Shown here: one piece after another, positions 1 through 64,000 of the stretch
Position numbering within the stretch: the stretch's first letter is position 1
How the letters are laid out: each line of letters starts with the position of its first letter
Assembly: GCF_001677475.2 (NCBI RefSeq)
Contig: NZ_CP015229.1
Direction: 5' to 3' (one strand)
From: Escherichia coli
Lineage (GTDB): Bacteria > Pseudomonadota > Gammaproteobacteria > Enterobacterales > Enterobacteriaceae
Length of the DNA: 64,000 bases
Made by a program: the position numbers and the translations under genes
The notes under the pieces: generated by a model
Seen by the model: the letters and a program-made list of their open reading frames with translations, nothing else
Databases searched by the model: none
Told to the model about the DNA's origin: nothing

Positions 1-304
1 TATTATGGCGCTAGTCATTGCCATTTGTGCCATTGTGATGGGCTCTGGCAATGCGCCGTTTATGTCATTTGCCAGTCTTATTCCGAATATCGCAGCCGGA
101 CTACATGTACCAGCGGTTGTAATGATTATGCCGATGCATTTTGCCACGACGCTAGCGCGCGCGGTTTCGCCGATTACTGCGGTGGTTGTCGTTACGTCAG
201 GAATTGCAGGCGTTTCGCCTTTTGCGGTAGTGAAGCGGACAGCGATCCCCATGGCAGTCGGTTTCGTGGTGAATATGATTGCCACTATCACGCTATTTTA
301 TTAA
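1..304 (+). CDS. dcuD: 3' end of an integral membrane transporter gene running into the window (probably the anaerobic C4-dicarboxylate transporter DcuD)
   Basis: Hydrophobic 99-aa C-terminal fragment in frame to stop at 302-304; sits immediately upstream of sspB as in E. coli K-12. Identity assigned from synteny only. Confidence 0.5.
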
Positions 305-320
305 GCGATTAAAAAGACAA

Positions 321-344
321 AACAGGCCGCCAGGGCCTGTTTTA
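321..344. terminator. GC-rich hairpin (ACAGGCC...GGCCTGT) flanked by A and T runs; likely bidirectional terminator between the transporter gene and sspB
   Basis: Inverted repeat aacaggccgccagggcctgtttt seen directly between convergent genes. Confidence 0.5.
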
Positions 345-347
345 GTA

Positions 348-845
348 TTACTTCACAACGCGTAATGCTGGTCGACCACCACGTGGTGGCTGCGGTGGTT
401 CATCGTCAGGATGAGTGTCATCATCGTGATCTGGCTTGTCGCCATCAATAACCGACATAACGGTTTCGTTGTCTGCCGATGCCTCTTCATCATTCATGAT
501 GCTGGCATCTTCATCGTAGGCAGCTTCAGGTTCAAACATCGTGCCTGCGCCATTTTCACGGGCGTAGATAGCCAGCACGGCAGCCAGCGGCACAGATACC
601 TGACGCGGAATGCCACCAAAGCGCGCGTTAAAGCGCACCTCATCATTCGCCAGTTCCAGATTGCCGACAGCACGCGGCGCAATGTTGAGTACGATTTGCC
701 CGTCACGCGCATATTCCATAGGAACCTGCACGCCAGGGAGCGTCACATCCACCACCAGGTGCGGCGTGAGCTGGTTATCCAGCAACCACTCATAGAATGC
801 ACGCAGCAGATAGGGACGACGTGGTGTTAGCTGTGACAAATCCAT
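348..845 (-). CDS. sspB: ClpXP adaptor / stringent starvation protein B
   Basis: 165-aa ORF with acidic C-terminal tail, sequence recognised as SspB (MDLSQLTPRRPYLLRAFYEWLLDN...). Confidence 0.95.
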   Translation of the reverse strand: MDLSQLTPRRPYLLRAFYEWLLDNQLTPHLVVDVTLPGVQVPMEYARDGQIVLNIAPRAVGNLELANDEVRFNARFGGIPRQVSVPLAAVLAIYARENGAGTMFEPEAAYDEDASIMNDEEASADNETVMSVIDGDKPDHDDDTHPDDEPPQPPRGGRPALRVVK

Positions 846-850
846 ACAGA

Positions 851-1489
851 TTAACTCCGGCCCAGACGCATTTCACGTTCTGCTTCAGTTAAAGAAGCAA
901 GGAAAGAGTCACGCTCAAAGACGCGGGTCATATAGCCTTTCAGCTCTTTCGCACCCGGGCCGCTGAACTCGATGCCCAGTTGCGGCAGACGCCACAGCAG
1001 CGGAGCAAGGTAGCAATCGACCAGGCTGAACTCATCGCTCAGGAAGTACGGCTTCTGACCGAAGACCGGCGCAATCGCCAGCAGTTCTTCGCGCAGTTGC
1101 TTACGTGCGGCATCTGCTTCAGAAGCTGAACCGTTGATGATGGTGTTCATCAGCGTGTACCAGTCTTTTTCGATGCGATGCATGTACAGACGGCTTTCAC
1201 CGCGAGCTACCGGGTAAACAGGCATCAGTGGCGGATGCGGGAAACGCTCATCCAGATATTCCATAATGATGCGAGATTCCCACAGGGTCAGCTCACGATC
1301 CACCAGGGTCGGAACGCTCTGATTCGGGTTGAGGTCAATCAGATCCTGAGGCGGATTGTCCTTTTCCACGTGTTCGATCTCGAAACTTACACCTTTCTCA
1401 GCCAGCACAATGCGGACCTGATGGCTATAGATGTCAGTAGGACCGGAAAACAGCGTCATTACCGAACGTTTGTTGGCAGCGACAGCCAT
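851..1489 (-). CDS. sspA: Stringent starvation protein A (GST-like RNAP-associated protein)
   Basis: 212-aa ORF recognised as SspA; 5-bp spacing to sspB typical of the sspAB operon. Confidence 0.95.
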   Translation of the reverse strand: MAVAANKRSVMTLFSGPTDIYSHQVRIVLAEKGVSFEIEHVEKDNPPQDLIDLNPNQSVPTLVDRELTLWESRIIMEYLDERFPHPPLMPVYPVARGESRLYMHRIEKDWYTLMNTIINGSASEADAARKQLREELLAIAPVFGQKPYFLSDEFSLVDCYLAPLLWRLPQLGIEFSGPGAKELKGYMTRVFERDSFLASLTEAEREMRLGRS

Positions 1490-1823
1490 GAAAACCTCCA
1501 GGTATAGTCAGAATTTTTACTGCTACCAGCCACCAGGTGGCCAGTCAGAAGTTGTGTTACCCAGTAAGGAACGACTCTCTTTGTTCGAAAATCAAACAAA
1601 AAATGAGCAATACCCGACATTTGGGCAGAAAATTGGATGATAGTTTACCAGATTTTGCGACCTTTGTGGTGAGTCGATGCCGGAAATGGGGAAAAAGAGA
1701 TGCGCTTTAGTCTGAAATAGTTGACTTAGTCCCTTATTGGCGATGTGGTTTTTGTTTTACCTGTCTGTCAGACGGCAGCAAAAAGCAACTTTCCATTTTT
1801 TACGCTGATTCAGAATTTAGCCA

Positions 1824-1852
1824 TAAAAAAACCCGCCGAAGCGGGTTTTTTC
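1824..1852 (-). terminator. Intrinsic terminator downstream of rpsI (hairpin CCCGC-CGAA-GCGGG flanked by A/T runs)
   Basis: aaaaaaacccgccgaagcgggtttttt seen directly. Confidence 0.6.
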
Positions 1853-1883
1853 GCAAATTGTTTTCTGCCGGAGCAGAAGCCAA

Positions 1884-2279
<396 letters not shown>

Positions 2280-2291
2280 CTATAATCCCGA

Positions 2292-2807
<516 letters not shown>

Positions 2808-2896
2808 CTACCCCTTCGAATAGCCTATGCCAGCACACAAAAAGTTTTGGGAAAAAAACTTTCTTGTAACGTGGGGTCGCAGGATTATAGAGAAGT

Positions 2897-2921
2897 CGGG
2901 GTCAAAGATCGACCCCTTTTT
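2897..2921 (+). terminator. Terminator-like hairpin (GGGGTC-N7-GACCCC + TTTTT) in the zapE–rplM intergenic region, T-run on the plus strand
   Basis: Seen directly; orientation is unexpected because both flanking genes are on the minus strand. Confidence 0.3.
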
Positions 2922-2938
2922 GTGATTTGTGGCAGGTT

Positions 2939-4066
2939 TTAACCCGCTAAATGCTCGCGCTTCAGATACTCTTCGCTTTGCATCTCTTGCAGACGTGACA
3001 GGCAACGCTGGAACTCAAATTTCAGCCGCTCGCCCTGATAAATGTCATATAGCGGCACTTCTGCACTCACCACTAATTTGACATGGCGCTCGTAAAACTC
3101 ATCCACCAGCGCAATAAAGCGCCGCGCTTCGCTCTCCATCAACCGCGTCATAACTGGTACATCAAACAACATGACCGTATGAAAGAGGCGTGAGAGCGCA
3201 ATATAGTCATGCTGACTGCGGGCGTCGACGCACAGCGTAGTAAAAGAGACCGCCAGCGTCTGGTTCTCGACGCCCATTGTCGCCAATGGCCGATGGTTGA
3301 TTTCTAATGTCGGTGAATTTTCTCGTTTCGCCCCCGCCAGCGCCAACCATAGTTTATCCATTTGCGCCCGGGTTTCATCGTTGAGGGGCGAAAGCCACAG
3401 ATGCGCCTGAGTGAGTGTACGCAGTCGATAATCAACACCAGCGTCCACGTTCATTACATCACAATGCTGTTTAATGGCATCGATTGCAGGCAAAAAACGC
3501 GCACGTTGTAGGCCATTTCGATAAAGTTCGTCCGGCGGAATATTTGACGTCGCTACCAGGGTAATACCGCGGGCGAACAGGGCTTTCATCAGACCGCCAA
3601 GTAGCATGGCGTCGGTAATATCAGAAACAAAAAATTCGTCAAAACAGAGCACGTCAGTTTCGGCTTTAAAGCGATCGGCAATAATTTCCAGCGGATCGCT
3701 TTGGCCTTGTAATTCGGTCAGCTCTTCGTGCACCCGCAGCATAAAACGGTGAAAGTGCAGACGCTGTTTCCGCTCTCCCGGCAGGCTTTGATAGAAAAGG
3801 TCCATCAGCCAGGTTTTCCCGCGTCCTACACCGCCCCACATATATAAGCCACGCACTGGCGTATGCTTTGTGTCTTCCCGTTTACCCCACAGCTTACCGA
3901 CCCGCGCCATTAGCCCACTCGTCCTGGGGGCTGGTGGCGTGCTATTGATGAGTTCCTGATAAATAATTTCCAAGCGGCTGACGGCCTCTTTTTGAACGTC
4001 GTCGGGTTGATGGCTGCCTTCATTGAGCGCCTTCAGGTATTGCGATGTTGGGGTAACGCTTTGCAT
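2939..4066 (-). CDS. zapE: AFG1-family ATPase, cell division factor ZapE (YhcM)
   Basis: 375-aa ORF with P-loop GVGRGKT, recognised as YhcM/ZapE. Confidence 0.93.
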   Translation of the reverse strand: MQSVTPTSQYLKALNEGSHQPDDVQKEAVSRLEIIYQELINSTPPAPRTSGLMARVGKLWGKREDTKHTPVRGLYMWGGVGRGKTWLMDLFYQSLPGERKQRLHFHRFMLRVHEELTELQGQSDPLEIIADRFKAETDVLCFDEFFVSDITDAMLLGGLMKALFARGITLVATSNIPPDELYRNGLQRARFLPAIDAIKQHCDVMNVDAGVDYRLRTLTQAHLWLSPLNDETRAQMDKLWLALAGAKRENSPTLEINHRPLATMGVENQTLAVSFTTLCVDARSQHDYIALSRLFHTVMLFDVPVMTRLMESEARRFIALVDEFYERHVKLVVSAEVPLYDIYQGERLKFEFQRCLSRLQEMQSEEYLKREHLAG

Positions 4067-4259
4067 GATCTTATTGTTATTCCTTGAATAATCGGTGCGC
4101 CGTTGTTCACGGTTGACGAAAAAAAGGCCGTTCTACACTACGCGATATGCAGTCGGGATTCCACTTCTGTGGAATTAACGGTTATAGTGGCATAATCAGC
4201 CGCAGGCATGGAGCCTGAAGCCAACACCCTACGGAAACAAAAGACAACGGGAGATGTTC

Positions 4260-4658
4260 ATGACCTGGGAATATGCGCTAATTGGGTTAGTCGTCGGCAT
4301 CATTATTGGTGCTGTGGCCATGCGTTTTGGTAATCGTAAACTACGCCAGCAACAGGCGTTGCAGTACGAACTGGAAAAGAATAAAGCTGAACTGGACGAG
4401 TATCGCGAAGAGCTGGTTAGCCACTTTGCCCGCAGCGCGGAATTACTGGATACCATGGCGCACGACTATCGCCAGCTGTATCAACACATGGCGAAAAGCT
4501 CCAGCAGCCTGCTGCCGGAACTGTCTGCTGAAGCAAACCCGTTCCGTAATCGTCTGGCAGAGTCTGAAGCTAGCAACGATCAGGCACCGGTGCAGATGCC
4601 TCGCGACTATTCTGAAGGCGCGTCCGGCCTGCTGCGTACTGGCGCGAAGCGCGACTAA
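4260..4658 (+). CDS. zapG: Inner-membrane protein YhcB / ZapG
   Basis: ORF trimmed by 2 codons to ATG 4260 preceded by GGGAG; N-terminal TM helix then coiled-coil, recognised as YhcB. Confidence 0.9.
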   Translation: MTWEYALIGLVVGIIIGAVAMRFGNRKLRQQQALQYELEKNKAELDEYREELVSHFARSAELLDTMAHDYRQLYQHMAKSSSSLLPELSAEANPFRNRLAESEASNDQAPVQMPRDYSEGASGLLRTGAKRD

Positions 4659-4811
4659 TTTATTTTTCGGGCGCAGCCATTGCGCCCTCCTCTTCTTTCC
4701 CTCCCCGACTATCATTTAATCTGGTGTCTCATTGTTAGCCGTCTGAAAATTCAATAACATCAAACTGTTTTGAATCTCTTTTCTTATCATTCAGGTACGA
4801 GAGCAGGAATA

Positions 4812-6179
4812 ATGAAAAAACAAACCCAGCTGTTGAGTGCATTAGCGTTAAGTGTCGGGTTAACTCTCTCGGCGTCTTTTCAGGCCGTTGCGTCGATTCC
4901 AGGCCAGGTTGCCGATCAGGCCCCTCTCCCCAGTCTGGCCCCAATGCTGGAAAAAGTGCTTCCGGCAGTGGTGAGCGTACGGGTGGAAGGAACGGCCAGT
5001 CAGGGACAGAAAATCCCGGAAGAATTCAAAAAGTTTTTTGGTGATGATTTACCGGATCAACCTGCACAACCCTTCGAAGGTTTAGGCTCCGGTGTCATCA
5101 TCAACGCCAGTAAAGGCTATGTGCTGACTAACAACCATGTGATTAATCAGGCACAGAAAATCAGTATTCAGCTCAATGATGGGCGCGAGTTTGATGCAAA
5201 ACTGATTGGTAGCGATGACCAGAGCGATATCGCCCTGTTGCAAATTCAAAACCCGAGCAAATTAACGCAAATCGCTATTGCCGACTCCGATAAATTGCGC
5301 GTCGGTGATTTTGCCGTGGCGGTCGGTAACCCATTTGGCCTTGGGCAAACCGCCACCTCTGGCATTGTTTCCGCATTAGGCCGCAGTGGGTTGAATCTTG
5401 AAGGTCTGGAAAACTTTATCCAGACAGATGCTTCCATTAACCGCGGTAACTCCGGCGGTGCACTGTTAAACCTTAACGGTGAGTTAATTGGCATCAACAC
5501 GGCAATCCTTGCGCCTGGCGGCGGGAGCGTCGGGATTGGATTTGCCATCCCCAGTAATATGGCGCGAACACTGGCGCAGCAGCTTATCGACTTTGGTGAA
5601 ATCAAACGCGGTCTGTTAGGCATCAAAGGCACCGAGATGAGTGCCGATATCGCCAAAGCCTTCAACCTTGACGTGCAGCGTGGCGCGTTTGTCAGCGAAG
5701 TGTTGCCAGGTTCTGGCTCGGCGAAAGCGGGCGTCAAAGCGGGCGATATTATTACCAGCCTCAACGGCAAACCGCTGAATAGCTTTGCTGAGTTGCGCTC
5801 TCGTATCGCGACCACCGAGCCGGGCACGAAAGTGAAGCTTGGCCTGCTGCGTAACGGCAAACCACTGGAAGTAGAAGTGACGCTCGATACCAGCACCTCT
5901 TCGTCGGCCAGCGCTGAAATGATCACGCCAGCGCTTGAAGGTGCAACGTTGAGCGATGGTCAGCTAAAAGATGGCGGCAAAGGTATTAAGATCGATGAGG
6001 TTGTCAAAGGAAGCCCAGCTGCTCAGGCTGGCTTGCAAAAAGACGATGTGATCATTGGCGTCAACCGCGATCGGGTGAACTCGATTGCTGAAATGCGTAA
6101 AGTGCTGGCGGCAAAACCGGCCATCATCGCCCTGCAAATTGTACGCGGCAATGAAAGCATCTATCTGCTGATGCGTTAA
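4812..6179 (+). CDS. degQ: Periplasmic serine endoprotease DegQ (HtrA family, two PDZ domains)
   Basis: Trimmed to ATG 4812 (MKKQTQLLSALALSVGL signal peptide); trypsin-like motif GNSGGAL. Confidence 0.95.
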   Translation: MKKQTQLLSALALSVGLTLSASFQAVASIPGQVADQAPLPSLAPMLEKVLPAVVSVRVEGTASQGQKIPEEFKKFFGDDLPDQPAQPFEGLGSGVIINASKGYVLTNNHVINQAQKISIQLNDGREFDAKLIGSDDQSDIALLQIQNPSKLTQIAIADSDKLRVGDFAVAVGNPFGLGQTATSGIVSALGRSGLNLEGLENFIQTDASINRGNSGGALLNLNGELIGINTAILAPGGGSVGIGFAIPSNMARTLAQQLIDFGEIKRGLLGIKGTEMSADIAKAFNLDVQRGAFVSEVLPGSGSAKAGVKAGDIITSLNGKPLNSFAELRSRIATTEPGTKVKLGLLRNGKPLEVEVTLDTSTSSSASAEMITPALEGATLSDGQLKDGGKGIKIDEVVKGSPAAQAGLQKDDVIIGVNRDRVNSIAEMRKVLAAKPAIIALQIVRGNESIYLLMR

Positions 6180-6268
6180 TGTCGTAAACCGGGCATCAGG
6201 CTGACGTGTGATGTCCGGTTAACTCGTGGTATGCTGCTGCCGTTCCCTTTTTTAATGACGCCTCCATC

Positions 6269-7336
6269 ATGTTTGTGAAGCTCTTACGTTCCGTTGCGAT
6301 TGGATTAATTGTCGGCGCTATTCTGCTGGTTGCCATGCCTTCGCTGCGCAGCCTTAACCCGCTTTCCACTCCGCAATTTGACAGTACCGATGAGACGCCT
6401 GCCAGCTATAATCTGGCGGTTCGCCGCGCCGCGCCAGCGGTGGTTAACGTTTACAACCGTGGTTTGAACACCAACTCTCACAACCAGCTTGAGATCCGCA
6501 CCCTGGGATCCGGTGTAATCATGGATCAACGCGGTTATATCATCACCAATAAACACGTCATCAACGACGCCGATCAGATCATCGTCGCCTTACAGGATGG
6601 ACGTGTATTTGAAGCATTGCTGGTGGGATCTGACTCTCTAACCGATCTGGCGGTACTTAAAATTAATGCCACTGGCGGTTTACCTACCATTCCGATCAAT
6701 GCACGTCGCGTACCGCACATTGGCGACGTAGTACTGGCGATCGGTAACCCGTACAACCTCGGGCAGACCATTACCCAGGGGATTATTAGTGCTACGGGTC
6801 GAATCGGTCTGAACCCGACCGGGCGGCAAAACTTCCTGCAAACCGATGCTTCCATTAACCACGGTAACTCTGGCGGCGCGCTGGTGAACTCGCTGGGAGA
6901 ACTGATGGGCATTAATACGCTGTCGTTTGATAAGAGTAACGATGGCGAAACGCCGGAAGGTATCGGCTTTGCGATTCCTTTCCAGTTAGCAACCAAAATT
7001 ATGGATAAGCTGATCCGCGATGGTCGCGTGATCCGCGGCTACATTGGTATCGGCGGACGTGAGATCGCACCACTGCACGCGCAGGGCGGTGGTATAGATC
7101 AACTGCAAGGGATCGTGGTTAATGAAGTGTCACCTGACGGCCCGGCGGCGAATGCGGGTATTCAGGTCAACGATCTGATTATTTCGGTGGATAACAAACC
7201 GGCCATCTCTGCTCTGGAGACGATGGATCAGGTGGCGGAAATTCGCCCTGGTTCGGTGATCCCGGTTGTAGTGATGCGTGATGATAAGCAGTTAACGCTG
7301 CAGGTCACCATTCAGGAATATCCGGCAACCAATTAA
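6269..7336 (+). CDS. degS: Periplasmic serine endoprotease DegS (sigma-E stress sensor protease)
   Basis: 355-aa ORF, N-terminal anchor, GNSGGAL motif and a single PDZ domain. Confidence 0.95.
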   Translation: MFVKLLRSVAIGLIVGAILLVAMPSLRSLNPLSTPQFDSTDETPASYNLAVRRAAPAVVNVYNRGLNTNSHNQLEIRTLGSGVIMDQRGYIITNKHVINDADQIIVALQDGRVFEALLVGSDSLTDLAVLKINATGGLPTIPINARRVPHIGDVVLAIGNPYNLGQTITQGIISATGRIGLNPTGRQNFLQTDASINHGNSGGALVNSLGELMGINTLSFDKSNDGETPEGIGFAIPFQLATKIMDKLIRDGRVIRGYIGIGGREIAPLHAQGGGIDQLQGIVVNEVSPDGPAANAGIQVNDLIISVDNKPAISALETMDQVAEIRPGSVIPVVVMRDDKQLTLQVTIQEYPATN

Positions 7337-7352
7337 GTCGAGTGCTCAAAAC

Positions 7353-7383
7353 AAAAAACCGGAGTCTGTGCTCCGGTTTTTTA
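7353..7383. terminator. Bidirectional intrinsic terminator between degS and mdh
   Basis: aaaaaaccggagtctgtgctccggtttttta: perfect hairpin with A-run and T-run. Confidence 0.7.
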
Positions 7384-7398
7384 TTATCCGCTAATCAA

Positions 7399-8412
<1,014 letters not shown>

Positions 8413-8710
8413 TTACAATGACCACATCTCAAGAATGTGTAGTCACGCAAGTTTAGCGTTTATGCATTTAATTGCCGTAATCAGGAACCTAACTTACGTA
8501 ATTAACAGTCGCTTATGCATTAGCGCAACATTCCAACAGGTGGTGACAATATACCCTACCGTTCAGCCAAAACAACATCAATTTGATAACAATTAATTTA
8601 CTTTTAAGCAGAATTTGCATGCCGTGACGCAGGCATGTTTCTCAATAACGAAATTTGATAAAATCCCGCTCTTTCATAACATTATTTCAGCCTTCTTCAG
8701 GGCTGACTGT

Positions 8711-8748
8711 TTGCATAAAAATTCATCTGTATGCACAATAATGTTGTA
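8711..8748 (+). promoter_or_regulatory. Putative tandem ARG boxes (ArgR operator) overlapping the argR promoter
   Basis: tTGCATaaaaATTCAtc followed by a weaker ATGCAcaataATGTT repeat about 25 bp upstream of argR; matches the ARG-box half-site pattern TGAAT/ATTCA. Confidence 0.4.
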
Positions 8749-8768
8749 TCAACCACCATATCGGGTGA

Positions 8769-9242
<474 letters not shown>

Positions 9243-9606
9243 TCTCTGCCCCGTCGCTTCTGGCGGCGGGGAAAATGTTGCTTATCCCTCTCAACCCCCT
9301 GCTTTCCCCTGCGATTAATTTAACGAATAGTGCGTTTTACTGCGACATGTCATTCACACAATGAATACATACGGTAAAAAAAGCACATTATGCAAAATTC
9401 ATTATCTAATTGAAAATACTAGAATTAAAAATAAATAACCGTGTTTTTAATTCTTTTTTGTTATTAAAATTCACATTTTTAATACTTAGTATCAACTGAA
9501 ACAGTTAGCGTGGTATTAATTAGTTCAATAATTAGTGTATACTTGATTTTGTGATAAGGGTCACGAAACAAAGACCCAGCAAAAAGATTATGTTGAGGTA
9601 AAAATC

Positions 9607-9870
9607 ATGAAAATCAAAACCACTGTTGCTGCATTAAGCGTACTTTCTGTTCTCTCTTTCAGTGCATTCGCTGCCGACTCCATTGATGCTGCACAAGCAC
9701 AAAATCGTGAAGCAATCGGGACCGTATCCGTAAGTGGTGTGGCGTCTTCGCCAATGGATATGCGTGAAATGCTGAACAAAAAAGCAGAAGAGAAAGGCGC
9801 AACGGCCTACCAGATTACGGAAGCTCGTAGCGGTGACACCTGGCACGCTACGGCTGAACTGTACAAATAA
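9607..9870 (+). CDS. yhcN: Small periplasmic stress protein YhcN (DUF1471/YdgH-BhsA family)
   Basis: 87-aa ORF with signal peptide, preceded by a 360-bp AT-rich region. Confidence 0.85.
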   Translation: MKIKTTVAALSVLSVLSFSAFAADSIDAAQAQNREAIGTVSVSGVASSPMDMREMLNKKAEEKGATAYQITEARSGDTWHATAELYK

Positions 9871-9895
9871 ACCCTCATCGTCTTGTCCGACGATA

Positions 9896-9922
9896 TTGCC
9901 CCCGGTTCGGGGGCTTTTTTTT
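9896..9922 (+). terminator. Intrinsic terminator after yhcN
   Basis: gcccccggttcgggggc followed by tttttttt. Confidence 0.7.
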
Positions 9923-9925
9923 GCG

Positions 9926-10198
9926 CTAATGACGAACATTAAAACGCAAATGCCCTTCCAGCTCTTCCTCTGCCTCATCAAACAGCAATATTAACGCACC
10001 AAAACGGCGACGCGTTTTCTCTCCCAGATGAACAAATTCAATCTCAAGTGGTAGCGGCAGGACATCGTTCATTAACACATCCCATAGTGAGTCGAGATCG
10101 CGTACCTTATCTTTCGCCAGACCAAATGTTTGGCTAAAGTCACGATAAAAATCCTCCTGACTCTCAATCTCATCAAAATCAAAGGTATAAATATTCAT
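9926..10198 (-). CDS. yhcO: Barstar-like protein YhcO
   Basis: 90-aa acidic ORF recognised as YhcO. Confidence 0.85.
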
Positions 10199-10289
10199 CT
10201 GTTGCCACCGTCACGTTTCGCGGCGAGTTCTGCCGTGCATCGCTAAGTATAGCCATGAAAAAACCGACGCTTTTGGCGTCGGTTTTGAC

Positions 10290-12257
10290 TTAACTATCGG
10301 TCAACGCATGTTGATACTTATGGAGCATCCCCGCCAGCCGATGTACCGGTTCCGTCACCTGCGGTGGCGCTTGCCAGATGCGTAGCTTTTCCTGGTAGAT
10401 TTCCAGTTCTTCCAGCAACTGGCCAAAGTACCGACGACGTTTATCATCGCTACGGGCAGATATCACATGGTCTGCTGTGCGGCGCATTTGTCGGTGAAAC
10501 GCCGATAAATCCTCGTTAACCGGGATCGGCGCATCACGCAGGCGCTGGTGCGCGATAATCATCGTCAGCGCCAGGCGAAATTTCGGCAAATCCCCTGGGA
10601 ACTTATTCATCAGCAAAAACAGCTGCTGATAAAGTGCCGGGAGGTGGTTCTCTTTACGACGTGCCACATTGGTAGTCATCGCGGAAACAGCGGCAGAAAC
10701 AAACTGATTAAGCAGTACACGTCCAGTCCTGTCGCGCGATTTATCCCGCACCAGCAAAATAACGGTGAACGCGAGCACACAGCCGACGATTTGCCCTAAT
10801 GCGCTGTCGAGAAACTGACTGAAATGGAAAGTCATCGGGTTATCCAGCACGATAATATTTATGGTGCTGGCCAGTGCCCCCATCGAGCCCAGTCGCCGTT
10901 TCTGTACTTCTATACCGAGGAAGAATCCCAGCACTGCCAGGCTAATGCACAGCAGCAACATGCTCTGTTGGGTATTAGGGATAATCACCAAAAAGTAGAG
11001 CAGCCCTAACGGCAGCGCGGCCAGCGTCCCGTAGATAAAGTCGATCGCCACCATGCGTGGATTCGGCAAACGCATTGCCAGTGACGTCACTACCGCAATC
11101 ATCACCATTGCACCACTGCCGGAAGTCCAGCCCGTCCACAGCCAGAAAAGCGTGCCCAGAATGCAGGAAAGTGTGGTTCGCCAGAAGTTAACCATCGCAT
11201 GATGACGTTCGGCTGACTCTACTTTGACTTCCGGTTCGCCTTGCAGGATCTCTTCTTCGGTGGCGTTGATTTTTGTGTTACTGATAACGCCGCGCTTGAG
11301 AAGCTGATAACGCGTTGCCGCCGCAACCCAGCTATAAATGGTGACAGGCGTTTCCCGTTCCCCGGTCCAGGCGATCACTCTCCGCAGGCGTTTGAGCTGC
11401 TTGTGGACGTCCTGCGCGGTTTCTACCGGCGTGTCAAAAAATTCGCGGAAAGTATCAGTGATCAATTCCGGGCGCGTATTCTGAATAAGATAAGTTTCGC
11501 AGGATTGGGTAATCAGCGTCAGCGATAGCGTATTGATCGCTTTTAAACGTCGATTGGCCCGCGCCCAGCGGGAAGATTCCATATTCAGGTTGCTGCGCAT
11601 GCCTTGTAGCGCCGTGGTGCGTCGCACCAGGTCGCCCCAGGCTTTATCGACAACTTCACCATCGCCATGCTTGATACAGAGTTGCATTAATTGATATTGC
11701 GCGACGAGCAAACTTTCCAGCTCTCGATCCACTTCTTGTTTGATCGATCGCGGAGAAAAAAGCAAATCAGCCATAATCGCACACACAATACCGATAACGA
11801 TCTCGCTACAACGTTCGACAGCAAACTGCGGCGTAAGCAATGGTTCCGGCTGAATGGTGATCACAATGATCAGCGCGGTATAACCGGCCAGCCCCCACGC
11901 ATACGAGTTTTCTATTCGTACCAGCGAGGATATCCAGGTGCAAAAACCGGCCCAGATACAGCACACCAGAATCATCAATAATGGTGCGCGGATCATCGCA
12001 ATAATGATCACCAGTCCGGCAATACAGCCAATAAATGTGCCGATGATGCGCAAAAAGCCACGATAGCGTATCGCGCCAGAGTACGGTTCACCTCCCGCAG
12101 CAAAGGCCGGACCGGCGGCAACAATCGCCGCTGTCAGTACCGCCCAGCGTGGCGTTTCCAGCTGGAAGTGAAAGCCAACAAACAGCGCCAGTACAATGGC
12201 GGTCGCCAGTTTTACCGCAAAGCGAATATGTTGGTTAGCAATGGAGAAAATACCCAT
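10290..12257 (-). CDS. aaeB: p-Hydroxybenzoic acid efflux pump subunit AaeB
   Basis: 655-aa polytopic membrane protein; aaeXAB gene order. Confidence 0.93.
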
Positions 12258-12262
12258 CGTGA

Positions 12263-13195
12263 TTAACCAAACTCACGCAGGCGATGGGCCATTTTACGGA
12301 AGAACGAATCCTGGCTTTCGTCGCGATCTTGTTTGCCAGTGACCACCACTGTAGCAGTGGTGCCCGCAGGCCAGATGTTCTCTTGCTGGTTGTCGAGACG
12401 AATACGAACCGGAACACGTTGCGCCAAACGCACCCATTCAAGGTTAGAGTCGATGGTCGCCATCCCTTTGTCGTCACGCGTGCTGCTGGCGTTGGTGACC
12501 CCAGCGGCAACACTATCAACAGTCCCTTTCAGCACTTTGTTACTGCCAAGCGGCGTGATCTCTGCACGATACCCAGGGCGCACCCCTTCCAGCTTAGTTT
12601 CTTCCATATAGGCCAGTACATAGAAAGAGTTCTGTTTCACCAGCGCAACCGCCGTTGATCCACGAGTAATAAACTCACCGGTATAGACGTTGAGGTTGGT
12701 CACCCAGCCATCTGCTGGCGCGCGGATCACCGTGCGTTCAAGATCCAGTTTTGCCAGATCGCGGGTCGCCTGCGCTTTCGCTAACTGATGCAGAACCGTT
12801 TGTAGTACGTTGTTGGCCTGGTCTATCTCTTCGCGAGACATCGCCTGTATGCCGAGACGGTTACGACGTCCGGCCTCCTGTCGTTTTTCCTGTGCCAGCA
12901 CTTGATAATAAGCAACATCGGCTTGCGCTTCCTCGAGCGCCTTTTGATAGCGTGGCTGGTCGATGGTGAACAGTACCTGTCCTTTTTTCACCAGCTGGTT
13001 ATCATGAACATTTACCTGAGTAATGAGTCCGGATACGTCCGGCGCGATCGCAACGACGTCGGCGCTAAAGCGTGCGTCACGCGTCCACGGGGATTCGGTG
13101 TAATAGACCCAGGCATTAAAAATTGCGATGAAGGCCAGAATGACTAATACGACCGTGATGGCCGTACGGGAGAATTTTCTTATTAGTGTTTTCAC
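12263..13195 (-). CDS. aaeA: Efflux pump membrane-fusion subunit AaeA
   Basis: 310-aa ORF, N-terminal TM anchor, HlyD-like. Confidence 0.93.
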
Positions 13196-13202
13196 TTCAA
13201 CC

Positions 13203-13406
13203 TCAAACGAACAGTCGCGATATCAAATAAAACAAGCAGCAATAGAGCGCGGTGTTGAACAACGCCGGATGCCAGACAAAGTCGTAGATACCTGTTGGCA
13301 CAAGTACCCGGCGCACCAGCCAGAAAATCGCCAGTGATAAAAGCAATTCGAAAAATATCGGTGGGAAGGACAGCCCAAACACCACGATAACGGGAAACAG
13401 ACTCAT
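13203..13406 (-). CDS. aaeX: Small membrane protein AaeX
   Basis: ORF trimmed to the internal ATG giving 67 aa ([22 protein letters not shown]...). Confidence 0.8.
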
Positions 13407-13588
13407 GTTGACCTTGGTTGTATAGAGAGAGCAGGCGTTATTATTTTCAGCATCTGTCGCCGCAGAGAAGGGCATGGAAAGCCGGGCGAGAGCAACATTG
13501 CTGTAGATTGATATTTAATATATTAGCGTAACTGTTATGCTGTTATCTATATTATGTGATCTAAATCACTTTTAAGTCAGAGTGAATA

Positions 13589-14518
13589 ATGGAACGACTA
13601 AAACGCATGTCGGTGTTTGCCAAAGTAGTTGAATTTGGCTCTTTTACCGCCGCCGCCAGACAGTTACAGATGAGCGTTTCGTCCATCAGTCAGACGGTGT
13701 CAAAACTGGAAGATGAGTTGCAGGTAAAGCTGTTAAACCGTAGCACACGCAGCATTGGCCTGACCGAAGCCGGTAGAATTTACTACCAGGGCTGCCGTCG
13801 GATGCTTCATGAAGTGCAGGATGTTCATGAGCAACTGTATGCCTTCAATAACACCCCCATCGGGACGCTACGCATTGGCTGTTCTTCAACTATGGCACAA
13901 AATGTTCTCGCCGGGCTGACAGCCAAAATGCTGAAAGAATACCCAGGTTTGAGCGTCAATCTGGTTACCGGAATTCCTGCCCCCGACCTGATTGCCGACG
14001 GTCTGGATGTGGTGATCCGCGTCGGCGCGTTGCAGGATTCCAGCCTGTTTTCCCGCCGTCTTGGCGCGATGCCAATGGTGGTCTGCGCCGCGAAAAGCTA
14101 TCTCACACAATACGGCATACCGGAAAAACCCGCCGATTTAAGTAGTCATTCATGGCTTGAATACAGCGTACGACCCGACAATGAATTTGAACTGATCGCA
14201 CCGGAAGGGATCTCGACTCGCCTGATCCCGCAAGGGAGATTTGTGACTAATGATCCGATGACGCTGGTGCGCTGGCTAACGGCGGGCGCCGGGATCGCCT
14301 ACGTGCCGCTGATGTGGGTGATCAACGAGATCAATCGCGGGGAGCTGGAGATCCTGCTGCCACGTTACCAGTCAGATCCACGCCCGGTTTATGCGTTATA
14401 TACCGAAAAAGATAAGCTGCCGCTGAAGGTACAAGTCGTGATCAACTCGCTAACGGATTATTTTGTTGAGGTCGGTAAATTGTTTCAGGAGATGCACGGG
14501 CGCGGGAAAGAGAAGTAA
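13589..14518 (+). CDS. aaeR: LysR-family transcriptional activator AaeR
   Basis: 309-aa ORF with N-terminal LysR HTH, divergent from aaeXAB. Confidence 0.9.
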   Translation: MERLKRMSVFAKVVEFGSFTAAARQLQMSVSSISQTVSKLEDELQVKLLNRSTRSIGLTEAGRIYYQGCRRMLHEVQDVHEQLYAFNNTPIGTLRIGCSSTMAQNVLAGLTAKMLKEYPGLSVNLVTGIPAPDLIADGLDVVIRVGALQDSSLFSRRLGAMPMVVCAAKSYLTQYGIPEKPADLSSHSWLEYSVRPDNEFELIAPEGISTRLIPQGRFVTNDPMTLVRWLTAGAGIAYVPLMWVINEINRGELEILLPRYQSDPRPVYALYTEKDKLPLKVQVVINSLTDYFVEVGKLFQEMHGRGKEK

Positions 14519-14645
14519 TTCATATTGTACTGTTACGTTGTACAAACCTGTGCCAACGGGTTCCCCTCACCCTAACCCCAGAGGGGCGAGGGGACCGTTC
14601 GTGCACGTAGAAGGATTAATTATCCTTCTGAAAATACTGAAATTA

Positions 14646-16106
<1,461 letters not shown>

Positions 16107-16138
16107 TTAGTTACTGCAGTAGAGGATTTTTTACGGCT

Positions 16139-16175
16139 GCCGGATGCAGCGTGAACGCCCTATCCGGCCTACGGT
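16139..16175. repeat. REP (repetitive extragenic palindrome) element
   Basis: gccggatgcagcgtgaacgccctatccggcctacgg matches the canonical E. coli REP consensus. Confidence 0.6.
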
Positions 16176-16246
16176 TATGTTCTGGCTCGTTGGCCTTTGG
16201 CAACGATTATCATATGAGATTGGGGCAATTACGCGCCCTCGTCAAA

Positions 16247-19200
16247 TCATTGCGCTTTTTCTTTACGCGGTTGGCGCAACACTTCGTTGATTTGCGGATC
16301 GTCCAGCGGACCCGAAATGTGATAGCGCAAAATGGAGACTTTGCTCCACAGCGGCCCCAGCACTTTACTGGCGGCAAACACTGCCGCGCCAACAATAGGG
16401 TTAACCGCAAAAGCCGCAGCCACGCCCACCGTCGCAGAAATCTCTGGTGCGACAACCGCTTCCATATTCAGGTCGCGACGTACCAGATTTACCGACCCTT
16501 TCATGGCGATATCCGCTTCCAGGCCATCCACCAGCGTGTCGTCGGTGTGCATAACGCCGTCTTTAATCCACGCGGTGCTGCGAATGGAGTCAAAATAGAA
16601 CCCTTCGCCAAAAGTGTCTCTGAAATCAAAACGCAGCTTACGCATCAGGGCATCTACGCTCAATAAGCGCAGCAATTGCCCGGCATGTCCGGTGCTGATT
16701 TCGGTAATTTCGCCTTTGCCCAGTTGAGTATGAATGATGCCATTCAACGACGCCTCATCCGGCTGCCACGGTGCTTTGCGCCAGTGTAAATCGTAATCCA
16801 CATTAAATGACGACTGGCGTATGGGCGTCGTGACACCAAAAAATTCTGCGGCGGCATCAATTTTCTGCCCGCGCAGTTTTCCTTTCAGCGAGGTACGTTC
16901 ATTCCCCGGATTATTAACCCATTCACCATCGGCAGTAAGCCGCGAGAAACCAGTATCAATCAGTCCATTGGTCAGCGTTAACGTATCGCCAGAAATGGTG
17001 ATATCACTGTCAATGCGACCGAATTTTTGCCCCCAGAACCAGCACTCTGTGCATCGTATTTGTGCGTCCGGCCAGCCACGGAAGTTAATGCGCTCCGTTG
17101 TCGGGAAAGGTGATGACGGCGTTGAATCACCACGAGTTTTCGCCACGCTCGGGTTGTAATAAAGATATTTGATATTCGCCAGCCACGGCGCGTTATTACG
17201 CATCGCTAGCGTGGCGTTGATTTCACGCCCTTGCGCCTCCACCTGGGTGCCATTTGCCGTCGGTTGCGAAACAATACTCAGGTTATTCCATTGCTGATTT
17301 CCCAGTGACAACATAGGCGTACGTAACGTTATGTGTTGTGGGAAACTCGCTGCACCACCGACACTCTCCGCCGCGCCTTTCTGGAACAGGGCCAGCCACT
17401 CGGCACCATTCATCGGCGGCATATTGAGTTCAACGCCACTTTGTTCCGGCAACGGCGGGAGCGTTTTACTGTCTGCCGCCCAAATAGCACGATCGAGCGT
17501 CAGCTTTTGACCAAGCAACCAGCGGCTATTGAAATGGTTATCCGCACCAGCCTGTCCGGTTAACTCAAAGCTGTTGAGATTGCCATCAACCTTAACGTTT
17601 ACCGCTAGTGGTTCACCCGCAGGTTTGGCTAACGGTGAAGGTAAGTGACTGCTCACATTCTTCAGATCGCCGTTCAGCTCTACGTTATAGGTCGCGCCAG
17701 CATGATAAGGCAGATCAATGCCCACTTTACCATCCCACGCCACGCTGCCACTCAATGCTTCGTTCACCGCTTCAGGCAGAACGCCGGTTTTCGCCGGTTG
17801 CCAGTTACCGTTGAGGTTTACCGCTACCTGGTAGGCTTTTGCCCCTTCTTTGGTGGAAAAATCCACGTTCAACGGCTGATTAAACCAGCTTGCTGTCAGT
17901 GGTTCACTTTGCAGATCGCCATTGATAAAGCTGAATTTACCGCTCAAATTTTTCAGGGTGCTGTCGAGTGGTTTGATAAACAGACTGTTATTACGCAGCG
18001 TCACTTCACCTTTCGCGGTTACCAGCTCGCCGTTCAGCGGGATATCAAGATGTAAGCGAGCATTCACATCGCCGTCGAGCTGGAGTTCTTGCAGGGTCGC
18101 ACCCAGAGAATCTTTCAGCGGTGTCTCATCAAAGTAAGGGCCAACGGCTTTACCCGGACCTTTAATGTCAGCGTCAATCAGCAGTTTTTCTTTTGAGTAG
18201 TCAGGGATCACTGCTGTGAGATTACTCGCGCGCACGCCGCCCAGATTAACGCCATCGGTTTTCATCCATAAACCGTCGTTAATAAAGTCCAGTTCAATAT
18301 CAAGGTTAGTTAATGCAGGCCAGTCCGGCTGGAAGGCAAACTTCGCGTTGCGCAGCGGCACCAGCACTTCAAACTGACCTTCGTTGTGTTTATAGGGGAA
18401 GAGTTGCGGATTGCCACCATAAACCAGCGTCGCGTTATCCGCTTCACCGCCCTGAATCGCGCCACTTAAGTAATCAACCAGGTCTTTACCCATCAAGTTT
18501 TCCGGGAAATAGCGCCAGGCTTGTGAACCATCATCGGTACTGATGCCAGCCAGAATACCCAGCCAGGGTTCATCGTTAGCAGGTTGCAGGTAACGAAAAC
18601 CGCCGCGCGCATGGACGGCTTTGGCTTTAACGTCAATATTACGCCCATCCAGCTGGAAACCTTTGTCATTGTTCAGCCAGCTTATAGTTGCCTGGCCGTC
18701 GGCGATTTCCAGTGGCGCACGGAATACCGTTTCGTAAGGCATCTTTGCCTGCTTCATCGACGCAGTAAGCAAACCATTTTCAACGCTGCCGGAAAGCGTC
18801 CCGGAGAAGTGTTCCGCACCCGGTAATAATTTCCATTGCTTCCAGGCCAGATCGCTCCACGATGCCTGAAAACGGGTCTTGTCTGCCGCCTGAAGCGGGA
18901 TATCCAGCGCCAGAGTGTTAATCTTGCCGCTCGGTTGTGTGGAGCGCCAAACATCACCCAGTGCAGGTGAAAGTTTCGCGGCCAGCGGGCGTATGCCCTC
19001 CAGGCCTGCCAGCTCCAGATTACTGGCGCGAATCCGGAGTTCGTCACTGCGTTTATTGTCTTTGCCGCCAACGTCCTGTTCCGGTATCCAGGCCAGCGTC
19101 AATGCTCCGCTCGGCCAGGGTTTGCCGTCCATCGTGATCCGTGTATCGGGAATAGAGAACTGCCAGCCCGGATTTTCACGCGTAATATGCGCGGTCAGAT

Positions 19201-20047
19201 TATCCACCGACAGCGTATGCGTTTGCTTCTCGCCCAACCAGCTGGCACCGCCCTGTTTCAGCCAGACGTCACCGCCGGTTACATCGCCTTTGTCGATCGT
19301 CATCCAGCCTTCAAGGGAGAACTGTGCCGTTTCCAGCGCAATATTGTCCTGCATCCATTTACCGAGCCACGGCTTCAGGTCGATGTCATCCGCCTGGAGC
19401 CAGACGCGACCATTGCTTAACAACCCCTCATCATCGCGCAAATCCATGCGCACCTGCATCACGCCGTGCTGTCCGGTAAGGCTGGAGAGGCTTACCAGAC
19501 CTTCCGCACGGTGTCGACGTGGATCGTTCAGCCAGGTGAGTTGTGGGATCGCCAGCTCGGCGCGCTGACCGGATGGCGTCAGGAAACTGACTTCACTGTC
19601 GCGGAGATCGAAATGGTCAAATTGACGAAGAAACAGATCGCTGATGTGACTGGCTTCCAGACTGTCATCACTACCACCGCTGGTGATAGGAGTGTTGGTG
19701 CGAAAACGCAGCTGCCAGAAAGTGAGGTCGCGAAACTGCCAGCGCATATGTAACAGGCTCTGCCAGACATCCAGCGCCAGAGTAACGCGTTTAACCGAAA
19801 ATTCGCCGCCATCTTTTAGTTCTGCACGGATGTCGTGTGCTTCAAGCGTCGGGCCAAAATTCTGCCAGCTGGCTGAGAGCTGACTGGCTTCTACCGGCAT
19901 GCCAGTCGCGGATTCTATTTTGTTGAGGATTTCCGGACGCCAGGCGTCAAGATGCGGTAAAGCAATACGCAGGCCGCTAACCAGCAGGGCAGCGATCACA
20001 ACGAACGCGGCTCCAGTAAGCAGTAAAATCCCCGGCAATCGCCTCAC
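16247..20047 (-). CDS. yhdP: AsmA-family envelope protein YhdP (intermembrane phospholipid transport)
   Basis: 1266-aa ORF with N-terminal TM anchor, recognised as YhdP. Confidence 0.93.
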   Translation of the reverse strand: MRRLPGILLLTGAAFVVIAALLVSGLRIALPHLDAWRPEILNKIESATGMPVEASQLSASWQNFGPTLEAHDIRAELKDGGEFSVKRVTLALDVWQSLLHMRWQFRDLTFWQLRFRTNTPITSGGSDDSLEASHISDLFLRQFDHFDLRDSEVSFLTPSGQRAELAIPQLTWLNDPRRHRAEGLVSLSSLTGQHGVMQVRMDLRDDEGLLSNGRVWLQADDIDLKPWLGKWMQDNIALETAQFSLEGWMTIDKGDVTGGDVWLKQGGASWLGEKQTHTLSVDNLTAHITRENPGWQFSIPDTRITMDGKPWPSGALTLAWIPEQDVGGKDNKRSDELRIRASNLELAGLEGIRPLAAKLSPALGDVWRSTQPSGKINTLALDIPLQAADKTRFQASWSDLAWKQWKLLPGAEHFSGTLSGSVENGLLTASMKQAKMPYETVFRAPLEIADGQATISWLNNDKGFQLDGRNIDVKAKAVHARGGFRYLQPANDEPWLGILAGISTDDGSQAWRYFPENLMGKDLVDYLSGAIQGGEADNATLVYGGNPQLFPYKHNEGQFEVLVPLRNAKFAFQPDWPALTNLDIELDFINDGLWMKTDGVNLGGVRASNLTAVIPDYSKEKLLIDADIKGPGKAVGPYFDETPLKDSLGATLQELQLDGDVNARLHLDIPLNGELVTAKGEVTLRNNSLFIKPLDSTLKNLSGKFSFINGDLQSEPLTASWFNQPLNVDFSTKEGAKAYQVAVNLNGNWQPAKTGVLPEAVNEALSGSVAWDGKVGIDLPYHAGATYNVELNGDLKNVSSHLPSPLAKPAGEPLAVNVKVDGNLNSFELTGQAGADNHFNSRWLLGQKLTLDRAIWAADSKTLPPLPEQSGVELNMPPMNGAEWLALFQKGAAESVGGAASFPQHITLRTPMLSLGNQQWNNLSIVSQPTANGTQVEAQGREINATLAMRNNAPWLANIKYLYYNPSVAKTRGDSTPSSPFPTTERINFRGWPDAQIRCTECWFWGQKFGRIDSDITISGDTLTLTNGLIDTGFSRLTADGEWVNNPGNERTSLKGKLRGQKIDAAAEFFGVTTPIRQSSFNVDYDLHWRKAPWQPDEASLNGIIHTQLGKGEITEISTGHAGQLLRLLSVDALMRKLRFDFRDTFGEGFYFDSIRSTAWIKDGVMHTDDTLVDGLEADIAMKGSVNLVRRDLNMEAVVAPEISATVGVAAAFAVNPIVGAAVFAASKVLGPLWSKVSILRYHISGPLDDPQINEVLRQPRKEKAQ

Positions 20048-20114
20048 CCGTCACTCCTTGTCTGCTAAAAATGTGACTCAAAAACCCTTTGCCGGATGGC
20101 GGCCCAGCATCTGT

Positions 20115-21584
20115 TTACATCATTACGACGTCAAACTGCTCCTGGTTATAGAGCGGTTCAATTTGTACTTTAACCTGTTTGCCAACGAAAATTTCCACTT
20201 CCGCCAGCGAGTGTGACTCTTCGCCTTTCAAGGCTTCAGCTACTGCCGGAGAAGCATAGACCAGGAAACGGTCGGAGTCGTAAGCATGGTGGACACGAAC
20301 AATCTCGCGCATGATTTCATAGCATACCGTTTCCACGGTTTTCACCGTTCCGCGACCGTGGCAGGTTGGGCATTCGTTACACAGTACGTGCTCAATGCTT
20401 TCGCGGGTGCGTTTACGCGTCATCTCCACCAGCCCCAGCGCCGAAAAACCATTAACGCTGGTTTTCACCCGGTCTTTGCTCAACGCCTGCTCTAGCGAAT
20501 GCAGCACGCGGCGGCGGTGATCTTCATTATTCATATCGATGAAATCAATAATGATAATCCCGCCCAGATTACGCAACCGTAACTGGCGAGCGATAGCCTG
20601 CGTCGCTTCAATATTGGTATTGAAAATGGTGTCGTCCAGATTGCGATGACCGACAAACGCCCCGGTATTGATGTCCACGGTGGTCATCGCTTCGGTCTGG
20701 TCGATAATCAGATAGCCACCAGATTTCAGTTCTACTTTGCGTTCCAGCGCTCGCTGGATTTCGTTTTCGACATCAAAGAGATCGAAAATCGGCTGGCGTC
20801 CGGTGTAATGCTCCAGCTTGCTGGTCATCTCGGGAATGTACTCCGAGGTGAACTCAAGTAATGCTTCGTAAGTCAGGCGTGAGTCAACGCGAATGCGGTC
20901 CAGTTCGGCGTCGGCGAAATCACGCAGAACACGCTGAGCCAGCGCCAGTTCGCCGTACAGCTGATAACGGGTCTGCGGGCGTTTTTTACGCTCCATAACT
21001 TTGGTCCAGACGCGTTTCAGATAAGCGGCATCGGAGGCCAGTTCAGCCTCGCCAACCCCTTCCGCTGCGGTACGGATGATAAACCCGCCCTGCTCGTCGC
21101 AATACTCTGCGACCACTTTTTTCAAGCGTTCACGTTCTGATTCGCTTTCAATACGTTGGGAAACCCCAACGTGAGAAGCCCCTGGCATAAAGACCAGATA
21201 GCGAGAAGGCAGCGTGATATCGGTGGTCAGGCGCGCACCCTTAGTGCCAAGCGGATCTTTCACCACCTGCACCATCAGATCTTGCCCCTGACGGACCAGC
21301 TCCGAGATATCGCGTACCGTGAATTGCTTTTGTTCTTCACCCGCCACACATTCGGTGTGCGGCATGATGTCGGATGCATGAAGAAACGCGGCTTTATCCA
21401 GCCCAATATCTACAAAAGCCGCCTGCATACCCGGAAGTACACGACTTACACGACCCTTGTAGATATTGCCTACTATTCCGCGTCGCGCCTCACGTTCAAT
21501 ATGAATTTCCTGCAGAATACCGCCATCAATATACGCCACTCGCGTTTCCGAAGGCGTTACGTTTACCAACAATTCAGCCGTCAT
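20115..21584 (-). CDS. rng: Ribonuclease G
   Basis: ORF trimmed to ATG giving 489 aa ([26 protein letters not shown]...). Confidence 0.93.
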
Positions 21585-22167
21585 GTTTATCCCTTTTCTC
21601 ACGCAGTGCGTTAAAATTACTTAATAATTCATACGTTTCAACCAGCGGTAAGCCGACTACGGCGTGATAGCTGCCATTTATCTTCCTGACAAAACAGCCA
21701 CCCAGCCCCTGAATACCGTATGCACCTGCTTTATCTAACGGTTCACCGCTGGCGACATAGCCCGCGATGTCTTCGTCTGTTAACGTTCTGAAAGTCACAT
21801 CGGTGACCACCAGGCAATCGAGAATGTGCTGGCTGTCGGCCAACGCCACTGCCGTCATCACCTGATGGGTCTGACCCGATAATTTGCGCAACATCTGCGC
21901 CGCATGCTCTGCGTCGCGCGGTTTCTCCAGCACTTCTCCGTTCAGGATAACGATAGTATCCGCACCCAGCACCGGGAGACCCTTCGCCGTTTGCGCGACA
22001 CCTGCCCGTGCTTTCTCGCGCGCCAGACGCACAACATACTGCTGCGCGCTCTCCTGCGGCTGACGCTGCTCCTCAATGCCCGTAACAATACGTTCAAAGG
22101 TCACGCCAAGTTGCGCAAGTAACTCCTGACGACGCGGAGAACCGGAAGCTAAATACAGAGAAGTCAT
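21574..22167 (-). CDS. yhdE: Maf-family nucleoside triphosphate pyrophosphatase YhdE
   Basis: ORF trimmed to ATG giving 197 aa ([17 protein letters not shown]...); 3' end overlaps the rng start by 11 nt. Confidence 0.9.
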
Positions 22168-22175
22168 AGAAACCT

Positions 22176-23767
<1,592 letters not shown>

Positions 23768-23832
23768 AAGTTATGCGTATTCTCGTATCAGACCAGGCAG
23801 GGTAAACAGACACTTCCCCTGCCTGCATCCGA

Positions 23833-25002
<1,170 letters not shown>

Positions 25003-25180
25003 TTACAAATCTCTGCCTGAGTCCAGAAAGGCTTAATGCATCAGCAGCATTCCTCGCCTGTTTGCAACCGCGTAAGGTCATTCATCTGCATATGTGCTGC
25101 AACAATCTGGCGAGCAGACAAGCACACTCCCATGAGACGCAGCGCGCGTTATTCTACGTGAAAACGGATTAAACGGCAGG

Positions 25181-27121
25181 TTAAACCGAGTATCTTTGTG
25201 AATATTTTTTCACGTTAGTATCAAGTGGCTGTGAGGACGCGAAAAAATCCCCTTGCCCACCTGTAACACCGCGCTGAATCAGGGTCTGCCACTCGCTTCG
25301 CGAACGCACGCCGGTGGCGTAAACCTGGGTGCTGGTCCCGGAGCAGGCTTCCACCAGGCTTTGAACCAGCAGCTGGTTCTCCGTTCGCTTCTCAATGTTT
25401 CTGACCAGCCCCGGATGGAGCTTGAGTAACTCAACATTAAGTTCTTTGATCCAACTGGTGCTAACCAGCGTCAAACCAGCCTGGTTGACGGCTACCCGTA
25501 CCCCTAAAGCATTCACTAAACGAATAACAGGTTGTAAACGACTGATATGTTGACCTACATCGGCCTCTGCAAGTTCAATAATTATGCGTTTTCGTTGTGA
25601 TTTTTCACATTGCATTAACGTATCGCGCAGCCAACGCTGAAAACGCGGGCGAATCAGCGACTCAACGGTAACCTGAATCGCCAGATTTTCCTCCGGCCAG
25701 TAACGCAATAGTGGAATCAGACGGCTGATTTGCAGGCGGTCATACTCTTCCGATAAGCCAAACTGCAAGACCATCGGCATATACTCCGCCGAGCTAACCT
25801 CTTCGTTACCATCGAAGATGCGGCACATGAGTTCGCGATGATGAACCTGACCTTCGCGAGTAACCGCCGGTTTTTGATAAAGGCGCGGGCCGCCGCGACT
25901 GAGCATTTGCTCGATAAGCGTACGCCAGCGAACATTACCGCGTCCTTTTTCAGGCAACGAGTCATCGTAAATAGCCCAGCTATTGCCGCCCTGCAATCCC
26001 GCATTACGCGTGGCAGACTCTGCATGTTCCATTACCTGCTCGGTATCCTGACCACTACGCCAGGCACAGATACCAATGTGGATCATATCGTCGCGATCGA
26101 GCATTTTATTGTTCGGCAAGGTATCGACGGCTTTGATTAACTGACTGGCTATGCTCTCAGCCTCTTTTAACGTCCGGTGGGGCAACAGCGCAGCAAAATC
26201 ACTGCGGTGGTAACGCGCCAGCAGTGCGCCAGGGTAGCGCATCATAAATGTCGACAGCAGATTCGTCAGAGAGAAGAACTGTTCTTCAACCTGGCTGTGC
26301 CCCCAGGTATCACTCAACATATTGAAATCCGGCAGACGAATCATCATCACGATCCCGTGGGTACCTACTTTCTCTTGATCTTCCAGTAACGTTGCTAACT
26401 GATTATCGAAAAAGAGTCGGTTATTGAGGCCGGTTTTCATGTCCTGGGCGGCATAAGAGCGGATCAGCGTATCAAGACGGCTGTGTTGTTCGCGTGCGTT
26501 CTGAATTTCACGAAGCAGCGTATCCAGCGCACTGCTGGTTCTGGGCGGCCATTCATAGATGGTTCCCAACACATTAGAGCCACGCTCACCGTTTAAGATA
26601 CGAGTAGCCCGGGTTTCCAGCAATTCTTGCCCGGCAAGTTGCCGTTGTAACCAGCGTACCGCCAGGAAGAGCATAAGAATGATAAAGCCAATCGCCCCCG
26701 TGAGCGGCGCGGTGGTCATCAACGAATGGAAATAGTTGCCCATCGGATCCTGATAAACCAGACGCAGCGACATCCCCGGATGCTTTATCAACGGAACGCT
26801 CAGTTCGCGAAACAGATCGCTGGTGCCAACCGGACGATAACTACCATTTCTGGCGAGGGTATAAACCTGTTTATCACCATGCAGCAGGTCTACACGAACG
26901 ATATCTGCTGACACCATTAATTCGGTAATTTGTGGCCTTAATGCGCTGAAGTCATTCGACACAAGGTGGGTATCAATCGCCGTCGCCACCGCCTGAACGC
27001 GATGACTAAACTTATACTGAATGGCGTTGTAGAAACTTAGCGAACAGCCCAGCAAAGTCACAAAAATTGTTAACCCGGTGAGCAGCGTAACAAAGGCCGA
27101 AAATTTCGTCGTTAATCTCAT
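25181..27121 (-). CDS. csrD: CsrB/CsrC turnover factor CsrD (degenerate GGDEF-EAL protein)
   Basis: 646-aa ORF with two N-terminal TM segments, recognised as CsrD (YhdA). Confidence 0.93.
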   Translation of the reverse strand: MRLTTKFSAFVTLLTGLTIFVTLLGCSLSFYNAIQYKFSHRVQAVATAIDTHLVSNDFSALRPQITELMVSADIVRVDLLHGDKQVYTLARNGSYRPVGTSDLFRELSVPLIKHPGMSLRLVYQDPMGNYFHSLMTTAPLTGAIGFIILMLFLAVRWLQRQLAGQELLETRATRILNGERGSNVLGTIYEWPPRTSSALDTLLREIQNAREQHSRLDTLIRSYAAQDMKTGLNNRLFFDNQLATLLEDQEKVGTHGIVMMIRLPDFNMLSDTWGHSQVEEQFFSLTNLLSTFMMRYPGALLARYHRSDFAALLPHRTLKEAESIASQLIKAVDTLPNNKMLDRDDMIHIGICAWRSGQDTEQVMEHAESATRNAGLQGGNSWAIYDDSLPEKGRGNVRWRTLIEQMLSRGGPRLYQKPAVTREGQVHHRELMCRIFDGNEEVSSAEYMPMVLQFGLSEEYDRLQISRLIPLLRYWPEENLAIQVTVESLIRPRFQRWLRDTLMQCEKSQRKRIIIELAEADVGQHISRLQPVIRLVNALGVRVAVNQAGLTLVSTSWIKELNVELLKLHPGLVRNIEKRTENQLLVQSLVEACSGTSTQVYATGVRSRSEWQTLIQRGVTGGQGDFFASSQPLDTNVKKYSQRYSV

Positions 27122-27272
27122 CCTTGTGTTAACTCCGATAGTGAGGAAGCGGGCATACTAGCAAATCAGATTTATCTCGCAATTTATTGCGCTTCATCGG
27201 CTTTGCTTTTCCATTAGCGAGTATAGTCTTCAGAAATTATTTTCCAATCCATCATGCACATGAGGACCACTT

Positions 27273-28247
27273 ATGCAGGCGTTACTTTTAGAACAGCAGG
27301 ACGGCAAAACTCTCGCATCAGTACAGACTCTGGACGAAAGTCGCCTGCCGGAGGGCGATGTCACGGTTGATGTTCACTGGTCGAGCCTGAACTACAAAGA
27401 TGCGCTGGCAATTACCGGTAAGGGAAAAATCATCCGTAATTTTCCGATGATTCCTGGGATCGATTTTGCCGGAACTGTACGCACCAGCGAAGATCCGCGT
27501 TTTCATGCCGGTCAGGAGGTGTTACTCACTGGCTGGGGCGTTGGTGAAAACCACTGGGGGGGGCTGGCGGAACAGGCGCGAGTGAAAGGTGACTGGCTGG
27601 TTGCCATGCCGCAAGGGCTGGACGCACGTCAAGCAATGATTATCGGTACTGCCGGTTTTACCGCCATGCTGTGTGTGATGGCGCTGGAAGATGCCGGTGT
27701 TCGCCCGCAGGATGGGGAGATTGTCGTGACGGGTGCCAGTGGTGGCGTCGGCAGTACCGCCGTGGCGCTGCTGCATAAGTTGGGTTATCAGGTCGTTGCC
27801 GTTTCTGGTCGCGAAAGTACCCATGAATATCTGAAAAGTTTAGGAGCCAGCCGTATTCTCTCTCGCGATGAGTTTACCGAATCCCGTCCTCTGGAAAAAC
27901 AACTCTGGGCTGGGGCAATTGACACCGTTGGCGACAAAGTGCTGGCGAAAGTGCTAGCGCAAATGAATTACGGCGGCTGCGTGGCGGCCTGTGGTCTGGC
28001 GGGTGGTTTTACTCTGCCAACCACGGTCATGCCATTTATTCTGCGTAATGTCCGTTTACAGGGGGTGGATTCAGTGATGACGCCACCAGCACGCCGCGCA
28101 CAAGCCTGGCAGCGACTGGTCGCCGATTTACCGGAATCATTCTATACCCAGGTGGCACAAGAGATATATCTGGCAGAGGCACCGAAGTTTGCCGAGGCCA
28201 TCATTAATAACCAGATCCAGGGTCGCACGCTGGTGAAGGTTAACTAA
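27273..28247 (+). CDS. acuI: Acrylyl-CoA reductase AcuI (YhdH), MDR-family oxidoreductase
   Basis: 324-aa ORF with NADPH-binding GASGGVG. Confidence 0.93.
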   Translation: MQALLLEQQDGKTLASVQTLDESRLPEGDVTVDVHWSSLNYKDALAITGKGKIIRNFPMIPGIDFAGTVRTSEDPRFHAGQEVLLTGWGVGENHWGGLAEQARVKGDWLVAMPQGLDARQAMIIGTAGFTAMLCVMALEDAGVRPQDGEIVVTGASGGVGSTAVALLHKLGYQVVAVSGRESTHEYLKSLGASRILSRDEFTESRPLEKQLWAGAIDTVGDKVLAKVLAQMNYGGCVAACGLAGGFTLPTTVMPFILRNVRLQGVDSVMTPPARRAQAWQRLVADLPESFYTQVAQEIYLAEAPKFAEAIINNQIQGRTLVKVN

Positions 28248-29224
28248 CCATTTAGCAAGGATTAATAAGAGAGGGAACTCATTTTGAAATCATTATTCAA
28301 TCGGTTAACGGGAAAAGCGGTTAGCCGGACAGCTTTCGTCGAACATCTTGGTCATGAAGTTGTACAACATCATCCAAACTGGAAAGTCATGATTTCGACA
28401 GACCATACATTGATGCGCATTGAAACTCCACTAAACAGCCATTATTGATACGCCTCCGTCGCCTGTTAGGTTTATGGTGCTTTGCCTGGGCGACGCTACG
28501 CTTAACCTGTTACTGATTTCTGGTACCATGGGGTGAATAATCTGATTTTATTTGCCTACAAATTAACCACTCGAACGTATTTGATGCTGAGCATTGTCAG
28601 ACGGTTGATTTTGCGTGCTTTAGCATTCACATCTATCCAGACGATGAAGTGAAAATTGCGTAATCCTCAGCAACCGCTGCGTAATGTCGTCTATCTTGTC
28701 GCGATCCTGGCATCCCTACATTATTTGTGGTCTGTGAAGATTATCTCATTGCAGCCCCTCATCTTCGCAGGGCTGGCTTTACAGCTTTTAGCCTTACGTT
28801 ATAAGAAGTTCCGTCGATGATGGCGCTAATTTCGTGAGTTGTGCGGCTTGTTGCAAATTACACGGTGTTGAAGGTTATTTACATGTTAGCTGTTGATTAT
28901 CTTCCCTGATAAGACCAGTATTTAGCTGCCAATTGCTACGAAATCGTTATAATGTGCGACCTCGTTCTCCCTGACGCAGTTTTTGCGCTGCGGAAAAGGT
29001 GACATTGGCGCAACGAAGGTATATTTTGTTTTTTGCCGGAGGATAGCAGCAGATCGCTGCACAATGTCCGTCAAGTCTAACATTGACACTCTGGGGCAAA
29101 ATAGACCGGCGTCCCGGCCTGCTGGAATTTATCGCTATGCATACAGCTGTCGGGGCATACGCTTTACAGACGGCGGTGAAACGCCTGTCACAATCACACT
29201 AAACAAAGAGTACGGAACCCACTC

Positions 29225-29695
29225 ATGGATATTCGTAAGATTAAAAAACTGATCGAGCTGGTTGAAGAATCAGGCATCTCCGAACTGGAAATTTCTGAAG
29301 GCGAAGAGTCAGTACGCATTAGCCGTGCAGCTCCTGCCGCAAGTTTCCCTGTGATGCAACAAGCTTACGCTGCACCAATGATGCAGCAGCCAGCTCAATC
29401 TAACGCAGCCGCTCCGGCGACCGTTCCTTCCATGGAAGCGCCAGCAGCAGCGGAAATCAGTGGTCACATCGTACGTTCCCCGATGGTTGGTACTTTCTAC
29501 CGCACCCCAAGCCCGGACGCAAAAGCGTTCATCGAAGTGGGTCAGAAAGTAAACGTGGGCGATACCCTGTGCATCGTTGAAGCCATGAAAATGATGAACC
29601 AGATCGAAGCGGACAAATCCGGTACCGTGAAAGCAATTCTGGTCGAAAGTGGACAACCGGTAGAATTTGACGAGCCGCTGGTCGTCATCGAGTAA
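29225..29695 (+). CDS. accB: Biotin carboxyl carrier protein of acetyl-CoA carboxylase
   Basis: 156-aa ORF, biotinylation motif EAMKMMN, Ala/Pro-rich linker. Confidence 0.97.
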
Positions 29696-29705
29696 CGAGG
29701 CGAAC

Positions 29706-31055
29706 ATGCTGGATAAAATTGTTATTGCCAACCGCGGCGAGATTGCATTGCGTATTCTTCGTGCCTGTAAAGAACTGGGCATCAAGACTGTCGCTGTGCA
29801 CTCCAGCGCGGATCGCGATCTAAAACACGTATTACTGGCAGATGAAACGGTCTGTATCGGCCCTGCTCCGTCAGTAAAAAGTTATCTGAACATCCCGGCA
29901 ATCATCAGCGCCGCTGAAATCACCGGCGCAGTAGCAATCCATCCGGGTTACGGCTTCCTCTCCGAGAACGCCAACTTTGCCGAGCAGGTTGAACGCTCCG
30001 GCTTTATCTTCATCGGCCCGAAAGCAGAAACCATTCGCCTGATGGGCGACAAAGTATCCGCAATCGCGGCGATGAAAAAAGCGGGCGTCCCTTGCGTACC
30101 GGGTTCTGACGGCCCGCTGGGCGACGATATGGATAAAAACCGTGCCATTGCTAAACGCATTGGTTATCCGGTGATTATCAAAGCCTCCGGCGGCGGCGGT
30201 GGTCGCGGTATGCGCGTAGTGCGCGGCGACGCTGAACTGGCACAATCCATCTCCATGACCCGTGCGGAAGCGAAAGCTGCTTTCAGCAACGATATGGTTT
30301 ACATGGAGAAATACCTGGAAAATCCTCGCCACGTCGAGATTCAGGTACTGGCTGACGGTCAGGGCAACGCTATCTATCTGGCGGAACGTGACTGCTCCAT
30401 GCAGCGCCGCCACCAGAAAGTGGTCGAAGAAGCACCAGCACCGGGCATTACCCCGGAACTGCGTCGCTACATCGGCGAACGTTGCGCTAAAGCGTGTGTT
30501 GATATCGGCTATCGCGGTGCAGGTACTTTCGAGTTCCTGTTCGAAAACGGCGAGTTCTATTTCATCGAAATGAACACCCGTATTCAGGTAGAACACCCGG
30601 TTACAGAAATGATCACCGGCGTTGACCTGATCAAAGAACAGCTGCGTATCGCTGCCGGTCAACCGCTGTCGATCAAGCAAGAAGAAGTTCACGTTCGCGG
30701 CCATGCGGTGGAATGTCGTATCAACGCCGAAGATCCGAACACCTTCCTGCCAAGTCCGGGCAAAATCACCCGTTTCCACGCACCTGGCGGTTTTGGCGTG
30801 CGTTGGGAGTCTCATATCTACGCGGGCTACACCGTACCGCCGTACTATGACTCAATGATCGGTAAGCTGATTTGCTACGGTGAAAACCGTGATGTGGCGA
30901 TTGCCCGCATGAAGAATGCGCTGCAGGAGCTGATCATCGACGGTATCAAAACCAACGTTGATCTGCAGATCCGCATCATGAATGACGAGAACTTCCAGCA
31001 TGGTGGCACTAACATCCACTATCTGGAGAAAAAACTCGGTCTTCAGGAAAAATAA
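29706..31055 (+). CDS. accC: Biotin carboxylase
   Basis: ORF trimmed to ATG 29706 giving 449 aa ([25 protein letters not shown]...). Confidence 0.97.
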
Positions 31056-31103
31056 TTTGTGACGCGCGGTGTTTTCATCGCGCTTAGCAAAGAACGTAAT
31101 CAA

Positions 31104-31136
31104 CGCCGGGCCTGTTAACGCTGCCCGGCGTTTTTA
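31104..31136 (+). terminator. Intrinsic terminator of the accBC operon
   Basis: cgccgggc-ctgttaacgct-gcccggcg followed by ttttta. Confidence 0.7.
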
Positions 31137-31146
31137 TTGCCGTTAG

Positions 31147-32193
31147 CTAACGGTAGCCTGCAATTTCCGCTTTCAACGCGCTCATTTCAGCATCGCCATC
31201 AACAATTCCCAGCTCAAAGCAGTATTTCTTTGTTTCCCCTGGCTCTATAAAGGGCAGACGCCCCTGCGCTCGTTCTTTATCACGACCGTCAGGAAAACTA
31301 TTGCTGACCTCCAGCCCCATAACATATTCACCCGCGCCTAAATTTTTCCACTGGATAAAGTTGGGTAGCTGCATGGTGTCGAATTTCTCGTAAATTCCCC
31401 ACCCCAGTTCAGCGTTCACCAGCGCAATTTTACTCATCCCCTGACTGTCGCTATTCAAGGTGAGATAGTAAACCTGCTCGTCAAAACCGGGCTGTGGGGT
31501 ACAAATCTCCAGATGACTGGTTAACCCTTCCGCCGCATGCGGAGTTCGTGGCGTTACGCTTTTAGCCGACAGCAAGATTTCTGCCTGTGGCGATAATAAA
31601 GGCCAGCCGTAATTAAAGTGATAAAGAATTTGCAGCGGCTGGCGGGTGAAACCATGATTAGTCACCTCGTCTTCAATGCGCAGCACATTTTCGCCATAAC
31701 GGCAGCGAATGGTCCTTTCCAGCGTCAGATTTTCACCGAACAATCGCGTTTCCCGTACTTTGCCATTGATGACAAATTCAATGCCGTCGTCGGTCCGTTC
31801 TGTGCGATACCCCACCTCTTCTGCTGGAGTCGCAGCCAAACGCCCATGTAACCCCAGCGTTTCTCCTTCATCCTCACAGGGCGTGCCAATGTAGCTAAGT
31901 CCGCAGGTAGTCAGTAACCCCGCGTAAAAGCTACGTAAAAACCCGTTGCCCTGAGACTCGAAAAAAGCGGGGGCGACAATGCCGTTGGGGGTGATAAAAG
32001 AGAGCGCAGTGTCCTTGTAGCTGGCCCATGCAATATCCAGCGCGCGATCTTTTACCACCGTAAATGCCAGTCCCGCACCAGTACGGACATCAAACGCTTC
32101 TGTACCCTTTGCTCTGCCACTACGTAACTCATAGTGTTTAATTCCGGCAACCTGCGAGAGATCGCCAATCCACGACCAAATTTCGTTTTTCAT
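31147..32193 (-). CDS. Island gene: conserved protein of unknown function, galactose-mutarotase-like / possibly DUF4432 family
   Basis: 348-aa ORF; start overlaps the stop of the upstream kinase gene by 4 nt (ATGA); no TM or signal peptide. Family assignment is from pattern recognition only and is low confidence. Confidence 0.7.
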   Translation of the reverse strand: MKNEIWSWIGDLSQVAGIKHYELRSGRAKGTEAFDVRTGAGLAFTVVKDRALDIAWASYKDTALSFITPNGIVAPAFFESQGNGFLRSFYAGLLTTCGLSYIGTPCEDEGETLGLHGRLAATPAEEVGYRTERTDDGIEFVINGKVRETRLFGENLTLERTIRCRYGENVLRIEDEVTNHGFTRQPLQILYHFNYGWPLLSPQAEILLSAKSVTPRTPHAAEGLTSHLEICTPQPGFDEQVYYLTLNSDSQGMSKIALVNAELGWGIYEKFDTMQLPNFIQWKNLGAGEYVMGLEVSNSFPDGRDKERAQGRLPFIEPGETKKYCFELGIVDGDAEMSALKAEIAGYR

Positions 32194-33152
32194 TGTGCTG
32201 CTTCCCGAATGGACATGTCATGGCGCTGGATGAACGTTTCGATTTCCGCAAGGCGAGACGTTCCCTCCATTGGGCCACGTCGGGTAACAGCCAGTGCACC
32301 GCAGGCGTTGGCATATTGTAATGCCCGATGGGCGTCAAACCCTAGCTGGCGGCAGGCAATCCACGCGCCACCAAAGCAGTCTCCCGCACCGGTCGGGTCA
32401 ACTTCTTCCACCGGATAGCTCTCAACATGAAACTGCTCATTCGCGGAGTAGTAACTGGCTCCTTGATTGCCGCGCTTCACAATCACCTCTTTAACACCTT
32501 CTTCAAGAAAACCAGCGATTGCACGCTCCGGCGTCGAATGTGGCGACAAGAGCAACACTTCGCCCTCGCTGGGCATATAGATATCCGTTAACTCAAGAAC
32601 AAAGTGGAGGGCGTCACGCATTTCTGGAATATCGAGCATCTCTTTTCGAATATTAGGGTCGAAAGAAATAACACCACCATTTGCTTTAACGATGGTTACC
32701 GCTTTTTTTACTGCGTCTACCATATGAAACGAAAACAGGGATGAACCCATAATATGAAAATGGGTACAGTCCTTCAGAATATTTTCATCAACATGCTGCG
32801 CCGATAATTTACCGCAAGCGGCATTCTTGATATTAAAAATAAAATCGCGATCGCCAGAGTTATGATAAGTAACAAAGGCGCTCCCGGTAGCTTCCAGAGG
32901 TAAGACTGAAATCCCCCTGATATCCACACCGTCAGCAGCCAGACGATGTATATTAATATCACCAAAGCCATCATTCCCCACACAGCTAATGATGCCGCAC
33001 GGAACGCCAAGACGTGTCACCTGGTCGATAAAAATAGCGGGCGCACCACTGGGATAAGGGCCGTTCCAGATACCTGGTTGATCAAATGGCTGGCCGATTT
33101 TACTCGCCATAATTTCAACCAAAATTTCTCCAATTGTGAAGACCTTACTCAT
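32190..33152 (-). CDS. Island gene: pfkB/ribokinase-family carbohydrate kinase (kinase 1)
   Basis: 320-aa ORF with pfkB signature DPTGAGDCFGGAW near the C-terminus and an N-terminal Gly-rich substrate lid. Confidence 0.85.
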   Translation of the reverse strand: MSKVFTIGEILVEIMASKIGQPFDQPGIWNGPYPSGAPAIFIDQVTRLGVPCGIISCVGNDGFGDINIHRLAADGVDIRGISVLPLEATGSAFVTYHNSGDRDFIFNIKNAACGKLSAQHVDENILKDCTHFHIMGSSLFSFHMVDAVKKAVTIVKANGGVISFDPNIRKEMLDIPEMRDALHFVLELTDIYMPSEGEVLLLSPHSTPERAIAGFLEEGVKEVIVKRGNQGASYYSANEQFHVESYPVEEVDPTGAGDCFGGAWIACRQLGFDAHRALQYANACGALAVTRRGPMEGTSRLAEIETFIQRHDMSIREAAQ

Positions 33153-33173
33153 ATGATTAATTCCTTGAAATGA

Positions 33174-34163
33174 TTAGCTGCGTTTTCTTTTATTTCTTAC
33201 GTCAAAATAAACGGCTACAAGAATGACTAATCCTTTAACCACCATCTGGTAAAAATAGGGAACATTCATTAAGTTCATGCCATTATTAATAACGCCGATG
33301 GTTAATGCGCCGATCACCGTCCCCACCACGGTTCCATAGCCGCCGTTCAGGCTGGTGCCTCCCAGTACAGCCGCGGCAATAGCATCCAGTTCGTAGCTCA
33401 ACGCGGAATTCGGTTGCCCGGAATAGAGGCGTGAGGCGAGGATCATCCCGCTGATACCTGCCAGCACGGCTGTAATCATAAAGACTTTAATTTTCAAGCG
33501 GGTGACATTTATCCCTGAATAAACTGCCGCTTCTTTATTACCACCAGTGATATAAATTTTTCGTCCAAAGGTTGTTTTAGTAAGAATGAAGTGGTTAATC
33601 AGCAATAAGATGATTAATATCCAGATAGGAATAGGTATATAGAGAAATTCTCCATTCCCCAGTGCCAGAAAGGCATCATCTTTAATCATGATGGGCATAC
33701 CATCGGTCACTATATAAGCGATACCACGGAAGATCCCCATTGTAGCAACGGTGACAATAAACGAAGGGATACCCGCTATAGCCGTCAAGCCACCATTTAT
33801 CATCCCCAGAGCCAGGGCTGCAATAATGGATAATGGGACCAATAAAATAAATGGAATTCCCCATGAAGCCCCAAGCGCAGCAAATGTGCCAATCAATGCA
33901 ATGGTTGAACCGACCGATAAATCAATATCGCCAAGCAAAAGTACATAAGTCATTCCATAGGCGGTAATTGCAATTATCGAAACCTGAAGAATAATATTAG
34001 TAATGTTATTGGCAGTAAAAAAACTGTCATTAATAAAACTGAACAGAATGATTAACACCACCATTCCACTGAGGATACCGCCATATTGCCTGAAGACTTT
34101 TTTAAAATTATTTGCAATGGGAATTTCCGAAGGTTTCGGACTGGCAAGAGTTTTCTCTGTCAT
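33174..34163 (-). CDS. Island gene: sugar ABC transporter permease (RbsC-like, CUT2 family)
   Basis: 329-aa highly hydrophobic ORF; abuts the ATPase gene (34163/34164). Confidence 0.85.
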   Translation of the reverse strand: MTEKTLASPKPSEIPIANNFKKVFRQYGGILSGMVVLIILFSFINDSFFTANNITNIILQVSIIAITAYGMTYVLLLGDIDLSVGSTIALIGTFAALGASWGIPFILLVPLSIIAALALGMINGGLTAIAGIPSFIVTVATMGIFRGIAYIVTDGMPIMIKDDAFLALGNGEFLYIPIPIWILIILLLINHFILTKTTFGRKIYITGGNKEAAVYSGINVTRLKIKVFMITAVLAGISGMILASRLYSGQPNSALSYELDAIAAAVLGGTSLNGGYGTVVGTVIGALTIGVINNGMNLMNVPYFYQMVVKGLVILVAVYFDVRNKRKRS

Positions 34164-35663
34164 TTAACGTACTCCTGTTGCAGCGGTCATTACCTGTGTC
34201 TGCGTTAAATTTTCACATGAATAAATATCGGCAATCGTTTTATTACGCATTACCACCAGACGATCGCTAAGTGCCATGACTTCTGGCAGTTCAGAGGACA
34301 CCAGAATAATTGCTGTCCCTGCCGCAGCCAGTTGACGTATCACGTTATAGATTTCAAATTTTGCGCCGACATCTACTCCGCGCGTTGGCTCATCGAGCAA
34401 TAAAATACGCGGAGTTTTCTCCAGCCACTTCGATAACACGATTTTCTGTTGATTACCGCCGCTCAGCGCTCCCACTGCCTGATGTACAGAACTCACTTTA
34501 GTGTTCATTCTGGCAATAGATTGCAGCGTCTTCGCCTCTTCTTGTCGGTGATTGATGAGTCCCATCCGCGAAGCGTTATATTGAAACGCCACATGGTGCG
34601 TGTTCATATTGACGTCGTGCATCAGCACTAACCCTTCTTCCTTGCGGTTTTCGGTCACAAAAGCAATGCCATGATCAATAGCCTGTTTGGGATTAGCGAT
34701 CCTGACTTCCTTACCATCAATCAACACAGTCCCGTGATACGAAACGAGGCCAAATAGCGCCTTCATCACATCGGAACGCCCGGCCCCCACCAGGCCAAAA
34801 AATCCGAGGACTTCCCCCGGACGCACAGCGAAACTGACCTCTTTAAAAAGCGAAGGATGGGAAAGGTTTTTTACTTCCAGTTTTGCAGGAACATTTTCAT
34901 CCGGCTTTTCCCCAAGACGTGCTGGCCAAATATTTTTCATTTCCCGACCAACCATTTGGGCAATCAAATGCTGGATATCACTGTTTTTCTTTTCATGCGT
35001 AGCGATATACTCACCGTCGCGGATCACCGAAATATCATCTGAAATCCGCATAATTTCATCCATGCGATGAGAGATATAAATAACCGCACAGCCTCGCTGC
35101 TTTAATTTTTCAATAATGTTAAACAGAATCTCTGCTTCATTATCACTTAGCGAAGATGTCGGTTCATCCATAATCACGACATCCGCTGCATAGCTTAAGG
35201 CTTTGGCAATTTCTACCAGTTGCCTATGTGCCATCGACATATCGCCGACCATTTCCAGCGGATCCAGAGGGATGCCCAGTTCCGCGAGGAGATTCTGGCA
35301 ATCTGCGAGCATTTTTTTATCATTAATAATGCCAAAACGTCGCAGTTCATTATTGGCATAAATATTTTCCGCCACGGTCATATTATTACTCAGGCTCAGT
35401 TCCTGAAAAATAATCGCAATCCCTAACTGGCGAGAATGCTGCGGATTATTAATGGTAATGGTTTCACCACGTAGTGTTATCGTTCCCTGGGTTGGCGGAT
35501 AAACACCGGCGAGTATTTTCATTAATGTCGATTTACCGGCACCATTCTCGCCTAATAAAGTATGCACCCGCCCTTTACGTAAAGAGAGTGTAATATTTTT
35601 TAATGCCTGAACATGACCAAATGTCTTCGCAATATGCGAAACATCAAGAATAACATCCGTCAT
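34164..35663 (-). CDS. Island gene: sugar ABC transporter ATP-binding protein with duplicated ABC domains (RbsA/MglA-like)
   Basis: 499-aa ORF; Walker A GENGAGKST in the N-terminal half and a second, degenerate nucleotide-binding domain. Confidence 0.85.
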   Translation of the reverse strand: MTDVILDVSHIAKTFGHVQALKNITLSLRKGRVHTLLGENGAGKSTLMKILAGVYPPTQGTITLRGETITINNPQHSRQLGIAIIFQELSLSNNMTVAENIYANNELRRFGIINDKKMLADCQNLLAELGIPLDPLEMVGDMSMAHRQLVEIAKALSYAADVVIMDEPTSSLSDNEAEILFNIIEKLKQRGCAVIYISHRMDEIMRISDDISVIRDGEYIATHEKKNSDIQHLIAQMVGREMKNIWPARLGEKPDENVPAKLEVKNLSHPSLFKEVSFAVRPGEVLGFFGLVGAGRSDVMKALFGLVSYHGTVLIDGKEVRIANPKQAIDHGIAFVTENRKEEGLVLMHDVNMNTHHVAFQYNASRMGLINHRQEEAKTLQSIARMNTKVSSVHQAVGALSGGNQQKIVLSKWLEKTPRILLLDEPTRGVDVGAKFEIYNVIRQLAAAGTAIILVSSELPEVMALSDRLVVMRNKTIADIYSCENLTQTQVMTAATGVR

Positions 35664-35723
35664 AATGACCTCGGTGTCACAACAAAACGTCGATAACGTT
35701 TTGTTGTGAAATGAAGATGTTTA

Positions 35724-36620
35724 TTATTTACCTGTATAAACGCCGGGTTGTACCGGGATCATTTTTTCTACCGGTTTACCATTGAGGTGATCAACAGCGG
35801 CATCAATGGCTTTAGCACCCATTTGATCGGGATATTGCCGAATCACGGCCGCAAACGTTTTTTCACTGTCAACGGCATCACGCGCTTCTTTCATGCCGTC
35901 AAAACCAATGATTTTGATGTTGTCGTTATGCGCAGATTTCGCTGCGATAACCGCTGCCAACGCCGCATCATCACCAAAGCCAAACAGACCATTCAGGTTG
36001 GCGTTGGCCTGCATAATGTTTTGCGCAGTCGTTAACGCTTCAGCCCGCGTTATACCTGGCTGTTCAGCAACAATTCTAATATTCGGTGTCTCGCTTAACC
36101 CTTTCTTAAAACCATCAACGCGCGCAACCACCGATTGTAGTGCCGGATAAGAAATAATGGCTACAGTACCTTTGCCATTCAAAAGTTTGCCCATTAACTT
36201 GCCTGCTTCAACGCCTCCCGCGTAGTTATCGGTCGCAACATGCGATACGACCGGAACGCCTTCCGCAGCGACGTCGACGGTGATAACGGGAATACCGGCC
36301 TTATCGGCTTTAATTATCGCCGCCTGGACGCCTTTCGAATCAACCGGAGAGATAATAATGGCATCCACTTTTTTAGTAATAAAATCCTCAACATCAGAAA
36401 GTTGTTTGTTTAAATCCTGATTGGCAATAGAGACACTTAAATTGACATTGTCTTTTTTTGCCTCTTCTTTCATGGCATTCGCAAGATCAATATAGAAAGG
36501 ATGTTGCTGTGTTAATAATGACGCACCAATTTTATACTCTTTTGCCAATGAACTTTGCGAGAATAATGCCAGGCTCACCAACATAGCTGAACCAAGTAAT
36601 TTAATATTTTTCATAAACAA
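35724..36620 (-). CDS. Island gene: periplasmic sugar-binding protein (type I PBP, RbsB-like) with signal peptide
   Basis: 298-aa ORF; N-terminal signal peptide ending ...SSLA-KEYKIG; start may be ATG two codons downstream. Confidence 0.8.
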   Translation of the reverse strand: MFMKNIKLLGSAMLVSLALFSQSSLAKEYKIGASLLTQQHPFYIDLANAMKEEAKKDNVNLSVSIANQDLNKQLSDVEDFITKKVDAIIISPVDSKGVQAAIIKADKAGIPVITVDVAAEGVPVVSHVATDNYAGGVEAGKLMGKLLNGKGTVAIISYPALQSVVARVDGFKKGLSETPNIRIVAEQPGITRAEALTTAQNIMQANANLNGLFGFGDDAALAAVIAAKSAHNDNIKIIGFDGMKEARDAVDSEKTFAAVIRQYPDQMGAKAIDAAVDHLNGKPVEKMIPVQPGVYTGK

Positions 36621-36649
36621 TCCTCATTGTTTTTGTAGGTTACAACGTA

Positions 36650-37828
<1,179 letters not shown>

Positions 37829-38659
37829 ATGAAGAGTGTTAACGTGCCGAGAAAATCGTCTAACCTACTGAAACGCAGATTAAAAATTGCAGAAATTGTT
37901 GCCGCCCAGGGTGAAATCAAAGTTGATGACTTATCTGCGCAACTTGGTGTCTCTGGCGTGACGATCCGCGGCGATCTCAGTTATCTGGAGCAACAGGGAT
38001 ATTTAAAGCGATCATTTGGCGGTGCTATTGCGACACCACTCTCCTCTGAACCAGAAGCGATACAACCGATCGCGCCATTGTCTCTGGCACAACAAATGGA
38101 AATAGCACGACATTGCGCACGGTTAATTCGGGATCGTGACACGCTATTTCTTGGACATGGGACAATCTGCCGTAAGATCATTCCCTTGCTCAGCGAAGTG
38201 AAAAAACTGCGTCTGATCACCAACGATCCCGAACATGCGCTGCTGGCAAATCAGTTTATTGATGGCGAAATAATACTGGCTGGCAGTGAAATGCTGCGCC
38301 CCGACACCGCACTGGCCGGAAAACCGCTTGAACAGGCACTTCAGCATTTCACCATTACACATAGCATTCTGGAAATCAGCCATCTGGATGCTGATGGTAC
38401 TTTAAATATCAACGTTCCCAGACTTGCCGCTGCCTGGCAGCTCTGTTTCGATCATGCCCAAAATAAGACAGTTATCGTTGCCGCCGACCCTGCGCCATCA
38501 ACGGCTGCTATCGGGCATTTGCATCAGGCAGAAAATGTGATCGTCAGCCGCAGCATTAACGAACAATATCAGCAACAATTGCAGTCGGCTGATTTCGTTA
38601 TCCTTTATACCAGTAATGAGTGCTTTACCTGGTCCAATCGCGAAAGGCTTCAGGAATGA
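37829..38659 (+). CDS. Island gene: DeoR-family transcriptional regulator
   Basis: 276-aa ORF; N-terminal HTH (LSAQLGVSGVTIRGDLSYLEQQGYLKR) and C-terminal sugar-phosphate sensor domain; exact start uncertain. Confidence 0.8.
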   Translation: MKSVNVPRKSSNLLKRRLKIAEIVAAQGEIKVDDLSAQLGVSGVTIRGDLSYLEQQGYLKRSFGGAIATPLSSEPEAIQPIAPLSLAQQMEIARHCARLIRDRDTLFLGHGTICRKIIPLLSEVKKLRLITNDPEHALLANQFIDGEIILAGSEMLRPDTALAGKPLEQALQHFTITHSILEISHLDADGTLNINVPRLAAAWQLCFDHAQNKTVIVAADPAPSTAAIGHLHQAENVIVSRSINEQYQQQLQSADFVILYTSNECFTWSNRERLQE

Positions 38660-38669
38660 GAGGGGTTTT

Positions 38670-39626
38670 GTGACAATAACTATCTGCGCTATGGGCGAAT
38701 TGCTGGCCGAGTTTTTGTCCCGCAACCCACATCAAAAATTCACTCAGCCTGGAGAGTTTATCGGGCCATTTCCCAGCGGTGCGCCAGCAATTTTTGCTGC
38801 TCAGGTGGCAAAACTGTCCCATCGGGCCATCTTCTTTGGATGTGTTGGTAATGATGATTTTGGCCGACTCATTATAGAGCGTCTCCGTCATGAAGGTGTC
38901 ATTACCGATGGGATTCGCGTTATGAACAATGCCGTCACAGGTACGGCGTTCGTGAGTTATCAAAATCCCCAGCAGCGGGATTTCGTCTTTAATATCCCTA
39001 ACAGCGCCTGCGGTTTGTTTACTGCTGAGCACATTGATAAGGATCTGCTAAAACAGTGTAACCATCTCCATATTGTGGGCTCATCGTTGTTCTCATTTCG
39101 CATGATCGATGTCATGCGTAAAGCAATAACGACGATCAAATCGGCTGGCGGCACCGTTTCTTTCGATCCCAATATTCGCAAAGAGATGCTGAGCATTCCT
39201 GAAATGGCGCAGGCCCTCGATTATTTGATTGAATATACGGATATTTTTATCCCCAGCGAAAGCGAACTCCCTTTCTTCGCGCGTCACAAAAATCTGCCAG
39301 AAGAACAGATTGTTAGCGATCTTCTCCACGGCGGCGTAAAACATGTGGCGATAAAACGCGCCCAGCGTGGGGCCAGCTATTACAAGCTTAAAAACGGTAC
39401 ATTACACGCCCAGCATGTTACAGGCCACGATATCGAAATTATCGATCCAACGGGTGCAGGCGACTGCTTTGGCGCAACGTTTATCACTCTTTTCTTATCC
39501 GGTTTCCCGGCACATAAGGCACTGCAATATGCAAATGCCAGCGGCGCGCTCGCCGTAATGCGGCAAGGTCCGATGGAAGGGATATCCTCACTGGCTGACA
39601 TTGAAGACTTTTTGCAGCAGCACTGA
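38670..39626 (+). CDS. Island gene: second pfkB-family carbohydrate kinase (kinase 2), paralogous to kinase 1
   Basis: ORF track starts at 38616 and overlaps the regulator; trimmed to in-frame GTG 38670 with GAGGGG RBS, which aligns its N-terminus with kinase 1. Signature DPTGAGDCFGATF. Confidence 0.8.
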   Translation: MTITICAMGELLAEFLSRNPHQKFTQPGEFIGPFPSGAPAIFAAQVAKLSHRAIFFGCVGNDDFGRLIIERLRHEGVITDGIRVMNNAVTGTAFVSYQNPQQRDFVFNIPNSACGLFTAEHIDKDLLKQCNHLHIVGSSLFSFRMIDVMRKAITTIKSAGGTVSFDPNIRKEMLSIPEMAQALDYLIEYTDIFIPSESELPFFARHKNLPEEQIVSDLLHGGVKHVAIKRAQRGASYYKLKNGTLHAQHVTGHDIEIIDPTGAGDCFGATFITLFLSGFPAHKALQYANASGALAVMRQGPMEGISSLADIEDFLQQH

Positions 39627-39718
39627 ACGGCAATTTTCTGTCAGATTATTTTCCCTGCCTGAAGACTTGCCGTAGAATTGCCCGTTTCTCGTATCCCCCC
39701 ATGAGGAGGACCCCTTCC

Positions 39719-39961
39719 GTGGACACTCGTTTTGTTCAGGCCCATAAAGAGGCGCGCTGGGCGCTGGGGCTGACCCTTTTGTATCTGGCGGTTTGGTTAG
39801 TAGCCGCTTACTTACCTGGCGTTGCCCCCGGTTTTACCGGCTTTCCGCGCTGGTTTGAGATGGCCTGCATCCTGACGCCGCTGCTGTTTATTGGACTGTG
39901 CTGGGCGATGGTGAAATTTATCTATCGCGATATCCCACTGGAGGATGACGATGCAGCTTGA
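39719..39961 (+). CDS. yhdT: Small inner-membrane protein YhdT (DUF997)
   Basis: Start set at GTG 39719 downstream of GAGGAGGA; 80 aa; overlaps the panF start. Confidence 0.85.
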   Translation: MDTRFVQAHKEARWALGLTLLYLAVWLVAAYLPGVAPGFTGFPRWFEMACILTPLLFIGLCWAMVKFIYRDIPLEDDDAA

Positions 39962-41402
39962 AGTAATTCTACCGCTGGTCGCCTATCTGGTGGTGGTGTT
40001 CGGTATCTCTGTTTATGCGATGCGTAAACGGAGCACCGGCACCTTCCTTAATGAGTATTTCCTCGGCAGCCGCTCTATGGGCGGTATTGTGCTGGCGATG
40101 ACGCTCACCGCGACCTATATCAGTGCCAGTTCGTTTATCGGCGGGCCTGGAGCTGCTTATAAATACGGCCTGGGTTGGGTATTACTGGCGATGATTCAGC
40201 TTCCTGCAGTCTGGCTTTCACTCGGTATTCTCGGCAAGAAGTTCGCGATTCTTGCGCGCCGCTACAATGCAGTGACGCTGAACGATATGCTATTTGCCCG
40301 CTACCAGAGTCGTCTTCTGGTGTGGCTGGCGAGTTTGAGTTTGCTGGTTGCGTTCGTTGGTGCGATGACCGTGCAGTTTATCGGCGGTGCGCGCCTGCTG
40401 GAAACCGCGGCGGGTATTCCTTATGAAACCGGGCTGCTGATTTTTGGTATCAGCATTGCGTTATATACCGCCTTTGGTGGCTTTCGCGCCAGCGTGCTGA
40501 ACGACACCATGCAAGGGCTGGTAATGCTGATTGGCACCGTTGTGCTGCTTATTGGCGTGGTACATGCCGCTGGCGGCTTAAGCAACGCAGTACAGACCTT
40601 GCAAACTATCGATCCGCAACTGGTTACGCCACAAGGCGCTGACGATATTCTGTCGCCTGCCTTTATGACATCGTTCTGGGTACTGGTGTGTTTTGGCGTG
40701 ATTGGCCTGCCGCATACTGCGGTGCGCTGTATCTCTTATAAAGACAGCAAAGCCGTACACCGGGGGATCATCATCGGTACGATTGTGGTCGCAATTCTGA
40801 TGTTCGGTATGCACCTGGCCGGAGCGTTAGGTCGGGCGGTGATCCCCGATCTCACCGTACCGGACCTGGTGATCCCAACGTTAATGGTAAAAGTGCTGCC
40901 ACCGTTTGCTGCCGGGATCTTCCTGGCTGCACCGATGGCCGCGATCATGTCGACGATCAATGCCCAGTTGCTGCAAAGTTCCGCTACGATCATTAAAGAT
41001 CTCTATCTGAATATCCGTCCGGATCAAATGCAAAACGAGACGCGTCTGAAGCGGATGTCGGCGGTAATTACGTTAGTTCTCGGTGCGTTGCTGCTGCTTG
41101 CCGCCTGGAAGCCGCCAGAAATGATCATCTGGCTGAATTTGCTGGCCTTCGGTGGGCTGGAAGCCGTTTTCCTGTGGCCGCTGGTGCTGGGTCTTTACTG
41201 GGAACGCGCCAACGCCAAAGGCGCGCTAAGTGCGATGATCGTTGGCGGCGTACTGTATGCCGTACTCGCGACACTGAATATTCAGTACCTGGGCTTCCAC
41301 CCTATCGTGCCCTCGTTACTACTAAGTTTGCTGGCTTTCCTGGTCGGAAACCGTTTCGGTACATCCGTCCCGCAAGCTACCGTTTTTACTACTGATAAAT
41401 AA
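39951..41402 (+). CDS. panF: Sodium/pantothenate symporter
   Basis: ORF trimmed to ATG 39951 giving 483 aa ([26 protein letters not shown]...). Confidence 0.95.
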
Positions 41403-41413
41403 AGAGTTTTGCC

Positions 41414-42295
41414 ATGCCTTGGATCCAACTGAAACTGAACACCACCGGCGCGAACGCGGAAGATCTTAGCGATGCGCTGATGGAAGCGGGTGCCGTTTCT
41501 ATCACTTTTCAGGATACCCACGATACGCCAGTATTTGAGCCGCTGCCGGGCGAAACTCGCCTGTGGGGCGACACCGATGTGATTGGTCTGTTCGACGCTG
41601 AAACCGATATGAACGACGTGGTGGCGATTCTGGAAAACCATCCGCTGCTCGGCGCAGGCTTCGCGCATAAAATCGAACAATTGGAAGATAAAGACTGGGA
41701 GCGCGAATGGATGGATAATTTCCACCCGATGCGCTTTGGTGAACGACTGTGGATCTGCCCAAGCTGGCGTGATGTCCCGGACGAAAACGCCGTCAACGTG
41801 ATGTTAGACCCAGGGCTGGCGTTTGGTACAGGGACTCATCCAACTACCTCTCTGTGCCTGCAATGGCTCGACAGCCTCGATTTAACTGGTAAAACGGTCA
41901 TCGACTTTGGCTGCGGTTCCGGCATTCTGGCTATTGCGGCGCTGAAGTTAGGTGCAGCAAAAGCCATTGGTATTGATATCGATCCGCAGGCGATTCAGGC
42001 CAGCCGCGACAACGCCGAACGTAATGGCGTTTCTGACCGTCTGGAACTCTACTTACCGAAAGATCAGCCAGAAGAAATGAAAGCCGACGTGGTGGTCGCT
42101 AACATCCTTGCAGGCCCATTACGTGAACTGGCACCGTTAATCAGCGTCCTGCCGGTTTCAGGCGGTTTGCTGGGCCTTTCCGGTATTCTGGCAAGCCAGG
42201 CAGAGAGCGTTTGTGAAGCTTATGCCGACAGCTTCGCACTGGACCCGGTCGTGGAAAAAGAAGAGTGGTGCCGCATTACCGGTCGTAAGAATTAA
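41414..42295 (+). CDS. prmA: Ribosomal protein L11 methyltransferase
   Basis: 293-aa ORF with SAM-binding [13 protein letters not shown]. Confidence 0.95.
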
Positions 42296-42555
42296 CCTTC
42301 GCATCGCCGTAGGGTGACGCAGGGCGAAGTGCGAGCAAGGTCACAAAAGGCACGTTAATTTGCCGATTATTTACGCAAATTTGCGTGCCAAAATTTTCAT
42401 TCATAAAGAAAAATTGAGAACTTACTCAAATTTCTTTGAGTGTAAATTTTAGTCACTATTTTCTAATATGATGATTTTTATGAGTAATTATCGCGCCACG
42501 CTCATTTTAAATGCAATTCTTTGATCCATCTCAGAGGATTGGTCAAAGTTTGGCC

Positions 42556-42590
42556 TTTCATCTCGTGCAAAAAATGCGTAATATACGCCG
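42556..42590 (+). promoter_or_regulatory. Putative dusB-fis promoter (-35 TTCATC, -10 TAATAT, GC-rich discriminator ACGCCGCC)
   Basis: Seen directly about 35 bp upstream of dusB within an AT-rich region; a GC-rich discriminator is typical of stringently controlled promoters. Confidence 0.5.
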
Positions 42591-42623
42591 CCTTGCAGTC
42601 ACAGTATGGTCATTTCTTAACTC

Positions 42624-43589
42624 ATGCGCATCGGACAATATCAGCTCAGAAATCGCCTGATCGCAGCGCCCATGGCTGGCATTACAGACAGACCTTTTCG
42701 GACGTTGTGCTACGAGATGGGAGCCGGATTGACAGTATCCGAGATGATGTCTTCTAACCCACAGGTTTGGGAAAGCGACAAATCTCGTTTACGGATGGTG
42801 CACATTGATGAACCCGGTATTCGCACCGTGCAAATTGCTGGTAGCGATCCGAAAGAAATGGCAGATGCAGCACGTATTAACGTGGAAAGCGGTGCCCAGA
42901 TTATTGATATCAATATGGGTTGCCCGGCTAAAAAAGTGAATCGCAAGCTCGCAGGTTCAGCCCTCTTGCAGTACCCGGATGTCGTTAAATCGATCCTTAC
43001 CGAGGTCGTCAATGCAGTGGACGTTCCTGTTACCCTGAAAATTCGCACTGGCTGGGCACCGGAACACCGTAACTGCGAAGAGATTGCCCAACTGGCTGAA
43101 GACTGTGGCATTCAGGCTCTGACCATTCATGGCCGTACACGCGCCTGTTTGTTCAATGGAGAAGCTGAGTACGACAGTATTCGGGCAGTTAAGCAGAAAG
43201 TTTCCATTCCGGTTATCGCGAATGGCGACATTACTGACCCGCTTAAAGCCAGAGCTGTGCTCGACTATACAGGGGCGGATGCCCTGATGATAGGCCGCGC
43301 AGCTCAGGGAAGACCCTGGATCTTTCGGGAAATCCAGCATTATCTGGACACTGGGGAGTTGCTGCCCCCGCTGCCTTTGGCAGAGGTTAAGCGCTTGCTT
43401 TGCGCGCACGTTCGGGAACTGCATGACTTTTATGGTCCGGCAAAAGGGTACCGAATTGCACGTAAACACGTTTCCTGGTATCTCCAGGAACACGCTCCAA
43501 ATGACCAGTTTCGGCGCACATTCAACGCCATTGAGGATGCCAGCGAACAGCTGGAGGCGTTGGAGGCATACTTCGAAAATTTTGCGTAA
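42624..43589 (+). CDS. dusB: tRNA-dihydrouridine synthase B
   Basis: 321-aa ORF ([26 protein letters not shown]...). Confidence 0.95.
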
Positions 43590-43614
43590 ACAGAAATAAA
43601 GAGCTGACAGAACT

Positions 43615-43911
43615 ATGTTCGAACAACGCGTAAATTCTGACGTACTGACCGTTTCTACCGTTAACTCTCAGGATCAGGTAACCCAAAAACCCCTGCGTGA
43701 CTCGGTTAAACAGGCACTGAAGAACTATTTTGCTCAACTGAACGGTCAGGATGTGAATGACCTCTATGAGCTGGTACTGGCTGAAGTAGAACAGCCCCTG
43801 TTGGACATGGTGATGCAATACACCCGTGGTAACCAGACCCGTGCTGCGCTGATGATGGGCATCAACCGTGGTACGCTGCGTAAAAAATTGAAAAAATACG
43901 GCATGAACTAA
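43615..43911 (+). CDS. fis: Nucleoid-associated protein Fis
   Basis: 98-aa ORF, exact Fis sequence ([32 protein letters not shown]...). Confidence 0.97.
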
Positions 43912-43936
43912 TTCAGGTTAGCTAAATGCTTGATTA

Positions 43937-43974
43937 AAAAGGCGCTACTCGGCATGGGGAAGCGCCTTTTTTAT
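43937..43974 (+). terminator. Intrinsic terminator after fis
   Basis: aaaaaggcgct...agcgcctttttt hairpin. Confidence 0.7.
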
Positions 43975-43996
43975 AGGTGTCACAAAGGGAGTGACC

Positions 43997-44881
43997 ATGA
44001 GAACAGGATGTGAACCGACCCGATTTGGTAATGAAGCAAAGACCATCATCCAGGGTGATGCATTAACCGAACTTAAAAAGATCCCCGCCGAAAGTGTAGA
44101 TCTGATCTTTGCCGACCCACCGTATAACATCGGTAAAAATTTTGATGGTCTGATCGAAGCCTGGAAAGAAGATCTGTTTATCGACTGGCTGTTTGAAGTA
44201 ATTGCAGAGTGCCACCGCGTTCTGAAAAAGCAGGGCAGCATGTACATCATGAACAGCACGGAAAACATGCCCTTTATCGATCTCCAGTGCCGCAAGCTTT
44301 TTACCATCAAAAGTCGCATCGTCTGGTCATATGACAGTTCTGGAGTGCAGGCGAAAAAACACTACGGCTCCATGTACGAACCCATCCTGATGATGGTGAA
44401 AGACGCAAAGAACTACACGTTCAACGGTGATGCTATTCTGGTAGAAGCCAAAACCGGATCGCAGCGCGCGTTGATCGATTATCGCAAAAATCCTCCACAG
44501 CCTTACAATCATCAAAAAGTACCGGGTAACGTCTGGGATTTTCCGCGCGTGCGTTATTTGATGGATGAATATGAGAATCACCCGACGCAAAAACCGGAAG
44601 CCTTACTGAAACGCATTATTCTCGCCTCTTCCAACCCAGGCGATATCGTTCTCGACCCGTTTGCCGGTAGCTTTACTACCGGTGCCGTAGCCGTCGCCAG
44701 CGGGCGAAAATTCATTGGTATTGAGATCAACAGCGAGTACATCAAAATGGGGCTTCGACGGCTGGATGTCACGTCGCATTACTCTGCGGAAGAACTGGCG
44801 AAAGTGAAAAAAAGAAAGACCAGCAACCTGTCAAAACGAAGCAGGTTAAGCGAAGTTGACCCCGATCTCATTGCAAAGTAA
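43997..44881 (+). CDS. yhdJ: DNA adenine methyltransferase YhdJ
   Basis: ORF trimmed by 2 codons to give 294 aa; N6-adenine MTase motif DPPY (IFADPPYNIG). Confidence 0.9.
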   Translation: MRTGCEPTRFGNEAKTIIQGDALTELKKIPAESVDLIFADPPYNIGKNFDGLIEAWKEDLFIDWLFEVIAECHRVLKKQGSMYIMNSTENMPFIDLQCRKLFTIKSRIVWSYDSSGVQAKKHYGSMYEPILMMVKDAKNYTFNGDAILVEAKTGSQRALIDYRKNPPQPYNHQKVPGNVWDFPRVRYLMDEYENHPTQKPEALLKRIILASSNPGDIVLDPFAGSFTTGAVAVASGRKFIGIEINSEYIKMGLRRLDVTSHYSAEELAKVKKRKTSNLSKRSRLSEVDPDLIAK

Positions 44882-44964
44882 AGGAAGTGTAAGCCTGGTT
44901 TTCAGATTATTCATTTCGTGTATATTTCCTGCCAGACTTGGTTAAACATGCACAGGCTCAGGTA

Positions 44965-45144
44965 ATGATTCGCAAGTATTGGTGGCTCGTCGTTTTCGCT
45001 GTCTTCGTTTTTCTGTTTGATACTTTACTGATGCAGTGGATTGAACTGCTGGCAACAGAAACAGACAAATGCCGCAATATGAACTCAGTTAATCCACTAA
45101 AACTGGTTAACTGTGACGAACTGAATTTTCAGGACAGAATGTGA
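44965..45144 (+). CDS. yhdU: Small membrane protein YhdU
   Basis: ORF trimmed to the internal ATG giving 59 aa (MIRKYWWLVVFAVFVFLFDTLL...). Confidence 0.75.
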   Translation: MIRKYWWLVVFAVFVFLFDTLLMQWIELLATETDKCRNMNSVNPLKLVNCDELNFQDRM

Positions 45145-45146
45145 AT

Positions 45147-45809
45147 TTATATGACACTTAATTCATTCGTTTGATGAATTAATTTCGTTATGTTTTCATC
45201 TGGCATGAACATTCTTAATACGTTATCGACCAGTGCGGGTGCTTGTTTATAAAGATCATAACCCGCCATATTCATTAACCAGTTTTGAACAATTCCGCTG
45301 AAGGCACCATCAATAATAATCATCACAACATCTAAATCGAGATTATTTGCTATACAACCTTGTTGCTGACATGCCTGCAATACTTCGTGGAGAGTCTGCG
45401 GATTAAAACCCATCTTTTCGCGTATCACTCCCTCTGCCAGCATCTCATCATTAAATTCACATTTGTGATATAAGATTTTCAGCAACGACTGCTGGCGGGG
45501 AATTTTGGCAATATATTGCAAGCCAACAATCAATTTTTCACGCAATTGCTGAAACGGGTCATGCTCTAACCCAGCAGTCAAGTGATCCTGGATTAACTCC
45601 CGCAATGAAGGCTGTTGCAACCACATCTCATTAAACAGTTGGGTCTTGTTCTCGAAGTGCCAGTAGATAGCGCCACGCGTAACGTTAGCGGCGTCGGCAA
45701 TGTCGTTGAGCGTCGTCTTGCTTACGCCATGCTGCGCAAACTGGGCGATGGCAGTTTCAATCAGTTCTTGCCGGGTCTTCAGGGCTTCAGCTTTGGTTCT
45801 TTTTGCCAT
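45147..45809 (-). CDS. acrS: TetR-family repressor AcrS (EnvR)
   Basis: 220-aa ORF with N-terminal TetR HTH, divergent from acrEF. Confidence 0.9.
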   Translation of the reverse strand: MAKRTKAEALKTRQELIETAIAQFAQHGVSKTTLNDIADAANVTRGAIYWHFENKTQLFNEMWLQQPSLRELIQDHLTAGLEHDPFQQLREKLIVGLQYIAKIPRQQSLLKILYHKCEFNDEMLAEGVIREKMGFNPQTLHEVLQACQQQGCIANNLDLDVVMIIIDGAFSGIVQNWLMNMAGYDLYKQAPALVDNVLRMFMPDENITKLIHQTNELSVI

Positions 45810-46206
45810 GATTAATTATTCAGGAAATAAATATATTCGACACAGGATGAGAAAATAGCGAAGGTTAATCTATCATCTAATGTGTATTTATACGAGAGGG
45901 TAACATTGAGTTGCTATAAATCGTCAAATAAATAATATATATTATTTACCTAAGATACATTCACTACATCAATATATATTTCAATTTACGAGGTTTTAAT
46001 TCTGCTTCTTTCAGCCCGCGTCAAAACAAAACATTAGAATATTAATCTTTTTTTGCGTTTATGTGCCTTAGACGCCAGTATTCATAACTATTTCTTACAT
46101 CGACGAATGATAATTTGTAGGATAGCGAACTGTATTTTTCTTTCTGCGAGTTAACGCGTTGCCTTTTCGGGTAAATAACGCGCTTTTGGTTTTTTGAGGA
46201 ATAGTA

Positions 46207-47364
46207 ATGACGAAACATGCCAGGTTTTTCCTCCTGCCCTCCTTTATCCTGTTCTCCGCTGCTTTAATCGCAGGCTGTAACGATAAGGGAGAAGAGAAAG
46301 CTCACGTCGGTGAACCGCAGGTTACCGTTCATGTTGTGAAAACGGCCCCGCTAGAAGTTAAGACTGAATTACCAGGCCGCACCAACGCTTTCCGTATAGC
46401 CGAAGTTCGCCCACAGGTTAGCGGGATCGTACTGAATCGCAATTTCACTGAAGGCAGCGATGTGCAAGCAGGCCAGTCCCTGTACCAGATCGATCCCGCG
46501 ACCTATCAGGCAAATTATGACAGCGCGAAAGGCGAACTGGCGAAAAGTGAAGCCGCCGCCGCCATCGCGCATTTGACGGTAAAACGTTACGTTCCGCTCG
46601 TGGGTACGAAATACATCAGTCAGCAGGAGTACGACCAGGCCATTGCTGATGCTCGCCAGGCCGATGCCGCCGTGATTGCCACAAAAGCCACGGTCGAAAG
46701 CGCTCGCATCAATCTCGCTTATACCAAAGTGACTGCGCCAATTAGCGGACGTATCGGCAAATCGACTGTGACCGAAGGCGCTCTTGTCACTAATGGGCAA
46801 ACGACTGAACTGGCGACTGTCCAGCAGCTCGATCCTATCTACGTTGATGTGACCCAATCCAGCAACGATTTTATGAGGCTGAAGCAATCCGTAGAGCAAG
46901 GAAATTTGCATAAGGAAAACGCCACCAGCAACGTAGAGTTGGTCATGGAAAACGGTCAAACCTATCCCCTGAAAGGTACGCTGCAATTCTCCGATGTGAC
47001 CGTTGATGAAAGCACCGGCTCCATAACCCTACGTGCCGTCTTCCCTAACCCGCAACATACGCTTTTACCTGGTATGTTTGTGCGCGCACGGATTGATGAA
47101 GGCGTCCAATCTGATGCCATTCTTATCCCGCAACAAGGCGTTAGCCGCACACCGCGTGGTGATGCAACCGTGCTGATTGTTAACGATAAAAGTCAGGTTG
47201 AAGCGCGCCCTGTCGTTGCCAGCCAGGCGATTGGCGATAAATGGTTGATTAGCGAAGGTCTGAAATCTGGCGATCAAGTCATTGTCAGCGGCCTGCAAAA
47301 AGCGCGTCCGGGAGAGCAGGTTAAAGCCACTACCGATATCCCCGCAGATACTGCATCGAAGTAA
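46207..47364 (+). CDS. acrE: Multidrug efflux membrane-fusion lipoprotein AcrE
   Basis: 385-aa ORF with lipobox (LIAGC). Confidence 0.95.
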
Positions 47365-47375
47365 GGCAATCTGAC

Positions 47376-50300
47376 ATGGCAAACTTTTTTATTCGACGAC
47401 CGATATTTGCATGGGTGCTGGCCATTATTCTGATGATGGCGGGCGCACTGGCGATCCTACAATTGCCCGTCGCCCAGTATCCAACCATTGCGCCGCCCGC
47501 GGTTTCTGTTTCGGCAAACTATCCGGGCGCTGATGCGCAGACCGTGCAGGATACGGTGACGCAGGTTATCGAACAGAATATGAATGGTATCGATAACCTG
47601 ATGTATATGTCCTCCACCAGCGATTCCGCCGGTAGCGTGACAATTACCCTTACCTTCCAGTCCGGGACCGATCCAGATATCGCGCAAGTGCAAGTGCAGA
47701 ACAAACTCCAGCTCGCCACGCCGTTGCTGCCGCAGGAGGTTCAGCAGCAGGGGATCAGTGTTGAAAAGTCCAGTAGCAGCTATTTGATGGTGGCGGGCTT
47801 TGTCTCTGATAACCCAGGCACCACACAGGACGATATCTCGGACTATGTGGCCTCTAACGTTAAAGATACGCTTAGCCGTCTGAATGGCGTCGGTGACGTA
47901 CAGCTTTTCGGCGCACAGTATGCGATGCGTATCTGGCTGGACGCCGATCTGCTAAACAAATATAAACTGACACCGGTTGATGTGATTAACCAGTTGAAGG
48001 TACAGAACGATCAGATCGCTGCCGGACAGTTGGGCGGAACGCCAGCGTTACCAGGGCAACAGTTGAATGCCTCGATTATTGCTCAAACGCGGTTAAAAAA
48101 TCCGGAAGAATTCGGCAAAGTGACCCTGCGCGTAAACAGTGACGGCTCGGTGGTACGCCTGAAAGATGTCGCACGGGTTGAACTTGGCGGTGAAAACTAT
48201 AACGTTATCGCTCGCATCAACGGAAAACCGGCGGCAGGTCTGGGTATTAAGCTGGCAACCGGTGCGAACGCTCTCGATACCGCGAAATCCATTAAGGCAA
48301 AACTAGCGGAATTACAGCCATTCTTTCCGCAGGGAATGAAGGTTCTCTACCCTTATGACACCACACCATTCGTCCAGCTTTCTATTCACGAAGTGGTAAA
48401 AACGCTGTTCGAAGCCATTATGCTGGTGTTCCTGGTGATGTATCTGTTCTTGCAGAATATGCGAGCAACGCTGATCCCCACCATTGCGGTACCTGTGGTG
48501 TTGTTAGGGACGTTTGCCATCCTCGCCGCTTTTGGTTACTCCATCAACACACTAACGATGTTCGGGATGGTGCTTGCCATCGGGCTGCTCGTCGATGATG
48601 CGATAGTGGTGGTGGAGAACGTCGAGCGCGTGATGATGGAGGATAAGCTCCCGCCAAAAGAAGCGACGGAAAAATCAATGTCGCAAATCCAGGGCGCACT
48701 GGTGGGTATCGCGATGGTGCTGTCAGCGGTATTTATTCCAATGGCATTCTTCGGCGGTTCTACTGGGGCAATTTACCGCCAGTTCTCTATCACCATCGTT
48801 TCGGCAATGGCGCTTTCTGTTCTGGTGGCATTGATTCTTACCCCAGCGTTATGTGCAACACTGCTCAAACCCGTCTCTGCTGAGCATCACGAAAATAAGG
48901 GCGGTTTCTTCGGCTGGTTTAATACCACCTTCGATCATAGCGTTAACCACTACACCAACAGCGTCGGCAAAATCCTCGGTTCCACAGGACGATATTTACT
49001 GATCTATGCGCTGATTGTTGCAGGAATGGTGGTGTTGTTTTTACGTCTTCCGTCTTCCGTCTTACCTGAAGAGGATCAGGGTGTCTTTCTGACTATGATT
49101 CAGTTACCCGCTGGCGCGACGCAAGAGCGGACGCAAAAAGTGTTGGATCAAGTGACGGATTACTATCTGAAGAACGAGAAAGCGAACGTTGAAAGTGTTT
49201 TTACGGTTAACGGCTTTAGCTTCAGCGGCCAGGCACAAAACGCCGGTATGGCCTTCGTCAGTCTGAAACCGTGGGAAGAGCGTAATGGTGATGAAAACAG
49301 TGCGGAAGCGGTAATCCATCGTGCCAAAATGGAATTGGGCAAGATTCGCGACGGTTTTGTCATTCCATTCAATATGCCAGCCATTGTTGAACTGGGCACG
49401 GCAACGGGTTTCGACTTTGAGTTAATTGATCAGGCTGGGCTGGGTCACGATGCCCTAACCCAGGCCCGTAACCAGTTGCTTGGCATGGCGGCGCAACATC
49501 CTGCCAGCTTAGTCAGCGTGCGTCCTAATGGCCTGGAAGACACCGCGCAGTTTAAACTGGAAGTTGACCAGGAAAAGGCGCAAGCATTAGGTGTTTCACT
49601 TTCTGACATCAATCAGACCATTTCAACGGCGTTGGGTGGGACTTACGTTAACGACTTCATCGACCGTGGTCGCGTGAAAAAGGTGTATGTTCAGGCGGAT
49701 GCCAAATTCCGTATGCTGCCAGAAGATGTCGATAAACTTTATGTCCGCAGCGCCAACGGCGAAATGGTGCCATTCTCGGCCTTTACCACTTCACATTGGG
49801 TATATGGCTCTCCGCGGCTGGAACGCTACAACGGTCTGCCGTCAATGGAGATTCAGGGGGAAGCCGCGCCAGGAACCAGTTCCGGCGATGCCATGGCGTT
49901 GATGGAAAACCTTGCGTCAAAATTACCTGCGGGCATTGGTTATGACTGGACGGGTATGTCGTATCAGGAACGCTTATCGGGAAACCAGGCTCCCGCTCTG
50001 GTAGCAATTTCCTTTGTGGTTGTTTTCCTGTGCCTTGCTGCACTCTATGAAAGCTGGTCAATTCCTGTCTCGGTTATGTTGGTCGTGCCGTTAGGGATTG
50101 TCGGCGTGCTACTGGCGGCGACACTCTTTAATCAAAAAAATGACGTCTACTTTATGGTGGGCTTGCTAACGACAATTGGCTTGTCGGCTAAAAACGCTAT
50201 TTTGATTGTTGAGTTCGCTAAAGATCTCATGGAGAAAGAGGGTAAAGGTGTTGTTGAAGCGACACTAATGGCAGTACGTATGCGTCTGCGTCCTATCCTG

Positions 50301-50480
50301 ATGACCTCTCTCGCCTTTATTCTCGGCGTATTACCGCTAGCTATCAGTAACGGTGCCGGCAGTGGCGCGCAGAACGCAGTGGGTATCGGGGTAATGGGCG
50401 GGATGGTCTCTGCAACGTTGCTGGCAATCTTCTTCGTGCCGGTGTTCTTTGTGGTGATCCGCCGTTGCTTTAAAGGATAA
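47376..50480 (+). CDS. acrF: RND multidrug efflux transporter AcrF
   Basis: 1034-aa ORF ([23 protein letters not shown]...). Confidence 0.95.
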
Positions 50481-50491
50481 ATCAGAAACAT

Positions 50492-50520
50492 AAAGGCACT
50501 TTCGGGTGCCTTTATTATTT
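50492..50520 (+). terminator. Intrinsic terminator after acrF
   Basis: aaaggcac-tttcggg-tgccttt followed by attattt. Confidence 0.65.
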
Positions 50521-50732
50521 CCAGTGAAACCCATAAAAATTAATAAGATATTCCTCTACTCACTCTTTAAAAACTTTCTATAGTTCCCGCTCCCTTCACT
50601 ATTTTTACAATTCACATAATTTGTCATTATTCATTCCGCAAGATTTATAACCTCCAGTGATAAAATGGCATTCAGCTCGTTAATAAGAGAGTTAACTTAT
50701 TAAGCGTTAGCGTTTATTACTGAGGTAACACC

Positions 50733-50954
50733 ATGAAAAGATTAATTCCTGTGGCATTGCTCACCGCATTGCTGGCGGGCTGTGCTCACGATTCGCCCTG
50801 CGTTCCGGTTTATGACGATCAGGGTCGACTGGTTCACACTAATACCTGTATGAAAGGCACGACTCAGGATAACTGGGAAACGGCTGGGGCTATTGCTGGC
50901 GGGGCAGCAGCTGTTGCTGGCCTGACGATGGGGATCATCGCTCTGTCGAAATAA
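50733..50954 (+). CDS. yhdV: Small lipoprotein YhdV
   Basis: 73-aa ORF with lipobox LLAGC and Gly/Ala-rich C-terminal TM-like segment. Confidence 0.85.
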   Translation: MKRLIPVALLTALLAGCAHDSPCVPVYDDQGRLVHTNTCMKGTTQDNWETAGAIAGGAAAVAGLTMGIIALSK

Positions 50955-51384
50955 CTGAACAGAGCGCGGAGTACCGCGCTCTGTTTAACGATACAGTATC
51001 TCACCATAAGATAAAATATTGCTATATTCTGCTGGGTAATTCCCTGCTGATTTAGCATGTTATATCGCGTTATTTCGCTGCTTTCGAAATAACGCATCAA
51101 TTTAATTTTCACACTTCCTACCAGAAATATACTCACGCTAACAATCATTATTCTGCTTAGTAAAAAACGCGTAAATATTTTGCGCCAAAATGTGGCGCAT
51201 GTTTCATTTTCGCACCATTGCGGGGCGCTGTTTTTATTATTTCCTGTCTACACTCAGCTTATTGCGACGCGAAATCGTGCGCAAAAGCTGGCACTACTTT
51301 TGCTTATAAGAGGATGGCCACAGACAGGTAAAAGACGTTTCCCAAATGTCCTATAACGATAATTTTCGCCTCACAGGAAGCATT

Positions 51385-52410
51385 ATGAAAAAGATGATGA
51401 TAGCCACACTGGCTGCCGCCAGCGTGCTGCTTGCCGTTGCAAATCAGGCGCATGCTGGTGCGACGCTTGATGCCGTTCAGAAAAAAGGTTTTGTGCAATG
51501 CGGGATCAGTGATGGATTACCTGGGTTCTCTTATGCCGATGCTGACGGTAAGTTTTCAGGTATTGATGTAGATGTTTGTCGTGGTGTTGCGGCAGCTGTA
51601 TTTGGTGACGACACGAAAGTGAAATATACCCCGCTCACTGCAAAAGAACGCTTCACGGCTTTACAGTCAGGGGAGGTGGATTTGCTCTCCCGTAATACGA
51701 CCTGGACTTCATCTCGCGATGCCGGGATGGGAATGGCATTTACCGGCGTCACTTATTACGACGGCATTGGCTTCCTGACTCACGATAAAGCGGGACTAAA
51801 AAGCGCGAAAGAACTGGATGGCGCTACCGTCTGTATTCAGGCGGGTACTGATACCGAACTCAACGTTGCCGATTACTTTAAGGCAAACAATATGAAGTAC
51901 ACACCAGTGACTTTCGATCGCTCTGACGAATCAGCGAAGGCACTGGAATCTGGTCGCTGCGATACGCTGGCCTCGGATCAATCACAACTGTATGCCCTGC
52001 GCATCAAATTAAGCAACCCGGCTGAATGGATTGTCTTACCGGAAGTTATCTCCAAAGAACCGCTTGGGCCGGTAGTTCGTCGTGGCGATGATGAATGGTT
52101 CTCGATTGTACGCTGGACGCTTTTCGCCATGCTGAATGCTGAAGAGATGGGCATCAATTCCCAGAACGTCGATGAAAAAGCGGCTAATCCAGCAACGCCT
52201 GATATGGCACATCTGCTGGGTAAAGAAGGCGATTACGGCAAGGATCTGAAGCTGGATAATAAATGGGCTTACAACATCATCAAACAGGTGGGTAACTACT
52301 CGGAAATTTTTGAGCGTAACGTAGGTTCAGAAAGCCCGCTGAAAATTAAACGTGGGCAAAATAATCTCTGGAATAACGGCGGTATTCAGTACGCGCCGCC
52401 CGTGCGTTAA
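51385..52410 (+). CDS. yhdW: Polar amino acid ABC transporter periplasmic binding protein YhdW
   Basis: ORF trimmed to ATG 51385 (AGGAAG RBS) giving 341 aa with signal peptide. Confidence 0.88.
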   Translation: MKKMMIATLAAASVLLAVANQAHAGATLDAVQKKGFVQCGISDGLPGFSYADADGKFSGIDVDVCRGVAAAVFGDDTKVKYTPLTAKERFTALQSGEVDLLSRNTTWTSSRDAGMGMAFTGVTYYDGIGFLTHDKAGLKSAKELDGATVCIQAGTDTELNVADYFKANNMKYTPVTFDRSDESAKALESGRCDTLASDQSQLYALRIKLSNPAEWIVLPEVISKEPLGPVVRRGDDEWFSIVRWTLFAMLNAEEMGINSQNVDEKAANPATPDMAHLLGKEGDYGKDLKLDNKWAYNIIKQVGNYSEIFERNVGSESPLKIKRGQNNLWNNGGIQYAPPVR

Positions 52411-52477
52411 GTCGGTGTGAGGTAACGAGCGTCGCTACGGCGGCGCTCTCTTCAGCGTTATGCTTTCCGAGGTTTCT

Positions 52478-53659
52478 ATGTCTCATCGCCGCTCAACCGT
52501 TAAAGGCTCACTCTCCTTTGCCAACCCTACGGTTCGCGCCTGGTTATTCCAGATCCTTGCCGTTGTTGCTGTTGTCGGCATTGTTGGTTGGTTATTTCAC
52601 AACACTGTAACGAATCTCAATAATCGTGGCATTACTTCAGGTTTTGCCTTTCTGGATCGCGGCGCTGGCTTCGGTATTGTCCAGCATTTGATCGATTACC
52701 AGCAGGGCGACACCTACGGACGCGTTTTCATTGTTGGCTTACTCAATACGCTACTGGTTTCTGCATTGTGTATTGTATTCGCTTCTGTTCTGGGCTTCTT
52801 TATCGGTCTGGCGCGACTTTCGGATAACTGGCTGCTACGAAAGCTTTCCACAATTTATATTGAGATCTTCCGTAATATTCCGCCGCTGCTGCAAATCTTC
52901 TTCTGGTACTTTGCCGTGTTGCGCAATTTGCCCGGACCACGCCAGGCTGTGAGCGCGTTTGATCTGGCCTTTTTGAGCAATCGTGGGCTTTATATTCCGT
53001 CACCACAGCTGGGAGACGGATTTATTGCGTTTATCCTGGCTGTTGTTATGGCTATAGTCCTTTCTGTTGGGCTATTCCGCTTTAATAAAACATACCAGAT
53101 AAAGACCGGACAGCTGCGCCGCACCTGGCCGATCGCCGCAGTGTTGATCATTGGTTTGCCTTTACTGGCGCAATGGCTTTTTGGCGCAGCACTACACTGG
53201 GATGTCCCAGCCCTACGAGGCTTTAACTTCCGCGGCGGGATGGTTTTAATTCCTGAACTGGCAGCCTTAACGCTGGCACTTTCGGTTTATACCTCTGCAT
53301 TTATCGCCGAGATTATCCGCGCTGGGATCCAGGCAGTGCCTTATGGTCAACATGAAGCTGCTCGGTCACTGGGATTACCCAACCCGGTTACGCTACGCCA
53401 GGTCATTATTCCCCAGGCACTGCGGGTGATTATTCCACCGTTAACCAGCCAGTATCTCAACATCGTCAAAAACTCCTCTCTTGCCGCCGCTATTGGCTAT
53501 CCCGATATGGTTTCGCTGTTTGCCGGCACCGTGCTGAACCAGACGGGGCAAGCCATCGAGACGATAGCCATGACCATGTCGGTCTATCTGATTATCAGCC
53601 TGACTATCTCGCTGCTGATGAATATCTATAACCGCCGCATCGCGATCGTTGAACGCTAA
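52478..53659 (+). CDS. yhdX: Amino acid ABC transporter permease YhdX
   Basis: ORF trimmed to ATG giving 393 aa (MSHRRSTVKGSLSFANPTVRAWLFQ...). Confidence 0.9.
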   Translation: MSHRRSTVKGSLSFANPTVRAWLFQILAVVAVVGIVGWLFHNTVTNLNNRGITSGFAFLDRGAGFGIVQHLIDYQQGDTYGRVFIVGLLNTLLVSALCIVFASVLGFFIGLARLSDNWLLRKLSTIYIEIFRNIPPLLQIFFWYFAVLRNLPGPRQAVSAFDLAFLSNRGLYIPSPQLGDGFIAFILAVVMAIVLSVGLFRFNKTYQIKTGQLRRTWPIAAVLIIGLPLLAQWLFGAALHWDVPALRGFNFRGGMVLIPELAALTLALSVYTSAFIAEIIRAGIQAVPYGQHEAARSLGLPNPVTLRQVIIPQALRVIIPPLTSQYLNIVKNSSLAAAIGYPDMVSLFAGTVLNQTGQAIETIAMTMSVYLIISLTISLLMNIYNRRIAIVER

Positions 53660-53668
53660 GGAGTCATG

Positions 53669-54772
53669 ATGACAAAAGTATTGCTGTCTCATCCCCCGCG
53701 CCCGGCGAGCCATAACTCAAGCCGCGCTATGGTGTGGGTGCGAAAAAATCTGTTCTCCAGCTGGAGCAATAGCCTACTGACTATTGGCTGCATATGGTTG
53801 ATGTGGGAACTGATCCCACCGTTGCTGAACTGGGCATTTTTGCAGGCTAACTGGGTTGGCTCAACGCGTGCCGACTGCACAAAAGCCGGTGCCTGTTGGG
53901 TCTTCATCCACGAACGATTTGGTCAATTTATGTATGGGCTTTACCCACACGACCAACGCTGGCGATTTAACCTCGCATTACTGATTGGGCTTGTGTCGAT
54001 CGCACCAATGTTCTGGAAAATACTCCCGTATCGCGGTCGCTATATTGCGGTATGGGCGGTGATTTACCCACTGATTGTCTGGTGGCTGATGTATGGCGGG
54101 TTTCTTGGTCTTGAGCGGGTTGAAACCCGGCAATGGGGCGGGCTGACGCTAACTTTAATTATTGCATCAGTTGGGATTGCGGGGGCGCTGCCGTGGGGGA
54201 TCTTACTGGCGTTAGGTCGCCGCTCCCATATGCCGATTGTGCGTATCTTATCGGTCATTTTTATCGAGTTCTGGCGCGGTGTACCGCTGATTACCGTTCT
54301 GTTTATGTCTTCGGTCATGCTGCCGTTGTTTATGGCAGAAGGCACCAGTATCGACAAATTGATCCGCGCGCTGGTTGGCGTGATCCTGTTTCAGTCAGCA
54401 TATGTTGCGGAAGTCGTGCGAGGCGGATTACAGGCGCTGCCTAAAGGGCAATATGAAGCGGCAGAGTCGCTGGCGTTGGGTTACTGGAAAACCCAGGGGC
54501 TGGTTATTCTGCCACAGGCGTTGAAGCTGGTGATTCCTGGGCTGGTAAATACCATCATCGCACTTTTCAAAGATACCAGCCTGGTGATCATCATCGGGTT
54601 GTTCGATCTTTTCAGTAGCGTTCAGCAGGCAACCGTTGATCCCGCCTGGTTGGGTATGTCGACAGAAGGGTATGTTTTCGCCGCACTGATCTACTGGATC
54701 TTCTGTTTCAGCATGTCACGTTATAGCCAACATCTGGAAAAACGTTTTAACACCGGGCGTACACCGCATTGA
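53669..54772 (+). CDS. yhdY: Amino acid ABC transporter permease YhdY
   Basis: ORF trimmed by one codon to give 367 aa. Confidence 0.9.
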
Positions 54773-54779
54773 GGACACT

Positions 54780-55538
54780 ATGAGCCAAATTTTACTGCAA
54801 CCTGCTAACGCGATGATTACGCTGGAAAACGTCAATAAATGGTATGGACAATTCCATGTTTTGAAAAATATAAATTTGACCGTGCAACCGGGAGAACGGA
54901 TCGTTCTGTGTGGCCCTTCTGGTTCCGGTAAATCGACAACCATTCGTTGTATTAATCATCTGGAAGAACATCAACAGGGACGGATCGTGGTGGATGGCAT
55001 CGAACTTAATGAAGATATCCGCAATATTGAGCGCGTCAGGCAGGAAGTGGGAATGGTCTTTCAGCATTTCAATCTCTTCCCTCATCTGACCGTTCTACAG
55101 AACTGTACCCTGGCACCGATTTGGGTACGCAAGATGCCTAAAAAAGAGGCTGAAGCTCTGGCGATGCATTACCTTGAGCGGGTGAGAATTGCCGAACATG
55201 CCCAGAAGTTTCCCGGACAGATTTCGGGTGGTCAGCAGCAACGCGTTGCCATAGCACGTTCACTTTGTATGAAACCAAAGATCATGCTATTTGATGAACC
55301 TACGTCGGCGCTCGATCCGGAGATGGTGAAAGAGGTGCTGGATACGATGATTGGACTGGCGCAATCGGGTATGACAATGTTGTGTGTAACGCATGAGATG
55401 GGGTTTGCGCGAACCGTCGCTGACCGGGTGATTTTTATGGAGCGTGGGGAAATAGTGGAGCAAGCTGCACCTGATGAATTTTTTGCGCATCCTAAATCAG
55501 AGCGTACGAGGGCATTTTTATCGCAGGTAATCCATTAA
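54780..55538 (+). CDS. yhdZ: Amino acid ABC transporter ATP-binding protein YhdZ
   Basis: 252-aa ORF, Walker [13 protein letters not shown] signature SGGQQQR. Confidence 0.93.
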
Positions 55539-55558
55539 TTGAATGTTAGTTCGAAAAG

Positions 55559-55590
55559 CAAAAAGGCCATCCTTTCGGATGGCCTTTCGC
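55559..55590. terminator. rrnD distal terminator (T2-like); also placed to terminate yhdZ
   Basis: aaaaaggccatcc-tttc-ggatggccttt: perfect hairpin with A-run one side and T-rich tract the other. Confidence 0.6.
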
Positions 55591-55720
55591 TTGATTTGAT
55601 GTCTGGCAGTTTATGGCGGCGTCCTGCCCGCCACCCTCCGGGCCGTTGCTTCGCAACGTTCAAATCCGCTCCCGGCGGATTTGTCCTACTCGGGAGAGTG
55701 TTCACCGACAAACAGCAGAT

Positions 55721-55760
55721 AAAACAAAAGGCCCAGTCTTCCGACTGAGCCTTTTGTTTT
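55721..55760 (-). terminator. rrnD proximal terminator (T1-like) just downstream of the distal 5S gene
   Basis: aaaacaaaaggcccagtcttccgactgagccttttgtttt: symmetric hairpin. Confidence 0.65.
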
Positions 55761-55765
55761 ATTTG

Positions 55766-55885
55766 ATGTCTGGCAGTTCCCTACTCTCGCATGGGGAGAC
55801 CCCACACTACCATCGGCGCTACGGCGTTTCACTTCTGAGTTCGGCATGGGGTCAGGTGGGACCACCGCGCTACTGCCGCCAGACA
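55766..55885 (-). rRNA. rrfF: 5S ribosomal RNA, distal copy
   Basis: 120-nt reverse complement of E. coli 5S rRNA; variant 5' end (TGTCTGGCGGCAGTAGCG...) compared with the proximal copy. Confidence 0.9.
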
Positions 55886-55922
55886 AATTCTTTTCTAATC
55901 TGCCGAACTTTAACCTAAAAAG

Positions 55923-55998
55923 TGGTGCTGATACCCAGAGTCGAACTGGGGACCTCACCCTTACCAAGGGTGCGCTCTACCAACTGAGCCATATCAGC
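55923..55998 (-). tRNA. thrV: tRNA-Thr (GGU)
   Basis: 76-nt reverse complement of GCTGATATGGCTCAGTTGGTAGAGCGCACCCTTGGTAAGGGTGAGGTCCCCAGTTCGACTCTGGGTATCAGCACCA, encoded CCA. Confidence 0.9.
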
Positions 55999-56010
55999 AC
56001 GCTAAATTTG

Positions 56011-56130
56011 ATGCCTGGCAGTTCCCTACTCTCGCATGGGGAGACCCCACACTACCATCGGCGCTACGGCGTTTCACTTCTGAGTTCGGCATGGGGTCAG
56101 GTGGGACCACCGCGCTACGGCCGCCAGGCA
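56011..56130 (-). rRNA. rrfD: 5S ribosomal RNA, proximal copy
   Basis: 120-nt reverse complement of canonical 5S rRNA (TGCCTGGCGGCCGTAGCGCGG...). Confidence 0.93.
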
Positions 56131-56228
56131 AATTCTGTTTTATCAACACGTCATGTTCTGACCTGTCGATTTAATCTGTATCAGGCTGAAAATCTTCTCT
56201 CTATCCGCCAAAACATCTTCGGCGTTGT

Positions 56229-59131
<2,903 letters not shown>

Positions 59132-59314
59132 TCACAACCCGAAGATGTTTCTTTCGATGCATCATCGTGTTGCGAAAATTTGAGAGACTCACGAACAACT
59201 TTCGTTGTTCAGTGTTTCAATTTTCAGCTTGATCCAGATTTTTAAAGAGCAAAACTTCGCAGTGAACCTTTGCAGGTACACTCTGAAGTATTTTTTATTT
59301 AATCACTACAGAGA

Positions 59315-59390
59315 TGGTGGAGCTATGCGGGATCGAACCGCAGACCTCCTGCGTGCAAAGCAGGCGCTCTCCCAGCTGAGCTATAGCCCC
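59315..59390 (-). tRNA. alaU: tRNA-Ala (UGC)
   Basis: Reverse complement of GGGGCTATAGCTCAGCTGGGAGAGCGCCTGCTTTGCACGCAGGAGGTCTGCGGTTCGATCCCGCATAGCTCCACCA. Confidence 0.93.
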
Positions 59391-59432
59391 ATAACATGTA
59401 GTTAAAACCTCTTCAAATTTGCGGTGCAAATT

Positions 59433-59509
<77 letters not shown>

Positions 59510-59577
59510 GTAGAGGTTTTACTGCTCATTTTCATCAGACAATCTGTGTGAGCACTGCAAAGCACAGTTCTTTAAGG

Positions 59578-61119
<1,542 letters not shown>

Positions 61120-61250
61120 AAAAGTTTGATGCTCAAAGAATTAAACTTCGTAATGAATTACGTGTTCACTCTTGAGACTTGGTATTCATTTTTCGTCTTG
61201 CGACGTTAAGAATCCGTATCTTCGAGTGCCCACACAGATTGTCTGATAAA

Positions 61251-61263
61251 TTGTTAAAGAGCA
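61251..61263 (-). promoter_or_regulatory. rrn leader boxA antitermination element
   Basis: Reverse complement reads TGCTCTTTAACAA, the conserved rrn boxA. Confidence 0.55.
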
Positions 61264-61303
61264 GTTGCGACGTGGCTTTCAGCTCACTGTCGCGAGGTGG
61301 CGT

Positions 61304-61439
61304 ATATTACGCTTTCCTCTTTCAGAGTCAACCCTGAATTTCAGGATTTTTTCTCTTTGTTGTTACGACCATCTTGTGAAGTGTTTCACGTTGTCGTCTC
61401 AACGGAGGCGCATTATAGGGATCCCAATTTTTTGCACAA
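61304..61439 (-). promoter_or_regulatory. rrnD tandem promoters: P2 (-35 TTGACT, -10 TAATAT; about 61304-61331) and P1 (-35 TTGTGC, -10 TATAAT; about 61412-61439), with an AT-rich UP-like tract upstream
   Basis: Hexamers read directly on the minus strand; typical rrn P1 discriminator GCGCC after the TATAAT. Confidence 0.55.
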
Positions 61440-61591
61440 GTACTTTTTTGATCTTTTTTTCTGTTTGTTGTTTTTTCACCCTTTTTGCTGCATTCGCACA
61501 CAAAATGGTGCTTTTTTGCATACTAAAAGACTTGCACAAGGCCAATAATGCACCCAAAGTCATTAGGAAATCATTTATTGTTGAGGTGAGT

Positions 61592-62146
61592 ATGTCTGAT
61601 GTTTTACGCCCATACCGCGATCTTTTTCCACAAATCGGTCAGCGCGTAATGATCGACGATAGCAGCGTCGTGATTGGTGACGTTCGTCTGGCTGATGATG
61701 TGGGGATCTGGCCGCTCGTTGTGATTCGTGGAGATGTACATTATGTACAGATCGGAGCACGCACCAATATCCAGGATGGCAGTATGTTGCATGTCACTCA
61801 TAAATCCTCGTACAACCCAGATGGCAACCCATTAACCATTGGCGAAGATGTCACTGTTGGTCACAAGGTGATGCTCCACGGCTGCACCATTGGCAATCGA
61901 GTTTTGGTTGGGATGGGCTCAATTTTACTTGATGGCGCAATAGTAGAAGATGATGTGATGATTGGTGCGGGTAGCCTGGTCCCACAAAATAAACGGCTGG
62001 AGAGCGGATATCTGTATCTCGGTAGCCCCGTCAAACAGATCCGCCCGTTAAGTGATGAAGAGAAGGCTGGGTTACGCTATTCCGCAAATAACTACGTGAA
62101 ATGGAAGGACGAATATCTGGATCAAGGTAACCAGACCCAACCTTGA
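61592..62146 (+). CDS. yrdA: Hexapeptide-repeat (gamma-carbonic-anhydrase-like) protein YrdA
   Basis: ORF track begins at 61265 inside the rrnD promoter region; trimmed to ATG 61592 (GAGGTGAG RBS) giving 184 aa (MSDVLRPYRDLFPQIGQRVMIDD...). Confidence 0.9.
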   Translation: MSDVLRPYRDLFPQIGQRVMIDDSSVVIGDVRLADDVGIWPLVVIRGDVHYVQIGARTNIQDGSMLHVTHKSSYNPDGNPLTIGEDVTVGHKVMLHGCTIGNRVLVGMGSILLDGAIVEDDVMIGAGSLVPQNKRLESGYLYLGSPVKQIRPLSDEEKAGLRYSANNYVKWKDEYLDQGNQTQP

Positions 62147-62379
62147 TCATCTTCACTTTGTTCCTGAATTAAGTTTTCCGCTTCTTCTTCCAGGTCCCAG
62201 CGATGCTGACGGAAACTCGCTAACCACTGTTCTGGCGTATCTCCAGTAAAGCGATACGCCAGACTCTCGCCAGAGATCGCACATGTCAGTTTCATACCAT
62301 TCACGAGAGCGGGAAAACATACACATTTTTTATTCTCGTCCCACTCTTCCCTATCCGGAAACTGGATGGCCTGATTCAC
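62122..62379 (-). CDS. yrdB: Small protein YrdB (DUF1488)
   Basis: 85-aa acidic ORF; 3' end overlaps the yrdA 3' end by 25 nt. Confidence 0.85.
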
Positions 62380-63194
62380 GCTGACAATTCCTGTTGCAAT
62401 AGTTTGATGACCGGTTCTACATCAGGCAGAACGCCATGCCAAAGAAGGAAGGCATGAGCCGCCTGTGCCACCAGCATTCCTAAACCATCAGCATTATGCT
62501 TTGAGCCTCGCTGCTCACACCATGCCAGAAAAGGAGTTTTTCCTTTCTGATAGAACATGTCATAGCAATAAATGCCTGGATGAATGAGCGATGACGGGAT
62601 CGCCGGAATATCACCACTGATGCCACTGGATGTTGCATTAATAATGAGATCAAACTCATGACCTTCCAGTTCGTCCATACCCAACGCCTGAATACTGCCA
62701 GTGTGCGCAAACAATTTAGTCAACTCTTCCGCGCGAGATACCGTCCGATTAGTGATTGTCACCGCACAGTCCAGGGAAAGAAGTGGCAGTAGTACGCCGC
62801 GAGATGCTCCACCAGCGCCGATGAGCAGAATACGTAAACCAGGACGGATAAAAGACAGACGTTCCAGATCGCTTAACAAACCTATACCATCGGTATTGTC
62901 ACCCAGCAGGCGTCCATCTTCTAACCGCTTGAGGGTATTAACAGCACCAGCCAACGCTGCCCGTTCAGTAAGCTCATCCGCTCTGGCAAAAGCCTCTTCT
63001 TTAAAAGGTACCGTCACATTCGCACCTTTACCACCAGCACTAAAGAAAGCGTTCAGTGTGTTGATGAAATCATTGATGGGTGCCAACACGCGCCCATAGG
63101 GATGTTCAATATTCAGTTGCTGAGCAAATTGCTGATGAATGAATGGCGATTTGCTGTGGGCTATCGGATTACCAAAAACAGCATAGGTTTCCAT
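62376..63194 (-). CDS. aroE: Shikimate dehydrogenase
   Basis: ORF trimmed to the internal ATG giving 272 aa ([27 protein letters not shown]...). Confidence 0.95.
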
Positions 63195-63198
63195 TATG

Positions 63199-63771
63199 TT
63201 ACCCCTGTCGAAACAGTTCACCCGTCAGGGCATCGCGGATTTCTGAAGGATTTAAACGCCCCCCCGTTTCACCAGGCACAACCGGGAACGCCGCGCCAAA
63301 TTGTGCGCGAACTTCGTCTACTGTTCGACAAGGTGGCAATCCACTCAAGTTGGCACTGGTAGAAACCAGCGGTTTACCATAAGCCTGGCACAAAGCAACC
63401 ACCAACGGATGGTCGGTGACTCGTACAGCAAGCGAATCAAAGCGGCCCGTCAACCAGCGCGGTGTTGTCGCAGGCGCGGGAAAAACAAAGGTGACAGGAC
63501 CTGGCCAGCGAGAAAATATAGTTTCACGCTGCGCGTCAGTCAGCATGGTGTCATCAATATAGGGTTTAAGCTGCTCGTAATTTGCGGCGATTAGAATCAG
63601 CCCCTTATCAACCGGACGCTGTTTTAACTCCAACAGTCGCATCACTGCTGTTTCGCTATCAGGATCGCACCCGACACCGAAAACGGCTTCCGTTGGATAG
63701 GCGATGACACGTTCTTCATTGAGGACATCTATCGCAGCTGCGATAGCGTCTCCTTGCAGGTTATTATTCAC
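63199..63771 (-). CDS. tsaC: tRNA threonylcarbamoyladenosine biosynthesis protein TsaC (YrdC)
   Basis: Start placed at GTG 63769-63771 giving 190 aa ([28 protein letters not shown]...); the ORF-track ATG at 63816 would overlap yrdD. Confidence 0.88.
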
Positions 63772-63775
63772 GTTA

Positions 63776-64000
63776 TTATTCCGCCGAAACCGGCTTTCCA
63801 CATTGTTTACTGGCACAAAAGTGTTTTACACCCTGCGCGGTTTTCTTTTCGATGAGTAGCGGATAATGACACTCAGGGCATTCTCCAGCTATGGGTTTGA
63901 AGTTAATGGCAAATTGACACTCCGGGTAGCGATCACAGGAGTGAAACGTTTTGCCATAACGGGAGCGGCGCTGGACCAGATGGCCCGTCCGGCATTGGGG
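63776..64000 (-). CDS. yrdD: 3' end of yrdD (topoisomerase-I-like zinc-ribbon DNA-binding protein), start lies beyond the window
   Basis: Minus-strand frame translates to ...[34 protein letters not shown]-stop with paired Cys zinc-ribbon motifs; not in the ORF track because no start codon falls inside the window. Confidence 0.8.

What the first reader, a model, noticed from the sequence alone, without database searches (positions are those of the whole stretch)
9243..9606. 364-bp extremely AT-rich region upstream of yhcN
Long A/T tracts and phased repeats (e.g. ttaaaaataaataaccgtgtttttaattcttttttgttattaaaattcacatttttaata) are typical of curved, nucleoid-protein-bound promoter DNA. This fits yhcN being a stress-induced gene and could hide an unannotated small transcript.
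Basis: inference. Interest (0 to 1): 0.2.

Follow-up and report, generated by a model that had tools for sequence, protein, structure and literature searches.

The report
H-NS-bound regulatory spacer upstream of yhcN
This is the E. coli argR–yhcN intergenic spacer, the AT-rich control region of the stress gene yhcN, which earlier K-12 studies already catalogued as H-NS-bound, so it is ordinary and shows no sign of a hidden RNA gene.

Summary
Coordinates 9243-9606 are exactly the 364-bp spacer between argR (8772-9242) and yhcN (9607-9870) of E. coli.

**Observation:** partly right.
- The first 68 bp are 60% GC (argR 3' hairpin plus a C-rich tail).
- The AT-rich part is 9311-9606 (27% GC, minimum 16%), the lowest-GC stretch of the 64-kb window.
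- A/T tracts are over-represented, but helical (10-11 bp) phasing is not significant.

**Interpretation:** partly supported. Published K-12 data list this spacer as one of 78 H-NS-bound "promoter islands", as a site that binds RpoD holoenzyme and H-NS in vitro, and as a 1.2 nM CRP site.

**Comparison of 16 Enterobacterales shows:**
- a conserved core promoter: TTAATT-16-TATACT, with the transcription start inferred at ~9550;
- a CRP box at a fixed position over that start;
- a far-upstream marbox, invariant in its GCAC core, 165-167 bp from the -10 (155 bp in Escherichia). It matches a SoxS ChIP-seq peak reported in Salmonella.

**Small transcript:** no support. There is no Rfam hit, no terminator, no covarying structure and no conserved ORF.

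**Verdict:** a known kind of stress-gene regulatory region silenced by a nucleoid protein. Interest is low. The fixed-length AT-rich linker is the only mildly new point.

The parts
8772..9242 (+). argR coding sequence (left flank)
   Evidence: ORF; RefSeq annotation of K-12 and strain A16.
9249..9271 (+). argR 3' GC-rich hairpin (10-bp stem). It is followed by AAAAUGUU rather than a U-tract.
   Evidence: RNA fold of -19.6 kcal/mol. The terminator scan did not call it. A hairpin followed by A residues recurs in other genera.
9272..9310 (+). C-rich, G-poor tail after the hairpin. This part of the spacer is 60% GC and variable in length.
   Evidence: Composition. Poorly conserved and rich in indels in the alignment. 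A Rho-loading role is my inference only.
9311..9500 (.). AT-rich upstream regulatory tract (25% GC). It is the core of the published H-NS-bound 'promoter island'.
   Evidence: Lowest-GC stretch of the window. K-12 literature. AT-richness is kept at 25-40% GC in 14 genera while the sequence is only about 40-60% conserved.
9317..9326 (-). TCGTTAAATT, one mismatch from the H-NS high-affinity motif tCGATAAATT. A candidate nucleation site.
   Evidence: motif taken from Lang 2007. Weak on its own: 9 such matches in the window against 5.1 expected.
9319..9333 (-). Marbox A, GCACTATTCGTTAAA. It is the only perfect match to GCACnnWnnRYYAAA in the 64 kb and lies in backward orientation relative to yhcN.
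   Evidence: Present in 12 of 16 taxa, 64 bp (54 bp in two taxa) from marbox B. Consensus.
9352..9366 (.). Palindrome ATTCA-CACAA-TGAAT, midway between the two marboxes. No factor assigned.
   Evidence: CAGTGAAT is conserved across genera.
9383..9397 (+). Marbox B, GCACATTATGCAAAA (1 mismatch), in forward orientation.
   Evidence: The GCAC core and the AA of the AAA end are invariant in all 16 taxa, including Yersinia and Acerihabitans. It lies 165-167 bp (155 bp in Escherichia) upstream of TATACT. Salmonella SoxS ChIP-seq found a peak with a marbox at yhcN.
9410..9439 (+). Published predicted 'constitutive' sigma-70 promoter TTGAAA-18-AATAAC. An alternative -10-like hexamer, TAGAAT, lies at 9420-9425.
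   Evidence: Shimada 2014 table. Hexamer list. The -10 region falls in a poorly conserved segment with an 11-bp indel, so its function is uncertain.
9421..9454 (.). Perfect 11-bp AT inverted repeat, AGAATTAAAAA / TTTTTAATTCT, with a 12-nt loop.
   Evidence: -9.5 kcal/mol as RNA, z=-3.8. Interrupted in K-12 and polymorphic within E. coli without compensating changes. Not conserved in other genera.
9503..9521 (+). Conserved block aGTTAGCgTGGTATTAATT, containing the -35-like hexamer TTAATT (9516-9521).
   Evidence: 78% identity to 11 other genera in this bin. Invariant columns. The same block appears in the Salmonella promoter figure.
9538..9543 (+). -10 hexamer TATACT of the proximal yhcN promoter.
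   Evidence: Invariant in 16 taxa. No polymorphism at 9525-9556 among 8 E. coli strains. It lies 7 nt upstream of the position matching the Yersinia transcription start.
9550..9551 (+). Inferred yhcN transcription start, giving a 56-57-nt leader.
   Evidence: Inferred, not measured here. It rests on the position relative to TATACT and on the Yersinia start at -56 from the ATG. Two E. coli transcription-start supplements had no entry.
9550..9565 (.). CRP box TGTGA-taaggg-TCACG, centred about +8 relative to the inferred start.
   Evidence: One of two exact matches to TGTGA-N6-TCACR in the window. Footprint-seq gives Kd 1.2 nM for the K-12 allele. CRP genomic SELEX lists yhcN. The box starts 12 bp after the first base of TATACT in all 16 taxa.
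9595..9598 (+). Shine-Dalgarno GAGG, 8 nt before the ATG.
   Evidence: Invariant in the alignments.
9607..9870 (+). yhcN (DUF1471 stress-induced protein), followed by an intrinsic terminator at 9898-9914.

Best explanation
The spacer is the transcriptional control region of yhcN and has three parts.

1. 9243-9310 is the GC-rich 3' end of the argR transcript (hairpin plus C-rich tail).
2. 9311-9500 is an AT-rich upstream tract that H-NS coats (shown for K-12 in vivo and in vitro). It carries one or two sites for the MarA/SoxS/Rob activators.
3. 9501-9606 is a conserved core promoter (TTAATT-16-TATACT, start near 9550). A high-affinity CRP box lies over the first 16 transcribed bases, followed by a 56-nt leader with a Shine-Dalgarno site.

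Proposed mechanism (inferred):
- Without stress, an H-NS filament spreads across the AT-rich tract and over the weak-(-35) promoter and keeps it silent.
- cAMP-CRP bound at +1 to +16 adds repression by occluding RNA polymerase.
- Under acid or weak-acid, redox or envelope stress, MarA/SoxS/Rob at the upstream marbox(es), and possibly SlyA, remodel or displace H-NS and release the promoter.

AT-rich DNA also offers many -10-like hexamers. That is why RNA polymerase binds it in vitro and why it was catalogued as a 'promoter island'.
For: Identity and anatomy.

Composition.

H-NS and RNA polymerase binding (K-12 literature).

CRP:
- Footprint-seq gives Kd 1.2 nM, and CRP genomic SELEX lists yhcN.
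- The position is fixed in 16 taxa.
- The Yersinia paper cites transcriptome data in which yhcN rises when crp is deleted.

Core promoter:
- Phylogenetic footprint of 69-89% identity at 9503-9562, against 37-61% upstream.
- Invariant TATACT.
- Yersinia transcription start at -56.
- The same block appears in the Salmonella promoter figure.

Marboxes:
- Matches, conserved in sequence and spacing.
- SoxS ChIP-seq peak at Salmonella yhcN, classed as neither class I nor class II.
- Benzoate induction of yhcN and co-induction with soxS.

SlyA: it binds the Y. pestis yhcN promoter and changes its expression.

Precedent: SlyA relieves H-NS silencing of fimB from -167 to -194.

-10-like hexamers are 5 times the window mean but no more than the composition predicts.
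Against: - No transcription start, H-NS occupancy or CRP effect has been measured for E. coli yhcN in anything I could read. The start is transferred from Yersinia, and two E. coli supplements had no entry.
- The Yersinia paper also reports lower yhcN expression on glucose than on glycerol. That does not fit simple CRP repression.
- Motif matches are not enriched by themselves: marbox 21 against 17.8 expected, H-NS motif 9 against 5.1.
- Panyukov's table codes this island 'O', meaning Oshima plus Grainger. It is therefore not credited to the Kahramanoglou MG1655 data set.
- Marboxes 160-230 bp from the start fit no known activation class. They may instead serve a separate distal promoter.
- The window differs from K-12 at 14 spacer positions, including one in the CRP spacer at 9557.
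Confidence: 0.75

Rival explanations
1. The AT-rich tract hides an independent small transcript, either an sRNA or a small-protein mRNA, made from one of its promoter-like sites.
For: - RpoD holoenzyme binds the spacer in vitro.
- There are seven -10-like hexamers on the two strands and one promoter-like site on the minus strand at 9416->9387.
- Promoter islands as a class are reported to yield 9-14-nt abortive oligonucleotides.
- An AT hairpin followed by a T-run lies at 9421-9462.
Against: - No Rfam match in the spacer at E<=10.
- No terminator-like site inside it.
- RNAalifold finds only the invariant CRP palindrome, with zero compensatory pairs.
- The AT hairpin is broken in K-12 and absent in other genera.
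- The 25-aa ORF at 9361-9438 is cut to 3 codons in K-12 by the 9372 polymorphism, and the small ORFs lie in poorly aligned, indel-rich sequence.
- RefSeq annotates nothing here in 5,425 genomes.
- Promoter islands as a class are reported to have very low productive transcription.
Confidence: 0.06
2. The key property is intrinsic DNA curvature from helically phased A-tracts, and this curvature is what recruits nucleoid proteins.
For: - A/T tracts cover 96 of 296 nt, more than in shuffles.
- A rough wedge model predicts local bends of about 35-44 degrees per 60 bp near 9285, 9455 and 9584. The 200-bp end-to-end ratio of 0.80 is in the top 3.5% of the window.
Against: - No excess AA/TT periodicity at 10-11.5 bp (p=0.14 against shuffles; 32% of window tiles are as strong or stronger).
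- The strongest predicted bend ranks 12th in the window, and the AT-richest part (9325-9425) is predicted nearly straight.
- Lang 2007 argue that sequence motifs with T-A steps, not coherent curvature, underlie high-affinity H-NS binding.
Confidence: 0.12
3. There are two yhcN promoters. Besides the proximal one, a distal promoter lies just downstream of marbox B (-10 TAGAAT 9420-9425 or AATAAC 9434-9439). MarA/SoxS/Rob activate it directly in a class-II-like arrangement, giving a leader of about 160-175 nt.
For: - Marbox B is in forward orientation and invariant in its GCAC core.
- TAGAAT starts 20 bp after the 20-bp marbox. From memory, class II promoters have 18-19 bp.
- A -10-like hexamer recurs 19-22 bp downstream of the marbox in several genera (read).
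- Shimada 2014 predict the RpoD promoter here.
Against: - The candidate -10 hexamers are not conserved, and the segment holds the 11-bp Escherichia deletion.
- Salmonella authors put yhcN under 'other promoters' and drew the proximal block.
- The spacing is off by 1-2 bp from the remembered class II rule.
- No transcription-start data support it.
Confidence: 0.25
4. The tract is a functionless remnant: neutral AT drift, or left-over horizontally acquired DNA. That is the usual setting of promoter islands.
For: - 75 of the 78 promoter islands are linked to putatively foreign genes, and yhcN is flagged by one of five predictors.
- The spacer is 4-9 times more polymorphic than the flanking genes within E. 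coli.
- An ISApl1 element sits in it in one strain.
Against: - The argR-yhcN synteny, the spacer length (364-380 bp) and the low GC are kept across Enterobacteriaceae, and the core also in Yersinia and Acerihabitans.
- The distance from marbox to -10 is fixed at 165-167 bp (155 bp in Escherichia) while the flanks vary by 50 bp.
- Several invariant sequence islets exist.
Confidence: 0.04

Closest known systems
E. coli 'promoter islands' (Shavkunov/Panyukov/Ozoline), H-NS-coated AT-rich regions dense in promoter-like sites
   Same: This exact spacer is entry 3383263_333, argR(+)/yhcN(+), in their Table 1. With my remembered offset of about 1,976 bp between genome versions, that maps to roughly 9309-9641, which is the AT-rich core I delimited independently. 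It is AT-rich, binds RNA polymerase and is H-NS-bound.
   Different: - It is not linked to recently acquired DNA. The arrangement is conserved across Enterobacterales.
- It contains a clearly conserved, presumably productive core promoter with specific regulator sites.
- The density of -10-like hexamers is explained by composition alone.
fimB upstream region: SlyA operators at -167 to -194 that counter H-NS silencing (McVicker et al. 2011, PMC3173223)
   Same: - Regulator sites lie far upstream in an extended H-NS-bound AT-rich region.
- fimB and yhcN fall in the same acid- and benzoate-responsive class.
- SlyA also binds the Yersinia yhcN promoter.
   Different: Here the conserved far-upstream elements look like marboxes (MarA/SoxS/Rob) rather than SlyA palindromes. 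Anti-silencing has not been demonstrated for yhcN.
mar/sox/rob regulon promoters (class I and class II marbox promoters)
   Same: - Two matches to AYnGCACnnWnnRYYAAAY are conserved.
- SoxS ChIP-seq gives a peak at Salmonella yhcN.
- Induction by benzoate and co-induction with soxS.
   Different: The positions, about -160 to -230 from the inferred start, fit neither class. The Salmonella authors file yhcN under 'other promoters'.
CRP-repressed promoters with an operator overlapping the transcription start (for example crp autoregulation, cited)
   Same: A near-consensus CRP palindrome overlaps +1 to +16. Binding is nanomolar in vitro. Expression rises in a Yersinia crp mutant.
   Different: Repression in E. 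coli is untested. The start is inferred. Yersinia carbon-source data are not simply consistent with repression.

Membership tests
Promoter island / H-NS-silenced AT-rich region | A region of at least 300 bp with very low GC | tested here: met
   296 bp at 27% GC, the lowest in the 64-kb window.
Promoter island / H-NS-silenced AT-rich region | Abnormally high density of promoter-like start points (the original definition uses PlatProm) | tested here: inconclusive
   PlatProm is not available. -10-like hexamers are 5 times the window mean but below the composition expectation (7 against 10.5 +/- 3.6). The strict -35/-10 scan found 1 site against 1.6 expected. The K-12 allele is in the published list.
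Promoter island / H-NS-silenced AT-rich region | H-NS occupancy in vivo | not testable with these tools
   Literature for K-12 and W3110 only: Oshima and Grainger ChIP-chip as coded, and genomic SELEX.
Promoter island / H-NS-silenced AT-rich region | Association with horizontally acquired genes | tested here: not met
   The argR-yhcN arrangement and the AT-rich spacer are conserved in 14 Enterobacteriaceae genomes (about ten named genera), plus Yersinia and Acerihabitans.
Intrinsically curved DNA (phased A-tracts) | A-tracts repeated in phase with the helix (10-11 bp) | tested here: not met
   Power at 10-11.5 bp gives p=0.14 against shuffles, and 32% of window tiles are as strong or stronger.
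Intrinsically curved DNA (phased A-tracts) | High predicted or measured curvature | tested here: inconclusive
   An approximate wedge model gives a moderate result: the region's peak ranks 12th in the window, and the 200-bp end-to-end ratio is in the top 3.5%. No gel assay was possible.
CRP-regulated promoter | TGTGA-N6-TCACA palindrome | tested here: met
   TGTGATAAGGGTCACG at 9550-9565, 9 of 10 core bases. Conserved in 16 taxa.
CRP-regulated promoter | CRP binding and a regulatory effect | not testable with these tools
   Binding: Kd 1.2 nM for the K-12 allele and genomic SELEX. Effect: known only in Yersinia, as cited.
mar/sox/rob regulon promoter | Marbox matching AYnGCACnnWnnRYYAAAY | tested here: met
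   9319-9333 (minus strand, 0 mismatches) and 9383-9397 (plus strand, 1 mismatch). Conserved across taxa. Motif counts in the window are not above chance.
mar/sox/rob regulon promoter | Marbox at a class I or class II position and orientation relative to the -35/-10 | tested here: not met
   The marbox GCAC lies 155-167 bp upstream of TATACT. Salmonella yhcN is classed under 'other promoters'. Only a hypothetical distal promoter would fit.
Small RNA gene | Match to a known RNA family, or its own promoter plus terminator with a conserved structure | tested here: not met
   No Rfam match in the spacer, no terminator, and no covariation.
Small-protein gene | An ORF conserved across strains and genera | tested here: not met
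   ORFs of 25-30 aa only. One is truncated in K-12 by the 9372 polymorphism. All lie in poorly aligned, indel-rich sequence.

The most novel reading that the evidence does not exclude
The AT-rich tract is a spacer of constrained length, not just a landing pad for H-NS. A universally conserved far-upstream marbox is held 165-167 bp from the -10, or exactly one helical turn less (155 bp) in Escherichia. A second, inverted marbox lies 64 bp (or 54 bp) further upstream. This would mean that MarA/SoxS/Rob act at long range and on a fixed face of the helix, for example by remodelling a bridged or looped H-NS complex. That geometry is not described for this regulon.
Probability: 0.15. Interest if true: 0.4.

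Novelty: already known. Interest (0 to 1): 0.12.

Why it matters
For the scan, it matters little. The feature is the regulatory region of an annotated gene, and its H-NS, RNA polymerase and CRP binding are already in the K-12 literature.

The comparison adds a usable map of the yhcN control region: core promoter, a CRP box over the start, and conserved marboxes. It also gives a testable idea, that the length of an AT-rich H-NS-bound linker is constrained to whole helical turns. That would bear on how stress activators counter H-NS silencing from a distance.

Tried and rejected
- **Rfam scan** of 8400-10400 at E<=10: nothing in the spacer.
- **Promoter and terminator consensus scan:** 1 promoter-like site, on the minus strand, no more than in shuffles. 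The only terminators lie after yhcN.
- **Helical phasing of A-tracts:** not significant.
- **H-NS motif:** the degenerate form gave 22 matches against 17 expected, and the published 10-mer 9 against 5.1. This is not evidence by itself.
- **Marbox motif count:** 21 against 17.8 expected. Only conservation and the Salmonella ChIP-seq make it meaningful.
- **RNAalifold** on 16 taxa from marbox B to the ATG: it recovers only the CRP palindrome, with no covariation.
- **E. coli transcription-start tables:** no entry for yhcN or nearby coordinates in the supplements of Kim 2012 or Ettwiller 2016. The files may be truncated. Thomason 2015 is not held, and Conway 2014 was blocked by the paper cap.
- **Other regulator sites** (Fur, GadE box, OxyR, IHF, SlyA palindrome, sigma-54, sigma-S), inspected by eye against remembered consensus sequences: partial resemblances only, so none is claimed.
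- **Vogt 2023 (EHEC):** confirms induction but holds no yhcN promoter dissection.

Full report
**What the region is.** The window around the finding carries mdh (minus strand), argR (8772-9242, plus), yhcN (9607-9870, plus), yhcO (minus) and aaeB (minus). This is the order annotated in E. coli K-12 MG1655 and in strain A16, the closest genome at 99.5% identity. The finding's coordinates are therefore exactly the 364-bp argR-yhcN intergenic spacer. It occurs once in 5,425 of 5,426 complete E. coli genomes, and no feature is annotated under it.

**Check of the observation.**
- The spacer as a whole is 33.5% GC but is not uniform.
- 9243-9310 is 60% GC. It holds a 10-bp GC hairpin at 9249-9271 (-19.6 kcal/mol) followed by a C-rich tail.
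- 9311-9606 is 27% GC, falling to 16-18% around 9385-9500.
- That core contains the lowest-GC 100-, 200- and 296-bp windows of the whole 64 kb. The AT-richness is real and unusual for this window.
- The quoted 60-mer is at 9425.
- A/T tracts are over-represented: 96 of 296 nt against 68 +/- 12 in shuffles.
- The claim of phasing fails. AA/TT periodicity at 10-11.5 bp is not above shuffles (p=0.14), and a third of equal-sized tiles of the window reach the same level.
- A rough wedge-model calculation, with parameters from memory, gives moderate rather than exceptional predicted curvature.
- An unexpected 17-bp periodicity (z~6) remains unexplained.

**What is already published for this spacer (K-12).**
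- Panyukov and Ozoline list argR(+)/yhcN(+) as one of 78 'promoter islands'. These are AT-rich regions with many predicted start points. They bind RNA polymerase but give little productive RNA, and they are covered by H-NS. This island is coded as H-NS-bound in the Oshima and Grainger data sets.
- Shimada et al. found RpoD-holoenzyme binding in the spacer by genomic SELEX. They predicted TTGAAA-18-AATAAC, which is window 9410-9439, and flagged H-NS binding.
- CRP genomic SELEX lists yhcN.
- A 2026 Footprint-seq preprint gives a CRP site centred at 3385490 with Kd 1.2 nM. This is the palindrome at window 9550-9565.
- yhcN is induced by acid shift and benzoate and, together with soxS and bhsA, by gut-microbiota metabolites.

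**Comparative anatomy.** I anchored on ArgR and fetched 79 loci.
- yhcN follows argR in Escherichia, Citrobacter, Enterobacter, Pseudocitrobacter, Kluyvera, Superficieibacter and Mangrovibacter, and also in Yersinia aldovae and Acerihabitans. It does not in Pectobacterium, Vibrio and more distant taxa.
- The spacer is 364-380 bp in Enterobacteriaceae and is AT-rich everywhere, at 34-41% GC against 46-54% for the locus. The extreme value of 25% GC in the distal tract is specific to Escherichia and Citrobacter werkmanii.
- Conservation is uneven. The argR-proximal two thirds are 37-61% identical to the window. 9503-9562 is 69-89% identical.
- That conserved block reads aATTAGC-n-TGGTATTAATT-N16-TATACT-N6-TGTGA-N6-TCACG. 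It also appears in the Salmonella yhcN promoter figure.
- Among eight E. coli strains the spacer has 4-9 times more segregating sites per bp than the flanking genes, but none at 9525-9556.

**Core promoter and CRP.**
- TATACT (9538-9543) is invariant in all 16 taxa. TTAATT lies 16 bp upstream of it.
- In Yersinia the yhcN transcription start is placed 56 nt before the start codon. In Y. aldovae that position falls 6-7 nt after the same TATACT.
- Transferred to the window, this gives a start at 9550-9551 and a 56-nt leader with GAGG at 9595-9598. This start is an inference. I found no E. coli entry in two transcription-start supplements.
- The CRP box begins 12 bp after the first base of TATACT in every taxon, so it covers +1 to +16. 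That is a repressing position.
- In agreement, the Yersinia paper cites transcriptome data in which yhcN rises when crp is deleted. It also notes lower expression on glucose than on glycerol, which does not fit simple repression.

**Upstream tract.**
- Two matches to the marbox consensus lie in inverted orientation. One is at 9319-9333 on the minus strand and is the only perfect match in the window. The other is at 9383-9397 on the plus strand. They flank the palindrome ATTCA-N5-TGAAT.
- The motif count alone is not above chance. However, the GCAC core of the plus-strand box is invariant in all 16 taxa, and the minus-strand box is present in 12.
- In Salmonella, SoxS ChIP-seq gives a peak with a marbox at yhcN, classed as neither class I nor class II.
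- The distance from this marbox to TATACT is 165-167 bp in 13 taxa from three families and 155 bp in Escherichia. The segments on either side vary over 132-181 bp and 60-114 bp, and the intervening sequence is poorly conserved.
- One mismatch from the H-NS motif tCGATAAATT lies at 9317-9326. This is weak evidence by itself.
- SlyA binds the Y. pestis yhcN promoter.
- SlyA relieves H-NS silencing of E. coli fimB from operators at -167 to -194. This is a precedent for regulators that act far upstream within H-NS-bound DNA.

**Most likely mechanism.**
- Shown (K-12 literature): H-NS, RNA polymerase and CRP bind this spacer, and yhcN is stress-induced.
- Shown here: the layout and its conservation.
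- Inferred: H-NS spreading over the AT-rich tract silences a promoter with a weak -35. CRP at +8 adds occlusion. MarA/SoxS/Rob, and perhaps SlyA, at the upstream sites relieve silencing under weak-acid, redox or envelope stress.
- A second, distal promoter next to the plus-strand marbox is possible (about 0.25) but is not conserved in sequence.

**The small-transcript idea.** It has no support.
- Nothing from Rfam.
- No terminator in the spacer.
- No covarying structure.
- The AT hairpin at 9421-9454 is specific to this lineage and is broken in K-12.
- The short ORFs are not conserved.

**Verdict.** This is an already described, ordinary regulatory region. The reading of 'curved, phased' is not supported, and 'hidden transcript' is unsupported. 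The fixed-length AT-rich linker is a modest new observation that could be tested.

Noticed in passing
L082 (E. coli Z247, NZ_CP021207.1) 3229-4203; equivalent to about window 9462: An ISApl1 (IS30-family) element is inserted in the AT-rich part of the argR-yhcN spacer. It separates the marboxes from the core promoter in this blood isolate.
   Followed up: partly
L079 (Escherichia albertii NBRC 107761), about 3287-3340; equivalent to window 9598-9609: A 9-bp deletion removes the yhcN ATG. The reading frame stays open from an ATG inside the CRP box, so the start codon or leader has changed, or the gene is decaying.
   Followed up: partly
window 9311-9606: AA/TT dinucleotide periodicity of about 17.25 bp (z about 6 against shuffles, top 0.75% of window tiles), with no 10.5-bp signal. 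No explanation.
   Followed up: partly
window 9249-9310: The argR 3' hairpin is followed by AAAAUGUU rather than a U-tract, then by a C-rich, G-poor stretch. The terminator scan does not call it. It may be a Rho-dependent or otherwise non-canonical end of argR.
   Followed up: no
L005-L010, L012 (Enterobacter, Pseudocitrobacter, Superficieibacter, Kluyvera and others), about 3800-3990: A second DUF1471 paralogue sits between yhcN and yhcO in many genera. It is absent in Escherichia and Citrobacter.
   Followed up: no
window 13555-13570 and 61375-61390: Two other strong CRP-like palindromes: TGTGATCTAAATCACT, inside another low-GC patch at 13487-13612, and TGTGAAGTGTTTCACG.
   Followed up: no
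window 37495-37875, 42325-42591, 45753-46155, 50464-50747: Other low-GC islands (minimum 25-30% GC over 200 bp). They are the next most AT-rich stretches of the window.
   Followed up: no
window 10252-10324 (minus strand): A sub-threshold Rfam match to the enterobacterial sRNA STnc240 (26 bits against a gathering score of 55). It lies at the yhcO/aaeB junction and overlaps the start of the aaeB ORF.
   Followed up: no

What the first reader, a model, noticed from the sequence alone, without database searches (positions are those of the whole stretch)
14563..14629. Clustered inverted repeats in the convergent aaeR–tldD spacer
A C/G-rich imperfect palindrome (CCCCTCACCC...GGGGCGAGGGGA, 14563-14592) is followed by a perfect AAGGAT–TAATT–ATCCTT hairpin (14612-14628). 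These may be bidirectional terminator elements or a small interspersed repeat of the REP-like class.
Basis: seen in the sequence. Interest (0 to 1): 0.2.

Follow-up and report, generated by a model that had tools for sequence, protein, structure and literature searches.

The report
Decayed BoxC repeat between aaeR and tldD
The G+C-rich palindrome is a partly deleted copy of BoxC (also called PIT or TMECO), a long-known E. coli interspersed repeat already catalogued at this locus, and with its two small neighbouring hairpins it does not look like a classical terminator, so the finding is ordinary.

Summary
The inverted repeats are real, with coordinates off by 1-2 nt. The 127-nt aaeR/tldD spacer (14519-14645) folds into three hairpins, more stably than all 200 shuffles on either strand.

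The large G+C-rich hairpin (14550-14606) is a BoxC repeat. A profile built from 21 published K-12 BoxC copies hits 14560-14602 (E=7e-11). The K-12 orthologue is eco:13_BoxC (Petrillo 2008) and TMECO #14 (Holder 2015).

The window copy has a 6-nt internal deletion. This removes the middle block, so it fails the three-block triplex consensus.

Complete E. coli genomes carry roughly 37% 133-nt alleles, 50% 127-nt alleles (this window) and 12% alleles of 121 nt or less. Holder already scored this site as 'mutated' in 35 of 56 strains. Hairpin stability is kept in all three alleles examined (about -31 kcal/mol).

The flanking hairpins H1 and H3 are single-copy.

No hairpin is followed by a U-tract. 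Published data report no terminator activity for PIT elements and a Rho-dependent termination region downstream of tldD.

The most likely role is stem-loops that protect the 3' ends of Rho-terminated convergent mRNAs; this is inferred, not shown. The element is already known and of low interest.

The parts
13589..14518 (+). aaeR coding sequence (context). The stop codon is at 14516-14518. Its transcript enters the spacer from the left.
   Evidence: ORF list. Annotated as aaeR in K-12 and other E. coli at the orthologous place.
14646..16091 (-). tldD coding sequence (context). The stop codon is at 14646-14648. Its transcript enters the spacer from the right.
   Evidence: ORF list; annotation.
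14525..14545 (.). H1, a weak locus-specific hairpin: TTGTAC / 9-nt loop / GTACAA. RNA folding energy is about -4 to -5 kcal/mol.
   Evidence: Single-copy in E. coli. Invariant in the 5 aligned alleles.
14550..14606 (+). Degenerate BoxC (PIT/TMECO) repeat, C-rich half first on the + strand. It consists of the outer arm GTGCCAACGG (14550-59), C-block 1 CCCCTCACCC (14563-72), TAA, a CCCC remnant of C-block 2 (14576-79), AGA, the G-block GGGGCGAGGGG (14583-93) and the tail ACCGTTCGTGCAC (14594-14606). It forms a hairpin of about -31 (+ strand) / -33 (- strand) kcal/mol.
   Evidence: The profile of 21 published BoxC copies hits 14560-14602 at E=7.4e-11. The K-12 orthologue is identical to eco:13_BoxC and is TMECO #14. 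Boundaries come from the alignment with 9 other K-12 copies.
14576..14579 (.). Site of the 6-nt deletion (TCACCC) relative to K-12. The exact position is ambiguous within the C run. The deletion removes the middle block of the three-block triplex motif.
   Evidence: Alignment A1. The TMECO consensus has 0 matches in the window but matches K-12.
14609..14629 (.). H3, a locus-specific A+T-rich hairpin: AGAAGGAT / TAATT / ATCCTTCT, -10.8 (+ strand) / -9.4 (- strand) kcal/mol. It is the first structure after the tldD stop codon. No U-tract follows it on either strand.
   Evidence: Single-copy. K-12 has AGAAAGAT, which gives an A.C mismatch on the aaeR strand but a G.U pair on the tldD strand.
14436..14535 (-). 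C-rich, G-poor stretch of the tldD-strand transcript just downstream of the hairpins. C/G is 2.0-2.9 in 75-nt windows. It is a candidate Rho-loading (rut-like) region; this is inferred.
   Evidence: Only 1.7% of 75-nt windows reach C/G>=2 on this strand. A Rho termination region is reported on this strand in K-12.
14675..14774 (+). C-rich, G-poor stretch of the aaeR-strand transcript downstream of the hairpins. C/G is about 2.1. It is a candidate rut-like region; this is inferred.
   Evidence: Background is 3.5% of windows. There are no experimental data for this strand.

Best explanation
The spacer between the convergent genes aaeR and tldD holds one degenerate copy of the E. coli interspersed repeat BoxC (also called PIT element or TMECO; this site is TMECO #14). 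Two small single-copy hairpins, H1 and H3, flank it.

Shown: the identity of the repeat; its 6-nt internal deletion, which destroys the three-block triplex motif but leaves a hairpin of about -31 kcal/mol; a population-wide series of 133-, 127- and 121-nt alleles; and the absence of the features of an intrinsic terminator.

Inferred: the hairpins act at the RNA level. RNA polymerase coming from either gene reads through them and is stopped further on by Rho, in the antisense of the opposite gene, where C-rich/G-poor stretches begin right after the hairpins. 3'-5' exonucleases then trim back to the stem-loops, which set and protect the mature 3' ends. H3 and BoxC would serve tldD mRNA; H1 and BoxC would serve aaeR mRNA. 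The repeat itself probably arrived as a selfish or neutral insertion, and only its hairpin is maintained.
For: Identity:
- A BoxC profile built without the orthologous copy hits 14560-14602 at E=7.4e-11.
- The K-12 orthologue equals eco:13_BoxC and is TMECO #14, 44 nt from aaeR and 53 nt from tldD.
- The core is multi-copy (median 16 places per genome), while both flanks are single-copy.

Decay:
- Alleles of 133, 127, 126 and 121 nt exist.
- Holder et al. scored TMECO 14 as 'mutated' in 35 of 56 strains.

Hairpin kept:
- Folding energy is -30.5/-34.4 kcal/mol (133-nt allele), -31.0/-32.7 (127 nt) and -31.4/-32.3 (121 nt).
- Random 6-nt deletions average -24/-27 kcal/mol. The observed alleles rank in the top 3-17%.
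- Most of the orthologous spacers of 30-200 nt in other Enterobacterales also carry a strong, non-homologous G+C-rich hairpin, a REP or a BoxC.

Not an intrinsic terminator:
- There is no U-tract and no terminator-scan hit in the spacer.
- PIT elements showed no terminator activity.

Rho:
- K-12 has a Rho termination region at 3390148 (- strand), antisense to aaeR, with Rho score 6.0 and p=5.5e-18. Downstream/upstream reads are 26/148 untreated and 243/231 with BCM.
- C/G>=2 windows lie directly downstream of the hairpins on both strands.
- The general mechanism comes from Dar & Sorek 2018 (abstract).
Against: - No Term-seq 3' end was listed in the K-12 spacer (3390300-3390699) under three growth conditions. 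The predicted trimmed ends are therefore unobserved, possibly because expression is low.
- The Rho score has a resolution of about 800 nt and was measured on the K-12 133-nt allele, not on this one.
- There are no data for the aaeR strand.
- Preservation of hairpin energy could simply reflect deletion by slippage between the direct C-blocks, which tends to spare one stem arm.
- In two genomes examined an ISEc13 insertion splits the element, and about five relatives have spacers of 15-22 nt with no hairpin. The structure is therefore dispensable.
- K-12's H3 carries a mismatch.
Confidence: 0.6

Rival explanations
1. The clustered inverted repeats are a bidirectional Rho-independent (intrinsic) terminator that serves both convergent genes.
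For: Strong hairpins sit between convergent genes, and the structure is significant on both strands. In the C-first orientation, several other K-12 BoxC copies are followed within 5-10 nt by a T-run, which makes them terminator-like.
Against: No T/U-run follows H1, BoxC or H3 on either strand. The run TTTTC lies upstream of H3 on the tldD strand. This copy lacks the T-run seen after other copies. PIT elements were reported to have no terminator activity. With Rho inhibited, K-12 coverage downstream equals coverage upstream (243 vs 231 reads), so there is no efficient intrinsic stop on the tldD strand.
Confidence: 0.06
2. This is a functionless relic: a selfish or neutral BoxC insertion that is decaying by replication slippage. 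H1 and H3 are chance or neutral palindromes, and nothing in the spacer is under selection.
For: The stepwise 6-nt deletions, a 1-nt deletion and an IS insertion are all tolerated. TMECO loci are generally hypervariable, and no function was found in earlier assays. H3 is imperfect in K-12. An 8-bp perfect hairpin is not rare; about 6.5 are expected per 64 kb by chance. Some relatives have 15-22-nt spacers without a hairpin.
Against: Hairpin energy is retained in all three alleles, and an accompanying A>G change in the 121-nt allele restores about 2 kcal/mol. Most orthologous spacers of 30 nt or more in Enterobacterales have an independent strong hairpin. 7 of 18 K-12 TMECO loci are in convergent spacers, against roughly 15% expected (my estimate), giving p of about 0.01.
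Confidence: 0.3
3. The element acts at the DNA level as an intrastrand triplex (H-DNA-like) structure that stalls polymerases or promotes local genome instability. This was proposed for TMECO.
For: The full motif forms a triplex in vitro, and TMECO loci are more variable than controls. This locus is indeed indel-polymorphic.
Against: The window allele has lost the middle block and fails the three-block consensus. Only a duplex hairpin/cruciform remains. In vivo DMS footprinting did not show a triplex even for an intact copy (section 17 text).
Confidence: 0.04

Closest known systems
BoxC repeat of E. coli (Bergler 1992 and Bachellier 1990s; 56-bp G+C-rich imperfect palindrome; 22-32 copies in K-12)
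   Same: It has the same sequence family, with a profile hit of E=7e-11. It sits at the same locus as published member eco:13_BoxC. It is extragenic, palindromic and multi-copy.
   Different: The window copy lacks 6 nt (TCACCC) of the second C-block and has an A>G change in the loop.
PIT elements (Hoyne & Maher 2000/2002) and TMECO (Holder et al. 2015, PMC4666352), a potential intrastrand triplex motif. TMECO #14 lies between aaeR and tldD.
   Same: It is orthologous to TMECO #14, type A. It belongs to the 'TMECO mutated' class that Holder et al. counted in 35 of 56 strains at this site.
   Different: It fails the defining three-block consensus CCCTCNCCC-N3-6-GGGNGAGGG-N3-GGGNGAGGG. Its triplex potential is lost, and only the Watson-Crick hairpin remains.
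REP/PU elements and BIMEs
   Same: Both are short extragenic palindromic interspersed repeats. REPs occupy this same spacer in Salmonella, Citrobacter and Pseudocitrobacter.
   Different: There is no similarity to the REP consensus. The window's only REP-consensus match is at 16159-16172, inside a REP at about 16139-16172. BoxC has about 20 copies rather than hundreds, and no associated RAYT transposase is known.
[quoted passage not shown]
   Same: The spacer has stable stem-loops without a U-tract, C-rich sequence immediately downstream, and Rho dependence of read-through reported for the tldD strand in K-12.
   Different: No mapped 3' end at these hairpins is available. Membership is inferred.
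Bidirectional intrinsic terminators of convergent genes
   Same: A hairpin cluster sits in a convergent spacer.
   Different: It lacks the A-tract/U-tract flanks. By contrast, E. albertii tldD is followed by a canonical hairpin plus TTTTT.

Membership tests
BoxC repeat family | Sequence similarity to the family consensus or profile | tested here: met
   An nhmmer profile of 21 published K-12 copies (orthologue excluded) hits window 14560-14602 at 38 bits, E=7.4e-11, with a 6-nt gap. Intact K-12 copies score 47-58 bits.
BoxC repeat family | Interspersed, multi-copy in the genome | tested here: met
   The 61-nt core gives a median of 16 places per E. coli genome (range 2-27). The flanks are single-copy.
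BoxC repeat family | Extragenic, G+C-rich imperfect palindrome of about 56 bp | tested here: met
   It lies in the 127-nt aaeR/tldD spacer. The hairpin spans 57 nt, 14550-14606.
BoxC repeat family | The orthologous site is catalogued as a member | tested here: met
   The K-12 spacer sequence equals eco:13_BoxC and TMECO #14.
PIT / TMECO intrastrand-triplex motif | Three-block consensus CCCTCNCCC-N3-6-GGGNGAGGG-N3-GGGNGAGGG | tested here: not met
   There are 0 matches in the window. K-12 (L001 2496-2530, - strand) and E. cloacae (L019) each match once.
PIT / TMECO intrastrand-triplex motif | Formation of an intrastrand triplex | not testable with these tools
   This needs CD/NMR or footprinting. 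Loss of the middle block makes a triplex implausible.
Intrinsic (Rho-independent) terminator | G+C-rich stem-loop | tested here: met
   The BoxC hairpin is about -31 kcal/mol and H3 about -10 kcal/mol.
Intrinsic (Rho-independent) terminator | U-rich tract immediately 3' of the stem | tested here: not met
   The terminator scan finds no site in 14519-14645. The sequences after the stems are ACCTGT, GTAGAA and GAAAAT on the + strand, and ACGTGC, AGGTTT and TATGAA on the - strand.
Intrinsic (Rho-independent) terminator | Factor-independent termination in vivo | not testable with these tools
   Literature only. PIT elements showed no terminator activity. K-12 BCM data show Rho-dependent read-through on the tldD strand.
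REP / BIME | Match to the REP consensus (...CTTATCMGGCCTAC) | tested here: not met
   The only match in the window is at 16159-16172, in the tldD-yhdP spacer.
3'-end protective stem-loop of Rho-terminated transcripts | Stable stem-loop lacking a U-tract, with a C-rich region downstream | tested here: met
3'-end protective stem-loop of Rho-terminated transcripts | Steady-state RNA 3' end mapped at the base of the stem, with exonuclease dependence | tested here: inconclusive
   No 3' end is listed at K-12 3390300-3390699 in Adams 2021. The Dar & Sorek supplements are not held. Nothing was found in the SMRT-Cappable-seq or TERMITe tables.

The most novel reading that the evidence does not exclude
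BoxC has had no function assigned for about 30 years. It may be retained in convergent spacers because its Watson-Crick hairpin, not its triplex potential, has been co-opted as a two-way 3'-end protecting structure for Rho-terminated mRNAs. Three observations fit this reading: the 133, 127 and 121-nt allele series keeps the hairpin at about -31 kcal/mol while the triplex block is lost; 7 of 18 K-12 loci are convergent; and unrelated hairpins, REPs and BoxC copies fill the same aaeR/tldD spacer across Enterobacterales.
Probability: 0.25. Interest if true: 0.35.

Novelty: already known. Interest (0 to 1): 0.1.

Why it matters
It matters little. The element, its presence at this exact locus and its frequent 'mutated' state among E. 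coli strains are all published (BoxC; PIT; TMECO #14).

The small additions from this work are:
- the explicit 133/127/121-nt allele series over about 5,400 genomes;
- the observation that hairpin stability, but not the triplex motif, is preserved;
- an ISEc13 insertion inside the element;
- the picture of this convergent spacer as a slot filled by different hairpin-forming elements in different Enterobacterales.

If the hairpin does protect RNA 3' ends, that would give BoxC a first modest function.

Tried and rejected
- Rfam, at a permissive E-value, gave nothing relevant. The best hit was a chance 18.5-bit match to the Antizyme frameshifting element.
- The promoter/terminator scan gave no terminator in the spacer and one chance-level promoter-like site inside the tldD 3' end.
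- The REP consensus is absent from the spacer.
- A weak half-BoxC profile hit at 4913-4932 lies inside a 469-aa ORF and was dismissed as chance.
- The search for an 'empty site' in close relatives failed. The genome-contig scan returned E. albertii, where tldD has a different downstream neighbour and no aaeR. Other genera returned have non-homologous spacers. E. fergusonii, E. marmotae and similar species were not among the 80 loci returned.
- Published 3'-end data for this locus were sparse. The Dar & Sorek 2018 supplements are not held. SMRT-Cappable-seq and TERMITe have no tldD or aaeR entries. The Adams 2021 Term-seq tables have no 3' end in or near the spacer, only the Rho region.
- A literature search for later functional work on intrastrand-triplex/BoxC elements found none beyond Holder 2015.

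Full report
**1. What is in the sequence**

aaeR (+ strand) ends with its stop codon at 14516-14518. tldD (- strand) ends with its stop codon at 14646-14648. The convergent spacer is therefore 14519-14645, 127 nt (gene names from the orthologous annotation).

The inverted-repeat finder and RNA folding show three hairpins.
- H1 has arms TTGTAC (14525-30) and GTACAA (14540-45).
- The large G+C-rich hairpin spans 14550-14606. Its core arms are TCCCCTCACCC (14562-72) and GGGCGAGGGGA (14584-94).
- H3 has arms AGAAGGAT (14609-16) and ATCCTTCT (14622-29), with loop TAATT.

The region 14510-14655 folds at -50.3 kcal/mol on the + strand and -49.5 kcal/mol on the - strand. The z-scores are -3.8 and -4.05, and none of 200 shuffles folds as well.

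Its coordinates are off by 1-2 nt, the palindrome is larger than it described, and it missed H1. A perfect 8-bp hairpin alone is weak evidence. The window contains 33 such hits against 6.5 in composition-matched shuffles.

**2. Identity of the G+C-rich palindrome**

The whole spacer is single-copy in E. coli. The 61-nt core, however, finds a median of 16 places per genome across 5,425 genomes. The H1 and H3 flanks find a median of 1. Only the core is an interspersed repeat.

The supplement of Petrillo et al. 2008 (PMC2267715) lists 22 K-12 'BoxC' sequences. The K-12 sequence at the orthologous place is identical to eco:13_BoxC. A profile built from the other 21 copies hits window 14560-14602 at 38 bits, E=7.4e-11, with one 6-nt gap. 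Intact K-12 copies score 47-58 bits.

Holder et al. 2015 (PMC4666352) equate BoxC with the 'PIT' elements of Hoyne & Maher and rename the motif TMECO. Their Table 1 lists TMECO #14 at 3,390,494-3,390,529 on the antisense strand, type A with one mismatched triplet. Their Table S2 places it 44 nt from aaeR and 53 nt from tldD. The element and its presence at this locus are therefore already published.

Aligning this copy with nine other K-12 copies and their flanks gives the element's extent. It runs from the T-rich tetranucleotide before CCCCTCACCC to the tail ACYGNNCGNGC. The 5' arm is only weakly conserved and is complementary to that tail. This fits the classical description of a 56-bp imperfect palindrome.

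**3. This copy is a decayed allele**

Compared with K-12, the window lacks TCACCC, part of the second C-block, and has an A>G change in the loop. The TMECO defining consensus CCCTCNCCC-N3-6-GGGNGAGGG-N3-GGGNGAGGG has no match anywhere in the window. It matches the K-12 locus and an Enterobacter cloacae locus. The copy is thus a BoxC family member by descent and by profile, but it fails the three-block (triplex) definition.

Population survey of complete E. coli genomes:
- The 133-nt allele (K-12, O157:H7) accounts for about 2,026 genomes, 37%.
- The 127-nt allele (this window, UTI89, CFT073, O111:H8) accounts for about 2,700 genomes, 50%.
- Alleles of 121 nt or less (for example uk_P46212, with CCCC-TAA-CCCC) account for about 640 genomes, 12%.
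- A 126-nt variant also exists.

These frequencies are estimates from identity bands.

This matches Holder's Table S3 for TMECO 14: 20 strains unchanged, 1 missing and 35 'mutated' of 56.

In an EPEC E2348/69 derivative and in isolate 538, an IS4-like ISEc13 sits inside the remnant. The apparent target duplication is AACCCCAG.

**4. Hairpin stability across alleles**

The BoxC hairpin energy on the + / - strand is as follows:
- -30.5 / -34.4 kcal/mol for the 133-nt allele
- -31.0 / -32.7 kcal/mol for the 127-nt allele
- -31.4 / -32.3 kcal/mol for the 121-nt allele

All possible 6-nt deletions average about -24 / -27 kcal/mol. The observed products rank in the top 9%/17% for the first step and the top 3%/15% for the second. 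The A>G change that accompanies the 121-nt allele adds about 2 kcal/mol.

This fits selection for the hairpin. It also fits slippage between direct C-blocks that happens to spare one stem arm.

H3 is perfect in the window (-10.8 / -9.4 kcal/mol). In K-12 it has AGAAAGAT, which gives an A.C mismatch in the aaeR-strand RNA (-4.2) and a G.U pair in the tldD-strand RNA (-6.7). This is a single anecdotal hint that H3 matters, if at all, in tldD mRNA.

**5. Is it a terminator?**

No hairpin is followed by a T/U-run on either strand, and the consensus scan finds no terminator in the spacer. Several other K-12 BoxC copies are followed by a T-run 5-10 nt after the element. This copy is not.

Holder et al. 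summarise Hoyne & Maher's functional study: PIT elements showed no promoter or terminator activity and no effect on RNA polymerase.

For this locus, Adams et al. 2021 (PMC7815308, Supplementary file 2) list a Rho termination region at K-12 3,390,148 on the - strand, antisense to aaeR. The Rho score is 5.99 and p=5.5e-18. The upstream/downstream 800-nt read counts are 148/26 untreated and 231/243 with bicyclomycin. When Rho is inhibited, tldD-strand transcription therefore continues undiminished past the spacer. This argues against efficient intrinsic termination there, at least for the 133-nt allele. The resolution is about 800 nt.

Their Term-seq tables contain no 3' end between 3,390,300 and 3,390,699. 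Other data sets were unavailable or silent.

Rfam has no family here.

**6. Most likely mechanism (inferred)**

Dar & Sorek 2018 showed that Rho-terminated E. coli transcripts end at steady state immediately downstream of stable stem-loops that lack U-tracts. These stem-loops protect against PNPase and RNase II, and rut sites lie just downstream of them (abstract).

The spacer fits this anatomy on both strands:
- It has strong U-less hairpins.
- C/G is 2.0-2.9 in 75-nt windows at 14535-14436 on the - strand.
- C/G is about 2.1 at 14675-14774 on the + strand.

Such windows make up only 1.7% (- strand) and 3.5% (+ strand) of the whole 64-kb window.

I therefore think the hairpins most likely define and protect the 3' ends of the two convergent mRNAs after Rho-dependent termination in the antisense of the opposite gene. 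My estimate is about 40% for the functional part and about 97% for the identity.

The main rival, at about 30%, is that nothing here is selected and the repeat is simply decaying.

**7. Comparative context**

Eighty tldD loci from other species were fetched, and 46 of them keep aaeR downstream of tldD.
- Salmonella, Citrobacter, Pseudocitrobacter and one Enterobacter carry REP/BIME elements in the spacer.
- E. cloacae carries two inverted BoxC copies.
- Most other genera carry a 30-50-nt spacer that is essentially one perfect 10-13-bp G+C-rich hairpin, usually without a T-run.
- About five have 15-22-nt spacers with no hairpin.

The slot is thus usually filled by some hairpin-forming element, but the elements are not homologous.

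Several of the simple hairpins have CCCTC/GAGGG-type stems reminiscent of BoxC blocks. I did not test whether this is homology.

E. albertii has another gene downstream of tldD and a canonical hairpin plus TTTTT. It gave no 'empty site'.

From Holder's Table S2, 7 of the 18 K-12 TMECO loci are in convergent spacers. My own estimate of the background is about 15% of gene junctions, which gives a binomial p of about 0.01. At a background of 25%, p is 0.14.

**8. Verdict**

The 'interspersed repeat' reading is right: the element is BoxC/PIT/TMECO #14, in a common deletion allele. The 'bidirectional terminator' reading is not supported. The element is already known and of low interest.

Noticed in passing
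window 16139-16172 (tldD-yhdP spacer): A classical REP/PU element (GCCGGATGCAGCGTGAACGCCCTATCCGGCCTAC) lies upstream of tldD. It is unrelated to the BoxC copy.
   Followed up: partly
L004 1540-1560 and L005 1490-1510 (the orthologous spacer in isolate 538 and in an EPEC E2348/69 derivative): An IS4-like ISEc13 is inserted inside the 121-nt-type BoxC remnant, with an apparent 8-bp target duplication AACCCCAG. I did not examine whether this IS prefers BoxC sequences.
   Followed up: partly
L008-L074, about 3947-4090 (aaeR-tldD spacers of other Enterobacterales): The same convergent spacer holds REP/BIME elements in Salmonella and Citrobacter, a pair of inverted BoxC copies in Enterobacter cloacae (L019), and single perfect G+C-rich hairpins elsewhere. 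About 7 of roughly 30 simple hairpins have CCCTC/GAGGG-type stems resembling BoxC blocks (L015, L018, L020, L021, L024, L030, L033). Possible homology was not tested.
   Followed up: partly
L007 3947-4110 (Escherichia albertii): tldD is followed by a different gene, with no aaeR within 2.5 kb, and by a canonical intrinsic-terminator-like hairpin GGCTTCAGTG...CACTGAAGCC plus TTTTT. This contrasts with the U-less hairpins of E. coli.
   Followed up: no
L088, L092, L093, L095 (K-12 BoxC copies at adk-hemH, pstB-pstA, yihR-yihS and fimH-gntP): In the C-first orientation, several intact BoxC copies are followed 5-10 nt after the element by a T-run (for example GCCTTTTTGAC, ACATTTTTAGAC, CAGTTTTTGGG). 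The family consensus may therefore extend further 3' and look terminator-like. The aaeR-tldD copy lacks this run.
   Followed up: no
window 14613 and 14555 (K-12 L001 2550; L002/L003): Two polymorphisms look structure-aware. G/A at 14613 in H3 keeps a G.U pair only in the tldD-strand RNA. A>G at 14555 in the 121-nt allele restores about 2 kcal/mol to the BoxC hairpin. Both are anecdotal.
   Followed up: partly
window 4913-4932 (- strand): A weak half-BoxC profile hit (TGGGGAGAGGGGCCTGATCG, E=1.7) lies inside a 469-aa ORF (4770-6179). I judged it a chance match.
   Followed up: yes
E. coli phylogroups: The 127-nt allele occurs in B2 strains (UTI89, CFT073) and in B1-type O111:H8. The 133-nt allele occurs in K-12 (A) and O157:H7 (E). 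The 121-nt allele occurs in uk_P46212. This distribution suggests recurrent deletion or recombination rather than a single event. Phylogroup assignments come from my own knowledge and no tree was built.
   Followed up: no

Follow-up and report, generated by a model that had tools for sequence, protein, structure and literature searches.

Terminal gene overlaps at the rng/yhdE and yrdA/yrdB junctions of an Escherichia coli chromosome segment

Two gene pairs in a segment of the Escherichia coli chromosome share nucleotides at their ends, rng/yhdE on the same strand and yrdA/yrdB in convergent orientation, and both raise the question of whether such overlaps are ordinary products of gene-end evolution and whether the shared letters also bear on expression, through translational coupling in the first pair and antisense interference in the second. 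Very probably both are ordinary overlaps of gene ends that became fixed; in the anatomy that they share, the C-terminal tail of one gene, itself poorly conserved, lies over the conserved terminus of its neighbour. Both overlaps are already known, being annotated, tabulated or listed in published work, and the analysis of their conservation and phase adds detail to this knowledge and no new kind of feature.

The window, namely the whole stretch of 64,000 nucleotides that was analysed, is an Escherichia-type chromosome segment with 98.5–99.5% identity to complete E. coli genomes, and its gene run includes sspB/sspA, aaeXAB/aaeR, tldD, yhdP, rng, yhdE, mreDCB, accBC, panF, fis, acrEF, rrnD, yrdA, yrdB, aroE, and tsaC. 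Based on annotation transferred from close genomes, with the overlapping pairs spot-checked in the window, 5 of 41 co-directional and 1 of 7 convergent CDS pairs overlap. The co-directional cases are rng/yhdE (11 nt), yhdT/panF (11 nt), mreD/mreC (1 nt, at 22664), an aldose epimerase/sugar kinase pair (4 nt, 32190..32193), and yrdB/aroE (4 nt, 62376..62379 on the minus strand), in which the aroE stop and the yrdB start share GTGA. The most common overlap length in E. coli is by far −4, followed by −1 and −8 (PMC10666635); rng/yhdE and yrdA/yrdB are on the long side, yet within the normal repertoire and statistically not unusual. The homologous loci indicate that both are evolutionarily conserved.

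The yhdT/panF overlap (39951..39961, ATGCAGCTTGA; gene pair 39719..41402), which is listed as −11 in K-12 (supplement of PMC10666635), was absent from an earlier note on this DNA. Between accC and yhdT the window also carries an accessory island of ~8.7 kb (approx. 31100..39650) with genes for an aldose 1-epimerase, two sugar kinases, an ABC sugar transporter, a tagatose-bisphosphate-type aldolase, and a DeoR regulator; the island is absent from E. coli 042, and of 5426 complete E. coli genomes only 1403 cover 80% or more of a 25-kb query containing it.

The rng/yhdE junction

The rng gene (20115..21584, minus strand) is a single clean ORF of 489 aa with an ATG start and the same extent in RefSeq, encoding RNase G with the Pfam S1 and RNase_E_G domains and a thioredoxin-like domain. 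The yhdE gene (21574..22167, minus strand), likewise a single clean ORF and annotated as yhdE in RefSeq, encodes a Maf-type nucleoside triphosphate pyrophosphatase of 197 aa. The two genes share the 11 nt ATGACGGCTGA (21574..21584, minus strand), which run from the rng start codon (ATG, 21584..21582) to the yhdE stop codon (TGA, 21576..21574) and are read in two different frames: the yhdE frame is AAA AGG GAT AAA CAT GAC GGC TGA (K-R-D-K-H-D-G-stop) and the rng frame is ATG ACG GCT GAA (M-T-A-E). The earlier note had reported this same-strand overlap and placed the rng start inside the 3' end of yhdE; both statements are exact, as sequence, ORFs, and RefSeq agree and the ATG lies upstream of the yhdE stop, and with nucleotides shared on one strand the two genes are a co-directional overlapping pair. 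The identical 11-nt overlap is found in the RefSeq annotation of E. coli 504239, 042, and N3, and the K-12 neighbour table gives −11 for yhdE/rng (PMC10666635, supplementary file 3).

The Pfam Maf domain covers residues 4–184 of YhdE and the last 13 residues (185–197) form a tail beyond it, so that the overlap and the rng ribosome-binding region fall in the extra-domain tail. Within the yhdE codons K-R-D, 5 nt before the rng AUG, lies the sequence AAGGGA (21590..21595, minus strand), a putative Shine-Dalgarno (SD) sequence of rng with a purine-rich counterpart at equal distance in relatives. Almost all of 120 close relatives have a YhdE C-terminus of the form ...R-D-x-[HY]-D-G, a pattern that is the yhdE-frame reading of the AAGGGA motif plus the conserved rng codons. 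The YhdE tail as such is a non-conserved extension. It carries the putative rng ribosome-binding site, rng codons 1–3, and two bases of codon 4, and its last residues, [HY]-D-G-stop, are dictated by the conserved rng codons M-T-A-E.

Enterobacter, Citrobacter, and Trabulsiella loci contain ATGACGGCTGA unchanged, and a relative with 70% YhdE identity keeps an 11-nt overlap with the sequence ATGACTGCTGA. Relatives with 50–70% identity were reached by a profile-free representative search, the word-indexed homologue search having returned only relatives with at least 85%. At 50–60% YhdE identity the order mreC-mreD-maf-rng is kept with junctions of −8, −4, −4, −4, +18, and +57, distances that in metagenomic or distant loci rest on gene-caller start predictions. 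An overlap of 4–11 nt is retained in five of seven distant relatives, and the maf-rng distances of +18 and +57 in some relatives show that the overlap is not required; one further distant Maf (P0160) has no rng downstream and carries no information on the junction.

All relatives examined keep the RNase G N-terminus M-[ST]-x-E-[LI]-L-[VI]-N-V, which supports the AUG as the start. Further in-frame candidates are a TTG at 21572 and an upstream GTG (21600..21602, minus strand), which would add the extension VRKGIN- and bring the overlap to 29 nt. The GTG, at −18, has no SD upstream and is conserved in three Enterobacteriaceae loci because it lies within the YhdE R-E codons (CGT GAG). Both the GUG and the AUG of rng are reportedly used in vivo, a result said to come from Briant et al. 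in 2003 and Chung et al. in 2010. A search of the literature for a GTG-extended RNase G N-terminus found nothing relevant beyond one indirect mention; an "extended form of RNase G" is mentioned in PMC3082872. Since start codons are predictions, and rng has these two alternatives, one or both overlaps could in principle be annotation artefacts, due to a wrong start or an over-extended ORF. Such a reading is scarcely credible and largely refuted: the stop codons are unambiguous, which makes the yrdA/yrdB overlap independent of the start choice; the YrdA chain of PDB entry 3TIO extends to residue 184; distant relatives keep both the rng AUG and the residues that precede E-[LI]-L; and a GTG start would enlarge the overlap, not abolish it. 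Start sites that remove the rng/yhdE overlap appear unlikely, because relatives share the rng AUG as well as the N-terminal pattern M-[TS]-x-E-[LI]-L and the only upstream alternative leads to a longer overlap.

The rng and yhdE genes have been described as members of the mre operon (PMC4319933), and the earlier note had cautiously proposed that they are translationally coupled. The AAGGGA in the last yhdE codons, together with the termination of yhdE 8–10 nt past the rng AUG, makes coupling possible: a ribosome finishing yhdE would terminate 8–10 nt downstream of this AUG, beside an exposed SD, and part of rng translation would probably be coupled to yhdE by re-initiation or by a locally raised ribosome concentration; the remaining rng translation would start independently at the SD. 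The proposal is reasonable, and partial coupling is likely, if only by a modest degree, on the strength of this arrangement of signals. The stop-start range treated as predictive of termination-reinitiation is −8..+10 nt (PMC10666635), and rng/yhdE at −11 falls marginally outside it, one codon from −8; the other mark of coupled pairs, a downstream SD inside the upstream CDS, is present at 21590..21595. Folding of the initiation region predicted no structure that sequesters the rng SD or AUG (z = +0.31), so that any coupling would stem from ribosome proximity or re-initiation and not from the unmasking of a hairpin. YhdE and RNase G form no known complex ("CMPLX not" in the table of PMC10666635), which leaves coupling without a stoichiometric rationale.

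The last two findings also fit a neutral history, in which the overlap is a by-product of stop-codon loss, coupling is absent, and rng is translated entirely de novo, either at its own SD or on a transcript beginning inside yhdE. We regard this as possible but rather doubtful, and the same holds for the independent rng source that it invokes. It agrees with the SD-like AAGGGA that rng itself possesses and the lack of structure in the initiation region, with a maf-rng junction that spans −11 to +57 in relatives, and with the stop-codon-mutation model that explains many overlaps (PMC2174442); against it, the native overlapping E. coli pairs that were tested proved tightly coupled, the last 15 nt of the upstream gene being sufficient (PMC10666635), most distant relatives still overlap by 4–11 nt, and the minus strand of yhdE yielded no promoter-like site. 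Partial coupling superimposed on an ordinary overlap remains the preferred reading. Apart from confirming correct gene boundaries, the overlaps have mostly housekeeping value, as in locus editing, where a yhdE deletion would take out the ribosome-binding site and the start codon of rng.

Coding constraints in the yrdA/yrdB overlap

The yrdA gene (61592..62146, plus strand; 184 aa; RefSeq yrdA) encodes a gamma-carbonic-anhydrase-like hexapeptide-repeat protein whose residues 2–184 are matched by PDB 3TIO, and yrdB (62122..62379, minus strand; 85 aa, GTG start; RefSeq yrdB) encodes a DUF1488 protein. The genes overlap tail to tail by 25 nt (62122..62146, both strands) with their third codon positions facing, and as opposite-strand CDSs with common 3' ends they form a convergent overlapping pair. 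The extent given for it in the earlier note is exact, with sequence, ORFs, and RefSeq in agreement, and RefSeq annotates the overlap identically in E. coli 042. The yrdA gene ends in ...GAT CAA GGT AAC CAG ACC CAA CCT TGA (stop ending at 62146) and yrdB, on the minus strand, in ...GAT CAA GGT TGG GTC TGG TTA CCT TGA (stop ending at 62122); in the window both proteins have the common C-terminal pattern D-Q-G-x4-P-stop.

The conservation of the pair was followed in 81 sequences, consisting of the window and 80 loci found with YrdB, one genome per species; these loci belong almost entirely to Enterobacteriaceae, joined by Pantoea sp. IMH and Mixta. In 76 of the 81 the overlap has a length of exactly 25 nt, at YrdB identities down to 62%; two others have 40 nt, two have 19 nt, and one has a disrupted yrdA. 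The last is Kluyvera genomosp. 3 (CP022114.1), where yrdA seems disrupted, residues 1–109 matching before an early stop, while yrdB remains intact together with the stretch that formed the overlap. The record CACSKA010000021.1, which bears the label Chryseobacterium sp. 18061, contains a typical enterobacterial yrdB/yrdA with 69% YrdB identity and a 25-nt overlap, and is probably due to assembly contamination or mislabelling.

In the notation of PMC2174442 the overlap is in phase 123:213, in which the third codon positions coincide. The variation is concentrated at the third positions common to both genes, namely 7, 13, 19, and 22 (entropy 1.3–1.75 bits), and most other positions are invariant or nearly so. 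The non-third positions that vary are silent or conservative in YrdB and radical in YrdA: position 9 gives synonymous Leu codons (TTA/CTA) in yrdB and N/S in yrdA, and position 15 gives V/I/L/F in YrdB and T/I/S/N in YrdA. The Pfam DUF1488 domain extends over YrdB residues 5–84 (profile positions 1–82 of 82), and in YrdA the alignment with homologues of solved structure stops at about residues 170–179. The reach of DUF1488 to residue 84, together with this alignment limit and the pattern of variation, indicates that YrdB sets the constraint and that the YrdA octapeptide is a passenger; the YrdB tail lies inside the conserved domain and the YrdA tail is a non-conserved extension.

The yrdA frame runs 25 nt into the antisense of the last eight yrdB codons, where its stop TGA is supplied by the complement of the conserved yrdB D-Q codons (GAT CAG); the yrdB stop TGA in turn complements three yrdA bases, namely the third of the D/S/A codon and the first two of the Gln codon. 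As the stops are mutually complementary in context (TCAGG/CCTGA), each locks the other and both are fixed, and the pairing of third positions lets both tails drift synonymously. The pair is a clean small example of overlap freezing, with complementary stops and paired third positions, in which one protein has a passenger tail that takes up the constraint of the other; for locus editing, it follows that an altered yrdA 3' end changes the conserved YrdB C-terminus.

Hairpin, terminator, and antisense readings of the convergent overlap

A perfect inverted repeat, GATCAAGGT / ACCTTGATC, with a 9-bp stem and an 11-nt loop (62120..62148, both strands) brackets the overlap exactly and could be taken for a functional RNA hairpin within both coding ends, serving to terminate transcription in both directions, to stabilise 3' ends, or as a site for RNase III. 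Perfect repeats of at least 9 bp are indeed enriched in the window (53 register hits against a shuffle mean of 4), several of them lie in intergenic gaps where terminators are expected, by position alone, and two scans of both strands detected no other intrinsic terminator within several hundred nt downstream of yrdA or yrdB. Nevertheless, a hairpin function is highly improbable. Across the 76 sequences with a 25-nt overlap (the window and 75 other genomes) the contiguous Watson-Crick stem ranges from 1 to 9 bp, mostly 3–7, over a loop of 11–15 nt; 61 of the 76 have an A.C mismatch at pair 6:20, no compensatory changes or covariation were seen among them, and only Escherichia has the 9-bp form. 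Conservation is limited to the TCAGG/CCTGA core, for which the complementary stop codons and the coding constraints account fully. The folding z-scores of −0.98 and −0.37 are no better than those of shuffles, and the element differs from a bidirectional intrinsic terminator in having 4 G-C pairs out of 9, a loop of 11 nt, a U-tract on neither strand, and no conservation; neither of the two terminator scans called it. The palindrome was consequently rejected as a conserved hairpin or bidirectional terminator.

A second perfect repeat, TCTGGCGTATC / GATACGCCAGA, with an 11-bp stem and an 11-nt loop, lies inside yrdB (62231..62263), 85 nt past the yrdA stop. It was likewise rejected as a conserved structure, being perfect only in Escherichia and free of covariation, with a CTGGCG/CGCCAG core in about 50 of the 81 sequences. 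Rfam gave no match at gathering score in positions 1..55700 of the window and, near yrdA, nothing but the 5' end of the rRNA and a Ysr197 match below threshold. The match to this Yersinia sRNA (61241..61482, minus strand, upstream of the 16S rRNA) scored 85 bits against a gathering score of 167, and is most likely the conserved rrn operon leader and not an sRNA gene.

The earlier note had held that the shared 3' ends force convergent transcription, with possible antisense interference. The first part is not correct, since the orientation of yrdA and yrdB is simply convergent and is not imposed by the overlap; the second, as a hedged suggestion, is reasonable, and an antisense effect is plausible from the arrangement. 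Transcription of both genes through their stop codons yields at least 25 nt of complementary mRNA, and with no intrinsic terminator after either gene the mRNAs must overlap, probably far beyond 25 nt. This is consistent with published RNA-seq, in which yrdA-yrdB is one of 165 convergent excludons of MG1655 obtained with ExcludonFinder and detected in at least 50% of 58 data sets (PMC12288877). Two further sites of the window are of the same type: yhdU (plus) and acrS (minus) are convergent with a 2-nt gap (45144..45147), so that their transcripts must also overlap, and aaeR-tldD is on the published excludon list (PMC12288877).

A stronger proposal is that yrdA and aroE-yrdB repress each other's transcription, by polymerase collision or through the cutting of the duplex by RNase III, and that this regulation conserves the arrangement. 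The presence of the pair on the MG1655 list (PMC12288877), the conservation of the arrangement across the sampled, mostly Enterobacteriaceae, genomes, and the lack of detectable terminators between the two genes would suit it; the interlocked coding constraints, on the other hand, are sufficient to explain the conservation, and both the regulatory role and either of its mechanisms seem unlikely. Fixation by coding constraint, with an antisense effect as a plausible consequence, is the reading that we retain.

The surroundings of the pair are as follows. The 4-nt GTGA overlap of aroE and yrdB makes yrdB the end of the aroE transcription unit, and in E. coli 042 dprA-smg-yrdD are found further upstream of tsaC-aroE-yrdB. 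Between the tsaC-aroE-yrdB run and the rrnD operon, both on the minus strand, yrdA is the sole gene on the plus strand, and the stretch from yrdB to the rrnD promoter region showed no intrinsic terminator. It can be imagined that the exceptionally stable 25-nt overlap is kept for a function beyond coding, the head-on transcription of yrdA acting as a collision or duplex barrier that would limit read-through from tsaC-aroE-yrdB into rrnD or reciprocally tune aroE/yrdB against yrdA. We consider both the barrier and these effects highly improbable, and the rrnD role in particular speculative; if an excludon or insulator of this kind were real, it would connect the aroE operon and read-through into rrnD with the expression of a gamma-carbonic-anhydrase-like gene.

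Comparison with known overlaps and excludons

Among the known systems, rng/yhdE is closest to the short overlaps (−4 ATGA, −1, −8) that support translational coupling through termination-reinitiation in E. coli (PMC10666635), which it resembles in strand, in operon context, in the location of the rng SD within the last yhdE codons, and in the few nucleotides between the yhdE stop and the rng start. It differs from them in its overlap of 11 nt, just past the −8..+10 range, and in its products, which are not known complex subunits. Within the window its nearest counterpart is yhdT/panF (39951..39961), with an equal length of 11 nt and an equal frame relation (ATGnnnnnnTGA); in this pair a small membrane protein precedes its cognate transporter, which makes a functional link more plausible than for yhdE/rng.

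The convergent pair follows the stop-mutation overlaps of Lillo and Krakauer 2007 (PMC2174442), since the C-terminus of YrdA is extended to the next in-frame stop and the extended tail, as in their model, is non-conserved. Unlike the usual cases, it is in phase 123:213, the least frequent of the three phases, which accounts for 22% of E. coli convergent overlaps >4 bp (PMC2174442), and its length is unusually stable across the genera sampled. With the excludons of PMC12288877, among which it is itself listed, it shares the convergent orientation and the lack of an intergenic space and of a terminator between the genes; however, the intergenic distance of those pairs averages 95 nt and their overlaps usually involve 3' UTRs, whereas yrdA-yrdB overlaps by 25 nt within the coding sequences themselves.

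What the first reader, a model, noticed from the sequence alone, without database searches (positions are those of the whole stretch)
23794..23825. Stable hairpin inside the mreB–mreC intergenic spacer
CAGGCAGGG–N13–CCCTGCCTG lies between the mreB stop (23833) and the mreC start (23767) on the transcribed strand and has no U-tract. It is better suited to partial attenuation or an RNase processing site that could set the MreB:MreCD ratio than to full termination.
Basis: seen in the sequence. Interest (0 to 1): 0.25.

Follow-up and report, generated by a model that had tools for sequence, protein, structure and literature searches.

The report
Stem-loop ending the mreB messenger RNA
The hairpin between the E. 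coli cell-shape genes mreB and mreC is real and conserved, and published RNA-end mapping already places the main end of the mreB message 2 bases past it, so it is an ordinary, known kind of leaky transcript boundary that lets MreB be made in excess of MreC and MreD.

Summary
The window is E. coli. The hairpin exists as described, except that the loop is 14 nt, not 13. It extends to a 16-bp helix that starts at the last base of the mreB stop codon. It folds robustly (pair probabilities at least 0.98; z about -3.5). It is single-copy and has no U-tract.

All 23 Enterobacteriaceae spacers examined keep a long hairpin at the same place, with diverged sequence: 88% of cells are paired and 11 of 15 pairs show compensatory changes. 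In Yersinia, Serratia, Erwinia, Dickeya and Pectobacterium the hairpin at this position has a T4-T7 run, as in a canonical intrinsic terminator.

Published Term-seq (Adams 2021) lists a dominant mreB 3' end at MG1655 3399996, which is window 23785, 2 nt past the helix. The same study reports a weak Rho-dependent region 148 nt further on, inside mreC. Secondary citations of Wachi 2006 say mreB is mostly monocistronic, and mreCD depends on the mreB promoter.

Best reading: this is a leaky transcript-boundary hairpin that fixes and protects the mreB mRNA 3' end. How the end is made in E. coli is unresolved: Rho termination plus trimming, weak intrinsic termination, or RNase cleavage plus trimming.

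The parts
23833..24876 (-). mreB coding sequence (347 aa). The stop codon TAA is at 23835-23833.
   Evidence: ORF list, RefSeq annotation, Pfam MreB_Mbl on the identical protein.
23827..23833 (-). 5' arm of the lower stem, AUCGGAU. It begins with the last A of the stop codon.
   Evidence: MFE and pair probabilities of 0.83-1.0. Lower-stem pairs are kept in 23 Enterobacteriaceae, 88-100% paired.
23826..23826 (-). Bulged G between the lower and upper stems.
   Evidence: It is G>A in E. coli strain N96 without effect on pairing.
23817..23825 (-). 5' arm of the upper stem, CAGGCAGGG.
   Evidence: Pair probabilities are at least 0.98.
23803..23816 (-). 14-nt loop, GAAGUGUCUGUUUA. In other Enterobacteriaceae this stretch forms an extra apical stem.
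   Evidence: The loop differs completely in Salmonella. Most substitutions seen in sampled E. coli genomes fall here, the rest in the bulge and the loop-closing pair. Apical stems in relatives are shown.
23794..23802 (-). 3' arm of the upper stem, CCCUGCCUG.
23787..23793 (-). 3' arm of the lower stem, GUCUGAU. It sits where relatives carry a U-tract.
   Evidence: Comparison with relatives.
23785..23785 (-). Published dominant 3' end of mreB mRNA (MG1655 3399996, - strand): ...CCCUGCCUGGUCUGAUAC-3'.
   Evidence: Adams et al. 2021, PMC7815308, supplementary file 1. Coordinate transfer.
23768..23784 (-). Conserved leader of mreC, GAGAAUACGCAUAACUU (Enterobacterales consensus GUCGAGGAAUACGCA...).
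   Evidence: Invariant or nearly invariant columns in A1. Alignment of 54 Enterobacterales.
22664..23767 (-). mreC coding sequence (367 aa). Start codon ATG at 23767-23765.
23560..23700 (-). Stretch in early mreC with C above G (C/G 1.2-1.4). It contains the best-scoring position of a published weak Rho termination region (MG1655 3399848 = window 23637).
   Evidence: Adams 2021 supplementary file 2: Rho score 1.75, p 2.2e-5.

Best explanation
The hairpin is the 3'-terminal stem-loop of the abundant monocistronic mreB mRNA. It is a leaky transcript boundary between mreB and mreCD.

Shown:
- The helix is thermodynamically robust.
- Its structure, not its sequence, is conserved across Enterobacteriaceae.
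- The dominant steady-state mreB 3' end lies 2 nt past its base.

Inferred:
- The helix blocks 3'-to-5' exonucleases, so mreB mRNA ends precisely there and outlasts the mreCD part of the transcript.
- Polymerases that continue through the spacer and early mreC supply the much smaller amounts of MreC and MreD.
- Because the E. coli helix has no U-tract, the end is most likely produced downstream and then trimmed back to the helix. The downstream event would be Rho-dependent termination in the poorly translated start of mreC, and/or endonucleolytic cleavage in the AU-rich leader.
- In Yersiniaceae, Erwiniaceae and Pectobacteriaceae the hairpin at this position still carries A- and U-tracts and probably acts as a classical leaky intrinsic terminator. 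The Escherichia-Salmonella-Citrobacter lineage kept the pairing but lost the U-richness.
For: - Structure.
- Conservation and covariation in 23 Enterobacteriaceae: 88% of cells paired against 38-62% when the 3' partners are slid; 11 of 15 pairs changed on both sides; covariation score 0.438 against 0.295 +/- 0.02 in shuffles (0 of 500 reach it). Frequent G-U pairs point to an RNA structure on the sense strand.
- E. coli against Salmonella: the loop is entirely different and the stems are kept with a G-C to A-U swap.
- Within E. coli, substitutions in sampled genomes fall in the loop, the bulge or the loop-closing pair.
- Mapped 3' end at window 23785, in two of three growth conditions.
- Weak Rho region in early mreC and a modest C>G stretch there.
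- The known class of U-less protective stem-loops at the ends of Rho-dependent transcripts (PMC6061677).
- mreB mostly monocistronic, and mreCD driven by the mreB promoter.
- Legionella has a roughly 1100-nt monocistronic mreB mRNA and an annotated terminator after mreB.
- Relatives with T4-T7 runs after the hairpin.
Against: - No experiment was found that mutates the arms, so causality is inferred.
- The Rho score is low (1.75) and its window is broad (800 nt on each side).
- mreC is translated, which should limit Rho access.
- The C>G bias is modest.
- The 3' end is also exactly 9 nt after the 9-bp upper stem, which is the geometry of intrinsic termination.
- The Term-seq entry is absent from the LB OD 2.0 list. 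This may only reflect lower mreB expression.
- The original Northern paper (Wachi 2006) could not be read here.
Confidence: 0.7

Rival explanations
1. The hairpin is a weak intrinsic (Rho-independent) attenuator. The 9-bp upper stem forms in the exit channel and releases a fraction of polymerases 9 nt downstream despite the poor U-tract, perhaps helped by NusA or NusG. Ribosomes terminating at the adjacent stop codon could modulate it.
For: - The 3' end lies 9 nt after the upper stem.
- Hairpins at this position in other Enterobacterales have canonical U-tracts.
- The helix begins at the stop codon, so a terminating ribosome would cover its 5' side (inference).
- The mreB 3' end itself is not listed as a Rho site.
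Against: - Only 3 U in the 9 nt after the stem, and none adjacent to it.
- Tail score 2.27, below the usual cut-off as I recall it.
- Not called by the terminator scan.
- Selection kept the pairing of the former U-tract positions rather than their U content.
Confidence: 0.25
2. The spacer is an endonuclease processing site. RNase E (or G or III) cuts the polycistronic mreBCD RNA just 3' of the helix or in the AU-rich mreC leader. The hairpin then stabilises the upstream mreB half while the mreCD half decays faster.
For: - U-less hairpin with a 2-nt overhang.
- AU-rich single-stranded leader and early mreC (GAGAAUACGCAUAACUUAUGAAGCCAAUUUUU).
- Adams et al. attribute most non-intrinsic, non-Rho 3' ends to processing.
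- RNase E already acts on the mreB 5' UTR (PMC2773258).
Against: No cleavage-site data for this spacer were found. A matching 5' end downstream was not checked. The weak Rho signal offers an alternative source of the precursor.
Confidence: 0.15
3. The helix mainly controls mreC translation, for example by positioning or masking the conserved GAGAAUACGCA leader or by coupling to mreB termination. It would not act on transcript ends.
For: The leader is highly conserved and its SD-like element ends unusually far (about 15 nt) from the AUG. The helix abuts this leader.
Against: In the predicted folds the leader and AUG are unpaired and are not sequestered by the helix. The mapped 3' end is not explained by this reading.
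Confidence: 0.05
4. The inverted repeat is a chance or DNA-level palindrome (for example a protein-binding site or a repeat element) with no RNA function.
For: None beyond the bare existence of a palindrome.
Against: - Expected about 0.005 by chance in this spacer.
- Single copy per genome, so it is not a REP-type repeat.
- Covariation with many G-U pairs fits only sense-strand RNA.
- It coincides with an RNA 3' end.
- No Rfam family matched.
Confidence: 0.02

Closest known systems
Protective stem-loops at the 3' ends of Rho-dependent E. coli transcripts (Dar and Sorek 2018, PMC6061677)
   Same: A stable stem-loop with no U-rich tail. The steady-state 3' end lies immediately downstream of it. 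There is mild C-over-G enrichment and a Rho signal further downstream.
   Different: This one sits inside an operon, directly before an essential translated gene. The Rho dependence measured nearby is weak (score 1.75), and mreB's own entry in their tables could not be consulted.
Leaky intrinsic terminators (attenuators) between cistrons of one operon, such as the rplL-rpoB attenuator (own knowledge)
   Same: Position between a highly expressed upstream gene and weakly expressed downstream genes, with partial read-through. Hairpins at this position in Yersinia, Serratia, Erwinia and Dickeya have the full A-tract, stem and U-tract anatomy.
   Different: The E. coli version lacks the defining U-tract.
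Intercistronic stabilising hairpins giving differential mRNA decay, such as the malE-malF REP, the pap operon and the Rhodobacter puf operon (own knowledge)
   Same: A stable hairpin after the upstream cistron, with higher abundance of the upstream mRNA segment and protein.
   Different: It is not a REP or other repeated element (single copy). Segmental decay has not been measured for mreBCD.
Terminator at the end of mreB in Legionella pneumophila (PMC4630621)
   Same: A monocistronic mreB mRNA of about 1100 nt ending at an annotated terminator, although mreBCD is a predicted operon.
   Different: A distant species. Its sequence was not compared here.

Membership tests
Canonical intrinsic (Rho-independent) terminator | GC-rich stem-loop | tested here: met
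   9-bp stem with 7 G-C pairs, -20 kcal/mol.
Canonical intrinsic (Rho-independent) terminator | U-rich tract immediately 3' of the stem | tested here: not met
   GUCUGAUAC has 3 U of 9 and none adjacent to the stem. Tail score 2.27. Not called by the scan.
Canonical intrinsic (Rho-independent) terminator | RNA 3' end 7-9 nt after the stem | tested here: met
   The published 3' end at 23785 is 9 nt after the upper stem. This geometry is also compatible with trimming to the longer helix.
Canonical intrinsic (Rho-independent) terminator | Factor-independent release in vitro | not testable with these tools
   Needs single-round in vitro transcription.
Protective 3' stem-loop of a Rho-dependent transcript (Dar and Sorek class) | Precise steady-state 3' end immediately downstream of a stable stem-loop | tested here: met
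   The end lies 2 nt after a 16-bp helix.
Protective 3' stem-loop of a Rho-dependent transcript (Dar and Sorek class) | No U-rich tail and no upstream A-tract | tested here: met
Protective 3' stem-loop of a Rho-dependent transcript (Dar and Sorek class) | Read-through rises when Rho is inhibited | tested here: inconclusive
   The published Rho region peaks 148 nt downstream with a score of only 1.75, p 2.2e-5. The value at the 3' end itself is not available.
Protective 3' stem-loop of a Rho-dependent transcript (Dar and Sorek class) | C-rich, G-poor (rut-like) sequence downstream | tested here: inconclusive
   C/G is 1.2-1.4 over window 23700-23560, which is a modest bias.
Protective 3' stem-loop of a Rho-dependent transcript (Dar and Sorek class) | The end shifts or the RNA is destabilised in PNPase/RNase II mutants or stem mutants | not testable with these tools
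   No such data were found.
REP/BIME or other repeated palindromic element | Many copies per genome | tested here: not met
   One place per genome in 5422-5425 E. coli genomes.
Any curated Rfam RNA family | Match to a covariance model | tested here: not met
   0 matches at E-value up to 10 over 22500-25300.

The most novel reading that the evidence does not exclude
The boundary may be regulated rather than fixed. Because the helix starts at the mreB stop codon, the fraction of polymerases or transcripts that get past it could depend on how closely ribosomes follow the polymerase, or on Rho activity. That would make the MreB:MreCD ratio respond to growth state and contribute to the still unexplained feedback on the mreBCD locus (PMC8510551). 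In addition, the Escherichia-Salmonella-Citrobacter lineage may have switched this site from intrinsic termination to Rho- or nuclease-based end formation while preserving the hairpin.
Probability: 0.08. Interest if true: 0.45.

Novelty: already known. Interest (0 to 1): 0.15.

Why it matters
MreB is needed in far larger amounts than MreC and MreD (own knowledge). Ribosome-profiling estimates, as cited in the papers I read, put MreC at about twice MreD and PBP2-RodA (PMC7793260) and PBP2 at roughly 60-300 molecules per cell (PMC7089770). The balance of MreC and MreD affects elongasome activity. A leaky boundary after mreB is a simple way to obtain that imbalance from one promoter.

The practical value is modest. 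Anyone engineering mreB, for example with deletions, tags or CRISPRi, should keep or deliberately replace this 47-nt helix, because it probably sets mreB mRNA stability and mreCD read-through. The comparative series, from full terminators in Yersinia or Serratia to U-less helices in E. coli or Salmonella, is a tidy natural example of terminator decay with retention of the hairpin.

Tried and rejected
- Rfam scan at permissive threshold: nothing.
- Consensus promoter and terminator scan: no call at the site, and no promoter-like site that could give mreC its own transcript.
- REP or repeat-element idea: rejected, because the element is single-copy.
- CsrA-site idea (GGA in UCGGAUG and in the loop): rejected by eye, because the GGA motifs are not conserved in Citrobacter FP75 and other relatives.
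- Antisense or bidirectional terminator: the + strand tail (CATCCGATTACTC) is also U-poor, and no + strand gene lies nearby.
- My automatic 'best hairpin' and 'best tail' pickers pick inner or spurious hairpins in some species, for example tails at the ATG. I therefore rely on the folds shown and use the counts only qualitatively.
No supplements were held for Dar and Sorek 2018, the 3'-UTR valve paper, the Rend-seq annotation paper or the multi-study 3'-seq preprint. There was no mreB entry in the TERMITe or SMRT-Cappable-seq supplements.
- mreB 5' UTR: folded in passing. It is not unusually structured (z +0.9).

Full report
**Identity of the locus.** The window is Escherichia coli. A 201-nt stretch around the finding is 100% identical to many complete E. 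coli genomes and lies under the RefSeq annotations for mreB and mreC. In MG1655, mreC is 3398875-3399978 and mreB is 3400044-3401087, which leaves a 65-nt spacer. Window coordinates equal MG1655 coordinates minus 3,376,211. All the genes here (csrD, mreB, mreC, mreD, yhdE, rng) are on the minus strand.

**The observation.** On the transcribed strand the sequence reads TAA-ucggaug-CAGGCAGGG-gaagugucuguuua-CCCUGCCUG-gucugauacgagaauacgcauaacuu-AUG.
- The arms are at exactly the stated coordinates.
- The loop is 14 nt, not 13.
- The helix continues below the reported stem. AUCGGAU, which begins with the last base of the stop codon, pairs with GUCUGAU across a single bulged G. This gives 16 bp in total.
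- Folding energies are well below those of shuffles: z is -3.4 for 40 nt and -3.6 for 86 nt, and no shuffle folds as well.
- The upper-stem pairs have probability at least 0.98 whether 51, 201 or 351 nt are folded.
- There is no U-tract, and the consensus terminator scan does not call the site.
- Perfect 9-bp hairpins are about ten times more frequent in the window than in its shuffles. The chance expectation for one in this particular spacer is about 0.005.
- The element is single-copy per genome and matches no Rfam family.

**Conservation.** The identical MreB protein is encoded in Salmonella-type loci (MreC of 350 aa). There the spacer has a completely different loop, but both stems are kept, including a G-C to A-U swap at the innermost pair.

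A degenerate-pattern scan of one genome per species, anchored on the MreB C-terminus, returned 120 loci across Enterobacterales, Vibrionaceae, Shewanellaceae and Alteromonadales. All 23 Enterobacteriaceae spacers (60-69 nt) fold into a long imperfect hairpin of -19.5 to -31 kcal/mol. In most of them the hairpin starts within a few bases of the stop codon, and in all it ends roughly 5-25 nt before the mreC AUG, although the stem sequences differ widely.

On a MAFFT alignment (A1), RNAalifold finds compensatory changes in 8 of 11 pairs. For a 15-pair structure that includes the lower stem:
- 88% of cells are paired, against 38-62% when the 3' partners are slid by 1-3 columns.
- 11 pairs show changes on both sides.
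- The covariation score is 0.438, against 0.295 +/- 0.02 in column shuffles (0 of 500 reach it) and at most 0.188 when slid.
- The many G-U pairs fit an RNA structure on the mreB-sense strand only.

Within E. coli, about half of 5422 genomes are identical over the 68 nt and nearly all others differ at one position. In the genomes I looked at, the substitutions are in the loop, the bulge or the loop-closing pair.

**What relatives show.** In Yersinia, Serratia, Dickeya, Pectobacterium, Acerihabitans, Erwinia and others, the hairpin at this position is preceded by an A-rich run and followed by T4-T7. That is a textbook intrinsic terminator, placed directly before the conserved mreC leader GUCGAGGAAUACGCA.

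Within Enterobacteriaceae the U-richness fades in steps:
- Siccibacter: CCCCUUUUUGUCUGG.
- Cedecea and some Enterobacter: CCCUUUCUUGUUGG.
- Citrobacter: CCCUUCCGCUCUGA.
- E. coli: CCCUGCCUGGUCUGA.
- Salmonella: UCCUGCCUCUCCGA.

Pairing with the 5' side is maintained throughout. I infer that the ancestral element was a leaky intrinsic terminator, and that in the Escherichia-Salmonella-Citrobacter lineage selection has acted on the helix rather than on the U-tract. The hairpin is not universal: Idiomarina and Pseudidiomarina have spacers of only 2-8 nt.

**Published transcript mapping.**
- Adams et al. 2021 (PMC7815308) list, among curated dominant Term-seq 3' ends, position 3399996 on the minus strand. 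It is classified as the primary 3' end of mreB, with the sequence UAAUCGGAUGCAGGCAGGGGAAGUGUCUGUUUACCCUGCCUGGUCUGAUAC as its upstream part (table layout).
- This position is window 23785. It is 9 nt after the upper stem and 2 nt after the full helix.
- The entry occurs twice. From its position in the file, I take these to be the LB OD 0.4 and M63 sheets and not the LB OD 2.0 sheet. That assignment is my inference.
- The same paper's table of Rho termination regions has one whose best-scoring position is 3399848, which is window 23637, inside mreC. The score is weak (1.75, p 2.2e-5).
- That position lies in the only stretch near here where C exceeds G, with C/G of 1.2-1.4.
- A secondary citation of Wachi et al. 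2006 states that mreB is mostly expressed monocistronically (PMC5890156). The original paper is not held. My recollection that it discusses attenuation after mreB is unverified.
- mreCD expression is driven by the mreB promoter (PMC8510551), so the boundary must be leaky.
- In Legionella pneumophila, mreB likewise gives a monocistronic RNA of about 1100 nt ending at an annotated terminator (PMC4630621).

**Mechanism.** The safest statement is that this helix defines and protects the 3' end of the mreB message and separates a highly abundant mreB mRNA from a less abundant mreCD message. How the end arises in E. coli is open.
- The anatomy matches the class described by Dar and Sorek 2018. [quoted passage not shown] Those stem-loops protect against PNPase and RNase II, and mild C-over-G enrichment lies downstream. 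I therefore favour termination or cleavage downstream followed by trimming to the helix.
- The nearby Rho signal is weak, however, and the 9-nt distance from the upper stem equally fits inefficient intrinsic termination.
- RNase E cleavage in the AU-rich leader or early mreC, followed by trimming, is a third possibility. Adams et al. attribute most ends that are neither intrinsic nor Rho-dependent to processing.
- A role in mreC translation is less likely. The conserved leader and the AUG stay unpaired in all folds.

**Comparison, novelty and verdict.** The feature fails one defining test for a canonical intrinsic terminator, the U-tract. It meets the structural tests for a Rho-class protective stem-loop, with the functional tests inconclusive or untestable here. 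It works like the intra-operon attenuators and intercistronic stabilising hairpins known from other operons.

The 3' end, the monocistronic transcript and the sequence of the hairpin are already in the literature, so this is not a discovery. What appears to be missing is a mutational test and an assignment of the end-forming mechanism. Interest is low (0.15).

Noticed in passing
window 23768-23786 (- strand); loci L012-L131: The mreC leader GAGAAUACGCAUAACUU is among the most conserved non-coding stretches here (consensus GUCGAGGAAUACGCA in 54 Enterobacterales). Its SD-like GAGG/GAGA ends about 15 nt before the AUG, which is unusually far for a Shine-Dalgarno element.
   Followed up: partly
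window 23770-23790 (- strand); L120, L100: A second small hairpin, AUGCG-AGAAUA-CGCAU, would display the SD-like GAGAA in its loop. It is perfect in E. coli SCPM-O-B-8794 and Citrobacter youngae CCUG. In the window sequence it has an A.C mismatch (AUACG...CGCAU).
   Followed up: no
window 23560-23700 (- strand), inside mreC: A modest C-over-G stretch in early mreC coincides with the best position (MG1655 3399848 = window 23637) of a weak published Rho termination region. This suggests some Rho-dependent polarity inside mreC.
   Followed up: partly
L066, L069, L101, L096, L045, L049, L050, L110, L065, L107, L089, L091, L099: In Brenneria, Rahnella, Pantoea, Pectobacterium, Budvicia, Edwardsiella and Hafnia the mreB-mreC spacer is expanded to 140-325 nt with several very stable hairpins (down to -129 kcal/mol in total). 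These may be inserted repeat elements.
   Followed up: no
L026, L037, L046, L052, L064, L105, L117, L119, L129: Idiomarina and Pseudidiomarina, and one unclassified gammaproteobacterial MAG (L119), have only 2-8 nt between mreB and mreC and no hairpin. The boundary element is therefore lineage-specific, not universal.
   Followed up: no
window 24877-25145 (- strand), mreB 5' UTR: A published candidate attenuator or riboswitch lies in the mreB leader (PMC2773258). Folded as a whole, the 272-nt leader is not more stable than shuffles (z +0.9). A GCGGA-N8-UCCGC hairpin lies close to the start codon.
   Followed up: partly
window 21802 (- strand), inside yhdE: The same Term-seq table lists an internal 3' end at MG1655 3398013, within yhdE (maf) downstream of mreD, in what I take to be the M63 sheet.
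   Followed up: no
window 1826-1851, 7353-7382, 10260-10286, 31102-31132, 43936-43971, 50958-50985, 55562-55587 and others: About 22 loci in the window carry perfect inverted repeats of 9 bp or more with short loops, roughly ten times the shuffle expectation. Many have the AAAA...stem...TTTT look of intrinsic terminators.
   Followed up: no

Follow-up and report, generated by a model that had tools for sequence, protein, structure and literature searches.

The genes acuI and accB of Escherichia coli are separated by an unusually long intergenic region, which raises the question of what this region contains and how it arose. In the window, that is, the whole 64,000-nucleotide stretch of contig NZ_CP015229.1 that was analyzed, the spacer measured 977 bp (28248–29224), in line with the gap of approximately 1 kb given in the original prediction, and the gene order was csrD (minus strand), acuI (27273–28247), the spacer, accB (29225–29695), and accC. 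Both flanking genes were intact and on the plus strand: the 324-aa ORF of acuI (yhdH) upstream aligned to K-12 b3253 (yhdH, acrylyl-CoA reductase), and the 156-aa ORF of accB downstream aligned to K-12 b3255. The spacer was found in 5,425 of 5,426 complete E. coli genomes and was closest to that of strain PCN033 (99.3% identity). The acuI/yhdH gene itself was annotated as frameshifted in E. coli strain 16843 (locus L001, 527–1500).

We consider it very probable that the spacer consists of the remains of three lost genes (yrdF, from a gene referred to here as X; yrdE, from msrQ; and aroQ) and has no coding function of its own. Part of this picture is already known. The curated K-12 record places two pseudogenes, yrdF (b4697) and yrdE (b4646), between yhdH/acuI and accB, and both have been termed pseudogenes (PMC7648144; bioRxiv 10.1101/359208), so the pair as such is an ordinary finding. 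A kan cassette inserted just downstream of yrdE (~28861/28862), upstream of the promoter block described below, was reported to be phenotypically silent, growth rate and cell dimensions being no different from those of the wild type within the resolution of that study (10.1101/359208), and the yrdE/yrdF site is already used in laboratories as a neutral place for markers. What the present analysis adds is a proposed origin of the region, in which one deletion of 1.9 kb occurred, the native msrPQ decayed, and the accBC leader was derived from aroQ.

The msrQ and X relics downstream of acuI

In terms of the hydrophobic frames broken by stops, which had been read from the sequence as a decayed membrane-protein gene of unnamed family rather than random DNA, such frames were present at 28656–28820, with neighbors at 28445–28516 and 28533–28652. 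When concatenated, they matched the NCBIfam MsrQ model NF003831 (E = 1.6e-21, profile positions 73–193 of 212), which bears out the reading and supplies the family: a 5'-truncated, frameshifted copy of msrQ (yedZ). This copy, to which K-12 yrdE (b4646) maps, occupies 28427–28820 on the plus strand and corresponds to MsrQ residues ~67–196. Short ORFs are common, with 58 ORFs of ≥20 aa in 3 kb, and one might suppose that the spacer is ordinary non-coding DNA whose ORFs and hydrophobic stretches arose by chance; this supposition is already refuted by the profile match, by the 1,497 MsrQ-family matches that the remnant returned, and by the collinear DNA homology to intact genes, and it retains virtually no probability.

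The yrdE copy is disabled in several ways. Its codon alignment to msrQ of the cryptic-clade Escherichia sp. E4208 (locus L011) revealed a frame change at ~28513–28524, an in-frame TGA at 28653–28655, and a TGG-to-TGA change at 28818–28820, three codons 5' of the ancestral stop TAA (28827–28829), giving at least one frameshift and two stops. At the protein level, 23 of the 92 positions that are invariant in five intact MsrQ proteins had changed. These included H91R and H151R, whereas H164 was kept and H16 and H45 lay in the deleted part; His91, His151, and His164 (E. coli MsrQ numbering) are presumably haem ligands, and the conserved histidines of MsrQ are thus incomplete in yrdE. The remnant scored 76.8 bits against the curated family cut-off of 130 (NF003831), and the adjacent msrP expected of a working system was wholly deleted in the window. 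The yrdE DNA was 78–80% identical to Escherichia msrQ genes and 70.6% identical to Citrobacter msrQ, which fits an Escherichia-lineage gene that has been drifting since its inactivation.

The automatic annotation (PGAP) labels yrdE as a pseudogene of "sulfoxide reductase heme-binding subunit YedZ" or "cytochrome b family protein". Two 196-aa proteins, P0013 and P0136, from metagenome contigs (L008, L009, and L015), were considered as live yrdE orthologues and rejected as assembly chimeras on the basis of sliding-window identity. L015 was 95–100% identical to E. coli hiuH-linked msrQ and then 95–100% identical to yrdE, with the switch in a conserved stretch, and in L008 and L009 a foreign msrQ 5' half was joined to yrdE; the coverage of these contigs was 0.8–1.7x. 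Caution is warranted in annotation, both with such chimeric "intact" MsrQ proteins in the protein databases and with the hypothetical-protein calls made by PGAP on the yrdF ORF.

The 54-codon TTG ORF (FVEHLGHEVVQHHPNWKV) was present at 28284–28448 as predicted. The description of this ORF as His-rich holds for its residues in the window but not as a conserved trait, the orthologue reading HEVLNRYPHWKV. It had been listed as a small ORF separate from the decayed gene; we found that it is the retained start (ribosome-binding site, TTG, and 47–48 codons) of a second destroyed gene, yrdF, and that its GAGGG ribosome-binding site (28271–28275, plus strand, from the sequence reading) lies 8 nt 5' of the TTG, not 5 nt. 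The yrdF pseudogene proper, to which K-12 yrdF (b4697) maps, spans 28284–28426 on the plus strand and comprises the first 47–48 codons of the 276-aa gene X. Its open frame runs on, out of frame, into msrQ sequence for ~7 codons before the stop at 28446–28448. The AGAGAGGGAACTCATT-TTG context was identical in all 14 short-allele strains and also preceded the intact X of E. coli 04A19CPO007 (L002) and Escherichia sp. E4208. Furthermore, the window from 27273 to 28426/7 was collinear with the intact X region, with 97.4% identity to the former and 87.1% to the latter.

Intact X, whose start coincides with that of the 54-codon ORF, was found in 669 of 5,426 complete E. coli genomes (~12%) and in E. 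albertii. In E. coli 04A19CPO007 it lies at 1537–2367 of L002, and the carriers include O111:H8 and O145 strains; in one strain (H31), X was interrupted by IS1A. PGAP names the product a DUF1444 domain-containing protein, and judging from its sequence X is weakly DUF1444-like: none of six X homologues reached E ≤ 0.001 against DUF1444 (PF07285), and a Pfam search with an X alignment brought no gain over the single sequence. X had zero matches in PHROGs and PADLOC, and its AlphaFold model (pLDDT 52) was too poor for fold comparison. A homologue with 63% identity was encoded on a metagenome contig (L004, 3898–4731) amid plasmid/phage-type genes (KfrA_N, Aca2_YdiL, and DUF7352), a context which hints that X is a mobile-element cargo gene. 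X and its flanks (~950 bp) stand in place of ~140 nt of the acuI–msrP spacer of species without X. Because of this replacement and the plasmid/phage-type setting of the one homologue, X is most simply regarded, on grounds of parsimony, as a lineage-specific insertion.

The relationship between the two relics becomes clear when the undeleted array is considered. The search for an intact orthologue by synteny, suggested with the original prediction, succeeded in Escherichia sp. E4208, which keeps the order csrD-acuI-X-msrP-msrQ-accB. Relative to this array, the window lacks 1,935 bp (L011 6145–8079), that is, X codons 49–276, all of msrP, and msrQ codons 1–67. In the blastn alignment, position 28427 corresponded to L011 6144 and position 28431 to L011 8080, placing the deletion junction at 28427–28431; microhomology was looked for at these positions, with no clean match. 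The long allele lacks a different part of the array (~L011 6978–8208). Neither allele derives from the other, because each has private sequence in the blastn comparison (101 bp in the short allele, which is that of the window, vs 856 bp in the long allele), and the two represent different deletions of the E4208-type array. The X carriers (~12% of E. coli) hold a shorter msrQ remnant, a presence/absence polymorphism arising from two independent deletions.

Diversity among the strains was then compared between the relics and their surroundings. Nucleotide diversity in the 14 short-allele strains was 0.031 in yrdF and 0.041 in yrdE, as against 0.0027 from the end of yrdE to the −35 element and 0.0033 in the promoter and leader, making the relics approximately 10 times more polymorphic than their flanks. 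The 54-codon ORF had accumulated 13 nonsynonymous and 5 synonymous variants, a near neutral ratio, whereas pN/pS was 0.22 in intact X and 0.06–0.23 in acuI. The diversity values and variant counts for the relics come from a small sample, 14 short-allele strains. In these strains, constraint on the relics is relaxed, with no sign of it on the 54-codon ORF. Taken together, yrdF and yrdE display syntenic intact homologues, disabling lesions, and relaxed constraint, as pseudogenes do.

Could the 54-codon ORF (28284–28448) nonetheless be a genuine small-protein gene, rescued from the 5' end of X and kept for the function of its peptide? Its frame, TTG, and GAGGG were unchanged in all 14 short-allele strains, its PGAP annotation in some genomes is that of a hypothetical protein (WP_000838301.1 and WP_000838287.1), and it begins 36 nt past acuI, with which it is likely co-transcribed. 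However, an intact ORF in 14 of 14 strains is unremarkable and expected under neutrality, given 18 variants in 162 nt, although the ORF may still be translated. The variants show no purifying selection on the peptide, and diversity was high relative to the flanks. The ORF is also merely the N-terminus of a 276-aa protein followed by out-of-frame msrQ codons, with the full-length gene in its place in ~12% of E. coli. It had no family match in the profile search, it is a curated pseudogene in K-12, and the literature search found no report of its translation. We therefore regard a selected small protein as highly unlikely. On the pseudogene reading, the frame would be open only through its shortness and the retained ribosome-binding site and TTG of X; transcription together with acuI probably continues, and a peptide, if made, would be a by-product.

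msrPQ at the accB and hiuH loci

The genomic context of msrPQ was surveyed by scanning species-representative genomes with a 31-mer from the promoter block (28899–28929), which yielded at least 80 readable loci; the 80 Enterobacteriaceae species loci listed are a set without Salmonella and without K. pneumoniae. Among these, acuI, msrP, and msrQ were located upstream of accB (or aroQ) wherever the locus reached far enough. The order was acuI-msrP-msrQ-accB in Citrobacter and acuI-msrP-msrQ-aroQ-accB in Klebsiella aerogenes and Atlantibacter. X occurred in E. albertii only among the loci listed, its presence in E. coli and E4208 being known from other searches, and acuI-msrP-msrQ-accB without X was found in E. 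whittamii, Escherichia sp. E1V33, and a record labelled E. coli E69. This last record (L069, CP089930.1, "E. coli" strain E69) has intact accB-linked msrPQ, no X, and an acuI 89% identical to that of the window, and is probably another Escherichia species filed as E. coli.

No intact accB-linked msrPQ was found in the complete E. coli genomes. The best msrPQ match of every one of these genomes was instead the hiuH-msrP-msrQ locus (L017, 3473–5113). This hiuH-linked msrPQ shared 86–87% identity with the accB-linked msrPQ found in other Escherichia species (L011, L069, L081, and L105), equal to the divergence of acuI (87–89%). Because its identity equals the acuI divergence of the same genomes, the hiuH msrPQ appears to be an Escherichia-type operon in a new place, suggesting that it moved within the genus while the original decayed; its source may have been intragenomic relocation or transfer.

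The existence of this second, working msrPQ as a possible copy source, together with the X homologue in a plasmid/phage-like context, lends some plausibility to the idea that the msrQ-like and X-like fragments are imported foreign or duplicated DNA, not decayed residents. However, the outgroup Escherichia do have msrPQ at the acuI–accB locus, as do the surveyed loci wherever they reach far enough, and the order of the fragments follows this array collinearly. In addition, the identity of yrdE to the E. coli hiuH msrQ (78%) did not exceed its identity to the accB-linked msrQ found in other Escherichia species (78–80%), and its C-terminus is of the ancestral 199-aa type (...YKKFRRxWR) rather than the 211-aa tail of the hiuH copy. 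An import origin is accordingly hardly credible, and we retain the interpretation of the fragments as decayed residents.

The hiuH-linked MsrQ of E. coli has an extra tail at its C-terminus, SLFNRLRKQV (L017 5063–5113), which resembles the X N-terminus KSLFNRLTGKAV (codons 3–8, SLFNRLTGKAV, L011 6007–6024) in frame, and the likeness begins exactly where the homology to the 199-aa MsrQ ends. A duplication junction between the MsrQ tail and X was considered as the cause and rejected as probably chance, with 13 of 14 nt matching L011, 34 of 500 shuffles performing equally well, and the match not being the best one in E. coli X.

The aroQ relic under the accBC promoter and leader

The original prediction assigned the last ~250 bp of the spacer to the accB leader and promoter, which is only roughly right: the conserved block starts at ~28884, giving ~340 bp, and the prediction did not recognize the accB leader as a further gene relic. 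The last ~340–400 bp before accB aligned with the aroQ region of the genera that keep aroQ. The most upstream part, at 28884–28957 on the plus strand, is the ancestral aroQ–accBC promoter block, near-invariant across four genera, and is now the predicted accBC promoter. A consensus scan placed the −35 element CTGCCA at 28926–28931 and the −10 element TATAAT at 28948–28953 (10 of 12 matches), and it is on this consensus match together with the conservation that the promoter assignment rests. A 31-nt core (28899–28929) was identical in at least 120 genome stretches, across Enterobacteriaceae species. In ~55 of the 80 loci listed, this core was located ~165 nt 5' of an intact aroQ, with accB at approximately +639. 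The aligned 5' UTR of aroQ, including the promoter block, corresponds to ~28884–29063 of the window.

Downstream of the 5' UTR, only the two ends of the gene remain. The 5' end of the relic, the ATG and the first ~7 codons (29064–29084, plus strand), aligned with the aroQ ATG of Klebsiella aerogenes and Atlantibacter, where the 5' UTR is also conserved. The 3' end, the last 15 codons and TAA (29155–29202, plus strand), is out of frame with the relic ATG. Residues 136–150 of Klebsiella AroQ matched this end in tblastn with 86.7% identity (13/15, E = 1.4e-5), and over 29156–29224 the DNA shared 97% identity with the 3' end of aroQ and the spacer in Klebsiella. The former aroQ–accB intercistronic spacer (29203–29224, plus strand, 22 nt), with the accB ribosome-binding region, was almost invariant in a six-sequence alignment and across nine relic-bearing taxa. 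Between the two ends, the fast-evolving middle of the leader (29085–29154, plus strand), the site of the internal aroQ deletion of ~385 bp, had no alignment to intact aroQ. Its identity to E. coli was 54–59% in two Citrobacter and 25–32% in other genera; here E. coli could be aligned with some Citrobacter and with no other taxon, and the piece is too diverged for the aroQ deletions to be counted as one or several. The intact ORF of ~150 aa expected of a type II AroQ (PF01220) is therefore represented in the window by its start region and last 15 codons only.

Intact aroQ, with the same promoter block in front, was present in most Enterobacteriaceae genera surveyed. Among the loci listed, Escherichia, most Citrobacter, the K. 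oxytoca group, K. indica, and Superficieibacter had no aroQ, their accB lying at +313 to +345, and in Phytobacter, Kosakonia sp. S29, and UBA3516 the deletion of aroQ had different endpoints. An aroQ-accB-accC operon has also been described in Aeromonas (PMC10272739), which supports the loss of aroQ rather than its gain. The K-12 record has no feature at the aroQ relic, and the literature search found no mention of it, which is not proof of novelty. A 62-codon uORF starting at the relic ATG (29064–29252) was considered and rejected as a conserved feature, being 9 codons long in Citrobacter and having lost its ATG in several genera; the 62-codon form, which extends 27 nt into accB, is that of E. 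coli, E. albertii, and E4208.

Several further elements were noted in the promoter and leader. The invariant promoter block at 28905–28925 contains GATAAGACCAGTATT, the reverse complement of which, AATACTGGTCTTATC, carries an ACTGGTC half-site; we take this half-site to resemble FadR operators, making it a candidate. A second sigma-70-like site (28999–29027; GTGACA, 17 nt, TATTTT) lies inside the leader, in the cross-genus block GGTGACA...GAAGGTATATTTTGT, and from its sequence might act as an additional promoter or as a regulatory element of some other kind. The Rfam family Ysr190 (RF02764) gave a sub-threshold match at 28928–29027 (25.3 bits vs 66, E = 0.59), overlapping the promoter and early leader, and the Yersinia sRNA Ysr190 might be the homologous aroQ/accB leader transcript. 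FadR has been reported to promote accBC expression, and OmrA overproduction to lower accBC mRNA (preprint 10.64898/2026.06.26.734639), and these reports fit a functional constraint on the accBC promoter and leader. As a tentative proposal, which we hold to be possible though rather doubtful, the long accBC leader may be an exapted aroQ relic, with 28884–29066 and 29155–29224 kept in every relic-bearing lineage as accBC cis-elements (for AccB autoregulation, growth-rate control, and possibly FadR and OmrA) and 29085–29154 as dispensable filler. The delimitation of conserved and seemingly dispensable parts offers a deletion map for studies of accBC autoregulation.

Order of events and comparison with known systems

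These results can be assembled into a reconstruction that accounts for the unusual length of the acuI–accB intergenic region. The ancestral Enterobacteriaceae order would have been acuI-msrP-msrQ-aroQ-accB-accC. The middle of aroQ would have been lost, with the promoter, the 5' UTR, the last 15 codons, and the intercistronic spacer left in place, presumably because these pieces drive and initiate accBC expression. X would have entered the acuI–msrP interval in part of Escherichia, and a single 1,935-bp deletion in the line leading to most E. coli would have joined the start of X (yrdF) to the tail of msrQ (yrdE), the latter having undergone neutral drift since. The loss of msrPQ at accB probably cost nothing, because a working msrPQ is present at the hiuH locus. 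The native accB-linked msrPQ of E. coli would thus have decayed while a second, Escherichia-type copy at hiuH took over.

When the window is compared with K-12 MG1655, yrdF (b4697) and yrdE (b4646) have the same boundaries, at 28284–28426 (95.1% identity) and 28427–28820 (94.9% identity), respectively, with no essential difference, the window being another strain's allele. Whereas the K-12 record gives no product or origin for either, their parent genes and the deletion that generated them are identified here. With regard to X, it aligned over almost the whole of its own length to both models of the DUF1444/UPF0354 family (PF07285; NF010189, PRK13668), but its scores were marginal (Pfam E = 0.01; NCBIfam 22.3 bits vs a cut-off of 221), and the window keeps just 47–48 codons of it. 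In the case of MsrQ/YedZ, the haem-binding membrane subunit of the MsrPQ periplasmic methionine sulfoxide reductase (NF003831, PF01794), the yrdE translation was 60–67% identical to intact enterobacterial MsrQ over the residues it covers (~67–196); it differs from a working subunit in lacking the first 66 residues and an msrP partner, in being frameshifted with two stops, and in the loss of two invariant histidines. Finally, compared with the aroQ-accB-accC operon of Klebsiella aerogenes, Atlantibacter, Enterobacter, and others, in which aroQ encodes a type II 3-dehydroquinase (PF01220), the window keeps the promoter block, 5' UTR, start position, last 15 codons, stop, and spacer. In contrast to the intact operon, ~385 of the 453 bp of aroQ are gone and the remaining ends are out of frame with each other, so that the region is now only the accBC promoter and a leader of ~265 nt.

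Follow-up and report, generated by a model that had tools for sequence, protein, structure and literature searches.

The tag locus of Escherichia coli Nissle 1917 (EcN) comes closest, among described systems, to the DNA analysed here. It lies between accC and yhdT (Ha et al., 2022, PMC9720028; Park et al., 2025, PMC12226905) and is laid out as tagK-tagR / tagY-tagA-tagB-tagC-tagD-tagE (PMC9720028; PMC12226905). Deletion of the six-gene cluster or of tagD in EcN gave a Tag- phenotype, and transfer of the cluster to K-12, B and W strains conferred growth on D-tagatose (PMC9720028). This growth requires the host pfkA, as seen when pfkA was deleted in K-12 carrying the cluster, and TagK is not needed for it (PMC9720028). 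The operon is induced 40-fold to >1000-fold by D-tagatose (PMC9720028; PMC12226905). The promoters and transcription start sites were mapped by dRNA-seq, and TagR over-expression blocked both induction and growth on tagatose, the repressor role being supported by reporter assays as well (PMC12226905). Neither of these two papers reports a biochemical assay of a Tag protein, or measurements of ligand binding by TagA or TagR.

Other known systems share parts of this arrangement. In Sinorhizobium meliloti and Agrobacterium tumefaciens, the ABC-type clusters for tagatose, galactitol and D-altritol have a binding protein, an ATPase, a permease, a tagatose kinase and a DeoR regulator in common with it, but convert tagatose-6-phosphate to fructose-6-phosphate by a tagatose-6-phosphate epimerase (PMC9720028); the island described below carries a DUF4432 protein at the corresponding position and would proceed via PfkA and a class II aldolase. 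The E. coli gat and aga/kba systems (GatYZ, KbaYZ) and the Klebsiella oxytoca PTS tagatose pathway share the final class II tagatose-1,6-bisphosphate aldolase step, whereas their PTS uptake delivers a phosphorylated sugar and the island imports through an ABC transporter. GatY and KbaY act with a GatZ or KbaZ partner, but an ORF and NCBIfam survey found no gene of this type in the island; EcN TagY functions without such a partner in its cluster (PMC9720028). The rbs operon (RbsDACBK) has in common a CUT2 transporter (one ATPase with two nucleotide-binding domains, one permease and an RbsB-like protein) and a ribokinase-superfamily kinase, but differs in its aldopentose substrate, its lack of an aldolase and its LacI-type repressor. 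The lsr system (lsrRK / lsrACDBFG), in which the repressor responds to a phosphorylated inducer produced by the kinase, shares the layout alone, with repressor and kinase co-transcribed divergently from an ABC-importer-aldolase operon; its protein families all differ from those of the island or fail curated cut-offs.

The DNA analysed is a stretch of 64,000 nucleotides of E. coli contig NZ_CP015229.1 (the window). An ORF survey of the window placed eight intact genes between accC and yhdT (31147-39626), and the coordinates and strands of all eight ORFs in the first-pass annotation held. Sequence comparison also bore out its statement that the site is empty in K-12: in BW25113, accC is followed directly by yhdT across a 108-bp spacer. 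Homology to K-12 ends with the stop codon of accC (31055) and restarts, as had been noted, at the yhdT start (39719), so that the segment specific to the island-bearing allele is 31056-39718 (8,663 bp). It includes a left spacer (31056-31146, plus strand) and a right spacer (39627-39718, plus strand), and the 108-bp spacer of K-12 showed no similarity to either above shuffled controls. The accC intrinsic terminator, also claimed earlier, proved to be real and lies in the left spacer, as a stem-loop at about 31102-31132 followed by TTTTTATT; the G+C-rich stem of 10 bp plus UUUUUAUU has a folding energy of -23 kcal/mol (z = -3.5). The yhdT start codon at 39719 is GTG, compared with ATG in K-12. 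The GC content of the island is 46.3%, against 50.9% in the rest of the window. A mobile integrative element was considered and rejected, since no integrase, transposase, tRNA, att site or terminal or flanking direct repeats were found around the segment and its edges coincide with the stop codon of accC and the start of yhdT.

The island has already been described: it is the orthologue of the EcN tag locus. The segment is thus very probably E. coli's chromosomal tag locus, a module for the uptake and catabolism of D-tagatose, and we found no evidence against this identification. Site, gene order and orientation are the same, with eight genes in each, and the EcN locus (ECOLIN_RS18670-18705 = HW372_RS02435-02470) shows the same GC deficit. 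Compared with the EcN reference NZ_CP058217, the eight window proteins are 96.8-99.7% identical to their orthologues, full length except for TagY and free of frameshifts and stops, and DNA identity to EcN is 97.6% over the whole region (13.2 kb). The two loci differ by an 18-bp in-frame deletion in tagY (278 vs 284 aa), by substitutions in the two operators and by the divergent spacer, which at 342 bp is one base longer than in EcN (341 bp). NCBIfam and Pfam profiles upheld the earlier family assignments for all eight proteins: both kinases best match NF049991 ('tagatose kinase'), the aldolase scores above the cut-offs set for tagatose-bisphosphate aldolases and the transporter is RbsABC/AraGH-like. 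The first-pass annotation had correctly recognised an accessory, self-regulated uptake and catabolism module absent from K-12, and the route that it proposed, from a ketose through a ketose-1,6-bisphosphate to triose phosphates, is exactly the published tagatose pathway. Its view that the substrate could not be read from sequence has to be revised, as the NCBIfam kinase and aldolase models indicate tagatose. Nor is the segment unexplained, as it had supposed: at this level of protein identity the EcN tag locus is the near-identical operon, already characterised and of known substrate, that it had itself named as grounds for refutation. Genetic work has shown that the EcN locus confers growth on D-tagatose (PMC9720028), and its regulator, promoters and operators have been mapped (PMC12226905).

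Judged by homology, uptake would begin with the binding of periplasmic D-tagatose by TagA, and the free sugar would be imported by a CUT2 ABC transporter of the TagB2C2 type. The tagA gene (35724-36614, minus strand) encodes an RbsB-like periplasmic sugar-binding protein of 296 aa, 98.6% identical to EcN TagA. It had been annotated as 35724-36620; the ORF stands, while the start is most likely ATG 36614 and not TTG 36620, as favoured by the predicted Sec signal peptide MKNIKLLGSAMLVSLALFSQSSLA (MKNIKLL..SLA), which is followed by KE. The tagB gene (34164-35663, minus strand) encodes an ABC ATPase of 499 aa with two nucleotide-binding domains (99.0% identical to EcN TagB; XylG/AraG/RbsA-like by NCBIfam), and tagC (33174-34163, minus strand) an ABC permease of the CUT2/RbsC-AraH type (329 aa; 99.4% identical to EcN TagC; AraH/RbsC-like by NCBIfam). 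A perfect 15-bp stem-loop (35677-35709, minus strand; -22.6 kcal/mol, z -4.6) occupies the tagA-tagB spacer directly upstream of the tagB ribosome-binding site, and may act in mRNA 3'-end protection or in attenuation between the binding-protein and membrane-component genes. Once inside the cell, the sugar would be converted by TagD to tagatose-6-phosphate, a step shown by deletion in EcN, and by the host's PfkA (6-phosphofructokinase I), whose gene lies outside the island, to tagatose-1,6-bisphosphate, a step shown by the pfkA deletion. TagY, assigned by homology as a zinc-dependent class II aldolase, would then release DHAP and glyceraldehyde-3-phosphate into glycolysis. The two pfkB kinases had implicitly been read as successive steps; this is not supported, since it is host PfkA that the second phosphorylation requires, and TagK is dispensable on tagatose.

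All published promoters, the CRP site and the TagR operators are present in the window. The tagR gene (37829-38659, plus strand) encodes the tag operon's repressor, a DeoR/GlpR-family protein of 276 aa that is 99.3% identical to EcN TagR. The Preg promoter for tagR-tagK (37783-37810, plus strand; -35 TTCAAA, 16-nt spacer, -10 TATAGT) is identical to that of EcN, as is the Ptag region (37557-37600, minus strand), with its -10 TAGTTT at 37557-37562, its -35 TTTTTG at 37578-37583 and a putative CRP site, TTCGA-N6-TCACG, at 37585-37600. Two putative TagR operators (37513-37555), which match the EcN operator sequences (PMC12226905), form an inverted repeat around CAAAATGAA. Relative to EcN, tagO2 (37513-37531, plus strand) carries one substitution and tagO1 (37537-37555, minus strand) two, at the distal end. 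By analogy with EcN, TagR and TagK would be produced from Preg at a roughly constant level, and TagR would repress Ptag via two operators overlapping the transcription start; tagatose would lift this repression, and cAMP-CRP would be required. The repressor role and catabolite repression have been shown in EcN, the binding sites, like the inducer's identity, being putative there.

The tagY gene (36650-37486, minus strand) encodes a class II tagatose-1,6-bisphosphate aldolase (NCBIfam TIGR01858) of 278 aa, compared with 284 aa elsewhere. TagY scored 455.1 bits with TIGR01858 (cut-off 443.55) and 500.7 with NF009374 (cut-off 383); it is 63.7% identical to GatY (PMC9720028) and aligns to AgaY (1GVF) with an E-value of 2e-98. 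The 18-bp deletion, with its junction at about 36997-37000 and a TTG microhomology, removes VQRTQI (EcN residues 164-169), and is the sole new item in an otherwise ordinary island. Because it is this in-frame loss of residues 164-169 that takes the protein below the full length of 284 aa, we regard the gene as a variant allele of tagY and not as a different gene. The AgaY residues His83, His180 and His208, which we take to be the zinc ligands in 1GVF, fall in columns that are invariant in the alignment (H83, H174 and H202 in window numbering). The deletion takes the final four residues of helix 157-167, together with two out of three residues in the loop before strand 171-176; this strand bears a zinc-ligand histidine, and the invariant GTAHG motif comes after it. 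Since the lost residues adjoin this strand, the aldolase step may be weakened in the window strain or may depend on host GatY/KbaY, in a locus where all genes are intact and all mapped regulatory elements are present.

A stronger form of this reading is that the tag locus is catabolically crippled in the lineage: the deletion would inactivate or destabilise TagY, and tagatose-1,6-bisphosphate would have to be cleaved by host GatY/KbaY or would accumulate, leaving the strain Tag- or tagatose-sensitive. We consider this a serious possibility, although somewhat less likely than not. The position of the gap ahead of strand 171-176 and GTAHG argues for it, as do the AlphaFold models, in which the helix 157-167 block (pLDDT 78-96 in the wild type) is reduced to four residues in a block of pLDDT 54-67, and the mean pLDDT falls from 86.4 to 80.9. 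Furthermore, each of the 20 solved class II aldolase homologues, like every other island allele examined, keeps the segment 164-169, and the deletion allele occurs in 0 of 5,426 complete RefSeq genomes. On the other hand, the deletion preserves the reading frame and no further damage is seen in the gene (275 of 278 aligned residues identical to EcN), and gatY and kbaY are normally available in E. coli as back-ups (PMC9720028). Of the (beta/alpha)8 barrel elements, the helix before strand 171-176 is truncated, yet AlphaFold, which is not a stability predictor, still gives a closed barrel (pTM 0.84) with low local confidence. The allele also persists across independent assemblies of this lineage, where different samples have yielded at least 23 contigs with it, and it is hence neither a sequencing artefact nor strongly counter-selected.

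TagD (32190-33152, minus strand) is a pfkB-family D-tagatose kinase of 320 aa, and the genetic support for this role comes from its 99.7%-identical EcN orthologue, the deletion of which is Tag-. Its score against the NF049991 equivalog is 414.1 bits, marginally below the cut-off of 420. The second pfkB sugar kinase, tagK (38670-39626, plus strand), is 98.7% identical to EcN TagK and is a paralogue of TagD (52% identity) that reaches 345.1 bits against the same cut-off; on this sequence evidence, it should not be called a tagatose kinase. Its ORF had been given as 38616-39626, which stands except for the start, as ATG 38616 overlaps tagR; the candidates are GTG 38670 (318 aa; GAGGGG Shine-Dalgarno 4 nt upstream) and ATG 38691 (RefSeq, 311 aa). 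The last gene, tagE (31147-32193, minus strand), encodes a DUF4432/aldose-1-epimerase-family protein of 348 aa, 97.4% identical to EcN TagE (Pfam PF14486, E 3e-104), with 3TY1, a 'hypothetical aldose 1-epimerase', as its nearest solved structure. The rbs operon also contains a small sugar-ring-form converting enzyme, the pyranase RbsD, and this parallel suggests a possible role for TagE, although the two are unrelated in sequence.

The divergence of TagK bears on the substrate. D-tagatose, which is rare in nature, might be one of several substrates or a gratuitous one, the physiological substrate being another ketohexose or related sugar, and TagK might phosphorylate a second sugar from the same transporter. 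TagK is dispensable on tagatose and has no reported function, both kinases fall under the equivalog cut-off, and related alpha-proteobacterial clusters are reported for tagatose, galactitol and altritol routes (PMC9720028). We nevertheless judge this unlikely: D-tagatose induces the operon >1000-fold, the operon is both necessary and sufficient for growth on this sugar, and the ORF and NCBIfam survey found no dehydrogenase or isomerase in the island that could channel another sugar into tagatose. Far less probable still is a ribose- or allose-type aldose uptake system with a 'ribokinase II', the name under which 3IQ0/3K9E, near-identical to TagD, were deposited. The best named relatives of TagA are indeed ribose-binding proteins, but with the ribokinase model TagD reaches 116 bits (cut-off 300), compared with 414 for the tagatose kinase model, a ketose-bisphosphate aldolase is needless in an aldose pathway and the tagD deletion is Tag- (PMC9720028), which refutes this identity for practical purposes. 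A system of lsr type that takes up and processes the AI-2 signal, despite the similar layout and weak NCBIfam matches to LsrA, LsrB, LsrC and LsrD, is ruled out by scores far below the family cut-offs (LsrB 40 bits vs 384, LsrA 403 vs 586, all Lsr models scoring below the ribose/arabinose/xylose models), by a pfkB-type kinase, DeoR-type regulator and class II GatY-like aldolase in place of the FGGY-type LsrK, SorC-type LsrR and LsrF, and by the direct genetic evidence for tagatose (PMC9720028).

The island is present in 1,419 of 5,426 complete E. coli genomes (about 26%) and absent from K-12 and O157:H7, which is consistent with the published enrichment of the locus in phylogroups B2 and F (PMC9720028). 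It occupies the same accC-yhdT site in assemblies whose alleles bear the labels E. albertii and E. ruysiae. The host background of the window belongs to a rare lineage, whose identity to complete RefSeq E. coli genomes does not exceed 98.5%.

An ORF scan of the window placed six closely spaced ORFs on the minus strand, from 37486 down to 31147, and a divergent pair of ORFs on the plus strand at 37829-39626. This eight-gene set is bordered by the end of accC at 31055 and the start of yhdT at 39719. The similarity between the window and K-12 ended at the accC stop codon and returned at the yhdT start codon, and the allele-specific segment is therefore 31056-39718. In K-12 BW25113, the gap between accC and yhdT measures only 108 bp. 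The GC content of the segment was 46.3%, compared with 50.9% in the remainder of the window. Family scans along the minus-strand operon, in ascending coordinates, identified a DUF4432/aldose-1-epimerase-like protein, a pfkB kinase, a CUT2-type permease, a double-domain ABC ATPase, an RbsB-like periplasmic binding protein and a GatY-like class II aldolase, followed on the plus strand by a DeoR regulator and a second pfkB kinase. The gene layout described in the first-pass annotation was thus reproduced exactly and its family labels were matched. The terminator that it had placed behind accC consists of a strong hairpin and a subsequent U-run, and the 108-bp spacer of BW25113 bears out the empty site that it had expected in K-12.

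The first-pass annotation had further regarded these genes as an uncharacterised module whose substrate could not be read from the sequence, and this part did not hold. The best NCBIfam match of both kinases was the 'tagatose kinase' equivalog, at 414 and 345 bits against a cut-off of 420, and the aldolase scored above the curated NCBIfam cut-offs for tagatose-bisphosphate aldolase; these matches already hint at the substrate. Phylogroups B2 and F of E. coli include many extraintestinal pathogens. A D-tagatose locus enriched in these two phylogroups (PMC9720028) has been described in E. coli Nissle 1917 (EcN) as a stretch of eight genes and 8.5 kb, located between accC and yhdT and lacking in K-12, with the gene order of the window and a divergent spacer of 341 bp (Ha et al. 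2022, PMC9720028). The names tagK, tagR, tagY, tagA, tagB, tagC, tagD and tagE and a map of the regulatory elements come from Park et al. (2025, PMC12226905), and the region listed as 'GR 23 accC..yhdT' in ExPEC strains is the same one (2026 comparative-genomics paper). The window and the EcN reference locus were colinear with 97.6% DNA identity, and the eight proteins were 96.8-99.7% identical to those of EcN, with no frameshifts or stops. On this comparison, the segment is the tag locus, an operon already characterised and with a defined substrate. The curated HMM cut-offs, together with the genetic evidence in the literature, led to the rejection of lsr-like and ribose-like readings of the module. 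As the locus, substrate, pathway and regulator are already published, the segment adds little as a discovery; its residual value lies in a lineage-specific deletion in TagY, the roles of TagK and TagE, and the identity of the inducer.

A megablast search detected the island in 1,419 of the 5,426 complete E. coli genomes; in K-12 and O157:H7 the site was empty. Among the island matches in the E. coli collection, one or two fell on records typed as plasmids.

Growth on D-tagatose is abolished by deletion of the six-gene operon, or of tagD alone, and is gained by K-12, B and W strains from the cloned operon, for which the host pfkA is needed and pfkB is not; with tagatose, expression of the operon rises 40-fold to more than 1000-fold, while that of tagRK changes only about two-fold (PMC9720028). 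Together, these published deletion, transfer, pfkA and induction results point to a four-step pathway. Free D-tagatose would be imported by the ABC system of TagA, TagB and TagC, with each subunit presumably acting as its family suggests, and is phosphorylated by TagD to tagatose-6-P. The host PfkA then forms tagatose-1,6-bisphosphate, which TagY probably cleaves into DHAP and G3P. The earlier proposal of a ketose converted to a ketose-1,6-bisphosphate and split to triose phosphates was correct and agrees with the published tag pathway.

The regulatory region of the window is similarly close to that of EcN. Within the 342-bp spacer, the published Ptag hexamers, Preg hexamers and CRP site were identical to EcN, while the predicted operators tagO2 (37513-37531) and tagO1 (37537-37555) carried one and two substitutions, respectively. 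When over-expressed, TagR shuts off the reporter as well as growth on tagatose; the tag promoter is also subject to catabolite repression (PMC12226905). TagR presumably binds at the predicted operators, with tagatose as the putative inducer. A perfect 15-bp stem-loop (-22.6 kcal/mol, z -4.6) was observed on the minus strand in the tagA-tagB spacer (35677-35709), directly upstream of the tagB ribosome-binding site, at the junction of the binding-protein and ATPase genes. The stem-loop may lend stability to the tagY-tagA message upstream of it, or dampen the expression of the membrane components; it is not mentioned in the tag-locus papers PMC9720028 and PMC12226905.

The sole structural difference from the published locus is an 18-bp in-frame deletion in tagY (junction 36997-37000, minus strand), flanked by TTG microhomology, which removes residues 164-169 (VQRTQI). 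Their counterpart in the solved AgaY structure 1GVF is VELTGV, located immediately before a 12-residue motif containing His180, a zinc ligand. The three ligand histidines are kept in the TagY of the window, and an equivalent gap was found in none of the 20 solved homologues or the other island alleles aligned. An AlphaFold model of wild-type TagY placed four of the deleted residues at the end of helix 157-167 and the other two in the three-residue loop before strand 171-176. In the model of the shortened protein (Delta6), this helix was reduced to four residues, with the barrel still predicted. The block-mean pLDDT near the helix fell from 78-96 in the wild type to 54-67 in Delta6 and the overall mean from 86.4 to 80.9, values that derive from a shallow five-sequence alignment and from a method that is no measure of stability. 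The models are no more than suggestive of a local defect in TagY.

The deletion junction occurred in none of the 5,426 complete RefSeq E. coli genomes. At least 23 public contigs encode the exact 278-aa TagY, one of them a chromosome of 5.50 Mb (5,498,453 bp; ANO91180.1, among the ANO911xx proteins), and two independent assemblies were 100% identical to the window across 6.8 kb, deletion included. Identical contigs occur in GCA_016118665.1 and ERR10434813. Rather than a sequencing error, the tagY deletion is an authentic allele of a small lineage. D-tagatose is a food sweetener, and function-changing natural variants, of which the TagY deletion may be one, are useful for judging which strains truly use it. 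Alternative aldolases, GatY and KbaY, are usually present in E. coli (PMC9720028).

TagK and TagD are paralogues with 52% identity. TagK scored 345 bits with the tagatose kinase model against 47-49 bits with the 1-phosphofructokinase-type models; judged by these scores, it is, like TagD, in the free-sugar-kinase branch, which makes it an unlikely candidate for the 'missing' tagatose-6-P kinase. The well-studied repressors of the DeoR family typically bind and sense sugar phosphates, and in the lsr system, whose arrangement of a kinase co-transcribed with the repressor is similar to that of tag, the kinase LsrK makes the inducer of LsrR. Given this phosphate sensing and the lsr precedent, TagK may be a 'priming' kinase that converts the first imported tagatose to tagatose-6-phosphate, which, rather than free tagatose, would be the true inducer of TagR. 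TagK is transcribed together with the repressor at a steady, low level, is not needed for growth on tagatose, and does not substitute for TagD (PMC9720028, PMC12226905). The start of tagK has several candidates within 38616-38691. RefSeq uses the ATG at 38691 (311 aa), and the GTG at 38670 (318 aa) has a GAGGGG Shine-Dalgarno sequence 4 nt upstream, its product regaining an N-terminal strand that TagD also has; 827 contigs carry the annotation of this 318-aa form. The remaining candidate, the ATG at 38616, gives the longest ORF, overlaps tagR and is unlikely.

In a ketohexose pyranose, the 6-OH takes part in the ring closure, and it is free for TagD only in the furanose or open-chain form. It is therefore a reasonable guess that TagE would convert the dominant tagatopyranose to one of these forms, in the way that RbsD acts on ribose. 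TagE is a DUF4432 protein, whereas rhizobial clusters have a tagatose-6-P epimerase at its position (PMC9720028); a literature search for the function of DUF4432 returned nothing relevant. If these sensory or accessory roles outside the published model were true, the lineage with the aldolase deletion could be a natural partial loss-of-function, in which tagatose is sensed but poorly processed; we consider this joint reading unlikely.

The core flank (39700-59700) was at most 98.5% identical to any of the 5,426 complete RefSeq E. coli genomes, and the best match of the island among them, searched with 30900-39900, was 98.4%, which places the window in a rare or deep-branching E. coli lineage. 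The per-kilobase identity to EcN was alike inside the island and in its flanks, so the island appears to have diverged together with its host lineage. All eight genes were also located between accC and yhdT in four further assemblies, two (loci L006 and L007) with a TagY allele labelled E. albertii and two (L008 and L009) with a TagK allele labelled E. ruysiae, these labels being taken from protein names. The flanking accC, panF and prmA were 93-96.5% identical to the window in both pairs, and the island genes were 95-98% identical in the E. albertii-labelled pair and 86-92% in the E. ruysiae-labelled pair, which is divergence at the species level. No mobility genes, tRNA, or terminal direct or inverted repeats were found in or flanking the segment; two long 'inverted repeats' (I1 and I3) reflect the tagD/tagK paralogy on opposite strands. 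In a comparison aimed at distinguishing insertion from deletion, the 108-bp K-12 spacer aligned locally to the two island-flanking spacers with scores of 18 and 17, values that shuffled controls also reached (maxima 21 and 26).

The co-divergence, the shared site in the labelled relatives and the lack of mobility features suggest, from sequence comparison, that the island is a long-standing resident of the accC-yhdT site in the genus. The patchy distribution would then stem from loss, or from replacement via the conserved flanks, rather than from recent insertion. Published work argues from GC content for horizontal acquisition (PMC9720028), and the two are not mutually exclusive. In L007 (CP117583.1, 10014-10781), the binding-protein gene is called at 255 aa against 296 aa, and this tagA may be damaged or mis-started. 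In L009 (GCA_025672585.1, 14299-18638), phage-like genes, namely a PhageMin_Tail tape-measure gene and small ORFs, directly follow fis and replace yhdJ-yhdU-acrS, which looks like a prophage insertion a few kb from the tag locus.

Downstream of the island, the yhdT start codon (window 39627-39721) is GTG in the island-bearing alleles of the window and EcN and ATG in K-12, and the whole stretch upstream of yhdT-panF is unlike K-12. Island-plus and island-minus strains must consequently use different transcription and translation signals for yhdT-panF(-prmA), and transcription of tagRK may read through into these genes. The window also holds a complete rRNA operon on the minus strand (55768-61119) with two 5S genes and the Ile, Ala and Thr tRNAs, annotated likewise at the matching position in EcN. 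A StyR-44 Rfam match lies just upstream of its 23S gene, inside the 16S-23S spacer.
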